Positions 1-64,000 are shown, counted from the stretch's first letter. The stretch is DNA of 64,000 nt from Selaginella moellendorffii (GCF_000143415.4 NW_003314326.1:1061616-1125615); one strand, 5' to 3'. Numbers and translations: made by a program. Notes: generated by a model from the sequence alone, not told the origin.

Positions 1-1620
1 TTCCGTTGCCATATTATCCATGTAAACTTGAAGTGCTCTTGAAAGTAGTGTCGCTATTCCTGAAGTGCCTTGACCACCACAAATAGTTCCTTTCGATGGG
101 TAAGCTACTTTTGCTGAGCCTTGTCCAACTTCTTCGAGAAGAATGCCATTGGGTGGTTATTTTGCTTCGAAACTGCACCCAGTTTAAAGTGTCTATTTTC
201 ACCTCGAAGTCTTTACCAAAGTCTGGTAATGCCAACATGAGGGTCCTCCTTAATTTCCCTTTGAGTTGGACAAATGTTGCTTTGCATTTCATTGTCCACA
301 CCATTTTCCTTTTTTCTGTTTAGTCTATTAAAGGCAAGGCTACTCTCAAATAGTGTTTAATAAACTTTCGATAGTAGTTGCATAGCCCCAAGAATGCCCT
401 TAACTCATATACATTTGATGGTTGTTCCCATTCCTGGATCACTTGGACCTTCTCAAGGTTCACCTTGAGCTTGTCCTTGCCCACTACATGCCCGAGAAAT
501 TTTACCTTTTGTTGAACAAAGTCACATTTTCTCTTTTTAGTATACAACTTATGTTCCCTTAATTTCTCAAACACCTTCTTTAAGTGTTTAACATGCTCCT
601 TTAGCTTCTTGCTATAAACCAAAATGTTGTCAATATAAATGACTATGAAATGATCCAAATAGGGTATAAAAATGTGGTTCATCAACACTAAGAATGTTGC
701 CAATGCATTGCACAGCCCAAAGGGCATCACTAAAAATTCAAAGCTTCCATACTGACAAATTATCTTTTTGACAACCTTGTTCAACAAGTTCTCTTTTTGA
801 CATCTTCCTTTGCTACTCTGATCTACTAGTATCCTAATTTTAGGTCAATCCTCAAGAAGTATTTTGCCTTTTCTAGCCTATCAAATAAGTCTTCAATCCT
901 TGGTAAAGGGTATTTGTTCTTATTTATATACTTTGTTGAACGACCGGTATTCTATGCATATGCACATAGAGGCATCTTTCTTTTTCACAAATAACACTGG
1001 CACCATATACAGCAAGTTACTCAACCTAACATACCCTTTATCCACAAACTCTTCAAATTAGCATTTGAGCTCTTTGAGTTCCTTTTTGTTCAACTAATAG
1101 GAGGGACAAACCACCGCTTTAGCACCCTCAATCAGCTTGATTTTATGTTCTATCAGTTGTGCGGGGGATAACCTTGCCGGTAACTCCTCCGACATAGTAT
1201 CTCGAAATTGGTCTAACACCCGCTAAATCATTAAAGGTACTTCTTCTGTTCCCATCTTTTTGTTACTCCTCACTGAGAGTAAACACAAAAATGCTGCTTT
1301 GGTTCCTTTAATAAATTGTCCTCTTATGGACACCAGGTTCAAGTAGAAGTCTTTAGCCTTACATTGCCTTACTTTTAAAGGCTAAGTATGGTTTTGCACA
1401 TGGGACCTTTTCTGAGCTTGGTAACTACAACACTTGGAAGTAATCCTCCATATCCTCCACCACCTTATAGTCATTCACTCCTTTGAAAACCAGTGAGAGC
1501 TTTGGTTTATACTTGGGAATTGCTTAAAAGGTTAATTCCATTTCAGTTTGTTTGACCTTATTCGATTCTACCTTAGTCCCTGCTAAAGGGTCCATGCCTT
1601 TTGCACTACCAGCATCTACA
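1..1620 (-). mobile_element. Ty3/Gypsy internal fragment (gag remnant, RT, RNase H), decayed; same family as the element at 18203-37709
   Basis: ORFs 320-787 (YGSFEFLVMPFGLCNA, YIDNIL) and 14-304 (LALPDFGKDFEV) are near-identical in protein to 33772-34697; stops, frameshifts and an internal deletion near 1390. Confidence 0.9.
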
Positions 1621-1623
1621 GTC

Positions 1624-1723
1624 NNNNNNNNNNNNNNNNNNNNNNNNNNNNNNNNNNNNNNNNNNNNNNNNNNNNNNNNNNNNNNNNNNNNNNNNNNNNN
1701 NNNNNNNNNNNNNNNNNNNNNNN
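1624..1723. other. Assembly gap (100 N)
   Basis: Run of N. Confidence 1.
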
Positions 1724-1743
1724 AAAAGGCTTTAATACCAAAT

Positions 1744-2390
1744 TGTAAGTCACAAATTTTTTCTTCCGATTACTCTAGCTTACCTTGTCTATCTAACCAC
1801 AACTACCTTGGCCTTAATTAAATTCGCTTGCCAAAGTTCCCACCTATGGTACCAACTCTTACTTAGTCCTACTTGGATTTAGCTACTCACTACATAAGTA
1901 ATAAGGTGTTAACCATCCATCCACAGATTCCTAAATTCACTCTCAATCCCCCTCTCTAGGTTAGACTAGACTTAAGGTTTGGTTACACTCCCTACAAGCA
2001 TAAGCAACTAAGCACACTAAATTTCTAAGTTCCTAATATCCCCTAGTACTATAAGGCTTGATTATGGGACCCTATAAATCCCAAGTCTTAGATGCATCAC
2101 TTGCTTTGGGACTCCATAAGGAAACATCATAGCCTAACATCCCAGTATAGGTACCTCTACTCCCCCATTTCCATCCCAAATGGAAGTCCCAATCCCCTAG
2201 GAAGGGGCAAGGATCAGTGAGCCGTATGATACTCAAGTGAATGGGGCTCCACTCTACATGAGTTAAGAGCACCACAGTTGGTTTCCCTTCTAGGAATGGG
2301 AGTTACTCTTGAGCACTTCCTTGAGTGACCTCTCTAGCACCATCCAACTCCATGCTCATTCCCACCCGAGGCCCTTAACCCTTAATCTTA
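1744..2390 (-). repeat. Partial 5' LTR with adjacent tRNA-Met PBS remnant
   Basis: AATACCAAAT|TGTAAGTCACAAAT is the reverse complement of the LTR/PBS junction at 18541-18560; outer boundary approximate. Confidence 0.75.
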
Positions 2391-4989
2391 ACCTCAAGTT
2401 AGTTTGAATTGAAGAGTTCTTTCAATGCTAATTCTTGGACCTCACTATTCCTAGAGCATGGACCATACTTGAGCTTACGAGTTGAGTTGAGCTCAAGTTT
2501 CAATTGTAGTTTAATACAAACATTAAAAAATTTAAAATATTAAGGTTATGACAAACTTAATAGTTTTATAACTCTTTACATATTATATAGATAAAAATGT
2601 TCTAAAGGGCACTTCTTGTTCTAACAATTTAAATATTTATTACATGCCATAATAGGGATGTTTGTTAGAACATAAATAAGATGTTTGCAGAAAAAGTATT
2701 ATTGCCAATTCCTTAAATTTATATTTTGTGTTTTCTAGCTAGTAAATGTCAAGTTTGCCAGAATTAAAAAATTATTAAATTTGAAATAAGATTCTATGTA
2801 AAGCCATATAACCATTTGAAAGGAAAAAAAAAAACCATTGATATAAACTTATTGCATATAAAAAAAAGACTTGGTTCTTTTCTAAAATATATTTTTGAGG
2901 GGTTTGTCATAGCATATTGTCTAGAATTTATGAATTTTCATTCACACTCTCATTTGAAAAGAAAGAAATACATACAAATATCTGTGGGTTCTAGTGTTGG
3001 TAATTTTAACTTTCACAATCTTTCTTCCTAGGGTTTAAGCACTAAGAGATGCAATAACTATTCCTGTGCATAACACAACTAAACAACACAAAAGAATGAA
3101 AAAGAGGATAGTGAAGATAATGATCATCAGTTGGAGATAAATGCAATGACAAAGAATGCAACAAATTGGGTGAAAAAAATGCCTTTTTACTTGTTTTAGA
3201 AAATTGCAATTCTGTGACTTTCAAGAAATGCCTTTTATATTTTTTAGCTTTTGGTGGAAACAATGGTGATGATCAATATAATGGTATATATGCTTTCGCG
3301 ACACACTACTATATCATGCACTCGAAAGACTACCATGAAATATTTTTTGAGATGGTAAAGACAAAAATGAAGACATACGAGTACTATGGGTAGTATTGCA
3401 AAAAGAACACTCACAAGTATATAAAATGAAAAGTGAAGTGAAAAAATATTTTTTATTAATTATATAAAGTATAATAAGTTTGTATTATTGTAGAGAATAA
3501 ACATCGATAGTGTTAGAAAATCTAGTTAGCTCCAAAAGTTTTCTGCAACTCAACAATAGGAAGGCTTGCTTGGTGTATATGAATATCCACTTTTGTGGCT
3601 GTTCCTTGTTCAGCCCTGGGGCCACGGCTGAACAGTCAGTCTCCCTGGAGAGCTCTTGGCTTGGTTGTGTCTCTGAGTGAGGGATTATGAACTCACCTTC
3701 TAGTGAGGCCTCCATGTTGATCCTGCAAGACAGAAGTGCATCCACACTAGGGCCCTGTTCCTCTTTGTTTTTGGTCTTTCTGGGTGGGGAAGACTTGAGT
3801 TCTCCTATCCCATGCCGTAGCTCTGCTGCTGCTGCACATGCTGCTGCTTTGGTGGTGACTCCTGACTTGACCTTGGTGTGCCGCTCCTACACTTTTGTGA
3901 GACATCCATCCCTGTGAACCTCTTTAGCTGCAAAGTGCTTGGGATGATTCCCCGCAATCCTTCTTGACTTGTGACTGGCCTGAGACTCTCACGATGCTCC
4001 TGCACTCTAGCCAGTGACCAAGCAAGTGGGTGAGGGGAGGTAGCTTTGTCCTCTTCTCCACTCTCAATGGACACTTCGCCTCTGGCATGGCTTACACTTC
4101 CAGCTTTTTCCAGGACCTAGCCATCTCCCAACCTAGAAACATCCACCACTTCTATCCCATGGTTCTCATCCTATTGGATTGCTGCTTTGCATGGCTTACT
4201 TGCTGCCTTATGTAGCAGTGTTCTGGCTGTTGATATAGAGGGCCCTTTCCCATCCTGGCTTGCTGCCGTGCATGTTCTAGAACCCCGACCTTGTAATAGT
4301 CCTCCTCGTGGGAGCCGAATGCTGAGGCCCCTACCTCGCACTCCATGACCTTGTGAGCTTAGATTGATGGGCATGGATGCTGTGACTCCCTTGCGGCTGT
4401 TCTCCATGCTGCTGACATGAGAGTGAGTACACAGCAAAAGAAAAAATAGGGGAAGGAAGCTTTCCTGAATCTCACGGCAGATGCCTCCGCTGACGGTAGC
4501 AAGTGTGGGGAGATTGCACGCTCTCCCCTAAGAGCTCTTCTACCTTTGGCTGCGCCTCCGATCACGGCAACCATGGTACTGGGTGCCTTCCACCACTGTC
4601 TCCCCAAAAATCATCCAACATTAGGGTTCGCCCTCATATCAAGTTTGCATTCCACCACCAGACAGCCAAGATTAGGCTCTAGTTCAACTATCAAACAACC
4701 AAGATCCAGATCAAGTTCCACTAGTAAATAACGATGATCAAGTGGTTCATAGAATATCATATCAACCTCGAGGTAAGCAAAAGTGAATTTTACAAACTAA
4801 AGGTGGTAATACATGTTTTGTGCAGCAATGACTTTTAGTAGTAATTTCATTCCAGCTCGACAAGATGCTCGTGAGGAGGAGTTAGAGGAACTCTCATCGA
4901 CAACATGCCATATGATAGTAGTATATTATTCATTGTCTTTTTCATTTATTGAGCTCTTCTATAGATCCATCCTGTTTCCCCAATAGCAC

Positions 4990-5806
4990 AATAAGGCATT
5001 ATGGGTGTCTTCATTGGCTCCTATAGTAGATTGTTGACATTTTTCAGGGAAGACAACATCAACATGGATATATGGTGTCAATTCAACTATTGGTGCTAAA
5101 AGATACAAAGGCCCTTACTCCTAGTTGCGGATTTCATTCTCTTTGACTTTCCAAACGGTCTTTCAAATATTAATGGGAAAGTTAACTATTAAAACTTTCT
5201 CACACCTAACCACATGCGCAATATATTCCTCTTGTCCAAAGCACTTATGTTTGACGTTACTAAACAACCCTAACTGAATATATGAGCTGATGATGTATGC
5301 AGCAGAAGTTCATTAAAGTCATTCTCTTTCAAGTGCATTATGGATCCTATTGGTGTCGATACAAGGGGCATCCAAGAGAAGTCTGAAAAGGTGAGTATGT
5401 ATTTTATATTTTTATCTAATTTTTAAACTTTTTTATTTTCTAGGTTATGATATAGACCTATCATGCCTTTTGTAGAAACACACATGATAGGTTTCATGAT
5501 AGCAAATGTGCAACACGTGTTTTGCTTAGATATGACAGTTCCACTAACATCATACCCAACTTTGTGGATGAACAGATTCACAACATGTTTTCAAAGTGCT
5601 AATTTCGAACTCTATCAGTGATGCAAATCTTGCTTGAGCTCTATTGCCCACCAGATGGTGTTGTGATTGATTGCACAGTAGGTAGTAGTTCTATGGTGGA
5701 GGTAACACGTGACTCTAGTAGGTTGGTGTTTGCTATTGAAGAACATCATTTCTTCAAACGCCGGCTCAAAGGATTTCATGAGTTGGTTCCAACCTCAAGG
5801 AGGTAA
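4990..5806 (+). pseudogene. Remnant of N4/N6 DNA amino-methyltransferase-like gene
   Basis: Probable spliced RGIQEKSEK|VMQILLELYCPPDGVVIDCTVGSSSMVEVTRDSSRLVFAIEE resembles the beta-class MTase C-terminal block (K..L..LI...S.PGD.VLD.F.GSG....A....R...G.E); upstream exons have stops. Confidence 0.55.
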
Positions 5807-6297
5807 ATTATGTCTATTAAAATTTTAATATATATTTAGTTCTATTTTATAAATCACAGTCACTTAGAGTTTCTAGAATTACAGGCTTTGGAAATCTCCC
5901 CAACCATACAGAAGCCATGGCTCAAATATGCAAGATGAATTTTCCCCACAATACCAATATAGGAAAAAGTATAAAAGAAATCAACATGTTAATGATGAGG
6001 TAGAAGAAAGTTAATTGCATTCTTACATATAATGAAAAACTTGTTATATATCAGATGTCAGTGAAAGTGTTAGATGTCAGTGTCAGATATCATAATTGCA
6101 AATTATCATTCTCACCTATCACCATCACTTTGTAGTGCTTGTGTGTTACCATCTCCTCCTTCAACACCTTGTAAACAATTGTATGTGATATGATAGCACC
6201 TTCTAAAACAAAGTATGTTATATAACTAAATATCATTTTATTTCATTTTTTCTTTTAAAAATGACAATACTATAGTATAGTAAAGTAATTCTAGATC

Positions 6298-6843
6298 TTA
6301 CATTCCACTATAGGGTGGCCTAAAAACCTTATATTTTGCATTAGCCGATATAGTGTTTCCCAAGGGGATGTTATTCCTTACCATAAAGCAATATTGGGTA
6401 TGTGTCTGTAAGTCATTCTTGAATCTATTATACATCCATATATGCATGTTTTCTAGATCCGCCGTTGGGCAATTGCTATAGTGCTCAAGAAAAGTTTGTA
6501 AACCTATAAAGCCATTTGTCTTATCCAAGAAAAAGTAATATATTAGACACCAAATGTTATTGTATTCAGTGCTTTCAAGTAGTTTTGCCATGTCAGAAGC
6601 AAAATCTTGCAAAAACATGTGGCATTGCTCTTGAAGTGCTGGAAGCAATCCTTCTCTAGTAGCAAGATCCAAAATCTCATATATAGGGAGCTCTAGTTCA
6701 ACTTCACTAGAGCCCTCAGCAAAAAAAGTATTATTATGTGGAGGTGAAGGTGGAATATTGGTAGAACTTGGGGATGAAGGTGGAGATTGATATAAAATGT
6801 TAAAGGGCCAAATATGAACAGCAGTGACTTTCTTTCGAACCAT
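6298..6843 (-). CDS. Unknown protein (ORF-b of family E), ~180 aa, Pro/Ser-rich N-terminus
   Basis: Open ORF MVRKK...YQSPPSSP...YKVFRPPY; homologue at 40985-41535 (+) and partial third copy near 41795-41900. Confidence 0.45.
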   Translation of the reverse strand: MVRKKVTAVHIWPFNILYQSPPSSPSSTNIPPSPPHNNTFFAEGSSEVELELPIYEILDLATREGLLPALQEQCHMFLQDFASDMAKLLESTEYNNIWCLIYYFFLDKTNGFIGLQTFLEHYSNCPTADLENMHIWMYNRFKNDLQTHTQYCFMVRNNIPLGNTISANAKYKVFRPPYSGM

Positions 6844-7506
6844 TTTAATACAAATTTCCAAAGAGCTCAAGGAGAATAAAAAAACTATGATGACTATAAC
6901 TTTTCTAGATAGTTTATATACTAAGTTTTAGTCTTGGGAATGAGGTTTATTTATTATGACACTGACAATACTCAGATTCTTTAAATGTCAGTCTTGGAAA
7001 TGGGGCTTCATAATCATAAATTGATTGTAAATATAAGAGCTTCTAAAATTTTAGATTATTGTGTATACACATACTCTATTATTATGATGAAATCCTACTT
7101 TACTACATATATATTCTTTTCTACATATGCCAAATGTCTAGGGAAATAGACTACAAAGAAATATAGACCACATTATAGTAGTAGAGCATGTTGATACATA
7201 GCCATTTTCTCATATGAGATTGCCTTTCAATCTTAGAAATATAGATAAAGTTAATTCTTTGATGTGATATTACTTTTGAGTCTTTTGAAATATTTTGATT
7301 TCTTTTATTATTATTCACAAACAACTCCTGAAAACTTTTAATGAGGATTCACTATAAAAATATACTTTGGTCTTATCATATGAGAGGATTGCGATATAGG
7401 CAAGCAACAGAGTTTTTAATATGAATTACAAATGTTATGGAAAGTTTTATAGAGTAGATTTCTTGGTGCTTTCTGCCGTGCTATTCATTTCTTCATTTCT
7501 CTTACT

Positions 7507-7695
7507 CTAGACTATTATTTCAGAAGTAATAAAAGCATTTTTATCAATCGTGATAGTGGTTTTTACATTCCCAAATGGGTAATAAAGATTAGGAGTGTAA
7601 TATAAAAACTGTGGTAATGCAACAAAATTAACATTCTCACATTCATTTGCACTACAACTCTTACTCATAGATCTTGTATTTTCCTTGCTTCCCAT
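7507..7695 (-). pseudogene. Small unknown ORF-a (family E), truncated
   Basis: MGSKE...VNFVALPQFLYYTP...TIDKNAFITSE; homologous to 40144-40491 and 32856-33113. Confidence 0.45.
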
Positions 7696-8094
7696 CTTCT
7701 CAAGAACCCTAAAAAATCTTTTGAATGAAGGAATATTATCTATAGCTGTAAAAGTATTCAAAATATTAAGTAGTCAAATCAAAATATGACAGCTATAATA
7801 GTAGTCATAATAAAATAATATAGGTTTACAAAAGATAGGTTTTTATGACCTTTGTCTTTTTTAAACAATTCAGTCTTATAGAAACTTTTAACTCAAATAT
7901 TTACATATTTAAATATTTTAAAGTTTGCTAGAATCTTCATTTATTCAATTTAGATTTCCTTTGTAATACTTTTAATTGACTATGTTGACTTGAGTTGACT
8001 TGTGCTGAATTGAACTCTACTTATGAACTCAACTCAACTTTGAACCATCCCCTATCCCTACTATACTTTTAGAATACCTTGCGGCACCCCCTCT

Positions 8095-8494
8095 ATAGCA
8101 CACCCTATCTTTCTCCCCTTAAACTAACTGGGACTATCTTTCTACTGCAGTCCCATGGTGGATACCTTCGTCTGTGGATACTCCACACAAGAGGAAGGAC
8201 AAACGCATGGATGTCCAATACGTACGATTTCAAATTTAGGGGTAGGAATATACCTTGTTTAAGGGTATATTATATTTTTAAGTAGCCATTAATCAATGAG
8301 AATCGAACCCGTGCCATTTTCTCTGATACCACATGTAGCACACCTTATCTCTTTCCTCTTAAGCCAACTTGAAAAGGGGCAATTGCTTGATGAAAGAGCC
8401 CTTAGTGGTTATTTTATCCTCATTTATCCCCCAAGGTTCCAAGGATCTATGGTGACAGTATATTCAAATCTCATCCCATAATCACATGTGCTAC
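8095..8494 (-). mobile_element. TRIM-like non-autonomous LTR element remnant (LTR about 8333-8494)
   Basis: TGTAGCACAC...GTGCTACA short LTR preceded by CTCTGATACCA (tRNA-Met PBS, minus strand); related copies near 53945-54072 and 61940-62290. Confidence 0.6.
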
Positions 8495-8884
8495 ACCCTC
8501 CGATTGGGACAAACATTTTAGGCTTTCACCCCATGATATGTATTAGTATTTGGACTCAGTTTCGGACTCGATTTTGGACTTAAACCTCAGACTTTGTCTT
8601 GGACTTGATCTTGGACTCAATCTCAAACCTGGCCTCAGACTTGGTCTCGAACTCGACCTCAGACCTGATTTTAGATCTCGGACTTGGTCTCGAACTTGGT
8701 CCTAGACTCAGTCTTGAACTTAGTCTCAGACTTGATCTCAAACTCAGTCTCGGAGTCGGTCTTGGACTTGATTTCAAACTTGGTTTCATGCGATGGACTA
8801 TTTATCATTTCAATTATGGTTTTAGGAATCCTTTAGCCTATGACACCTTGGGGAGTTGGTTCCTTACACAATAAAACCAGTTTG

Positions 8885-9060
8885 GCCAAGAAAGACCAGT
8901 GTGACCAAGAAAAACTAGTCTGACCAAGAAAGACCAGTGTGACCAAGAAAAACTAGTCTGACCAAGAAAGACCAGTGTGACCAAGAAAAACTAGTCTGAC
9001 CAAGAAAGACCAGTATGACCAAGAAAAACTAGTCTGACCAAGAAAGACCAGTGTGACCAA
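8885..9060. repeat. Tandem repeat, 38-bp unit (2 x 19 bp), about 4.5 copies, within an LTR fragment
   Basis: GACCAAGAAAAACTAGTCT GACCAAGAAAGACCAGTGT repeated. Confidence 0.9.
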
Positions 9061-12000
9061 GGAAAGCTATACCCATGTTATGGGTGATGATATTACCATT
9101 GAGGAGTCCAAAACTAAAGTGAATACAGATGGATGAATAAAATAATTTAGTGAAGTGTTCAAAAGTTGGTTTTAGCTCCTTCAGAAAATCAAGTGGTTGA
9201 TACTCCCAATCTATCTGTGGGTGGCACTACCTACTTAGATACCTAGCATAGCTTAGTAGAACCTTGCTCTAGCCACATGGCTATGGCACCCGAAGGCAAA
9301 GGGTGAGGAAAGTACCCACAAGACCTGCATAGGGCCAATGATTCTATGTTGCTTGGTACAATACTCAAAAAATAAAAGCAAAAGGCTTATAATTGAGAAT
9401 AAGCCTTAGAAGTTGCTAAAGGGAATTTAACTAAAGGTTGGGAAGGAACCAACATGTGGTGGATACTAAAGGATTATGGGAAAAGTAATAAGTTTCCAAG
9501 GGATAGGATTCCTAAATGCTCCAATTTTATAAAAAGAAAAGTCTCCAAAAAATAGGGCCAAGGCAAGGTAACAAATGATAGGGTCATGGATAAATTATGG
9601 ATAAGTGGAATTTAGTACCTAGATAAAGAGAGGATAATTATGTCCTTAACTTAGGATGGAAAAATGGAATTTGCACAATACATGCAATAGAAAATGTCAG
9701 AGACAAACTCAAGAAGTCAATATTAAGGTTTTAAAGTGTTATAGTTATGTTAATAGGAGTCGAGACTACTCCAAAATGAGTAATAAGATTGGGATAAAGA
9801 TGGTGTTTCTAATGAGTCTAGTAAGAATTAAACCAAAAAAGGGAGAGAACCATTACAAGTGATTTAATAAGTTTTTAAATTGGAGAGATTGTATTCCTTA
9901 GAGGATGTGCAAGATATGGTGATCTTTTAGTGTTAAACTATTGACAAATAGTGGCTTGGTGCAAAGGATAAAAATAGTAATCCATGATAGAGTTACTTTA
10001 TAAAAAGTTTTATTACTTGATAAGGACATCAAATTTAGTTTATGGGTGGTGGAGTCACAAATCTCTAAGTCTCAAAATAGGGGCAAAAAGAGTGCCATAT
10101 AGTAGTGGTTGAGTGTAACATGTTTAGACTAAAAGCTCTAACTTGGAAAGTTAAGTGGGAGTGGAACTCCCAAAGAAATATTTAAGGAATGAGCACGAAA
10201 TAATTATTAAATGAGTCTTTAGAAGACTTTAAAATGGTGTTGCTTAATTGAGGATCAAGTCATTGTAATTTTCATATCATATCTATGCAATTGTGTGTTT
10301 ATGAAGTTGTTTAGTCAAATAATGATCAACCCCAAAGTACTTAATGGTGAAGCTAATCTACTTGTATGTAGTGGCATTGTAGTAACTTCAACTGAGTTCT
10401 CAAAAGTGATCCACTATGTAAGTTGGTGATTTTACCTTGGTTCTTTGAAAGTTTGCTAATTAGGTTTTGGAAAGGGTTGTAGTATTTCATTTGCTATAAC
10501 TTTTTGATGAATTCATTGGCACTTGGAGTAGTTTTTTGGAAGGAAAAACTATGTAGTTCATACTAGATTTATTAAAGAAGAGTGTTAGTGCAATATAGAT
10601 ATATTGCAATATTTCCAATTGCCAATCCACTTTAGCTTTGTCCCCCAAGATGCAAGAGGAACCTTTCTAGATGTACATCTTGATGAACTGATTCATTTTG
10701 TAGATCATCTATTGATCCAGGTTTTAGCATGATGCCAAAAACCTCTTTGTCATGGACTACAATGCTTTAGGAGCCTCCTCATAGGAGAAGTCTGTCATCT
10801 TGGGATGGCCATGGTTAGGTGTAGTGCTTTGTGTTTTTGACTTCAAGTACTGGCAACTACAGAATTAGAGAGGTAATAATTCTCAATGCTAAAGGGTAGG
10901 CCTTGGCATCTCAGGACATGGCTAAGGCCACACTAGCACCGTTAAAGTCCTCTCCATAATGATCTGTTGCTTTTTCATCAATTGTTAACATGATGATGGA
11001 GTCTTAGTTTTTGCGATGTAGCATGATTCATTTTCTACACACAAACTGGACAATCTTGTCCCTCAACTTCTCCTCCATCCACTCTCCATCACCATGCTCA
11101 CTTGGGCTTAAGGAAGAAAAATATCCAGACAAGATTCTCAAGATTCAAAAAATGCCTAACTTGGAAGAGAACATAGTTTTCATGGTGCATTTGGAGAGAG
11201 ACTTTCTTGAGACAGATCCTATTGTAGAGACACAAGAGGAAACTCCACAACACATTCTCACACAGTCAAAAGTATTAGATCTAGTTCTTCCTGGCTTAGA
11301 GATTTCATACAACTCTATCGACGGGAGTGAAATCCGCATGAGTTTTTGGGTAGAAGCAATAACTCCTATGCTTGTGGAGCACAAGGCCCATCTAGATGCA
11401 GCCTTGGCCACCATATGAGACCACTTCACTTGAGATTGATGTAGTGTCACCTGCATTGGTGTTGCCAAGGGAGTTTGCAGCTATGGAGCATGATTTCTTT
11501 TCCTCCCTTGGAATTGATATCCACCAGGAAGTCTATGATGTTGTATTAACCATGACTCTATAGGAAAATCTCCAAATCACATATACTTTATCGTGTGACC
11601 TTGCGAGTGATGATGAGCAACAACTCTAGAGGTTGTTTCTAGCCACAACTTTTTCTCTGGACCATCTCTAGCCCTCCACCATAGTCCACAACACTTTGAC
11701 ACAATAGATGGACAAGGTCCATATAGGCTAAAAGGTTACAAATTATCTATTTGCCAAAGGTGGCAAAAGCATCACCTTTTCTCCACCACCATCTTGGCTC
11801 TTTTCAGAAGTTTTTCCAGCCTTGGGACATCATACTAGACTTCCCCAGCCATAGGATACTAGCTGTGGCATCACCCACAGTGATCATGGCATCTTTTGTG
11901 GCCACTGACACTTCACTTGACCATCAAATTCTTGTGAACACTTTTGATTGAGTTCACTACTTTAGAGACACTTTTTTCCATGCTCTAGAGGCTCCATAGG

Positions 12001-13729
12001 TGACCACATACAACCAAGCTCTAGATTTCATCACTTTGGGCTTACACAACATTACACATTAGAGGGTGACATGGCCAGCTTTTGCATCATCCCTAACCTC
12101 CTTCAAAACTCTTTATGACCTCCTACCACAAGCTCAATCATTGGGAGAGAGTTCCCCAAATTTCTTATTTTTCCTGGGTTTTGTTTTGCATGGTTTTACT
12201 CCATCCAACATCATCATCGCTCTCTATCACTCACAATCACAATTCATTCATTTTGCTACTTGCTACAGCATTGTTTACCACTCACTACAATTGCCTAGTT
12301 CACATTTCTTCACTTTTTTGACTATGGACATATAGTCTTGAGGATCCCATTACATCATTCTATTCCCGCTAATCATACGCAAATGAGGCATTACAAAGCT
12401 GCAAAATCTGATGTGTCAAACTCAAGCTATGATGTAGACTATCTCGATGTAGCAAGTATGGGCAAATCTAAGACACTTAGTAGCTGATTTTTAAGAGCTG
12501 GTTGAACTTAATGCACATAGGAGACCAGGGATTACTTTGGGTAGATGTTTTACCCGATCCCACATTTCTACAACAACAGAAAACAATGATCCTAGCAGAT
12601 GTTTGCAAAGACTGCAAGCCTTTTCTTCTTTCGCAACGAGCACACATGTTGCCAACCACTTCTACCATATTCACAGGCTACTAAATCCCCTCCACTATCA
12701 CTCCATTTAAATCAGCCATCACTATCTTCCACTATTCATCTATTAGGTTGTTGTCTTCCACCACTTCTGCAGTTGCCATTCCCAGGTAACACATTCCCTC
12801 CCATCATTTCATTCCCTTGCACCTTTGAGAGTAGTTTGGCTATGTTTGAGACACTTTCCAGAGGTGAAAACGTTTAAGTTGGAGTCCAGGTAAGTGGTTC
12901 TCCTATTTGATTTCATATCTTTATCTTCTTTTTCTATTTTTCCTTTTCTTTTCTCCTTTTCTTCTCTTTTCTTTGTTTCATATTCACTTTGTTTTTCTCC
13001 ACTTTGTCTCCTTTTGTTCTAGTGTTTAGTTCTTTTGTCAAGTTTTTCCATATGGTTTTCCCTTGACTCCAAAACTTCACACTCTCTTTCTTCTTCTTTT
13101 TCTCTTTCCTTTGCTTTTCTTTGGTCTCTTCTTACAGAAGTGGTCAACATAGGGCATCACCTTGGAGTTTTCATTAACACTTTGGCCGTGGGTTCTCATG
13201 CATGGTGAAGCTAATGCATTCCCTTGTGATTGCCTATTAGGAGATGGCTTAAAGCTTTGAGTGAGATTCCTTAGAATATTCTAGAAGCATGAGATGTTGG
13301 GTGCAAATGTATGTCCCCTTCTTCCCCATTTTTAGGGTAGGGAGTTCATACAAGAGAAATGTTTGACCAAGATTTCAAAGTATGAAAGAGTGTTCTCCCT
13401 ATCGTTGAAAGGCTTCCCTCTCAACAATTACTTGTAGAATTCATTGAGGACTATTAGCATTTTACTTAACTTGATCATGATTTAACAATGATGGATTTGC
13501 TTTACCAGATAGTGTTGTGGAGGATTTTGCTGTTAAACTTACATGATTTTTCCATGTTAACATATTGTTTCTACCTCTGTCAATATCATTTAGTTGCGTT
13601 TAGTCTATGGTTGGATTTCATTAAGTCTTGGATGTGGTGATTCAATATTTAATTATGTGATATCTATAACTGAGTATTATTGAAGGATTGGTTTTAAATA
13701 CTAGATATAGTATTTTCAACCTTGGTTAG

Positions 13730-14655
13730 TGTAGCGCACCTGAATTTGAAGCCAAACTCCAAGCCTGTAACACTACAAAATAAGGGTCCAGTACAATCCC
13801 ACAAGCACCAGCTCCTCGTATCTAACATCTATATGCAAAATGGTATCAGACAGTGTCTAGCACAATTTTTGGCATACCTGTGGTCTAACGCAAGGAGGAG
13901 AGTACCCCACTGACTATAGCAGTGTGGAGCTTTGGCTTAGACCCAAGCCAGACATAGAACAAAGAGCGACACAGCCCAATAAAAGTCAAATTAATGTCTC
14001 AAGTGGTCGAACATGCATTCTAACCACTATCTCTACTATAAATTTGGAACCCCCCTATAGTGCCCACCCCCCCCCCCCCCCCAAAGAACACACGCTTTGG
14101 GCTTTCACTCTAAGCTTCCCTTAGTATCAGGAGTTAATCTCTAGGACTAACTCAAAATTTACTAAATACGGAATGGCACTAGATTGTGAATTTAGACACA
14201 GGACGAACAACATTGTGTTTAGGCCAATATCTACATTCCATAGATATGCCAAATTAACAAATCTAGACACTTTCCATAATTAACTAATGGAATGAAATGA
14301 GACCAATACAAAGGGCATGATAGCGAGGGTATTTAGCAGACACAGTAAGCTATTATGTAACGATATTGAGGGACTAAACTCAATATGGAGGGGATTCCCA
14401 ACACTAACAAGTGCAAGTCAATGAATGAATTTCTCTAACTAAGTCAAGTATGCTTGACAAATAGCATTTAGGAATTCCATCCTTATGCTCATCTGGTCAA
14501 GTGCACATACGATGACCAGTTTCTCAACTAATTTGGGTGGAGGCTATAAAAAGAACTAGCAGTACCGACCTCTTGTCATCGTGGCAGTAAGGAAAGCGTG
14601 CCTGTAAAGACTGACCAATAAGTATCTTTCGATACCCAAAGTCACATTTGCGACA
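13730..14655 (-). repeat. 3' LTR of element B
   Basis: TGTAGC...GCGACA termini; matches 37710-38523. Confidence 0.85.
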
Positions 14656-15289
14656 TTTTCCCCCCTTTAGGGAAGATCAATGTCCTCGTCGATGCACACC
14701 TGAGTCTAGCAAACCGTCAAGGAAACAATTCCAAAAGTTAACGGAAAGCACACTATATGGGAAACACACTGACTTAAATGAGTTATGGAACTACCTCTCC
14801 TCTATGTCCAAAGATGTTAAGACCTAGACACCCTTCAGTAGTCACTAATAAGGAAGCGACTAATGGAGTTAACCACCCTTGTTGCTCCGAGTACCACTCG
14901 GCTTACAAAGGAATGATACATCCCTGTCCGCAAAGATATAGGGAGAAAGCCAGAGGCCCAACTTCCCCTGAGCAAGAAATCAACCCCGTCAGAAAGATTT
15001 AGACAACTATTATAAACTGGTAGGTTAAGTTATTTAAATGACCACACCCCTTTGTCAAAAATGAGTCATTGAGAGAGAGGCAAGGACTTGTGATCAGTTT
15101 ATAATAATTATCCCTATGGGTATGGATTGAACCCATGTAGCAAAGTGCCGAAGTTAGCCTACCAAAACTAACCCAAGTACTAACGAATGAGAGAAATGAA
15201 ACTTTAATTTATAGAAATATATATATTACTTTATTGATTTGTAAGATTTATTACAAAATTTACAAAGCTATTTTTTATTACTATCCTTA

Positions 15290-18200
15290 TACTCCACCTT
15301 CCATACTAGACCAAAATCCCTTTCTCAATGAAGTAAGAGTCTTTCTTTTTCCACCATGTCCTGTTGTTGGAACATCATGATATTCCTGCAAAAACAATTG
15401 TTGTAGATCCTTAGAGGGAAAATACAATCTTTCTTGCTTATAGAATATAAACCTATCCTAAATTGAGAAGTGAAGCTTTGCATTGGTTCAACTAGTAGCA
15501 ACTTTTGCCACTTCGCTACTAGTGTCCTGCTTTGACAACTCTGCGACAGTGCAAGATTGCCTTTGCCAATGGATCACTTCCATATGAAGCCCGAACATCT
15601 TCCAACTAATCCAAACTGATTGTTGATATTGCCCGAAACTAAGCCTGACAACTCAATGTATCCAGAACAATATTGTCTTTACCAAGTTTATATATGATTT
15701 CAATATTGAATCTAGCGAGCTTCTCTTGCCAACGAGTTTGCTTCAGCATAAGCTTTGGCTATATAGCAAAGTAGCTCAGTTTATTACTATTCATATAAAC
15801 CTTGGTATGTCCACATAAATAATGTCTCCAATGTTCCAAAGTTGACACTATAACAAACATCTCTTTCTCGTGCATTGCCCATTTGTGTTGGGTTTCGTCC
15901 AATTTCTTAGAGTAAAATGCAATGGGACAACCATATCACTTTAGCGTAATACTAATTGCTTTGTCACAATCTTGCTACAACACAGCAAAAATAGCATAGC
16001 TAGATGCATCACAATGCACTTCAAAGGGTTTATTAAGATTTGGGATCCTGAGAACAGGAACCATAGTCAAGATCTCCTTCAATAGTACAAAAGCACACTG
16101 ACAAGCTAGTGTCCAATGAAATGGTATACTACTCTTTGTTAACTCAATCAACAAAATAGCAATTCTTGCAAAATTGTGAACAAATTTGCGATAGTATCTT
16201 GCTAAACCAAAAAAGGAACGAACATTTGATACAGTGGTCAAAACTTCCCAAGACTTCACCACTTCCACCTTCTTTGGATCCACCTCAATCACGCTACCAC
16301 CAACTATATGCCCAAGAAAATTCATGCACAATTGTCCAAAACCGCATTTACTTTCCTTAGCATACAATTTGTGTTTACACAACTTTTGAAACACCAGCTC
16401 CAAGTGTTTCAAATGATCCTCTAACATTTCACTAAAAATTAGAACATCGTTAATATATAGGACAACAAATGTGTCCAAATAATTTCTGAATATTCTATCC
16501 ATCATAGTGCTGAATGTTGCCGGAGCATTACATAACCCAAACGGCATGATAAAGAACTCATAAGACCTGTACCAAGTCTTAAAAGCTATCATCTCCACAT
16601 CTTGATCTGCTACATGTATCTAATGATACCCAAATCGCAAATCAAGCCGCGTAAAATACTTAGCTTTTAAGAGATTGTCAAACATGTCATCAATGCGAGG
16701 CAAAGGATAACTATTTTTTACCATGACCTTGTTAAGTGCCTGATAGTCAATATACATCCTTATGGTTCCATCCTTTTTCATAAGAAAAAAGTCTGGCACT
16801 CTATAAGGTGACTTGCCTGGTCAGACATGACCTTTGTCAAGAAGCTCCGTGAGTTGCTTCTTAAGTTCAGCCATTTCCTTGATGTTTAAACGATATGGAG
16901 CAGTTTTGCAAGTGGTTTAGAACCTGGAATGACCTCAATCCAATGATCAAACTCACAACTAGGTGGTAGCCCTGGTGGTAAATCCTTCGGAAACATATCC
17001 TGATTCCTTGCCAACAACTCCAATATCTTCTTTGGTACAGGATCAACCCCATCGCCAATTCGAATTGAGTCACCAACACTCTCAGCTTCCATCACTTGAA
17101 CCCAAAAGGTTTGACATCCCTTTTTAGCTGCTTTTTGAGTGGCTCTTACAGTCAGGAACTTAGCATCCCAATCCTTTGAGGAGCGCTTTTGCAACTGGAA
17201 GGACACATTAAGATGTCCTTCTAATTTCAATGTGATACGACTTTGTCTAGCACCATAAATCCCTTTAATATATTTGTTGAAGAAATCTATACCAAACACC
17301 ATTTGAAAATCTGGTATCTTTAACATTACTAAGTCCACTCTTTCTTTCCACTTGGATATTTTATTGGAACATCACTCACAAATTTTCTGGCTACTTGCCC
17401 ACCTTCCGCAAATCGGAAGTGTATGGGTGACATCTGCTCAGCATTCAATCCTAACAACTTAACTAAGTCTTCAGATATCACACTGTTTGTAGCTCCCGTG
17501 TCAATCATCACTTGGATTTGGTGTCCACAGACAAAGCCTACTATATATATCAATAGATCAGTATTTGCATTGATTGCGAGAAAAGCTTGAGGAAAGCAAT
17601 GAAAGTAACTCATCTCCTTCTCCTCATAGTCTGCATTGACCAACTCATCAACCCCTTCATCTTCACCACCACCGTCTTCCCTTATAACATTAATACAAGA
17701 CCTTGTCTTATGTTTGTTGGGACATTCCAAGGATTTATGTTTAAACTCTCCACAATAGAAGCAATAACCCACACTACCCATTTTGCTAGGAGTAGGTTTT
17801 GTAGGTTATTGATGCTTGTACTCACCAAGAAGAGGAATAGAGAGCCTAGAACTAGAAAAAGCTACTGGTGGTCTCCAACCACCACCACCTTTGTTAACCA
17901 TTGTGTGTGAGCTTCTAGGGCGGAACTGTCCTTTCACCCTTTGTTTCCGATCACTTTGTTTATTCCCAAAATTCTTATTCTTGTCCAAGGTACTAGCATA
18001 TGGCTGTTGATATTGTTCCATGAGCGAGTGATTAAAGGAACTTGTTGTGCTACCTCCTTACACTCCAGGTACGTCTTTGGCTTAAACTTCAAAATCTCAT
18101 TGTGAGAAAGTGAATTTAAACCCTCCAAAAAATAACTTCAAGCATCTTTGTCACTTATATTTGCAATCATAATGTGCTTCTGAGCAAATGCATTAACGTA
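15290..18200 (-). pseudogene. Element B gag(3')-protease-RT-RNase H, decayed; most of integrase deleted
   Basis: CFYCGEFKHKSLEC zinc knuckle, IDTGAT protease, FIMPFGLCNAPATF and YINDVL RT, VHCDAS RNase H. Confidence 0.92.
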
Positions 18201-18608
18201 AGTAAGACTTGGGAATTAGAAGGTCCCATGATCAAATCTTATTGTACCAAGGAATGTTAGGAACCTGGAGGCTTGGTGTGCTTGGCTACTTGTGCCTGCG
18301 GGGAGTGTAGCTAAACCTTAAGTCCAATCTAATCCAGGGAGGGGGATTGGGAGAGATTTGGGAATTCGTGGATGGATGGCTAACGCTCCATTACTTGTGC
18401 AGTGAGTAGCTGAAACCAAGTAGGACCAAGTAGGAGTTGGTATAATAGGTGAGAACCTTGGCGAGGGAACTTAGCTAAAAGCTAAGATAGTGTTGATCGG
18501 ATAGGCGAGGTAAGTTAGCAAATTTGAAAGGAAAAATTTGTGGCTTACAATTTGGTATTGGAGCTTTTTCCTGAGTTCTATCGAAAGATAAAGGTGGATT
18601 GCCGGGAG

Positions 18609-20740
18609 ATGGCAAAGGCAGGGCAGAAATGAACCAAGGCGGAGATGGAACCTCCTTCAGAGTTGGAGCCTTTGGTCGAACAAAAGGCTATGGATGAGGG
18701 ATCCATGCATGAGGAAGATTCCAGTGAGGAAACCTTCAAACAGGAGTCTAGTGGTGAGGTTCAGTCATCCAAGGCTTGATTGGACATTCTAGAAAGACAA
18801 TTGGCATAGACCAATGCCCTGCTGGAGACTCTCATACACAATCTAAAATGTGACGAGAAGCGGAAGAAAAGGCAAAAGACTACGGATGCTAGCAACACAG
18901 AAGGTGCGGACCCTTTGGTAGGGACTGAGGCAGAACCAAACAAGGTCAAACAGACCAAAGTGGAATCAGTCCCTCAGGCAGTTCCCAAGTACAAACTAAA
19001 GACCCCACCGGTCTTCAAGGGAGTGAATGATTATAAGGTGGTGGAGGATTTGTTTTACGATATGAAGGACTACTTTCGAGCATTGCAGTTACCGAGCTTG
19101 GAAAAGGTCTTATGTGCAAGACCATACTTGGCAGATAATGCCAAGTCTTGGTGGAGAACGATAGAGGCTAACGAAGGACTAGTGGCCACTTGGGAAATGA
19201 TAAAGGTGAGGATCCGCGCAACTTATGTTCCTCCGAATGCTACTCTGCATCTAAAGGATGAGCTGAGTAGGCTGAAATAAACTAGAACCATTCAAGAATA
19301 TGTGAATGGGTTTATGGCAAAAAGGATACTTGTCACAGATATGGGTGATATGGATGCGTTCTATGCCTTCATATCAGGCTTGCAAACCTGGGCTCGCAGC
19401 GAGGTGATGCGTTGGAACCCGACCAACTACAAGGAAGCGTTGGATGTGGCTATCAAGGTGCATTTCAATGATAACCTGCGAAAGAGGAACATAACGGGGT
19501 CGGAGTCCACGTTTAGCAAAGGGGCCAAACCAAGGGGAACATATAGCATAGGGAAATTCAAGAGGAGTTTCTCTAAGAATGAGTCCTCGGGTCGGGGTTC
19601 AGGAAAGGCAAATCCAGTGGCCAGTGAGCAAGTACGTGGGGGAGTCAAGTAAAAAGAGACAAACCCACAATTAAGAAGGTCAAGTTTGTTAGTAGTATGG
19701 GAAACAACATATGCTACAACTGCGGTGAAGCGGGACACTTTTCGAGGGAATGTCCCTACCCAAAGAAAGCCAGAGCCAATATGGCCATTAAGTCGGGTGA
19801 AATTCAAATTGAGGTATGTGATCTAGTCCCTAGCTCAAAGTTATTCATTACACAAACAACTTTGGTAGAGAGTCATTCGGGACATCTACTAGCCCTCTGA
19901 GAGAAGCTTGGAGGCAGCTTTGTTAAGATCCTTATTGACACAGGTGCTTCGGATAATTTTGTGGCTACAGACATAGTCCGGCAAGCCGGACTAACCGTGT
20001 AGTGGCTGGGTGAACCAAGGACGATAGAGTTTGTTCAAAGTAGCCAAAGCACCGATGAGATACTTCAACAAGTGAAAGTCAAAGTAGAGACATGGAAAGT
20101 AGATATGAATTTCACCATGTTGGACATGGCGGTATTTAACGTAATCTTCGGGATGGATTGGTTCAATCAATTTGTAGTAGCCCTGCATGGACAAAGTAGG
20201 AACCTTGTGGTACTGGCAAATGCCCGGGGAGAACAATCCAGAGTGGAAGCCTAGGATCTAAAGGTAGGGCAATATAAGGCCAAAGACTCCTACTTAAACC
20301 TGGTGTCCACGAGAGGACAATTCACTAAAGGAACGAAGGTAGCATTTTTATGCTTACTCTCAGTGAAGAGTGACAAAAAGACGGGAATGAAAGAAGTAAA
20401 TTTAGTGATCCAACGGATGTTAGACCAATTTTAGGATACCATGCTAGAGGAGCTACCGGCAAGGTTGCCTCTCGCACAACCGATAGAACACAAGATTGAG
20501 CTGGTCGAGGGTGCTAAGGTGGTAGTTTGTCCCCCCTATTGTTTGAATGAAAAGGAACTCGAAGAGCTCAAGTGCCAACTAGAAGAGTTGGTGGACAAAG
20601 GGTATGTTAAGTTGAGCAAGTCACCGTATGGGGCGCCAATGTTATTTGTGAAAAAGAAAGATGGATCTATGCACATGTGCATAAACTATTGGTTGCTCAA
20701 CAAGTATATAAAGAAGAACAAGTACCCTTTGCCAAGGATT
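18609..20740 (+). pseudogene. Element A gag-protease-RT(5')
   Basis: [39 protein letters not shown]...KYPLPRI; multiple stops. Confidence 0.9.
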
Positions 20741-20764
20741 AAGCTCTATTTCGTTAAAGTGGGA
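20741..20764 (+). repeat. Left TIR
   Basis: AAGCTCTATTTCGTTAAAGTGGGA. Confidence 0.97.
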
Positions 20765-21181
20765 ATTGTCATTATCCCACTTGTAAAATAAGGTTTCCAA
20801 ACTTTTATATAGTATATAAATATAACAAAATTCAACTGCATTGAGGCACATGCCATTTTATTTTAAACAAAGAAATGTCTACTCAATCACTTCTCACTGC
20901 TTCACCTCTCTCTTCTCCTTGTCATCGTCGTCCAATTTCTTTCCATCCTTTTAATATTGGCTCAGTTGCTCCGAGTCTAGGTGGAGCCCAAGTCCCCATT
21001 CAATCTTTACTTTCCCCTTATTAATAAAACAACTTCGTAGACTTCCAATAACATGCTGTAACACGCTGTAACACTTCTAGTATAATGCAAATCCTCTCAA
21101 AGAATTGTCTTTTAATATTAATACAATGGCATGGAACCCCATGCCATAATAAGTTACATTTTTAAATAAATACATGCCATC

Positions 21182-24100
21182 TCAGACTGTTATTTTTTGC
21201 CTCCAACGCCTATACAATAATCTTGGAATTTCATCACTCTCCACACTATCAGGATTTAAACCCAATAGTAATGCCATCTCTTCTCTAATACGTCCACGCT
21301 CATGTTCAGTGGTCGAAGAACCCATCCGGTTGAGCAGATTATGGAGATGCGGATAATGCTTGGCTAGACAATATACATGCCATAAATGATGACTGGTGTC
21401 TGTCCGATCAAATGGCTTCTGATATACCGTTCCATCTGCCATTTGGTTGATTTCTGCAGCCACCTCCTGGACTGGCCGGTTCTCTATCACCATCGCTTCA
21501 AGCCGTTTTGCAAGGTCCCCCAGAACATACGGTTTCTTCTCCCTAGTTTCCATACTGCAAGAGATGGGGTGCACTGCATATGTGTGCGTGTTCGCTGCAG
21601 TTTTAATCGGCGAGTCATCGATGATGAGGATTTCACTTGACCTAGCAGTCCGGTTCATCACTACAGCCTCTGCCTTGACGAAGATGGGCTTGCTACCCCT
21701 CACATGGACCATAATCAAGCAATCCTCCTGCGTTAGGAGAAAGTCAAATGGTAATATTACTCGCGTCTGATCGTGCATCATCTGTAGCAACGTTAATGCA
21801 TTGTGGCGCATCATGGATGTCCAAACTCCCAATTGCAAATTGAACCCGGCCCTCTGTTTTAAGTGTCGCATGGTCATTATTAGATCCCGCAGTTTCTCCC
21901 GTGTGATTAATGTGAATCTGTCTCTTTTGACCAACTTGCGACCGCAGGCTTTGGAGGGTGCAGTGACATTCGAGGACGAGCCACGCTCATGGGAGAAAAG
22001 GACACCGTTCAGATCAAAAACGATATAGTACTTTCGCCGTGACTCTGAAATGAAATGCGTTAGCATAAAAAATGGTACAAGTCAATTTTACCATCTACAA
22101 TATTAGCGAATGGTGCTCCCGATGGTCGTTGAGAGGGTTTTGGTCGAGGAAACGTGAAGGGCGGAAATACTCTCCTCTGCAATGTGGGGTCAATCGCATC
22201 CGATGGCGTGTGGGCACATGCCATTTCAGCTGTAGACTCTGGTACAACTGGCTCAACAGTGGCATGGGGTGGTTCCGATGGCGTGTGATCACACGCCATT
22301 TCAGCTGGTGCCTCCGTTGGCAAAGTGGACATGACTGAACAGGCAGCAGGGGCGGTGTAGGGAGGTTCCAACGGCGCGTAGTCAGACGATTGGGCACACG
22401 TTGGAAATGAGGATACGACCGGCTCGGCGGCTGGGGCGGCCTCATGCGGGTCCAATGGCGCCTGGTCACCGTCAGTTGGATACGTGGACAAGATTGACTC
22501 AGTGGTATGGGCAGCATCAAGTGGAGCGTGGTCAGCTTGCTTGGTGTTGATATGGATAGTAGCCTCCACCAGCTCTGATGACTCTTGCAGGCAAGTAGAG
22601 TCCACTGGCGGATCCATATGCATGTCCAAATATCTCCCTTCGATTGAGATGGTATCCTCCCGTGCTACTAAAAACAAACTCATTAGCACATTGAATCGAC
22701 TATACTGTATTTACCATCAACTGCTATTGAGGAACTAGGACCGATATCACTTGGGCGCACTGCTGATTCTGAAGGATTGGACATACGTTTCGACCCTTGC
22801 TTGGCACTATCCTTCCTCGACACTAAAGGCTAGAGTTTGTATCTTAATTCAACTGAATAATCTCTACTTACCATTTCTTCTGCGACCTACATGGACAATG
22901 TTAGAAATGGTAAAAGGTTAGGAATGGATGTACTATTATTTACCTGATGGTTTGTCTTGTATGACCTTCCTCCGCTGCTCTTTGGCCACCTCAGGCTGGC
23001 CATCATCGTCATCATCGTCATCGTCGTTATTGTGATCGTCACTATTGTGAGGACCATCCAAGTCCTCTTCGTCCTCCTCTTCTTCGTCCTCCTCTTCTTT
23101 GTCCTCCTCTTCGTCCTTCTGCTCTTCCTGCTCATTATCTTTCTCTGGCTCCTCATCCCCCTCTTGCATTTCTTCCATAGGCTGCTCAGGCTGGATTGCT
23201 TGTTTTTCCAGGACCATCTTGGAAAAATCATCTGGCCGAGTCTCCATCTCAAAATACAAGACATCCATAGCCTGTTTTAGTGCGTGACCTAGGACCGTAT
23301 CCTCACCCGACTGTCTTAACATGGTTTCTGCACGTTCTTGCACCCTTCGAAGACGACGAGATGAGAAAAACGTGGCCCTGACTTGAAAAGCATCCCTCAT
23401 CCATTGTACCTCTCCATTGAGATTGGGGAAGGGGAGTCCGCCATAGGAATCTGAGTCAGAAGGTGGTGACTGGCTCCTTTCACTCAGCCCTTGATCTGCA
23501 ATGAATGGCATGAGCACACACGCCATAACCGCGAGGCATTACCTATCATCTTTTCGTTGCCCTTCTTCCTTTTTGAATCAAACGCCTCTGATCCCGACGA
23601 CTGTCCAACGTGCTTTCGCTTTTTATGACCACTGTCAGTTTGAGCTTGGCTGGTGCTTGCCTGTTTTGCCTTTGAAGAAGTGTCTCCTGCAAGGAATGGC
23701 ATGAGACCACACGCCATTGCAAATATAATTTGTACCTCCTTTTTTCCTATTGCTTGTCTGTTTGTCCTTCTTCGACGCGCCACCAGTGCGCTTTTCAGTC
23801 CTCGTGTCTGAATATTCACAACGATCTATAATCAAAATGGCGTGAGGCCTCACGTGACCTTACCTTGTGCAGGTTGTGACCTCGGCCTAACATCAGTAGC
23901 TGTTAACGCCGTTTCAGCATCTGGGGGTGGCCACGCTCCTGCATACAGAGCTTGTGAGATAACATTTAAACTTAAAGTACGTACTCACCAGGTTCGTAGA
24001 GAAGATACTGTTTTTCTTTGGCAACTGTAATTATATGCTCCATTGAAGTCACCTCTTCAATGGAGTTTGTCACCGCAACACACGGGACACCCTTGAGTAG

Positions 24101-26449
24101 TGCGGCTCGAAAGAATAGTCCGCCGCAGTTGTACTCGACAACGCATTTGCCCTTGGAGTCACCCGCTATTGCGTTGAAGACCCAGCTGAGCATTTCCCAT
24201 GCTGCACCTAGAGCTTTCTTTGGATTCGAAAGCTCCATAGCCGTCTTCAGTTCCTCAGGCACGGGTAAATTGACCTCCCTCAGATCAATTCGATCGGCTT
24301 TGTTGAACGAAGCTGGGAAGTCACTCCAGTCCCACTCTACTGCAGGACCAATAACAAGGGCGACTGTGAAGATGCGGACATTCGTCGGCATCTTCTTCTT
24401 AGCCATTATCCCATGGATCTCCCGCATCTCCTTGCCTTTCAACCGAGCCTTCACCTCGTTCAAGGCCTTCCAGAACTTGTGATAGGATTCGGAGTCGTAG
24501 ATCATATAGTGGACTGAAGATTCCACCTCCGCAAGTCCCACCATTAAGTCAATGATGGAGCTGACTTCGTCTGCATGAGTGATCTCCTCGTTTGTGAAGT
24601 CCATCACACAAAAGATGTTCTTGACCTGCTCATCTCCGCGGGAAACGATGCTCCTCCACCTTTGATCCTCATCCGAATTCACGTATACCCGGTAAGGTTC
24701 TCGATAGGCCTCTGCTGCGGGGTCGAGCTGTTTCTGAAGCCGGCGGTCGACATCCCTCTTAATGAAATTTGGATACTGATCCAACTTCTCAGCTTTACTT
24801 TTCGTGGCATCCCGCAGCAGATCGATGAACTTGGGGGCCCCCTTCACGTACTCGTCGATGTCTTCATTTGACAAGTCCAGCTCTTCCATCATCTCTTGCG
24901 TGGTGTCGATGCTCACCCTCGCCACGGCCACTTGCTCGAAGATCCAATCCTTCAATAGCGCACGAGCTCTCAGAGTCGTGCACAAGTCCTCGTATGTCAC
25001 AATATGGCCGGGAGTCATTTTGGTCTTGTTGAAGACTACCTCACCACGTAGAAGAGCATTAGCCACTGTCAGAAGGTCGTCGTCGTCTAGAGACCGCGAG
25101 AAACGCAAGGCGTTGAGCTTCAAATCATTGGGCTTCCGGCCGTCCTCCACACCCATTGAGTTTAGCAACTCCCCGTCATGGTACCTCCTTAGCACATCTA
25201 CCCATTTGTCAAAAACAACTTTTGTCGCGAGTAGAATGTTATGGATGCTGAGTGTGTCATTGACCCCCAGTGTTTTCGAGAGAAGACTCGAGAATTCCTG
25301 CAATGGAAATGGCGTGAGGCCACATGCTATGCCACATGTAACGAGGCTTACCTGCCAAGCGCTAGTTGCTAGTGCACGTCCTTGTCCTGGTTTTTGTGGC
25401 TTCTTCAGTTGAACCCAGAGCTTCCGTGTTCGTGCCAATATCTTGTGCAGACCCGATTTGTAGCACGTTTCTTGCTTGACATTCTGCGCGTGGGAGATGT
25501 ATATGATAGATCGGAGGGGCGAGTTGCCTTTTATCAGGCGGACAACTCTTGTCTTGAAGACTTTCTTCACCTCCTCGCCCACCATAATATCCACAACTAT
25601 CTGTTGCATCGCCAAGCTAGAATGCTGCTCGGAGACGGCATAGAACCGGATGTTCTGATCGTCCAACACCTTCCTATTGATCAAGTCTGGAAACCTCGTC
25701 TCGCCCTTCATTGTTCGGTAGTAGGGGATCACGTCTGCGATGTCGGGTGTTACTGGACTTGCCAGCATCTTCTGCTTCAGTTTCTCCACCCACTCATCAG
25801 ATACTAGCCTGTGGTTGTATTTGCTTTGGATCTCGATACGGCTCACGTCGATTGTATATACTTTGTTGGAATAGTAACAAGTACTATTATCTGCGACGAT
25901 TTTTGCTGCCTCTTCTTGCTCTTTCTGCTCTTTGCGGCTCTTCTTTTTGGTGGGTGTAGTGTTCGAACCCGAGGCAATGGCATCACCGAGTAGCTTCTTT
26001 TTTGGAGCAGCAGAGTCGGACGTCAGCTTGAGCTTGACCACCCTTTTCTGCTTCGGGGTAGTTTCCAGATCGACCCCCTTCCCCTTCGCTTCGCAAACTG
26101 GAGGCACTCTCAACGGCTCAATGTTGGAATATAGTTTTTGAACATCGCCGTAGGTGAGGTCCGTGGATTCCATGTGATCTTCATAGACCCGCAGCGTCTT
26201 TGAAATTGTGGGCCTCCTGGACAACCTCTCCCTAGCTCCCTCTGGGAATTCCTCATAGCCGCTGCCCCCCTCCGGGAAGCCGCTAGGATGTGCAAGGTGG
26301 ATCTTGAAGGCGGACGCTGTCTCTACCACAAGTGCCAGTCCATATTCTTGCATGGAACTGCATGGAGTGTCTGTCACTTGGATGAGGATCCCCATGCATT
26401 CTTTTCTCCCACCATCTGTGTTGTATAGCATCAGATCCTTGCCTTCCAT
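21182..26449 (-). CDS. Transposon accessory protein, ~1600 aa: ParB-like, MTase-like (degenerate), acidic/basic linker, FCP1/SCP-like HAD phosphatase
   Basis: Nine GT-AG introns (25298-25351, 23939-23988, 23808-23863, 23687-23735, 23496-23542, 22887-22943, 22823-22871, 22668-22714, 22045-22091) join the ORFs into one stop-free frame; motifs FYAVSEQHSSLA, VVEYNCGG...AALLKG, IVFDLNGVL/VWTS/IIDDSPIK. Start codon uncertain (further upstream introns 26485-26531, 26590-26635). Confidence 0.75.
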
Positions 26450-26759
26450 CCCGAAAGTCCAACTGGTGAGCTCCTCCCCCTTCTCTGCATCCACATTGAC
26501 AGTGGCTGGAAGAAAGACCTAAAAGACTTACCATTTGAAGCCGAATGGAGGCCGTGACAATCGAGGCCGGACTCGCTGGCGAATGTGCACTGTGTGTGCA
26601 GCGGATCGTAGCAGCAAGGCTACTCTGCCACTTACAGTTGGAGAGTGGTGCTGAAATCTCCCGGGACGCCAAGTGGGCTGCGTGTGGGTGGCGGAGTGGG
26701 CGGCGGAGTTGGCGGCGAAGTTACAAACTGGGTGTGTCTTGAAGTGGACGCCGATGCAC

Positions 26760-26922
26760 ACGAGCGCGATGCGAGCGCGAGTGTGATGCAAGCGCGAGTG
26801 GACGCCGATGCACACGAGAAACCTGTAGAGAAGTGAGCGTGATCGTGAGTGGGAGCGCGATGCGAGCGGGAGCGCGAGTGTGATGCGAGCGCGAGCGCGA
26901 GCGCGAGTGTGCGAGCGCGAGT
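26760..26922. repeat. CpG-rich (GCGA/GCGCGA)n low-complexity tract in the divergent promoter region
   Basis: GCGAGCGCGAGCGCGAGTGTG repeats. Confidence 0.8.
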
Positions 26923-28135
26923 ACAAAGCAAAATGCAAAACCTAACCTCACACGCGCGAAATGTCACAACGGTTGGTAATCCCGCCACGTCATCATTCCT
27001 CGGACTTGGGCGGCACCATTAATTTCTGGATTGCCGCGCGCATGCAAGCACGCAAAATCCAAAAGAAATCCGCAACGTCATCATTCCTCGGACTGCATGC
27101 ACGCGAAATCCAAAAGAAAGATCATGATTGGGATATCATTTAATACCCTCGCTATATTTATACCATGCATGATTGGATATTCCAAAGCATCTTGTATTTC
27201 CAAAAATGGCAGATGTTCAGCTAAATAAAGAAATTCTATCTGTTTCTATTTTTCTCTCAAATCAATATTATAGCGTGTGGGCTCATGCAATTTTGAACCA
27301 AAGAAACCCAAAAAACGTTGGACCCAAAATATTTTGAAAAAACCCAAAAAACCCTAAACATTTTAAACCCAAAAATCCAGGCGTCCTGTGGCGTTATTCC
27401 TTGAATGGCGTGTGGGCGCATGCCATTTTCAGGGCCAAATGCTGAATGGAGAAAAATTCCCTTTCAGTGCAAATGCTGCAAGAGGCAGATGCCGAGCACA
27501 AAGGACTGTAACTACCTCACATGACACAGATAAACTTTTCTCTATTTGGCAAAGATAAACTTTATAGCGTGTGGGCTCATGCAATTTTGAACCCAAAAAA
27601 TGCACTAAAAAATTCTCGGCGTCATCTGGCATTATCTCTTGAATGGCGTGGGGCCGCATGCCATTTTTAGGGGCACATAGGAGTATATTCCTAGGATATT
27701 CTAACACGCGCGAGATTTTTTTGAGTTTTCTGGAGATCCAACCGTTAGATCGCAACTAGATTTTACAGAATGGTATACAATGTCTTTCTTGATGACCCTG
27801 CAAAGAAGCATCTCGATCGGACACCACATGAGACCACACGAGCCTTACAATGTTTCAGGGGCATTTGCCATAGATCCGACCGTTATTTTGCTCCAAGATT
27901 TTACAGTTTGGTGTGCATTGACCTTTCCATCGAAACTGCAAAGGGACATCACAATCAGATGCGGGATCACAAGAAACTAACTTCACTAACTCTGGTTTCA
28001 CCAAGATCTACGTAAGGAGTTATGAAATGAAAGGACCCTCTATTGAAATGTGTTTATGGTCCTAGGGGCATTGTGACATATCAAAGGATTTTGCATCAAG
28101 TTCTGTATTTGCATGTTTATCAAGCTACTGAATTG

Positions 28136-28169
28136 CTAAACCCTAAACCCTAAACCCTAAACCCTAAAC
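28136..28169. repeat. Interstitial plant telomeric repeat (CCCTAAA)4+
   Basis: CTAAACCCTAAACCCTAAACCCTAAACCCTAAAC. Confidence 0.95.
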
Positions 28170-29499
28170 ATGTGGCAAATGCTGCGTGAAGAAAGATGCC
28201 CTTTCTGGGCAAATGCTGTAAGAGGCAGATGCCGAGCAGATGTATCTCAGGCTAGCGAAGGGGACGAACGAAAGCTAGCTATAAACATGACGGGATGCAA
28301 ATAGATTACTAGGCTGGTCCTACGAAAATCAAAAACCATAATTGAAAACATTGAAAATGCAAAAAGAAAGGTTTATAATATTTTTGAATTTTAGGCAACC
28401 AAAGGAATGTAAGTAGGGCATGTGTTTGTAAGTTTAAAAATGCCTCAACCACTTAAATTCCCAAGTAAATAAAGCTGTTTCTATTTTTGGTACAGGTAAA
28501 CTTTATAGCGTGTGGGCTCATGCAATTTTGAACCCAAAAATGCACCAAAAAATGCTCGACTAGCATTATTCTTTGAATGGCGTGTGGCCTTATATTGCCA
28601 TAAATGGACGTACACACACAGCATAATTATTCCTTTACACGGCGAATAATCTTGGCGCGGATCGCTGACATGGCATGGCAAAGTTCGAATCACTGACATG
28701 GCACAGCTGGATCGAGGCAAGGACATGATGTGACAAAGTTCAACCTCCGACAGCAAAGTCTAGAAGCTACTCAGTTTGAAATTTGTCAGAGGAATCATAA
28801 GATCTGGTTTGTCAGAGGATTTGATGTGACGTTCAAGCGTGTGTTATTTTTGAATTCTCGAACTCATTCCTAGGTCTATCATTTTTGTGCGCCGTGTTCT
28901 TGGTTCCGCTGAGCGCAGTGAGCGCTGCTTGTGTAAGCGGCGTTGTGGGCTGTGGTTTATGCGTCTACGAGCGGTTGCGGCATTGCGAGCGCCATTGCGA
29001 GCGGTAGTTTATGCGAGTGGCAGTTTGTGCGAGCGGCGCTACGAGCAGTTGCGGTGTTGCGAGCGGCGCTACGAGTAGTTGCGGTGTTGCAAGCGGCACT
29101 GTCTTTGGTGTGGCTACCGCTTCCTCTTGATATTCGGCACTTGTGCTTCCTGGTATGTTCACCATGGAATGGCTTAGGACCACATTTAGAAATGGCATGA
29201 GGCCACATGCCATCTTGGGCCCTTGCAATTTCATGGCTAGCGTATTGTCATGTATGTTTTTACTTGCCTGCAGCTGTGTGTATATCAAGATGGCATGAGG
29301 CCTCATGCCATTAGTGGTACCACTAATGGCATGAGGGCTCATGCCAATTTTGTGAATGCGAAATTTCACGTGGGTGTCAATAGCATGTTTGAATAATGGC
29401 ATGTGGCTTCATGCTATTGAGGTTGTTTGGTATGTTATGATTTAGGCCATTCTCCAATCATTTTTTGTATGGTCTTAACTTCTTTTCTGCACTTTCAGA

Positions 29500-32400
29500 A
29501 TGGCCTTCAGGGTTGGGGAAAAGGTTTACATTTTGAATGGTGGGAAGAGAGTTGCAAAAGGGACCCTTGTGTCTATGGATCGGAACTTTGTTATACACTG
29601 TGAAAGGCTTGGGGAAGGCAATGCTGCTGTATCAGTAGAGACTGTCTTCGATGGGAATGTGGTCGCTATTGAACGAGGAGAGATGGTCGTCGGGGTAAAT
29701 GTTGTTGTTGCCTTGAAAAATCTTCAGAAGAAAGCAGATGTTGGGGACAGCGCAAGTGCGACGCATGTTCCCTCCGTGGATCTTAAGAACCGTGCTACAT
29801 GGATTCAGGCAAAAGTGTTTCTAAACAACCCCGAGGGGGAGGTGGTAGCTGAGGGCTTAGCCACAGTTGTCGATCCAAGAGATGCGGTTGCTAATCAAGA
29901 ATTGGGCTGGGATGATATTGGAGTTGTGATTTTAGAGGTTGTTGACACAGAAGAAAACAGTCTGACTATTGGAAGCATTGTGCGGTGGAAATTGAGGCAC
30001 TTAGTGTTTGAGAATGTGAAGGATTCACAATCAAACACCACTACAACTGATGACAGAACATCTCTTCATGGGAAAAGAAAGTACACCTTCCTAAAGCGCA
30101 GCCAAAGGGATCTGAGCAACGAACCGAAAAGGCAGAAAATGGCGATGGAGGTTCGAATGGTCTCGACAGTTGCTTGTTGCAAGAGGAGGTGCTGTCAACA
30201 TGCTGATTGGGATGCTATTGAAGAGGAGAGAGCAAGATACAAGACATTGTCCTGGAAGGCAGCTCGCAATTTTGTGTATGAGGCATTACGGTCATCTGTT
30301 GATGCTTCAGAACATCAGGTGGGGGGCATGGTCTTCCAGAGGGGTTTGGTCTGCATGAAGGCATGGAGAATCATTTATGGAGTCCCTCGAACCACATTCT
30401 ACAGAATCAAAACTGAGTTCGAGGAACAAAGGGTTCAACAGGCAGTCCATGGGAACGACGGTACGCACAAAACCAGGGGTCATGTTGTATATGGAGAGGC
30501 AATCTTCAAGAGGTTTGTCGAGACATGTAGCGAGCAGCAACCACATAAAACCCGCCTCTTGGAAGATGGAACATGAGACACCCAACGAGTTCTCCCTTCC
30601 ATGTATACCAAGGGGGCCATATTGGAAGATGTGAATCGGGAACTCCAGAGTAATGGCTACAAGAAGCTGAGCCAATCTAGATTTAGTAGATTGTGGAGCA
30701 ACAGGTTCAGGGATGTGAGTATAGGAAAGTACTCCAGCTTTTCAAAGTGTGACGAGTGCACTGTTATCAAAATGGCTTTGTCGAAGAATTCTTGCAGCGC
30801 TCAAGAGCGAGAGACGTTGGTTAGAAGGCGGCTCGACCACAACATCGAGCAGAGAAGCTGCAGGACTGCATATTATCATAACAGGATTCTCTCCATGGAG
30901 AGACCTGACTCTTACCTCTGCATTATCCACGACAAAATGGACCAGAAAAAGACGTGCTTACCTCGACTCAATCCTGCCCCCAAGGCAATCTCTTCATCCA
31001 TGCAGCTGCCTGTGTCTCTGTTTGGCATAATCGCTCATGGGCATGGTGCCCAGAACTATGGGAACTTCTTTGTACGTCTATGGGGTGGCGGGGGTGCAAA
31101 CATGATGATTGCGTCCCTAGCAAAACACTTAAGGTCTCTGCAAAGTGCGCAGACTGAGCTGAACGGCCAACCCTTGCATAAGGCCCTTGTCGATCGAACC
31201 CCATACAGGGTTCAGCTGGAGGAGGAGCAAAGGCTTGCAGTATCGCGTGGGGCCCCATGCCATCCCAGTGAATATGTTGGCCGTCAGATTGTAGGGTTAT
31301 CATGTGAGGCCTCATGCCATTCCGACGAGGCTGGTCGCCCGGTGAATGCACAGCCTCATCCAAACAAAGCAGAATCTCAAGGAAGTTCTTGCGGCTGATG
31401 TGGCCTTCCACCCCATCTTCTGCTCCAAACAGACAATGCTGGCAGTGAGAACAAAAACATGTACGTCTTCGCGTACTTGGCGATGCTTGTTGCCAAAGGC
31501 ATATTTGAAACGGTTACACTTGGCTTTCTCATGGTTGGGCACACTCATGAAGACGTCGATGCCATGTTCAGTCACCTGGCAGAGTCCCTCCGGCGATCCA
31601 ATGTCCTCACCCTCCCACAACTCTACGATGAATTCCAAAATTGCATCAAAGGCACTGTTGAAGCTGCACTTCTGACAGAGGTTCCAGACTTTAAGGGGTT
31701 TGTAAGAGGCTACATCAGGGATGGATCCGAAACGCTGATTGGCCACTCCAAGCCTCTTCAGTTTCATTTCAGCATGTGTGACGGTGCTCCAGTGATGAGG
31801 TACAAGATGAGAGAATGGGACACAGTGTGGCTGCCAGTGGACGGCATTGAACTCTTCAAGAGAGATCCCATAACTGGGGAACCTATGATTCCTCAGGGTT
31901 CCCCACGGCCGATGCACCCGGATGGACTCAAAGACTAGGAAAGTATAGTGCCGGGATTAGACAGCATATTGCCTTCTGGAAGAGGGGGTTGGTGTTTGGT
32001 GGAGAATCCTATTTTCAGAGGTGCAAGCCTTTGCTCGAATACTGGGAGAAGATTATATCTGCTATCCAAAATGGGCCAGTTGTATATGAAGAATTGGAAG
32101 AGTCCTTTTGGCCAGAACCCAGAGCACCAGATAGTAGCGGAACAATGTCCTCTGGAAATGCAGTGACAGATAACGATGTTGAGGATCACTATTGTGGGCC
32201 GAGGAACAAGAAGCCGGATTCAGCATTCAATCCAGTACAGGTCTGCAAAGGAATGGTCGTGCTTGTCAGACCCAGTAATAAAAAACAAATGATATGGGTG
32301 GGGCGCTGCATCACTGATGCAGAGGAGGATGCGGAAACTAACTCCTTCAATGTAACTGTGGAGTGGTTCAAGCCAAGTTCCGGATATACGAAGGATTGCC

Positions 32401-32640
32401 TAGAAAAGAGATGGGTGCTGAATCCAAGGGATCCCAGCATGAGCATATCGGTGGATAATGTTGTGCATGGTTGGATGCGGAAGCAGAGTGCCACCATCAC
32501 CTTGCCAGACCATGCAAGAGATGCAGCAAGAGCATTCATAACTCGGGTTCAAGGTGAGATTCATTAATATTCCTTTACAAAGTTTCTAATGTATTTTATT
32601 TCAAGGTGAACAATCCGAATCTGAATCAGAGGAGGCTTGA
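29500..32640 (+). pseudogene. Sola1-like DDD transposase, ~1030 codons, disrupted
   Basis: One frame through stops at 30574, 31396 and 31936, then a frameshift near 31950; motifs FSKCDEC, IIHDKMDQKK, LQTDNAGSENKN, FLMVGHTHEDVD; terminal intron 32554-32605; probable 5'UTR intron 29153-29498. Confidence 0.85.
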
Positions 32641-32855
32641 TATAGTGTGTGAGGTAAAACAAAGATGATGTGACATATGCATTTACCAATCACACGTGCA
32701 TAAATCTAATAATATGGCGTGTGGCCCATATTAATGGCACATAAACCCATATTGTGGGCTTACGTGCTTTATGTACCATCATTCCCTTGCAGCGTGTGTG
32801 TTGGTTTCCTTTTATAACACAACGAACTCCATATTTTAGGGTGAAGAGCGTTCTC

Positions 32856-33113
32856 ATGGCAAGCACAAAATCTGTAAGTGAGGCAAAAAAGGAGACGGAG
32901 AAGGAGATAGGTGAAGATGTAGAATATATAAGTCTTCCAAACTCCCCGTACTATACTCCAGGTGATCATTTTTCTGAACAAACGGCAACATTAACAACTA
33001 TCGAGAACGCCCCAGTAATGTCAGAGACAACAATCCAAAGCAAAACAACTGACCCGGAGAAGGATGATAGTACCGCTGAGAGTACCAAAAAGGAGGTGTC
33101 CACTAGCGCTTAG
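32856..33113 (+). CDS. Small unknown ORF (85 aa) near the right TIR
   Basis: MASTKSV...VEYISLPNSPYYTP...SETTIQSK; homologous to the ORF-a copies at 7507 and 40144. Confidence 0.45.
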   Translation: MASTKSVSEAKKETEKEIGEDVEYISLPNSPYYTPGDHFSEQTATLTTIENAPVMSETTIQSKTTDPEKDDSTAESTKKEVSTSA

Positions 33114-33749
33114 GCTTATAATGGCGTGTGCCCTCATGCCATTTACTTGATCACCAAATACCTTTTTCCCTTTGCACTAGTATATCTTAATACCGGTCTG
33201 AGAAATAGAATGGCATGTGCCCTCAGGCCTTTTACTAAATCACCTTTGAAAGAAATGCAAGCCTCTATGTCGTAAAAAAAAGGTACTAGAGAAATTCCTT
33301 AATAATATGAATGTTATTTAGTTTCATGAAAATACACTAAGGGTCAAATGAGTTAAATGACTTCTCCAGACTAGCAATGCCTCTTGCTACACCTTCACAA
33401 TTAGATTCGTTAGAAAAAGATAACATTGAATAATATCTAAATGTTCTCACCATTAAGTTATATGTCTGGCTAATAGGAATGATGTTCATCTTGGAAAGCT
33501 CACCACACGCTCAATGAACAAACAAATAGTGTGTGCGCGCATGCCATCGCTCTTCTTTAGCTTCAGATTCGGCTTGTTCACCTTGACAATGAGATTTATT
33601 ATACAACTAGATGGACTCAGTCTGGACATAAGGTCACCGCGCTAGTCACCATGCCCCAGATATGTCTAGCCCCTGGACAAAAAACATATAATTTCACGTC
33701 ATTTTCAAATACTTGAAAATTTGTACCTAGTCCCATTTTACTGAATAAA

Positions 33750-33773
33750 TCCCACTTTAACGAAATAGAGCTT
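33750..33773 (-). repeat. Right TIR
   Basis: TCCCACTTTAACGAAATAGAGCTT, exact reverse complement of the left TIR. Confidence 0.97.
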
Positions 33774-36360
33774 GATTGAGGACCTGTTCAATAGGTTGGG
33801 AAATGCAAAATACTTCTCGAGGATTGACCTAAGGTCGGGATACTACCAGATCAGGGTAGCAGAGGAAGATGTCGAGAAGACAACCTGTCGAACAAGGTAT
33901 GAGAGCTTTGAGTTTCTGGTGATGCCCTTTGGGCTATGCAATGTGACAGTAATGTTTTTGGCACTGATGAACCACATCTTTGTATCTTATCTAGATCACT
34001 TTGTGGTTGTCTATATTGATGACATCCTGATCTATAGTGAGACGCTAAAGGAGTATGCCGAGCACTTGACAAAGGTGTTTGAAAAACTAAGGGAACACAA
34101 ACTATATCCTAAAGAGAGCAAATGCGACTTTGCTTAACAAAAGGTAAAGTTTCGCATGTGGTGGGCTAGGATAGGCTCAAGGTGGACCCTAAAAAGGTCC
34201 AAGTGATCCAAGAATGAGAGCAACCATCAAATGTACATGAGTTGAGGGCGTTCCTGGGACTATGCAACTACTACCAAAAGTTTATCAAACACTATTCAAG
34301 AGTAACCCTACCTTTAACGGACCAAACTGGTAAAGGGAAGATGGTATAGACAATGGAATGCAAGGCGGCATTTGTCCACCTTAAAGGGAAGTTGAGGAAG
34401 ACACCCGTGTTAGCATTACCCGACTTCGATAAGGACTTTGAGGTAGAAACAGATGCTTCAGACTTTGCGTTGGGCGCAGTTTTGAAACAAGACAACCATT
34501 TAGTGGCGTTCTTCTTGAAGAAGTTGGACAAGGCTCAACGAAAGTGGCCTACCCACGAGAAAGAATTATTTGCGGTGGTCAAGGTGCTGAAGGAGTGGCG
34601 ATACTACCTTGGGAGGCACTTCAAAGTTTACATAGATAATGTGGCAACGAAACACTTTTTGTCACAACCTGACCTAAGAGGGAAACAAGGTTGGTAGGCC
34701 AGTGCTTTGGCTGAGTTTGATTGCGAGATTCTGTATAAACCTAGGAAGAGCAACATCGTGGCAAATGCTCTAAGTCGAAAAGGAAGCTTAAAGTTGGTGA
34801 TATCTAGCGCAACAGCAACCTTTTGGGACAATGTGCGAACAGTGTATGAGAACAATGGTCTAGCACAAGAAGTGTCGCTGAGGAACCAAGAGGTGCGAGA
34901 AGCTCACCAGAGAGGTGAGTTGCCAATAGAAGAGAAAACAGGTTATGCAAAACGCAATGGACTCATCTATTATAAACAAACAAGGGTGTACGTTCTAGAA
35001 GGGGAACTAAGGAAGATAGCCTTAGAAGAGTGTCATGACGGATTTCTTGCAGGCTTACTCAAGAGGAAGTATCACTGGCCAGATATGGTTAAAGACGTCC
35101 AAGACTATGTAAAAACATGTCCAACATGTCAGCAGGTCAAAGCCGTGACTAAGGCTAGTGGGGGCTTGTTACAAAGCATCCCAATTTCAGATCGGCCGTG
35201 AAAATGTCTTACAATAGACTTCATCATGGGACTCCCCTCAAGCAAGGGATTCGATGCGATATTCGTGGTGGTGGACTGATTTTTGAAGATGACACATTTT
35301 ATACCCACCACAACGGAAGTGGATGTGAAAGGTGTGGTGAAACTATTCTTCAAACAAATGGTTCGAGTGCGGGGAAGGCCAGAAGAGATCATCTCAGATC
35401 GAGATAAGATCTTCACTAGTAGGTTCTGGAGAACTCTCCTAGAATAGTATCACACCAAGTTGAAATTCAACACAACCTATCACCCACAGACAGGTATTGG
35501 GTATTAAGTCAAGTTTGATGGCACTAACACTTCTTGACAGATGGACAAATGGAAAGGGTGAATAGGCAGTTGGAGGATTATTTGCAATGCTATGTCTCGG
35601 GAGACCAGACCGATTGGGTAAGTCATTTGGGACTTGCAGAAATGTGCTATAACAACTCACCACACTCAAGTATCGGGGTGAGTCCATGGGAAGTCATCAA
35701 TGGGCGAGTTATTGAAGGTCCTGTGGAACTCAGTGTGGTCGAGTATCATGGAGAGTTACCTGCAGTGGAGGCATTCACAGCGGAAAGACTCAACATTTGG
35801 AATCTAGTGAGGGATTTCTTGGAACGAGCTCAACAAAAGCAAGCCAAATACGCGAACCAGAAGTGCCAGGATGTAGAGTTCCAAGCTGAGGAGAAGGTGT
35901 GGCTGAACACCAAGAACCTCAGGCTACCAAGTGGGATCAGCCGGAAGTTGACCCAAAGGTAAAAATGCATGTATTCTTGTAAATGAATTGATCTTGAGTT
36001 CCTTAAGCAGGTTCGTGGGGCCTTACGAGATTGAGTCACGAATTGGTAAAGTGGCTTACCGTCTCCGACTTCCTCGAGAGATGGGGATGATGCACCTAGT
36101 GTTCCACATGAACTTACTCAAGCCATACTTTGAGGATCCACTTCGCAAGGACCAAGTAAGACATTTACTTGAGGTTATCCAAAGGGAGGAGGAATACGAA
36201 GTCGAGGGCATCCTCAATGCACGCAAGAGTAAGCAATAAGGACGCGAGGTGAGAGAGTTCCATGTGAAGTGAGAAGGATTTCCATACTGCGAAGCAACAT
36301 GGGAACCAAAGGAAAACCTAGCAAACACATAAGATCTAGTGGAGGAATTTCTGCAAGGCA
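33774..36360 (+). pseudogene. Element A RT(3')-RNase H-integrase-chromodomain
   Basis: IDLRSGYYQIRV, YIDD, ETDASDFALG, CPTC, ISDRD, YHPQT|DGQMER, R|FVGPY, EYEVEGIL...ATWEPKENL; two intron-like inserts. Confidence 0.92.
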
Positions 36361-36794
36361 GAACTCTATATACATATGCAAAGTTCAATTAAAGTATTAA
36401 TTTGTGAAGTTGAGCAATGGTATATGCTGGGACTCGAAGGCGCACCGAAGGTAAGCTAATTAGCATAGGTTAGCTAAGTTGACTAGGTGTAGAGAATTAC
36501 ACCCGACTCCCTGCAAGGATGTCGAATCCGTAGACGTATTCTACAAAGGTTGGGTTCAAGTCCCAACCCCCTAGTAAAGCAAGGCTGGGTTCAAGTCCCA
36601 ACCCCATATTAGAGCGTGGTGAAGTGAGGGGTATAGGGACACCTATATTCTGTTGTCATGGGCTTTTGGCCGGGGAGGCTAACTTAGGCACATCACTAAG
36701 TGGGGAGATGCCCCTAGAGACATGGGTAACAAGTCGTAGGATTAAAAAAAGATGTTCGATGTGGGCATCGAACTTCTTCTATGGGTGGTGGAGT

Positions 36795-37709
36795 TGTAAG
36801 GAACCAACTCCTCGAGGTGTCGTAGGCTAAAGGATTCCCGAAAGTACGACTGAAATGATAAAGAGTTCATCAGATGGGACCGAATCTAAGATCGAGTCCA
36901 AGACCAACTCTGAAACCGAGTTCGAGATAGAGTTCGGGACCAAGTCTGAGGCCGACTCCGAGACTGAGTTCGAGACCAAGTTTGAGACAGAGTTTGAGAT
37001 CTGAGATCGGGTCCGAGACCAAGTCCAAGGTCGAGTCCGATGTCGAGTTCGAGATCGGGTCCGAGGTCGAGTCTGAGATCTAGTCCGAGATTGAGTCCGA
37101 AATCAGGTCCGAGGTCGAGTTCGAGACTAAGTTCGAGTACTAATACAGGTCAAGGGGTGAAAGCACAAAAGGGAAACCAACTGCGGTGCTCCCGGCTCAT
37201 GTGGAGTGGTGCCCCACTTGAGTACCTTGTGGTTTATTGGTCCTCGCCCTTCCTAGGGGCTTAGGCCTTCCCTTCGGGATGGAAGTGGGGGGGTAGAGGT
37301 ACCTATACCATGCCATTAGGCCATGGTGTTTCGCCCCGGTATCCCGAAGCAAGTGTTGCACCCAAGGCTTAGGAATTAGAAAGTTCTATGATCAAGTCTT
37401 GTTGTACCAAGGGATGTTAGGAACTTGGAGGCTTGGTGTGCTTAGCTGCTTGTACCTGTGGGGAGTGTAGCTGAACCTTAAGTCAAGTCTAACTCGGGGA
37501 GGGGGATTGAGAGAGATTTGGGAATCCATGGATGGATGGCTAACTCTCCGTTGTTCGTGCAGTGAGTAGTTGAAACCAAGTAGGACCACGTAGGAGCTGG
37601 TATAATAAGCAAGAACCTTGGCGAGGGAACTTAGCTAAAAGCCAAAGCGGTGTTGGTTGGATAGGTGAGGTAAGTTAGCAAATTGAAAAGGAAAAATTTA
37701 TAGATTACA
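36795..37709 (+). repeat. 3' LTR of element A (contains GAGTCCGAGA-type short tandem repeats)
   Basis: Preceded by purine tract GGGTGGTGGAG; 3' part matches 18203-18549. Confidence 0.88.
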
Positions 37710-38523
37710 CCTGTATCTAGCATCTATATGCAAAATGGTGTCAGATAGTGTCTAGCACAATTTTGGTATACCAGTGGCCTAACACGAGAAGGAGGGTACC
37801 CCACTGACGAGAGCAACATGGAGCTTGGGCTTAGACCCAAGGTAGATGCAAAACAAGGAGCAACACAACCCAACATAAGTCAAACTAATGTCTAAAATGG
37901 TCAGACATGCATTCCAACCACTATCCTTACTATACATTTAGAATCCCTTTTTAGCCCCGCCCCCCCCCCCAAGAAACACACGCTTTGGGTTTTCACCCTA
38001 AGCTTCCCTTAGTATCAAGAGTTAGTCTTTGGGATTAACTCAAAACTTATAAAATATCGAATAACATTAAATTGTGAATTTGGACACAGGATGAACACCA
38101 TTGTGTTTAGGCCAATGTCTACATTCTGTAGATATACCAAATTAGTAAATTTAGACACTTTCCATAATTAGCCAATGGAACGAAACAAGACCAATACAAA
38201 AAGCATGATAGCGAGGGTGTTTGGCAAACACAGTAAGCTATCATGTAATAATATTAAGGGACTAGACTTAATGAGCAAGTGCAAGTTAATGAATGAGTTT
38301 CTCTAACTAGCTCAAGTATGTTTAACAAATAATATTTAAGAATTCCATCCTTATACTCATCTGGTCAAATGCACACGCGATTACCAATTTCTTAACTAGC
38401 TTGGGTGGAGGTCATAAAAGGAACCAGCAATATTGACCTCTTACCATTGTGGTAATAAAGAAAGAGTGTTCATAAGGACTACCTGACAAGTATCTTTCGA
38501 TACCCAAAGTTACATTTGCGACA
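37710..38523 (-). repeat. 5' LTR remnant of element B
   Basis: Matches about 13814-14655. Confidence 0.85.
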
Positions 38524-40143
38524 ATTAGCTTCATTGCTAAAAAAATTTTGTGTAATGGTTCATTTTTGCTTTCTTTTAATTTTGTTCTAATATTGATGAT
38601 TTAGAAGTGATGCTTTAACATTAACATTATTGAAGTTTATATTAGAGTTAGATGAGTATTGTAGATATCAAAAGTTACCTATTGCAATAGAGTGGCTCTC
38701 CAAGGTTTTATTCTTCATCAAGATTGATTTATATAGTGCTTGCAACTTCATTTGCATTTAGAAAGGTGATGAGTGGAAAATGACATTTTGTACTTGTTAT
38801 AGTCATTTTTTGAGTACATAGTGATGCTTTTTGGTCTGATTAACACCCCTGATGTTTTCTAATATATGGTAAATAATGTATTTTATGATTTTCTTGATCT
38901 CTTTATGGTCATATATCTTGATGACATTATTATTTTTTCTGAGACTTAAGAAGAGCATGACCATTATATTCTTCAATACCTTTGACAACATAGGATTTTT
39001 GTAAAGCTAAAAATTACTATTTGATTAATATTCAATAGAGTTTTGAGGTATATTATTTCCTCATATAGCATCATTATGGATCCTACCAAGGTTTCCACCA
39101 ACACCCAATTTCTATTTATGATGTCCGATGCTTTGTTAGCTTTGCAAACTTTTGCTCTTTATTCAAGATTTATCCAAAATTGCTCTTCCTCTACCATACA
39201 GGATGTTTTTTCTTTTTTGTGATCCTCTACTACACATCCTCAATCGATGTCAAGCTCAATGGTTATAATCACTATCTCAGTTTTTATTTATGATTGTTTA
39301 TTGTTTAGGAAAGCTAATACTCTTATTCAATATAGTTATCCTGCACCCTTACTTAGAGATTTGATGTTTGACGTCTAACATCAAACTCTTGCTAAATTCT
39401 TTTTACTTCTAAATTAGCTCCCTTACACAATTCTATACTCATCTTGATTACTCCCTTAAATCACAAATTGAAATAGCTCAAGCCATCAATCTATTTGATT
39501 AAAAAGATCAATAATTAAAAAAAACTTATGTTTCTTAATTGATTATTGATTTCTTTAATTTTGGGAAAGTCTCCTTTATTAACATAATCAATTGTATGTA
39601 CTTGATGACAAGCATGTCGTTTAAGAGTGCTATGACACTCTAATAACATGGCACTTTGGTGTCTACAAAACATTTAAATTGGTCCAATGATATTTTTGGT
39701 GACCCCATATGCTTAAGTATGTTAAAAAATTTATCCATACATGCAATATATATCAGCCGGGGATGGTCTAAACTTGAGTTGAGCTCACGAGTTGAGCTCA
39801 ATTCAGCTTAAGTCAATGCTTGTCAACATAGTCAACCATAAGTCTTATAAGGAAAAGGTAAGTCAGAAAAATATTATTCTTTGAATTTAAGTATCAATGG
39901 TTTAGAGAAATTTCTATTTTTTGAATCTTTCTAATGCAATTTATACAATAAAATACTGTTTCTAGAATTAGAAGTTCGTCTGAACCTATAGAAATTTTTG
40001 GGCTTTATTGGTCTCAAATAAAACTGGGAATATTGAAGTTCGAATAAACCTGAAATTTTTATTGTACATTTCAATAATTGACCAGAAATATATAAATAAT
40101 TTGAAACACTAATTCACTCATTCATTCTTTAGAGTTTACAAAG

Positions 40144-40491
40144 ATGGGAAGCAAGGAAGACAAAAAATTTATAAGTAGTTCTAGCATACAAAAATTTAAG
40201 AATATTAATTTTGTTTCACTACCACAATCTCCATATTACATTCCTGATCCTTATTACCCATCTGGGAATGTGGAAGCCGCTGTCACTATTGATAAAAATG
40301 CTTTTGTTACTTTTGAAACAACAGTCCAGAGCAAGAAAAAAAAAAAATGGACAGCACAGTGGAAAGCACTAATAAATCCACTCTATAAACCTTTCAATAG
40401 CTTTTGTAATCCACTAAAATATTATAAGTTTTTGATATATATCTTATTCCTTTTGATATGTTTTGTCTTTGTAAAGAGTATAAGTATGTAG
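40144..40491 (+). CDS. Small unknown ORF-a (family E)
   Basis: MGSKEDKK...INFVSLPQSPYYIP...FETTVQSK. Confidence 0.4.
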   Translation: MGSKEDKKFISSSSIQKFKNINFVSLPQSPYYIPDPYYPSGNVEAAVTIDKNAFVTFETTVQSKKKKKWTAQWKALINPLYKPFNSFCNPLKYYKFLIYILFLLICFVFVKSISM

Positions 40492-40984
40492 TATATCCAG
40501 GCAGAAGGTGGCAGTGCATGTATTTACCACCACTTCACGTCACAACTTCTATCCCCCCTATCCTTGTAGAAGGGTAGCCTAGCGGCAGCAACAAGTGGTG
40601 CTTGAGGGACACTTGTTGAACTTGTCGCATTGCTGCTCGGGAGAATGATGTGGACAAATCAAAGAGTTAAATTTATATATGATTTTGAGATTGAAAAGTA
40701 ATCTTGCAAAAAGGCATACTCACATGCCTGTATGCTTTTGCCATTATTATATATGGCAAGTCAGCTATATAAAATAATGCTACATATTAATTATATGTTA
40801 GTTTTTAGCTTCTGGAACCCTATAGCCACTTGTCTCTCATAATAGGTCGTAATTATTGAGACTAAGAGTTATGATTTAATATATTGTCATGTCATAATAA
40901 AACATCATTCCCGAGATTGAGATATAGTATATTAATAAGAGAATTCTTATTGCTGGGAAGTTTAATTCTTCTTGTGTGTTGCAA

Positions 40985-41535
40985 TGGTTAGGAAGAAGTT
41001 TACTTTTGGTCTTGGAGGCCTCTCATATGAATCTCCACCTCCATCTCTAATCTCAATCAATAATCCACCTTCACCTCTATGCAACAATCTTCTTTTTTAT
41101 TTTGAAGGCTATTGTGAGGTTCTTTCATTTGTGACCTTGACTGCAACTAAACAAGAATTCCTTCCTTATGATGTTGTTAAAAGAGTTGGGTTGCCTCCAA
41201 TACTCTAAAAGTAATGTCAACATTTTCTTCAAGATTTTACTCCAGATATGGTAGGAGAGCTTAATATAGATACATATTATCTTCGATGTCCTATATGCAA
41301 CTTTTATTTAAACAAGATAGATAGTTGCATAAGTTTGGTAAATTTTATTGAGCATTGTCACAAATGCCCAAGAGTGGGTTTGGAAGGTGTGCACGTGTGG
41401 ATATATAAGAAAATCAAAAAAGAATTAAAAACACAGTTATTATGATTTCATAGTGGAGAACAATATTTCATTGGTGAACACTACATCAATAAATGCTGAA
41501 TATAGGATATTTAAGCCACCCTTTAATGTAATGTG
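40985..41535 (+). pseudogene. ORF-b homologue, disrupted
   Basis: MVRKKF...YESPPPS...; similar to 6298-6843 with stops. Confidence 0.5.
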
Positions 41536-41989
41536 AAAGTCATACATAATTTTTTCAAAAGTTGAATTCTTTATAAGTAAAGTGGAGAATCTTATATTTT
41601 CGAGAATAATAGTATTCTAGCATGTATAAAGATATTTTTATATATATAAGTGGTTCTGACACTATTATAATTCTGAAGTCCCATTTTTAAAACTGACAAT
41701 CTAAACTTTCAAGAACCCCTAGATCTTTTCTTAATATAAATACCGATAAGGGATGCTTTTAACATTAAAATTTTAGTTTGTTTAGAGTGTAGGAATGGCT
41801 AGGGAAAATGTTATTCACACTTGACCCCCATACATTTCATATGAATCTTCACCTCCATCTCCAACTTCTACCAACATTCCACCACACAACAATAGTTGTG
41901 AGGCTTTTCCTTTTGTAACCAAGATGCCACAACATACTCCATTTGGTCATTCCTCTTGCTCTAGAGCCTTAGAAATCTATCTCTATAGA

Positions 41990-42960
41990 GTTTTGACTAA
42001 TTTGCTATCATTTTGAGGATTTAACAACATGGTTGACCAATATTCCAAAATATTGTATTTCTTGTTATGTCACAAAATAATTGATGGAGAGTAGTTAGTT
42101 GAGCTTATTTATAAGGAGATTTTCTGCCTTCATGGATTGTTGGATGATATTATGAATGATTGAGGGTTTTAGTTTGTTTCTAACTTTTGGTGCCAATTTC
42201 TTTCATTCCTTTGCATCAAAAGAAACTATCCACTTCTCACTATCCTCAAACTAATAGTAATCAAAATGTACTATTTAAACTTTTGAGTGGTATTTTCAAT
42301 GCTTTATTTTCCATCCATATGATATTTGGTTTGATTTCCTTCTACTAAGTTTACTAATAATATTCTCAACACTCTTCAATACATCACTCTCCATTCTTTG
42401 TTAACTATGCTTTTGATCCTTATTGGTCAAATTCATTTCTTACAAAACTTAGTTTTATAAATGATTCTGTTGTTACTCATGCTACTACCTTGGGTTTTCT
42501 TTATGAAGAAGTTTACTATCACCTTTCTCATGCTTAAGCTATTCATCATTATGTTACAAATTTTTATTATTAACCTAGTCCTTCTTTTTCTTTTGGATCA
42601 AAGGTTTAGCTTTGTCGTCATTATTGGAAAACCATACATCCTTACAATAAGCTTGATTATCAATTTTGTACCTCTAAGATCACTTATTGGGTCAATCTCC
42701 ACCATTAATAAGCTTGCATCTTATGTTCCATATTTCTTTATTAAAACCTTATCATACCCATTTATATTCCATCATTAGAGGTTATTGTTGGTATGTAGGA
42801 GTTTAAGGTTGTTGCTATTCTTGATTCAAAGTACCAGTATAACAAATTTTATTATTTAATGGACTAGCATGGGTATTCTTTTAGTGATCATACTTGGGAG
42901 CCTACTCATCTTACTCATGCTTCTAAGTTAGTTAAGAATTTCAATAGCTTTAAGTTTAGT
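41990..42960 (+). pseudogene. Highly decayed Gypsy integrase-chromodomain fragment
   Basis: Residual HGLLDDI, HYPQT and chromodomain-like (ILDSK...YYL...TWEP) motifs. Confidence 0.55.
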
Positions 42961-43608
42961 CCTATACAACTTCAATTGCTACTTGATGATTAGTATCAAG
43001 ATGGATGATATCATGTATTCAACATCTCTCTGTATTTACTGAGAAGTATATTTATCACTATTGTCCATGGTAGAAATCAAAACCTAAATCTTTGCTCACA
43101 TAATTTAAACTCCAAGACATGTGCAGGACTATCATAGACCCATACCAGATTAAACTAGGGTTTTTGAGGATTTTATACTTAAAGTGTTCATTATAAATTC
43201 ATCTATTTTCTTTATTATTTACTTCAGTAATATCAATGGTCTCCCCTTCTATTGATAATAAGCTCTAGTACTATTAAAATTAATATACTTTGCTAAGATA
43301 TATATAAATATATATATATGAAGGTGAAGATTTATACCTTCATAAATAGGTATTATTATTTATTTATTTCTCTATAATATGTAGATATAGAAAATATCTA
43401 TATTTTAAATTTTACTATATAATATATTTAAAGTATAAGATATTTTACAAACATAGTTAAACAAGTTTAAACACTTCTTATCTATATATTTTTAATATAA
43501 AATCTTGTGTTTTATAAGAAATTAAATATAAATTATAGTTTTAACTATTAATTAAACATATTTTGTATCTCATTAATTATAGAGTAGTGCAAGAAATTAT
43601 TGATTATT

Positions 43609-44013
43609 TTATATATTATTATATCTTCGGATTGGCACTGACCATTCGTTTTTAGAATAAGGCTTATGAGTTTCAAAAATTGCATATCCAAATATATACC
43701 ATTCTATTTTTTCTTTCTCTTCATAATCTTCATGTGAACCTTGCTGATAAGCAGTGAAAACTCCAGGTAATCCTCCTGTAAACTTAAAATTACACCAAAA
43801 TAAAGTATGTCCAATCCATCTAGTCTTAAAATCAAACATAAAATTTAATCTATCTTTAAGAACTTGTATTCCTAAATCATCATCTTTTGATTGACAATGA
43901 ATTTCAAGTTCATTACCAACCCTATTGTAGATATATACTTGTATATATGCACTAAAACATGAATAAAAACTTAAAATTATAAATATTAAAAATAAATAAT
44001 ATCTCAACACCCC
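43609..44013 (-). CDS. S-protein homologue (plant self-incompatibility S1 family), secreted
   Basis: Intronless; hydrophobic signal peptide; V.I.N...L.IHCQSKDDDLG...F.F......TLFWCNF family signature. Confidence 0.88.
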   Translation of the reverse strand, partial: GVLRYYLFLIFIILSFYSCFSAYIQVYIYNRVGNELEIHCQSKDDDLGIQVLKDRLNFMFDFKTRWIGHTLFWCNFKFTGGLPGVFTAYQQGSHEDYEEKEKIEWYIFGYAIFETHKPYSKNEWSVPIRRYNNI

Positions 44014-44441
44014 CATATCTTTTGATAAGAAGAAAAAAATATAATTACTTAATTAAATTCTAGCTCATATATATAGGATGCTATATATAAAAATATAAAA
44101 TAATACTCTACTCTTTAATATACTCCACTTGTAGTTATTTTATAATTTAGATTTATATTATTATACTTTTAATTTATTATGAATAGTAAAAGAAATTAGT
44201 TTATAATAAAATAATATTTGAGTGTTGGGCAGCCAAGGTCAGACCTCGGGTGCCTAGCTCCACACCCCCAGCTGGAGTTCCAGTGCATGTGCGGGCTGCC
44301 GGGCTCCTCCCCGCGTGCACCATGTCGGAGTCAGACTCGGGCTCCATCTCAGACTCGGGTTCTGGCTTGGACATGGACATGTGGGGGTGAGATCCAAGAT
44401 CAAATTTGAGACCAAATCTAAATACTAATATAGATCGCGAG

Positions 44442-46417
44442 TGTAAGCTCCGGAATTTGGACTTCCCGGAAGGTCACCCAACCCAGTACTATTCAAACCC
44501 AAAGATGCTTAACCCCAAATATTCTAAGACCTTTAACCGATTGAAAAAAAGGTGCACTCTTGTTCATGGGCCCTTTCCCTTTGTATTTGAACTTTTATAG
44601 ATCATTTCTTGAGTCGTTCCCTTTAGTTACTTACAATCCATCATGCTTTGCTGCAAGTTCACGCCCTCGTGAATGGAAGTTGAGAGTCGTAGCTCTCTTG
44701 AAAGCCCCACTCTCTTGACACCCTACCCCTCAGATCAAGCCCAGCTAGAGCAAATTGGACCAACTAAATGTTAATCACAATGTGTGTGATTCCCCTAGCC
44801 AACCAATAAAGTCAAACCCGAGACCCCTCTAATACCAAATGTAAACTCCTAAATTTGGACTTTCTGGGAGGTTATCCAGCCCAATATTATTCAAACCCAA
44901 GGACACTTAACCCCAAATATCCCAAAACCTTTAACGGATTGGAAAAAGTGGTGCACTCTTGTTCATGGGCCCTTTCCCCCCTCATGAATGGAAGTTGAGA
45001 GCCACAGCTTTCTTAAGAGCCCTACTCTTTTGACACTTTACCCCTTAGGTTGAGCCCAGCCAGAGCAAACTGGACTAACCAAATGTTAATCAATATATGG
45101 TGTGATTCCCTTAACCAACCAACAAAGTCAAACCTGAGACCCCTCTGATACCAAATGTAAGTTTTTGAATTTGGACTTCCCGAGAGGTCACCCAACCTAG
45201 TACTATTCAAACCCAAGGATGCTTAACCCTAAATATCCCAAAACCCTTAATCGATTGGAAAAGTGGTGCACTTTTGTTCATGGGCCCTTTCCCCCTCGTG
45301 AACGGAAGCTGAGAGTTGCAACTCTCCCGAGAGCCTTACTCTCTTGACACTCTACCCCTTGGTTTGAGCCCAGCTGGAGCAAACTAAACCAACCAGATGT
45401 CAATCAACATGTGGTGTGATTTCCTTAACAACCAACAAAGTCAAACCTGAGACCTCTCTGATACCAAATGTAAGCTCTTCAATTTGGACTTTCCGAGAGG
45501 TCACCCAGCCTAGTACTATTCAAACCCAAGAACACTTAACCCCAAATATTCTAAGACCCTTAACCAATTGGAAAAGGGGTGCATTTTTATTCATAGGCCC
45601 TTTCCTTTTATATTTGAACCTTTATAAATAGTCTTTCGAGTTGTTCCCTTTGATTGCTTACAATTCACCACACTTCGCTACAAATTCATGACCTTATGAA
45701 CAGAAACTGAAAGCCACAACTCTCCCAAGAGCCCCGCTCTCTTAACACTCTCCCCTTCAGGTTGAGCCCAGCTAGAGCAAACTGGACCAACCAAATGTCA
45801 ATCAACATGTAGTGTGATTCCCTTAGCCAACCAACAAAGTTAGACCCGAGACCCTCTGATACCAAATATAAGCTCCTGAATTTGGAATTCTCAAAAGGTC
45901 ATCCAATTAGTACTATTTAAACCCAAGGACATTTAACCCTAAATATCCCAAGACCCTTAACTGATTAAAAAAAGGGGTGCACTTTTGTTCATAGGCCATT
46001 TCCCCCCTTGTGAACGGAAGTTGAGAGCCGCAGCTCTTCTGAGAGCCTCGCTCTCTTATACCCCTGGAGTCGAGTCCAGCCAGAGCAAATTGGACTAGCC
46101 AAATGTTCTCTTTAAAACCCTGCTCTCTTGACACCCTACCCCTCGAGTCGAGCCCAGCCAAATGTTAATTAACATATGGTGTGATTCCCCTAGCCAACCA
46201 ACAAAGTCAGACTTGATACTAAATGTAAACTTCTGAATTTGGCCTTCCCAAGAGGTCACCCAACCTAATACAATTTAAACCCAAGGACGCTTAACCTCAA
46301 ATATCCTAAGACTCTTAACCAATTGAAAAAAGAGCTGCATTCTTGTTCATGGGCCTTTTCCCTTTATATTTAAACATTTATGGATCGTGTTTCAAGTTAT
46401 TCCCTTTAATTGCTTAT
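44442..46417 (-). mobile_element. Cassandra TRIM tandem array, six LTR units
   Basis: Units start at 44442, 44840, 45156, 45469, 45867, 46224; each has the rc of a 5S rRNA A/IE/C-box segment (GGTTAAGCGTCCTTGGG...AGTACTAGGTTGGGTGACCTC..GGAAGTCC); CTCTGATACCA-type PBS between units. Confidence 0.85.
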
Positions 46418-46499
46418 ATCAAGATGAAAGCCTAAAGTGATTGTCTCCTTGGGGGAGGGGGGGTTTGGTTTTATAAATATAGTAGGGAAAATGTGGCTA

Positions 46500-47152
46500 A
46501 AGACTTAATCTTGAAAGAACTTTCCCAAACCAAATTAGGGGTCTGTAGCCTTGGGTGGGAGTGAGTATAGGCTTAAAAAGTGCCAAAGAAGCTCCTTAAG
46601 GAAGTGCTCAAGAGTAGTTTCCGCTCTCAAAAAAGAGCTTATTTACAATACTTCCAGCTCAAATGGAGTGGTGCCCTACTTGAGGCTCATTAGTCCTCAC
46701 CCCTTCTTAGGGACTTAAGCCTTCCCTTCGAGATGGAGGTGGGGAGTTGAGGTACTTATATCGGGCCGTTAAGTTATGGTGTTTCCCCCCTAGACTAAGA
46801 GATGTACCTAAGCCTTGGGATTTAAAGAGTTATATAATCAAGCTTTGCATACCATAGGATGTTAGGAATATGGAGGTTTGGTGTACTTGGCTACTTGTGC
46901 TTGTGGGGAGTGTAGCCAAACTTTAAGTTCAATCTAACCTAGTGAGGGGGATTATAAGAGAATTTGGGAACCTATGAAAAGTTAGTTGATACTCTATTGC
47001 TTATATAATAAGTAGTAGAACCTAAGTAGAACCAAGTTGGAGTTGGTACGATAGGTGAGCATCTTGGCAAGAGGATTTAGCAAAAGCCAAGGCAAAGGTG
47101 GTCAAATAAATGAGGTAAGCTAGCAAATTAGCAAAGGAAATATGTGGTTTAC
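46500..47152 (+). repeat. Partial LTR related to element A LTR
   Basis: Similar to 37170-37709, ends GTGGTTTACA. Confidence 0.65.
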
Positions 47153-48589
47153 ACATAAATAGTGGCAACTACAATTGAAAAAATGGTCTATGACACATCT
47201 ATGGAGTACACTCCCTGGTTTTTTATTGGTGACATGAAGACTACCTACTCAAAGAGTTACTTTTCCTTTGCTGTGAAGATGTTAGCATAACACTTTGAGC
47301 AAAAAGCCCTCATAGGACTAATATTGAGTACCATTTTGCTTCAAGACACCACCTTGGACTAAACCACCTCAAGTAATTGATGAAAAGAGTATATCATAAC
47401 AATTTGAAATCACTTATCGTAGTGTGGAGCAGAGGCAATATGCAATCTACTAAAGGCTAACAAAATCCAATGTAAAATGTGTATAGATATTTCCAAGGGG
47501 TAAGTGTTGAGCTTGGATCCATGGTGACAAGTCTACTTCTATTGTAACCCCATATTTCTATAGGGAATGAAAGCAAGTAAAATTTTTGAGATGGTGTTAA
47601 TTGTATTATTACAACACTGATGCCAACCATACAAAATGGTTTGAAAACACTATAGTGACTAAATTTAATGCATTACCTAAAGAATGGTCGGTTGCTAATG
47701 GGGTTATGCCCACCTCATATGAAATTGAAAATCTTGAGAAATCTAGTTTCAATCTTAAGAGGAAGAGAGTTGGAGATATAAGTGACAGAATTAGCACTAT
47801 TCCCACAAAAATGCACAAGAGATTAATAAGAAAAAGTAAGGTAGTTAAATTTATTAGTACCATCTTTAAGCAGAAGTAAGGTAAAATAAGCTTAACTCAA
47901 ACACTTAAGTGTGAGATTCTTTTTATAAAGTACATCACTACATTGGTGAAGGAGTATATTGTGAAAACAGGAGGTGGAGAGTACATAATTGCCATTCAAG
48001 ACCTTCTTTTTTACACATATCCAAACTTTATAAAGTGCAAGGAATATAAGAAGGCATAGGCTCCATGCAAGTATATGTATTACATCTTCATCAATATCTT
48101 GCACCAAAATCCTAATATGGACTAAACAAGCATTACTATTATTGAGTTGTAAAAGACTTTTAGAGGTAGTTAGATTATATTTATTCTCTATCAATAATAT
48201 AAATTTTATATTTTATATAATTACTAAAAATACATATTTTTTATTTCATATACTTGCAGGTGTTCTCTTCACAATAATTTCAATAATATTGTGTATCATA
48301 GATACATGGCCTTATAAAAGAATCTTAATTCAAATTTAATATTTTTTAAATTTTGATATGTGAGTGCTTGGAATATGGAAAGGGAAAACAGAAAATGTGC
48401 ATATAAATTAGCCTAAAAACCCTAGCTTATATACAAGAGTGAGTGGTCCAGATTGAAACCAATCTGACAGCTACCAAAAATCCCACTACGCTAATATTAA
48501 TATACGGCATCGTAGCTATACACTTGGCCCTCATATCATCCCTTCCTCTAGGAATAATGGAAGACCATCAGGGTTCTCTTATAGAAGGG

Positions 48590-50448
48590 CCGGGATCTGG
48601 AGGAACGTCAGGAGGAGGCATCGGCAAATCTGTAGGTGGTATTAATTGCTCATGATCCCTTTGTATGAAGCATTTCAATTGCTACATATGCACAATCTCT
48701 AGAGGATTGGTCTGTTGGACGTCATGCCAAACCTCATAAACTTGTGGTCCAACTTGCCGCAACACTCAATATAGTCCTTTCCACTGTGCAAAACACAAAT
48801 AAACCACGTACCATAAGATAGGGAAAACGGACTAACACTAAATCATCCACTTTGTACTCTATAGGTGGACCATGATGGGAGTTGTAGTGTCATTGTTGTC
48901 CCACTTGTACGTGGCCTAAGTGTTCGGTAAGCTCTACTTGGACAAATGAAAAAATGCTCTTCAAATATTGATCCCACAACCTAGCATTGGCAGTTCGTGG
49001 CAATCACGAAGGTAAACCCAACTCCATTGGTAATATTGGATCATGACTATATAGGAGTTTATATGATGAAGCATCAACAGAACTCTGCACACCTGTGACA
49101 TATGCATACTAAAGAGACGGCAAATAACCATCCTAATCCGAATGCTGAAAGTTCATATATTTCGCAATCATCCCTTTGAATGTCCGAACAAGCCGTTCCA
49201 CCAGACCGTCTGATTGTGGATGATAAGCACTCGTGAAAGTGTGGTGTATTCCCAACCGAGACGTTAAAACATGAAATGCCTCAGCCATAAATGCGGGACC
49301 ATTATTTGAAAGAATCTGCTCTAGACAAGAATGTTGGAACACCACTCGATTGACGAGGAAGTATCCAACAGCAATTGCAGAGGCACTAGCAAGAGCACCA
49401 ACTTCTATCAAATGAATCAAGTAGTTAGAAGCAATAATAATATATTCATTGCCAGCATTTGATCGTGGAAAAGGTCCCATAAGATCAAATGCCACCAACT
49501 TAAATAGACGAGAAACTGCAATTGACTCTAACCATCCTTTTGCAACACGAGGGGGAGTATTACGAGCTTAGCACTAAACACAGCTACGCACATACTAAAT
49601 AATATCATGTCACATCTCCGACCAATAAAGGAAAGACCTTCGTAGTTTCTTGGTTATACGACGATGTCCTATATACCACCTAGAACAGGAGAATTATGGT
49701 AGGCATGGAGAAACCACGGAATAAAGACAGAGCACTATTAGCTATAAATGATCATTAGGATCCGTCCCCACAAAATAAAGAAGGCTATTTTCAAAATAAT
49801 GTTGAGAATGTAAATGCCGGAAAGGCAAATCATCAACAAGTGATGCAAGATTTTCAAACCCATCTCGAAGCTTTCGAATCAATGGCTCAATCTTTTAAGC
49901 CTTGCGAACCTCATCAAGAGAAGGTAGATCTTGCTCTGCACCTTATGGACACTAAACGTCAAGTACAACAACCACCAATGGCACATAATCCTCGTTTAGA
50001 AAATCCACAGATGCCGGAACAATAGGCTCGTTAAAAATATGAGAAAAGAGTGGAGAAGGAAGAGGAGCTTGAGAAAGGGCATCAGCATCAGCCATAGAAC
50101 TCCCTGGGCAATGAACAACATCAAAACATATATCTGAAGCTTCAAAGCTCATTGAGCAGTACGACCAACCAAGTTTTTCCGCTTCAATAATGAAGTAACA
50201 ATAGCATGGTCACCTTCAAGTAACGTCCAAGAACCATGTAGATATGGATGAAGTTTCTCAAAACCCCAGACTACTGCAAAACACTCCTTCTTTGTCGTGG
50301 AGTAATTCACCTCCGCTAGTTGTAATGTATGGCTTATATATGCAATGGGATGGTGCTGACCAAGCACACTCAAGCTCTCTTGCATCAACACACCTCCAAG
50401 ACCAATGTCAGAAGCATCCACGCGCAAAATTAAAGGTCGAGTGTAAGC
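48590..50448 (-). pseudogene. Element D RNase H-integrase
   Basis: VDASDIGLGGVL, FDLMGPFP, SNNGPAF, SAYHPQSDGLVER. Confidence 0.88.
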
Positions 50449-52233
50449 CAAGGACAAGCGCGAGGACGTGGTCATAACTGTGATGTTCGCTGTTAACCGT
50501 GTGATGAAATTGGTCATACTTATCGGTGTTGTTGGCATTTTCCAGATTAGTGACCTCCATTTCCTAGGTGGAGACTTTGGCGTTAGCAACGCCCCGTTGG
50601 TGCTACTACAGTGGAAGATTTAGACATTGAAATGCATCTGAGAAACAAGGAGTCATGTGAGTAATGGAGGGATCTTGCGTGAATAAGTTAGTGACCCCTC
50701 CATCTTTCTTTTGAGAGTATCATTAAGGGGTTCACTCGGCACCGGTTCATTCAGTATTTACTTTCCAAGCTCGTTTTTATAACAAGAGGTCTCCTATTAT
50801 TCTCTTTGTGTTGGTTGATACAGGTTCAAGTTTATCTCTATTGCTCGACTTGTTGCCACACGTTGCCGTCTACACTTTGCACCGTGCAGTGGAACCAGTT
50901 TTTATTCTTTATGGAAACGGCCGTACACATGCATGTGCACGGGATGAGGCGGATCTAGTTGTGCGTATCTGCGATCTTGAGCTTGAGTTGCAGTCATTGT
51001 GGGTTGTGAATCAAGCTTTTGACTTCATCCTTGGTATGGATTGGTTGCAACGCAATCATGCCAAATGTGATTTTGAGGCTTCCCCCCCTTGTCTCATACT
51101 TCCTTATGTTTCATCCATTCCTCTCACTTCCGTACCTTTTCGTCCCTTTACTTCTACTTTTGCTTCCATTACTTTTGTTCCCCCACAATTTCCTCCTATA
51201 TTTCCGTCTTATTCTACTTTTCCCTTTTCTGATCCCTCCAATAATCTTTGTGTTGCAGCAGTTGACTGGCTCATGAAGAAGTATTTTGATTTCTTTGAAT
51301 TTGATCTATCATCTGGGGCCAAGATTGCCACACGTCATCTGATTCCAACTGGGGATGCTCGTCCAATCAAGGTTTCTATTCATCATTAGTCACTCAAGGA
51401 GATCAAGATTTTACATGCAAATGTTAAAAAGATGTTGGAGAAGGGTGTTATTCGGAAGTCGTGGAATCCTTGGGCATGTGAACTTCATCTTGTAACGAAG
51501 CCTGATGGAAGTATTCGTTTCTACATCGACTATCGTTCGTTAAATGAAGTGATGATCCCAGATGTGTACCCTTTTCCTCACACTACTGATCTCTTGGATC
51601 GTTTGGGGCGAAGTCGGTTCACCAAGCTAGATCTTGCTTCTGGGTACTAACAAGTACTAATGGCCGAAGAAGATATTCCTAAGACTGTTTTTCGTACACC
51701 ATTTGGTTTGTACAAGTTCTTGGTGATGCCGTTTGGTTTGAACAATGCTCCCACAACTTTCCAGCAAATGATGGACGAAGTTCTTTACGATATGCCAGAG
51801 GTGATTGCTGACTTCATTGATGTCTTGATCCACTCGGAGGGGACGTGGGAGAAGCACGTTCGTGATGTTTGTAAAGTGTTGGATCGGCTATGCAACGTTG
51901 GTTTAAAGCTGAAGCGGTCGAAGTGCATGTTTGAGTCTAAGGACACGACTTATCTTGGGTATTGTATTTCTCGTGAGGGTTTGCAAGTTGATCCTAACAA
52001 ACTTTTGGTTGTTCTAAACTTCCTTACTCCGAAGTGTGTAAATGATGTGCAACACTTTCTGGGCAAGATGCAGTATCTTAGTTGTTTTGTGGATCATCTT
52101 TTTTATCGCACTACACCATTGCAAGTGTTGTTGAAGTCATCAACGTCATTTTTCATCTGGTTTTCGGATTGTGAGCGGGCGTTCATGGATCTCAAAGAGA
52201 TATTGACGACTCCTCCAGTTTTGGCATATCTTG
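50449..52233 (+). pseudogene. Element D zinc knuckle-protease-RT (inverted segment)
   Basis: C.PC...GH....C, LVDTGSS, KLDLASGY, VMPFGLNNAP, ILTTPPVLAY. Confidence 0.88.
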
Positions 52234-54079
52234 CAGCAATAGCATCAACCTCCATTGGAACAGAACCATCACCCATAGGAAGTGGAGCTGAAGGACATGC
52301 AACAAGAAGTGAAAGAGGTGACGTCTCATAACGTTGTGTCAAGCGAAGAGCATCGTCAAGGGTGGCGGGAGCAAGTGCATGCACAAGTCCAACAAGATCT
52401 TGATGAACTGTTGGCCACAACATTCCTAGCTTGATCCGCTCCGACATATTTGGCTCCGCACGAAGCAAAAGACTTCGGAAACAAACGCCAAATTGCATCA
52501 CCGACTCAGATGGCTATTGGCGAAAATGATGCAATTGTTAGAAGGCATCATCATAGTTGTCGGCATGTCCGAAGGCATATTTGAAGACGTCCGGGAGAAC
52601 ACTCCAATCCCCACGAGTGGTTGCGCACAAACCATTGTTCCACTGCAACACCGTCCCTTGGAGACACATGGGAAACTCATGTAAACGTCGAGCATCATCC
52701 CAAAAATGATATGTGGCAATTATTGTGAAGTGATCGAACCAATGGTATACATCATCCCCAAGATTCCTACAAAAGAACTTTGGCTAAACGCAAGGATTGG
52801 CACCAAGAGTAACAGGAGTTGTACCACGTGTCATGAATGCCGCCATCAATTGAGTTTGGTTGTTCAATTGCAAGCACATAGCATCAAGTAATTGTACCAA
52901 TTGCTACTCCATAGTCAAAGGAGGAGATTGTTGATCTGCCATGAAGATGAATGAAAAAGAAATAGCAAAAGAAGAGAAATGACAAAAATCTAGAAGGAAA
53001 TGGTAGATCTAGACAATGCAAAAAGCTAGATCTAAACCAAAATCCTAAAAGAAAAGAATAAAAAAAAAGAAAATAGAAAAAGTTAGATCTAGACGATGCA
53101 AAAACTAAATCTAAATTAAAATCCCAAATCTAGGCACTCCTCAAGTACAATCAAAGGTGCCCTTCATCTTTACCAATGTGAGTGTTTGGAATATGGAAAG
53201 GGAAAACAAAAAATGTACATATCAATTAGCTCAAAAGCCCTAGGTTACATATAGAAGCAAGTGGTCCGGATTGAAACCAAACCAATGGCTATTAAAAATC
53301 CCACTACACTAATATTAGTATACAGCATTGTAGCTGTACACTTGGCCCTCACAGATAAATCTTTGATATTTATAAGTCAAAAAGCATATAGTGTAGATTT
53401 AAGATAGCTTTTCTACAAAAAAATTCTATCTTATTTAAAATTTTGATTTTTTACATATAGTAAATATTTAAATTCTTAGATATAAAGCCTCTAATAAAAT
53501 ACTTTTATTATATAAAATGCAAAGATAAAATATAGTACAAAATTAGGTTCACCATGAACTTAATTTTAAAATTTTATAACATTTGTATTAAACTGTATTT
53601 AAAATTTGAGCTCAGCTCAGAAACTTAATACTTGAGCTTATTAGCTTAAGAGTGGTCTGTGCTCACCTTATCTTGGTACTAGCATAATCTCATACTCCAC
53701 ACTTCTATAAATTTTTGAATTCAAACTTCCCAGAAGATCACCTAGCTAGCCACTATTCAAACCTAAGGACTCAATTGGAAAAAAGGGTGTACTTTAATTA
53801 TGGGTCCTTTTCCTTTATATTTGAACTCTTATAGGCCATTTTTCAAATTGTTCTTTTTGGTTCTTTATAATCTATTATGCTTTTCTGCAAATTCACGCCC
53901 TTATGAATGAAAACAGAAAGCTGCAACTCTCTACTCTTAAGACAACTAAAAAAGGGCCAATTACTTGATGAAAGAGCCTTTAGTGGCTATTTTATCCCCA
54001 TTTATCTCCCAAGGTTTCAAAGATCTATGGTGACAGTATATCCAAATCTCATCCCATGATCACATGCACTACATTCACA

Positions 54080-57000
54080 TGTAAGCGACTATTTTTTCCA
54101 TTCTACTTTAGTCACTTAACCACCTCTCTGATCACTAGGAGGAGTCTCACTCACAACCTCCATAAGTCCAATTCAAGATAGAGGGTTGTTACCCCGAGAA
54201 TGGCATCCATGCCACTCAACCTTTGCACTTGGTCTAAGTGCTCCACGTGTTTGATCCCATGACCAACACTTCAAGGTACCACTGACATATCAGCCCATTA
54301 CGCTAAGGCCATGCCCATTCACTTTGGTCACATCAGTGGTCTGACGCCACCTACATCACAATCCCGTCTCTCAAAAACTGGGCCATCCGTCCATGAGTGA
54401 TCATCCCAGATCCACTCCTTGGCATCCTTAGGATGCCTGCAGATATAGGGAATAGCCTTTCCCAATATCCCTTTCCAGTCCCCACCAAGTTTTCTTCTCA
54501 TGGCCGTGTTTGCCAACACTACCATTGGATTGAGGCCCACAAGCCCGACCACTAAGTCCCACGGTCCTCTGAGACTTCCTCACCACACGACTGTATCCTT
54601 GGTCACTACACCAGAGGACTACTCTTCTTCCTTTCCATAGTCTGGGCCTTTGGGACAACATTTCAGAACACCGTGGCCCTACGCAAACCTCATGGGTACT
54701 CTCTTTTCCTTCCACCTTTAGGTGCTCTAGCCATGGGTTTAGAATGAGGTTTCATTGAGCCACGCCAGGTATCCAAGTAGGTAGTGCCACCACACTTGGA
54801 TTGGAAGTATTAACCATTTGATTTCCCGGGGGAACTAGAGCTGGCTCTTGAAGTGTTCTTGGCCTAACTTTGCCATTTGGATTCTTTTCCATGATTCCCA
54901 TGGCTCTTTTTTTAGCCCCTAGTCTTTTGCTCCTATCCTTGATTGTTGCACCCAGCAATATAGGATTGCTACCTCCACTCTCGAAGTATCCTTTCAGTTC
55001 CATAGCAAAGACTTTGCTTTGCCAAATCCAGAGGGTGTTCACCCCTAGTACATATCTTTAACATCTTTTGTTATGGGCTCTATCCATAGCCCAACTTTGA
55101 GACCCTTCCATAGGTCTCTTATAGAAACTACTTTCTTCGGACTTGCTATGCCATTGCATTGACACAGCTCATTTCCCTTGGGTGTCCCTCCCACTTGGTC
55201 ACCTTTACCAAGCCACACCATCTTCAATAGTTCAAATCAACACTTTGAACTAAGAACTTTATTCCTTAACCTCACAAGGACCTTGTCCTTGTTTTAGCCA
55301 TAAAATCATATAGTGATCACACCTTGGTCATCTTAACAGGTTTGTTAATAAGTACTAAGTCTTCTAGACCTTTAACTTGTTGACCATGACCCCGGGGGCA
55401 TCCCCCACACTTGGCGGTGCACCCAAACCAGCCCTTCCGGCCAAGGGTGCATAGCAACTAAAACTAGATGTCCCCATCTCATTCACCACGACCTTGGTGC
55501 CACTCACACCAAAGTATTCAAGTTAGATATGCCGAGCCACACTAAGCAATCTAACTGTGCATCACGACTCTAAGGCATCCCCCGCTTGGCAGTGTGCCCA
55601 AGCCAGTCTCTTTACTAAGAGTCTATGACCACCGAAAAATGAGTGTCCTCATATTCCAAACCATCACCGAGCCCTAGTAAGTTGGGACTCAAACCCAAGA
55701 CTAGAGGGTTGGGACTCGAACCTAACCTCCATATATGCATCTATGGAAGGCATAATACAAGATGCCTGGTGTGACTCCCCACACTGGTGCACCAACTTAT
55801 ACTTAAAGCGCGCTACAAATCACAGCTTAGGAACCTAGTTCCTCCACACTGCCAAGTCTTTTTACTTGACATGTCTGTGATCATGCATGGACTCCTCCAT
55901 ACTTGGCCCCATGGGCCACCCCTTTTGAAGTTAGCATCCTTAACTAGGGTATTTGTTCCCTCGACTTGCCAATCTCACTTAGCAAGTCATCCGACCACCG
56001 TAACACACCGTAACATGGTTCATGCACAAGCGTGAAAGCCTTTATCCATCAACTTTCGTTCAAAACCCTCTCTTTGAACACTCAGGAATTACTTCCCTAA
56101 TCTTAATAGCCTCGCCTCATGGCAATTGCTACGCCACTCTGATTTCTTGCGCTCTATAAACCATTTACACTTGGCTTTCTAGGTACTTATTTACCTAGAA
56201 TCGTCTTTGGGAACCTTCAAAGAACTCTGTTCCTTAGCTTGCTAAGGCCTCTCTTTTCACAAGCTTTCTAATTGCCATATGATTTAACATGGACAATTCC
56301 ATGCTTTAGACTCTTCGTGGCATCACGGTTGCTAGTGACAATATGCTTGAGCACCCATTTGATTTTCCACTCCCAACTTGCATAACCACCCTTGGTTATG
56401 CCTGTCGATTCCTATGGTTTGGTTCTATCCCTTTACTACTTGCTTTTTGGCCTCATACATTTCCTTCGGTCATTCTCTTCTAGATTAGGAGGATAGCTTT
56501 GCACTTTCTACTATGCCTTAGCAAGTATTGATAGGGATGAATCTACCTGATAGCCTAGGGAGTGGTTTCTCAATCCGAGTATGCTCACCTTGTAATCCCA
56601 CACACTGAGATTAACATTGCTACTTATGGGCTTTTATATACTCATCACTAGCCTTGCTAAAGTCCCTTTTTGGCTTGTCCAATTTAGGTAAACAGACTTC
56701 TCCTATCTTCGCAACTTTGGACATTTGGATAACACCTCCTATCCATCATTCACTAGGGACTTTGTCTCTTGGGCCTTATCTGTGCCCTCACGACACCAAA
56801 CACCACCTCTTGGTGCTCTAGAGTGTTTGGGTGTCCCAATGATGGCCTTTTTGGCAATGAGCATTTCTTTTACGACATTGACTTACTATATCGCAACATA
56901 AGCAATTTCTCCCCCATAAGGGTATATCTAACTTCCTTATCCCCATAAGAAGTTTTAGGTAGTTACCTTTTACCAGTTTAACCAATGATTTTGCACCTTT

Positions 57001-60000
57001 TGCTTAGTTACCTCATAGTTATCAAGTCCTACAACTCATTGCTAGTGCTTTCACACCTTCATCATTATTTGGGTCACCACACTCCAATTGTATGCCTTCC
57101 AGCTTAGGCTATGCCATTCCCATTTCCATTAGGATTCCTTTGGGAAGGGGTTCTCATAAATCTACCAACTTGACCTCAAGGCAACACGTTTTGGCACATT
57201 CGGTGTCTCTACACCATTGGCTCTACAAGCCACCTTTACGACACTCCCCACTTGTGTCGGGGTCTTTGCCAAGACTAAAACAATCGTTTCTCATGCCAAC
57301 TATCAGTTAACATTGCACCATAGTGTTCACACATAACTCTATGCCAAAGTTGCTTTATTTTGGGGAACACTTTTCCCACGACTTTAGTATGGCACATTTT
57401 GCCATTGATGAGATACCCTTTGTTCACATACTTGGATCCTATGATTCCCCCATCCTTTGTGGGGTACAACACACTTTAGTCCAAATGCTTCCATCAATCC
57501 TTTAGGATTATTCTTTGATTCTATTTAAGTCATCCAGCTTTTTGGACTTTGTCAATTCGACGACCCATAAAGTCTTATATTTGAGGTGCCAGCTCACTGG
57601 AATACAACTTCTTGGACCCAAGACTCACAAGGACCGTTACTCTGACATTTGATTTGTTCTCTAGGGGCAACCCTTTTGCCCCTTAGGACCATTTGTCCAT
57701 GTGATGAGAATACCAACCCATCCTCTAAGTACACCCCCAACTCCTTGGGTTGTTCTAACATTTATTAGAAGTAGCCCCGACTACCATTTCAAGGACTTAT
57801 GTCCTTTTCTGACGGTCATCAATTCCAGTCTCAAATTTATAAGCACTAACCTCAAGATCTCAAAGTCATTCCCTTACTGGCCCTATTCCATCCACCATAT
57901 TGCGCATAAGTTCACACATGAACTTGAGAGTGGAGAGCCATGTCCTCTCGACATGCTCCTCCTCGAGGATATGTCCATACTTAGGACCTTCCAATTCCAA
58001 TACAAGTGGTGATATACTTGGCCACCAATAAGAGTTAGATAAAGGAATAGCTTCGATACCAAATTGTAAGCGACTAATTTTTCCATTCTACTTTAGTCAC
58101 TTAACCACCTCTTTGATCACTAGGAGGAGTCTCACTCACAACCCCAATTCAAGATAGGGGGTTGCTACCCCGAGAATGGCGTCCATACCACTCAACCTTT
58201 GCACTTGGTCTAAGTGCTCCACGTGTCCAATCCCATGACCAACACCCCAAGGTACCACTGACATATCAGCCCGTTACGCTAAGGCCATGCCCATTTACCT
58301 TGGTCATACCGGTGGTCTGACGCCACCTACATCACAGTGTAAGCGACTAATTTTTCCATTCTACTTTAGTCACTTAACCACACCTCCGACCACTTGGAGG
58401 AATCTTACTCACAACCTTCATAAGTCTTATTTTGGACTTGGGCTTGCTAGCCTCGAGAATGGCATCTCCGCCACTCAACCTTTGCACTTGGTCCAAGTGC
58501 TCCACATGTCCGATCCTGTGACCGACACCCCAAGGTACCACCGACATATCGGCCCGTTACGCTAAGGCCATGCCCATTCACCTTGGTCACACCGATGGTC
58601 TAACGCCACTTGCATCATAGTCCCGTCTCTTAAAGACTAGACCATCCATCTGTGAGTGATCATCCTAGATCTACTCCTTAGCATCCTTAGGATGTTTGCA
58701 GACATGGGGAATAGCCTTCCCCGACAACTCTTTTCCAGTCCCCACCAAGTCCCTTTTTGTCCATAGCCGTGTTCGCCAACATTGCCACTAGATCAAGGCC
58801 CGCAGGCTCGACCTCTAAGTCCCACTATCCTTTAGGACTTCCTCACCATGTGACCGTATCCTTGGTCATTGCACTAGATGACTGCTCCTCTTCCCTTTCA
58901 CCGTTTGGGACTTTGGGACTACATTTCGGAACACCCTGGCCTTACGCAAGCCTCATGGGTACTCTCCCCACCTTTCGCCTTTAGGTGCTCTAGCCATGGG
59001 CTTAGAACGAGATTCCGTTGAGCCACACCAGGTATCCAAGTAAGTAGTGCCACCCACACTTGGACTAGGAGCATCGGCCAGTCGATCTCCCGGGGGAACT
59101 AGAGCCGGCTCTTGAACACTTCACCAAGCTACCCCGCTTGTTGGTCCGTGTTCACTCTAGTCTTGGACTTCCCAGTGGGCAGCTCATCACCCAACACTGG
59201 GTATAGCCTTCCTGGGCGAAACTGGCCTTTCCTGGCCAAATTGGCTCCACTGCAGTCCTCCCCCTACTATACTTTTGGAGCTCACCAAACCCCCCAGGGT
59301 CTGGGAGACGAACGCTTTGGGCCTTCACCCTCTCAGACTTGAACTCGGACTCGGACTCGGCCTCAGTCTCGGTCCCGATCTCGGTCCCGGTCTCGGTCTC
59401 GACCTCGGACTCCATCTCGGGTCCTTCTCGGACTCCATCTCGGGTCCATCTCGGACCCCATCTTGGACTCCATCTCGGGTCCATCTCGGACTCAATCTCG
59501 GATCCATCTCGGGTCCATCTCGGGTCCACCTCGGACTCCACCTCGGACTCCATCTCGGACTCCATCTCGGGTCTGTCTCAAACTCGATCTCGGATCCATC
59601 TCGGGTCCATCTCGGGTCCACCTCGGACTCCACCTCGGACTCCACCTCGGACTCCATCTCGGACTCCATCTTGGACTCCATCTCGGGTCCGTCTCGAACT
59701 CAATCTCGGATCCATCTCGGGTCCATCTCGAGTCCACCTCAGACTCCACCTTGGACTCCATCTCGGACTCCATCTCGGACACTTTCACGTGTCATGTGTT
59801 GGTCCTTTTTGGATCCCTTTTTGGAGCCTCGCTTATTGCTCGCTTCGTGCTTGTTCCTCGAGCACTTTGTTGGGAGTTCCACTCCTACTCTCAACCTTTC
59901 AAGTCGGAGCTTTTAGTCCAAACGTATTACGCTCATTTGGCTTTCGCTTCGGCCACTACCATGTGGCACCCTTCTGGCTCCACTTTGGGGCCTAGGGATT

Positions 60001-61091
60001 TTGTGTCTCACACACAGTCCCGTTTCTCAAAGACTAGGTCATCTGTCCATGAGTGATCATCCCAGATCCACCCCTTAGCATCCTTAAGATGCCTGCAGAC
60101 ATAGGGAATAGCCTTCCCCAATATCCCTTTTCTGATCCCCACCAAATCCCTTTCTGCCCATGGCTGTGTTCACCAACACTACCACTAAATTGAGGCCCAC
60201 AAGCCCGACCACTAAGTCCCACGGTCCTCTGAGACTTCTTCACTATATGACTGTATCCTTGGTCACTACACTAGAGGACTACTCTTCTTCCTTTCCACAG
60301 TCTAGGCCTTTGGGACAACATTTCAGAACACCGTGGCCCTATGCAAGCCTCATGGGTACTCTCCCTGCCTTCCACCTTTGGGTGCTCTAGCCATGGGCTT
60401 AGAGTGAGGTTCCGTTGAGCTATGTCAGGTATCCAAGTAGGTAGTGCCACCCACACTTGGATTGGGAACATCGACCATTCGATCTCCCGGGGGAACTAGA
60501 GCTGGCTCTTGAACATTTCACCAAGCTACCCCACTTGTCAGTCCATATTCACTTTAGTCTTGGACTTCCCAGTGATCAGCTCATCACCCAACACTAGGTA
60601 TGGCCTGCCTGGGCCAAACTAGCCTTTCCTGGCCAAACTGGCTCCACTAGGCTCCAACCCCCACACTCTCCTTACTATACTTTTGGAACCCCCCCACAGC
60701 CCCCCCCTCCCCCTGGGGGACGATCGCTTTGGGCTCACTTAACAGCCTGTATTAGTATTCGGACTTACTCAAACTTGGACTTGGACACGGTCTCGGTCCC
60801 AGTTTTTCGGACTTGGACTTGGTCTTGGTCTCGGTTCCATCTCGAACTCCATCTCGGGTCCATCTCGGATCCATCTCAGACTCTATCTCGTGTCCATTTT
60901 CTAGAGACTCACTTATCACTCACTTCATGTTTGTTCCTCGAGCGCTTTGTTGAGAGTTCCACTCTCGCTCTTGCCCTTTCAAGTCGGAGCTTTTAGTCCA
61001 AACGTGTTGTGCTCATTTGGCTTTCGCTTCGGCCACTACCACGTGGCACCCTTTCGGCTCCACCTTGGGGCCTAAGGATTCTATATCTCAC
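54080..61091 (-). mobile_element. Decayed LTR retrotransposon complex G with partially duplicated LTRs
   Basis: LTR sequence at 54080-~54860 and 58065-~60010 (PBS-like GCTTCGATACCA adjacent; internal duplication near 58337), further partial copy to 61091 followed by a PPT-like tract; interior is heavily mutated gag-pol. Confidence 0.65.
59340..59780. repeat. 11-12-bp tandem repeat (CATCTCGGACTC / CATCTCGGGTC) within LTR
   Basis: Direct reading; similar tracts at 8550-8790 and 36880-37140. Confidence 0.9.
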
Positions 61092-62290
61092 AACTCACCC
61101 CCCTTCGAGAGATGTCAATGTCCTCATTGACTATTGACTATTGACTCACAGCACAGGAAGTTTTCAGAAACCAAACTTGAAACAATTCAATTAAAACAAA
61201 ATTGACACAACTGGATTCAGCACTTGCCTTGTCAAAAGACAGGTTTTGCAGCACACACAAAACAGCTTTGTCTTGCTCCACTGCATCCAAAATTTGGAGA
61301 ATCAGGTTATGACACCTTGGCAGCCTCTTCTCTATAAGCATCGTTGTACCAAGAGTCCTAGTGATTGTCCTTGTAGAAGTGTTTCCTTGTGAAGCTCTAG
61401 AATCAAAGTTCGTGCTCGAACTACGCTGATATCCAGAGAAACAAGAACATGTTCTTGAGAGCCATACGTAGCTAGCCAACTGGTAGAGACTTTTGCTGGC
61501 TTTTGCTGGATCGGAGAAGCGAGCTTTCAATCTGGGGAGCGTCAAGCGCCGCAGAGCTTGCAAGTTTCGCGAATGCACGGAAGAGGAGGAACCGAAAGGA
61601 ACCAAAACTTCCAAGTTCCAGCCTTGAGGTGGCTCTCGGTATGGAAGTGACAACCAAATGTTGTCCTCTCTATACACGCTGCTTCATATTTACAACAAGC
61701 GGAGATAAGAAGACACCCTCTTCACCAGCATATGACTATTGACTATTGACTAACAACCTTTATTGAGCCAAAGGGAACTAGCACTTCCATTTTCACACTG
61801 AATTTATCAATCCTTCCATTGTGTAGACTAGTTATTCCATGTGAAGCAACTAGTCATTCACCTATACCACACTGAATTTATCAATCCTTCAATTGTGTAG
61901 ACTAGCTATTCCATGTGAGGCAACTAATCATCCACTTGTACTGTAGTCCTATAGTGGATACCTTCATCTGTGGATATTCCACCAAAAGGAAGGACATACG
62001 CATGGATCCCTAATATGTATGATTTTAAATTTAGGGGTAGAAATATACCTTGCTCAAGGGTATATTATATTTTTAAGTAGCCACTAATCAATAGGAATCA
62101 AACCTGTGCTATTTGCTCTGATACCATATGTAGCACACTCTATCTTTCTCCCCTTAAGTCAACTGGAAAAGGGGTAATTACTTTATGAGAGAGCTCTTAG
62201 TGACTATTTTATCCCCATTTATCCGCCAAGATTCCAAGGATCCACAGTGATAATACATCCAAATCTCATTCCATGATCATATGCGCTACA

Positions 62291-62690
62291 AACTCTCTCG
62301 AAAGTCTTGCTCTCTCTTTAGTTGTTTATAATATATTATACTTCCTTACAAGTTCACACCCTCATGAATGAAAGCTAAAAGCCATAACTCTCTCGAGAGC
62401 CCTGCTCTCTTGACACCCTACCCCTCAGATTGAGCCCAACTAGAGATGTTAATTTAAACATGTGGTGTGATTTCACTAGCCAACTAATAAAGTTGAACTT
62501 AAGACCTTTTTAATTCTAAATATAATCCCATAAATTTGGACTTTCCAAGAAGTTAATATTATTTAAACCCAAGGACACTTAACCCCAAAAATCCCAAAAT
62601 CTTTAACTAATTGGAAAAAAGGGTGCACTTTTATTTATGAGTCATTTCCCTTTATATTAAAACTCTTATGGACCATTTCTCAAATTGTTT
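62291..62690 (-). mobile_element. Degenerate Cassandra remnant (another near 53707-53930)
   Basis: Similar to the units of 44442-46417. Confidence 0.6.
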
Positions 62691-64000
62691 TTTTTAGTCT
62701 ATGAACAATTACATAGAAATATAAGCCACCCCTAGCCCATCCAACCTAATAGAACCATAATAGAGGCAATCCATGTGAAAATTTAAATGGAAAGACATTA
62801 ACAAACTCCTTAAGTACATCCTAGATTGTTCTCCCCCACATGTGGCTTAGTCCCTTAAATTATGAACAAATAGTAAGTAATTTGAAAGTGGCTTTTTTAT
62901 CATGACAAACTCACTTTAAAGATGTAATCAAGGGTAAAGAGTAAATTCTTTTTCCAAACCACATATCCTTGATGCCATTATACTTTAATGAAATGTGCTT
63001 AATGCTCCACTTTATCATTAGATTTATAATTGCCTTCCAAGAAAAGATATATATAATAGATTTTCATGAGGTATAAAATCTCTGCAAGTGTGGTTTTGCC
63101 AATATTGAAATGTTGTATAAGGGTTGTTGCAGCTTTTACTATGTCCTCATGTCATGGGGCAAAGAATCTCTGACACACCATTATCATTTACTGAATGATT
63201 AAAATTTATTTCTATTGTTCAAGTGGATAAAATTCCATAGATTTATAAAGAGTTATATGCCTTCAAAAGGGCTACGAAGTCATGCTTCTTAAAACTTTGC
63301 TAAAATAAAATTGTTATTCCTCCTATTGTCTAGTAAAATTTATATTGGACCACTATATAATACGCCTTCCAACATTAAAACTAATACACGAATGTCCTTA
63401 ACCTTTGTTTTATTTTATACATAACGATTGAGAGTTTGTTCCTTGGACCAAAAGAATCTTCCTCATCAATCCTCATGTTGTAAATTTTGCAACTTCTTAA
63501 TATTTAATTTACCATCATTAAAAAACTAAATATTTTTCTTGCTTTATTGTTTATTCTTTAGCTGTGGACAATTAGTCTTGTAATGTTTAAGCTTGCCACA
63601 TTAATGACAACTTTTGTTTCCACTTAGTTGTTAGTCAAGCCAGCTCAAGTATGTCAAAAAAAAAACAAAAAAAAAAAAAACGCTAGCATGCAGGAGCTTG
63701 CAAGCACATTTGCTGAGGGATTTCGCTGCAAGCCCCGGGGCTGCTTGACGGCGAGCATGCTCATGGATGCCACCGTTACCAAGCCCGAAATCTAGCGAGT
63801 AAACTGGGTATCGCCTTAACCAGTTGATAGCAGCGCGAATTCTCCTCCTCGCTCAGGGGCCAGGGGCAGCCATTCCATACGAAAGCTGGTTTGTGCCATG
63901 GAGAACACCAAAAGTCACGAAGGCCTGACAAAAACAAGTGAAAGCAACGCCACATTAGTTCTCTCCAGCAAGCTCGACGCGTTGCTAGCAACTTAAAAAC

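Follow-up and report, generated by a model that had tools for sequence, protein, structure and literature searches.

A 13-kb Sola1 transposon of Selaginella moellendorffii with a candidate ParB-like accessory gene and a private palindrome

Structure of the element and its transposase

The window analysed here, a stretch of 64,000 nucleotides from Selaginella moellendorffii, contains a cut-and-paste transposon of ~13 kb (20741-33773), which belongs to Sola1 and carries two divergent genes. It is flanked by target site duplications (TSDs) reading GATT (20737-20740 and 33774-33777, both read directly), and ends in 24-bp terminal inverted repeats (TIRs), the left one (AAGCTCTATTTCGTTAAAGTGGGA, 20741-20764, + strand) having a perfect inverted copy at the right end (33750-33773, - strand; 24/24 identical). 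At up to 3 mismatches, the TIR is matched in the window only at these two ends (n = 2; 0 expected). The insertion interrupts a Ty3/gypsy reverse transcriptase, the left part of which forms the host-site flank (20441-20740), and the right part of which (33778-34134, + strand) matches Pfam RVT_1 (E 4.6e-23, profile positions 62-192). Joining the flanks gives the empty site ...YPLPRI/EDLFNRL (slash at the insertion point) and makes the reverse transcriptase reading frame continuous again. The perfect TIRs, the GATT duplication and the clean empty site (PLPRI/EDL) of a preliminary description of this DNA are thus borne out. The two large divergent genes that it described are both present, but the transposase gene is not intact.

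The transposase pseudogene (29500-32567, + strand) is intronless and spans ~1020 codons, with a CCxxxCC/HTH-like region from 30175-30195 onward and the catalytic motifs IIHDKMDQ (30922-30945), QTDNAGSENKN (31426-31458) and GHTHEDVD (31537-31560), all on the + strand. It matches Pfam DUF7869 (E 1.6e-40), and conservation across relatives extends to its N-terminal region (aa 217-357); a word-indexed homologue search with the 358-aa N-terminus gave no matches. Three in-frame stops were read as codons (TGA at 30574-30576, TGA at 31396-31398 and TAG at 31936-31938, + strand), and a 1-nt frameshift lies near 31950-31960. The pseudogene is colinear with an intact 1075-aa relative (P0069), which rules out introns as the source of the interruptions and identifies the stops as mutations; a second relative, P0032, is 99% identical and has an open frame across both the last stop and the frameshift. 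Measured against these two proteins, this copy lacks the intact open reading frame (ORF) of an autonomous element.

A 4-bp TSD is a defining feature of Sola elements (PMC10741241). The window element combines this feature with TIRs and a Sola1-homologous transposase with DDD-type motifs. In BLASTP, the transposase aligns with the core of the curated Ectocarpus Sola1-1_Ec32 protein at 44% identity over 72 aa (E 7e-22), in an alignment spanning QxDNxxxENKN and MVGHTHxxxD, while the first Asp motif, IIHDKMDQ, was set against MMDGANQ of Sola1-1_Ec32 by eye only. Similarity to Sola2 is at the motif level only; a Sola2 identity, at first favoured on these motifs, was dropped because the Sola1-1_Ec32 core matched far better. 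The transposase therefore belongs to Sola1 and is dead in this copy, and the element, previously called Sola-like, can be placed in the Sola1 group on its 4-bp TSD, DDD-type motifs and match to the curated core.

The accessory gene

The second gene lies on the - strand, and its first part is an 840-aa ORF in which three regions are distinguished. The domain d1 (25349-25927), supported by alignment of the family and by fold matches, carries the family motif F..SGQHS..AAK (25619-25636), which reads SEQHS in this copy. It is followed by the all-helical domain d2 (24725-25297; AlphaFold pLDDT 65-91, model residues 1-193) and by a C-terminal alpha/beta region (23975-24724), a candidate for the ‘MTase-like’ part. 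The latter contains a conserved strand-loop-helix-strand segment, VVEYNCGG...VAVT (24053-24142), found also in the Selaginella paralogue P0039 and in the related locus L014. At the d1/d2 junction, an in-frame GT...AG insert of 54 nt (25298-25351, - strand), missing from P0039, contains one of the palindromes described below (25309-25330); it represents a short intron or else an insertion that is tolerated. Beyond the 840-aa ORF, predicted exons form a low-complexity middle (22060-23526, - strand) made up of an acidic ORF (22936-23526) and a Pro-rich ORF (22060-22689) and holding the palindromes at 22203, 22278 and 23505; the two ORFs are separated by stop-rich DNA, which is probably intronic. 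The predicted last large exon (21182-22066, - strand) encodes an NIF/FCP1-like domain, that is, a CTD-phosphatase-type HAD domain.

Structural comparison suggests, with modest confidence, that d1 has a ParB/Srx-like fold. In Foldseek, ranks 1-35 were all ParB, Noc, PadC, Srx, KorB or Atu1540 (best E 3.5e-3), and in the Foldseek-independent VIA search the top match was PadC (Z 6.0, 99 aa, rmsd 3.2), followed at ranks 2-5 by pNOB8 ParB-N (Z 5.3), KorB (5.2) and Srx (4.7 and 4.6), the model in both searches having pLDDT 54. The order of a ParB-like domain followed by a helical one is also that of ParB. Pfam and NCBIfam gave no ParB family for d1 (best DUF6551, E 0.14), and PDB sequence searches returned noise only, whether run with the 840-aa ORF, with profiles of d1 and d2 or with the C-terminal ORF of L014. 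A word-indexed homologue search with the 840-aa ORF returned no matches. The nucleotide-binding arginine of the GxxR or DGQHR type is missing, the family reading SGQHS and one member DGQHT. For d2, which has homologues in P0039, P0042 and P0046, neither Foldseek nor VIA gave a convincing fold match.

The C-terminal alpha/beta region likewise has no fold match by Foldseek or VIA, and no methylase was among its matches, its model being unreliable there (pLDDT <50). A Pfam search of the window protein, P0039 and L014 with an E limit of 10 gave no match to any family here, the beta-class N4/N6 DNA methyltransferase PF01555 included, and the methylase motif IV, (D/N/S)PP(Y/F/W/H), is absent from 9 of 9 family sequences. 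The region corresponding to SAM motif I is Rossmann-like in L014 (VLDFFSGGMG...SFVES) and P0039 (IVEYGCGG...VLVET) and reads VVEYNCGG...VAVTNS in the window; the strict pattern (FxGxG, with an acidic residue ending strand 2) is not matched in these sequences. The NIF domain matches Pfam PF03031 (E 2.6e-5, 24.4 bits vs a cut-off of 21.8), with no match in a PDB sequence search of its ORF. Its motif I reads FDLNGVL, that is, DxNxV rather than the canonical DxDxT/V, the second Asp being replaced by Asn in this copy (codons GAT CTG AAC GGT GTC). The protein had been described earlier as ParB/MTase/phosphatase; the ParB-like fold stands at modest scores and the phosphatase-type domain stands with a degenerate motif, but no methyltransferase was detected by these searches. 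Given the DxNxV motif and the broken transposase, nothing in this copy is likely to be functional.

Palindromes in the element and its relatives

The element also carries a dispersed palindrome of ~24 bp, with the consensus AATGGCRTG-WGGCCW-CAYGCCATT. At up to 3 mismatches, ATGGCRTG-N6-CAYGCCAT has 22 matches in the window, all inside the element (20835-33547), compared with 0.68 expected by chance for the whole window; none of 100 shuffles reached 22, and the 51 kb of flanks contain no copy. The earlier estimate was about 23 element-specific copies. The copies start at 20835, 21126, 22203, 22278, 23505, 23696, 23837, 25309, 27270, 27405, 27564, 27643, 28505, 29192, 29290, 29326, 29396, 31242, 31299, 33121, 33210 and 33526. 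Homology-supported coding sequence makes up 43% of the element and contains no copy (P ~4e-6), while nine copies (2.95 per kb) lie in the intergenic region between the divergent genes (26450-29499), where several sit within local duplications of 30-78 nt. The half-site ATGGC[A/G]TG is found in 29 of the 44 half-sites, and variation occurs almost only as GGCRTG, a restriction that suggests constraint. Unlike the TIR in sequence and not clustered towards the termini, the palindrome is better suited to a protein that marks or regulates the element than to one that recognises its ends. The absence of copies outside the element makes it unlikely that the palindrome is mobile in its own right.

Related loci carry palindromes of their own. 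In the accessory-bearing relative L014, a different palindrome occurs 26 times (0.01 expected); the copies include a 26-bp tandem array at the 5' end of its accessory gene and two in a gap at the same d1/d2 junction that holds the insert in the window. The Calypogeia relative L001, from Calypogeia fissa near 56.74 Mb of CBCUJL010000001.1, has 12 copies of yet another palindrome (0 expected) around its transposase gene. Since the window, L014 and L001 each have a different palindrome, private palindromes are a lineage trait. No clear array was found in the metagenome contigs L002, L006, L012 and L013, which have related transposases, and in L016 and L017 the palindromes are weak or tandem only. 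The preliminary description had suggested testing whether the accessory gene and the palindromes occur together across species; L014 has both, but in L001 no accessory homologue was detected within 10 kb on either side by tblastn, profile HMMs, motif scan or hhalign, the transposase being the only protein common to L001 and the window element. No L001 element ends (TIRs with a 4-bp TSD) were found.

Candidate binders and related systems

The explanation that we consider best, at somewhat better than even odds as a whole, is that a non-seed land plant here carries a copy, fairly young but dead in its coding capacity, of a Sola1 DNA transposon with two genes. One gene encodes the DDD-type Sola1 transposase, and the other would encode a ParB-like protein whose effector part comprises the helical domain, the alpha/beta region and the CTD-phosphatase-like domain; the 22 private palindromes would serve in cis as docking sites for a dimeric DNA-binding protein that the element itself encodes. 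In this way, the family might restrict its recognition and action to its own copies. The palindromes are probably docking sites for an element-encoded protein; binding itself, the choice of binder and any influence on silencing or transcription are inferred. The ParB-like protein is somewhat the likelier binder, at a little less than an even chance, with the transposase near one third. The bound protein would probably act on transcription or chromatin, nine of the sites lying in the bidirectional promoter region. Several observations weigh against this explanation, namely the L001 array and transposase lacking an accessory homologue nearby, the low confidence of the d1 model and the absence of the ParB GxxR arginine, the four contigs with related transposases that show no clear array, and the degenerate phosphatase motif and broken transposase of this copy.

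A tentative alternative is that the palindromes are sites for the Sola1 transposase, bound through its CCxxxCC/HTH-like N-terminal region for promoter autoregulation and/or transpososome assembly, the ParB-like gene being an unrelated passenger. The transposase is what the window element and L001 share, with the 12 private palindromes of L001 surrounding it and no accessory gene detected there; in the window element, the last 310 bp before the transposase ATG hold four palindromes, and the N-terminal region of the transposase is conserved among relatives. On the other hand, the palindrome neither resembles the TIR nor clusters at the ends, synapsis of the ends would face competition from internal high-affinity sites scattered along 13 kb, and the tandem array of L014 lies at the 5' end of the accessory gene, as in red-algal PAG3. 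As the boundaries of L001 were not found, an accessory gene may lie farther off or be supplied in trans.

That the palindromes act instead as nucleic-acid structures, such as transcript hairpins, DNA cruciforms or a tiny palindromic parasite within the element, appears improbable; small-RNA precursors, host silencing targets and recombination hot spots are examples of such roles. The full 22-24 bp are symmetric, including the centre WGGCCW, so that a 9-11-bp hairpin could form, and several copies lie within transcribed, non-conserved segments, but the empty flanks speak against independent mobility, unrelated palindromes of similar length in each lineage fit co-evolving protein recognition better, and the restricted half-site variation points to base-specific reading. 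A comparably low probability attaches to the accessory gene being captured host DNA (Pack-type) with no role for the transposon. The annotated S. moellendorffii paralogue P0039 (SELMODRAFT_409495 / LOC9650508) has only d2 and the C-terminal part and lies among ordinary genes, with no transposase nearby, and the effector motifs of the window copy are degenerate. However, contigs from other samples (L004 and L014) repeat the d1+d2+C-terminal architecture at 24-31% identity, and L014 is full of its own palindromes, which means long-term retention together with element features and upholds the earlier view that the cargo is not a one-off capture. Outside these settings the family is hardly found, with 7 true relatives in 1.84 billion representative proteins. 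Algal transposons from several superfamilies also carry ParB-like accessory genes, and the 840-aa ORF is still open next to a transposase with three stops.

The preliminary description knew of no account of this architecture, a claim that does not hold, as the design was described in algal transposons in 2025, in Ectocarpus Sola1-1_Ec32 (PMC12477816) and in red-algal Plavaka (EnSpm/CMC) elements (Petroll et al. 2025; bioRxiv 10.1101/2025.02.11.637652); the element here extends it to a land plant. According to the part of the Ectocarpus report that is accessible, Sola1-1_Ec32 is likewise a giant Sola1 element with a 4-bp TSD and a ParB-like/DNA-methylase gene on the strand opposite the transposase, the accessory proteins being matched by description only, and its authors propose that the protein binds and modifies its own transposon (PMC12477816). 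The pre-catalytic Cys-rich region and the FxRxW...C..C region also look alike by eye. By contrast with the element here, with its 13 kb, perfect 24-bp TIRs and appended NIF/CTD-phosphatase-like domain in place of any detectable methylase, Sola1-1_Ec32 is given there as 21.5 kb long with imperfect TIRs of 282 bp and a recognisable N4/N6 DNA methylase, and that part of the report mentions no palindrome array.

In Plavaka, PAG3 combines a weakly detectable N-terminal ParB-like domain with an effector, inverted-repeat arrays adjoin the gene across families, and self-binding and a comparison with VANDAL have been put forward (bioRxiv 10.1101/2025.02.11.637652). By description, PAG3 resembles the window system in its ParB-like domain with effector, its inverted repeats and the same hypothesis of self-binding and self-modification, but it belongs to another transposon superfamily, has a 2OG oxygenase effector, and its repeats are tandem beside the gene, whereas those here are mostly dispersed over the whole element. 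In Arabidopsis VANDAL elements, the anti-silencing protein VANC binds short motifs in the non-coding DNA of its own family; from one related family to the next these motifs vary, and local duplication multiplies them (PMC5735166). The accessory protein and the short motifs accumulating in non-coding DNA here may be analogous, though VANDAL elements are of the Mutator superfamily, VANC is unrelated to ParB, its motifs are non-palindromic, and its function is demonstrated rather than inferred.

Bacterial ParB/parS, Noc/NBS and KorB/OB offer a ParB/Srx-like fold followed by a helical region, and their sites are palindromes of ~16-24 bp in multiple copies on the replicon encoding the protein; unlike them, the window protein has SGQHS in place of the GxxR/CTP-binding signature, no partition ATPase and a eukaryotic nuclear setting, and its fold match is modest (Z 5-6). 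The dictyostelid Sola2-Fanzor chimeras (12-15 kb, TIRs 12-22 bp; Bao and Jurka 2013, PMC3627910) are likewise large Sola elements that have short TIRs and 4-bp TSDs and carry another very large ORF, but they are Sola2 rather than Sola1, their cargo is a TnpB-like Fanzor1, and no palindrome arrays are reported for them.

So far, reports of ParB-like accessory proteins in eukaryotic transposons come from brown, red and green algae. The accessory family would take them to a vascular land plant, pairing a protein with explicit, countable candidate cis sites that differ between sublineages and replacing the usual DNA-modifying effector with a CTD-phosphatase-like domain. At least three loci that are of Sola1 type or bear the accessory gene have private palindrome arrays, and no mention of such arrays was found in the accessible Sola literature. 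The idea of transposons addressing their own DNA thereby becomes directly testable, with a single palindrome and a pair of candidate proteins. A bolder and rather unlikely version is that the ParB-like protein, seated on ~20 private palindromes, brings in the CTD-phosphatase-type domain and tunes RNA polymerase II/IV/V or silencing at its own copies; if true, this would be self-addressed regulation of Sola1 in non-seed land plants, distinct from VANC and from the algal ParB-methylase proteins. In the related locus L015, a d2 relative is followed by a SET-domain ORF, an arrangement that recalls the methyltransferase and SET combination of PAG2.

The Sola1 transposon and its decayed transposase

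The element is bounded by perfect 24-bp terminal inverted repeats (TIRs), AAGCTCTATTTCGTTAAAGTGGGA at 20741-20764 and its inverted copy at 33750-33773, which are the only matches in the 64-kb window with up to 3 mismatches allowed. GATT adjoins it at both ends as a target-site duplication (TSD), so that the ends proposed in the preliminary description are confirmed. Removal of the element and one GATT restores the claimed clean empty site, joining ...YPLPRI to EDLFNRL, and the right flank matches the reverse transcriptase family RVT_1 (E 4.6e-23, profile positions 62-192), placing the insertion within a Ty3/gypsy reverse-transcriptase domain. Separate gypsy-type RT segments (329-742, 16113-16760, 33775-34319, 50164-50346 and 51528-51932) match RT-like ORFs of a locus from the liverwort Calypogeia fissa (L001), indicating a nest of retrotransposon copies in the window. 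CpG observed/expected in these RT segments is 0.30-0.46, far below that of the Sola1 insert. The perfect TIRs and TSD suggest that this copy is young, as does its CpG observed/expected, 0.72 compared to 0.30 and 0.46 in the flanks, though it is unable to move by its own means.

The + strand ORFs at 29500-32567 match DUF7869 (Pfam, E 1.6e-40) and contain the motifs IIHDKMDQ, QTDNAGSENKN and GHTHEDVD. Their core is 44% identical over 72 residues (E 7e-22) to the transposase of the curated Ectocarpus element Sola1-1_Ec32 (sequence from the supplement of PMC12477816), and published Sola2 transposases resemble it at the motif level only. The core match and the 4-bp TSD, a defining Sola feature (PMC10741241), identify the element, earlier called Sola-like, as Sola1. 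The core has 38 database relatives, with about 35-60% identity. The gene is colinear (29515-32552) with P0069, a related intact protein of 1075 aa encoded on a Logan contig, and is therefore intronless, its interruptions being damage: in-frame stops at 30574-30576 (TGA), 31396-31398 (TGA) and 31936-31938 (TAG), and a 1-nt frameshift near 31950-31960. P0032, a 253-aa database protein with 99% identity, is open across the last stop and the frameshift. The window copy is dead. P0069 (contig of 3792 bp), with 34% overall identity to the window pseudogene, appears intact, so active-looking members exist in this Sola1-type lineage. An N-terminal segment (29500-30100; GEKVYILNGG...) and a C-terminal segment (32200-32450; VCKGMVVLVRPS...IWVGRCITD...VTVEWFKP) are conserved in P0069 and have no Pfam match; by appearance, they resemble small beta-rich reader-type domains.

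The accessory gene

The second gene, divergent from the transposase, includes an 840-codon open frame (23972-26494, - strand). Downstream of it on that strand come an acidic ORF, then a Pro-rich ORF and then one with a NIF/FCP1-like phosphatase domain; from their order and strand, we infer that all four belong to a single mRNA as exons. Among 1.84 billion representative proteins, searched exhaustively with HMMER, 10 hits were obtained, 7 of them real relatives and 3 low-complexity noise, and the sole named relative is from Selaginella. Two modules emerge from these 7 relatives: d1, at about aa 190-382, has the consensus F..SGQHS..AAK, and d2 together with a C-terminal region covers about aa 400-840.

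The preliminary description assigned this protein ParB, methyltransferase and phosphatase parts, which fared differently. Although AlphaFold modelled d1 poorly (pLDDT 54), ranks 1-35 of its Foldseek hits are all ParB, Noc, PadC, sulfiredoxin, KorB or Atu1540 (best E 3.5e-3). The Foldseek-independent aligner VIA places PadC first (Z 6.0, 99 residues, rmsd 3.2), followed by pNOB8 ParB-N (5.3), KorB (5.2) and two sulfiredoxins (4.7 and 4.6), with other ParB/Srx-fold proteins (SspE, BrxU, SbnI, Atu1540) ranking lower. Since the two aligners agree, d1 is assigned a predicted ParB/Srx-like fold with moderate confidence, in keeping with the earlier claim; the signature arginine of the ParB-type motif is absent throughout the d1 family, the window copy reading SEQHS. 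The helical domain d2 is predicted confidently (pLDDT 65-91), and fold searches with its model gave no informative match. The methyltransferase assignment was not borne out: even at E ≤10, Pfam finds nothing in this region of the proteins from the window, Selaginella and L014, the motif (D/N/S)PP(Y/F/W/H) occurs in 0 of 9 family sequences, and no methylase is found among the fold hits, the model being unreliable in that part. A strand, Gly-rich loop, helix and strand are conserved there (VLDFFSGGMG...FVES in L014, VVEYNCGG...VAVTNS in the window) and could be what is left of a Rossmann-type domain. The phosphatase domain scores 24.4 bits against a cut-off of 21.8 (PF03031), and its motif I is D-L-N-G-V in place of DxDx(T/V).

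The gene might instead be a recent, functionless capture of host DNA. The Selaginella relative P0039 (SELMODRAFT_409495 / LOC9650508, 451 aa; L003:10001-11425, GL377575.1), also present on a second scaffold, contains d2 and the C-terminal part only and is about 25% identical to the window protein. Its neighbours are ordinary genes (SCAR, ArfGap, VQ), and neither a transposase nor a palindrome array is found near it. P0039 could represent the host gene that was captured, or it could be a domesticated offshoot. A recent, functionless capture is made less likely by L014, a contig of 6.9 kb from a different sample, in which the whole d1, d2 and C-terminal architecture recurs with private palindromes. 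This favours the earlier view that the cargo is not random host capture.

Private palindromes and their candidate readers

The palindrome ATGGCRTG-N6-CAYGCCAT has 22 matches with up to 3 mismatches, all within 20835-33547, against 0.68 expected in the whole window, in agreement with the roughly 23 element-specific copies described initially. A stricter core pattern has 11 exact matches, none outside the element; the 24-bp consensus is AATGGCRTG-WGGCCW-CAYGCCATT, 29 of the 44 half-sites read ATGGC[A/G]TG, and local duplication produced some of the copies. No site falls in coding sequence supported by homology, which makes up 43% of the element (P about 4e-6), and the greatest density, 9 sites in 3 kb, is reached between the two divergent genes. 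At the d1/d2 junction, one palindrome lies within an insert that P0039 lacks (25298-25351; 54 nt, in frame, GT...AG); this candidate intron is very short, which fits Selaginella as the host.

Loci were sampled from several of the 38 transposase relatives and from relatives of the accessory gene. In L001, 12 copies of another palindrome, ACCTCGCGA-N3-TCGCGAGGT, are distributed across 15.5 kb (0 expected) around a related, fragmented transposase gene; the ends of this element were searched for and not located. L014, with d1, d2 and C-terminal homologs in the same order, has 26 copies of a third type, CAACGCSGCGTTG (0.01 expected), including a 26-bp tandem array at the 5' end of the accessory gene and two copies in the d1-d2 gap, so that this junction holds palindromes in both L014 and the window, each of its own type. 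Four metagenome contigs with related transposases have no clear palindrome array. Accessory homologs are present in L014 and in L004 (d1 then d2), whereas none was detected at L001 by tblastn, d1/d2 profile HMMs, motif scan or reverse tblastn, or by hhalign of its four largest other ORFs. The different palindromes of the window, L001 and L014 make private arrays a recurring trait of this transposon lineage, with a sequence that shifts between sublineages, the pattern that would be expected of sites co-evolving with an element-encoded DNA-binding protein.

The ParB-like accessory protein is the leading candidate for this reader, if a tentative one. Its domain order is like that of ParB, the L014 array adjoins the accessory gene, algal parallels agree, and the palindrome shows no relationship to the TIR and is scattered across the whole element, which fits a marking or regulatory protein better than end recognition. 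The transposase is a less probable candidate: L001 has palindromes with no accessory gene detected, reverse tblastn finds the transposase to be the only protein shared with the window element, and four sites are found shortly before its start codon. This ranking gives somewhat more weight to the published parallels and to L014. The remaining, smaller share of probability falls to structural or other roles of the palindromes.

Other repeats accompany distant relatives. Directly downstream of a distant DUF7869 gene, L017:11164-12221 consists of tandem units of about 151 bp that all contain the inverted repeat ACCTTGA-N8-TCAAGGT and may form another private repeat system. In AT-rich metagenome contigs (L006:2700-5200, also L007-L011), the DNA upstream of a DUF7869 gene forms a CT-rich, tandem-like array that repeats about every 55 bp (TCTCACTCTCCCTCTCCC...CCCATT) and is not palindromic.

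Published parallels

The feature is real, the original observation being confirmed and its interpretation partly right. The supposition that the architecture was undescribed does not stand: PAG3 of red-algal Plavaka elements combines a ParB-like N-terminus and a 2OG oxygenase, with inverted repeats in adjoining tandem arrays, and the self-binding idea and VANDAL comparison were made explicitly for it (bioRxiv 10.1101/2025.02.11.637652). Not found in the published accounts consulted were a land-plant host for such an element, a recognizable methylase lost or absent, a CTD-phosphatase-like effector, palindromes across the whole element with one inside a short intron-like insert, and private palindromes that differ among relatives, both those that carry the accessory gene and those that do not. 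The family offers good experimental access to a still unexplained class of accessory proteins in transposons. The large two-gene design is shared with dictyostelid Sola2-Fanzor elements (PMC3627910). The Logan ERR5554644 contig L015 (59-3941, GC 32%) encodes the d2-family protein P0056 and then, on the same strand, a SET-domain ORF (PF00856, E 4e-5), recalling red-algal Plavaka PAG2, which combines an N6 methylase and a SET domain (bioRxiv 10.1101/2025.02.11.637652).
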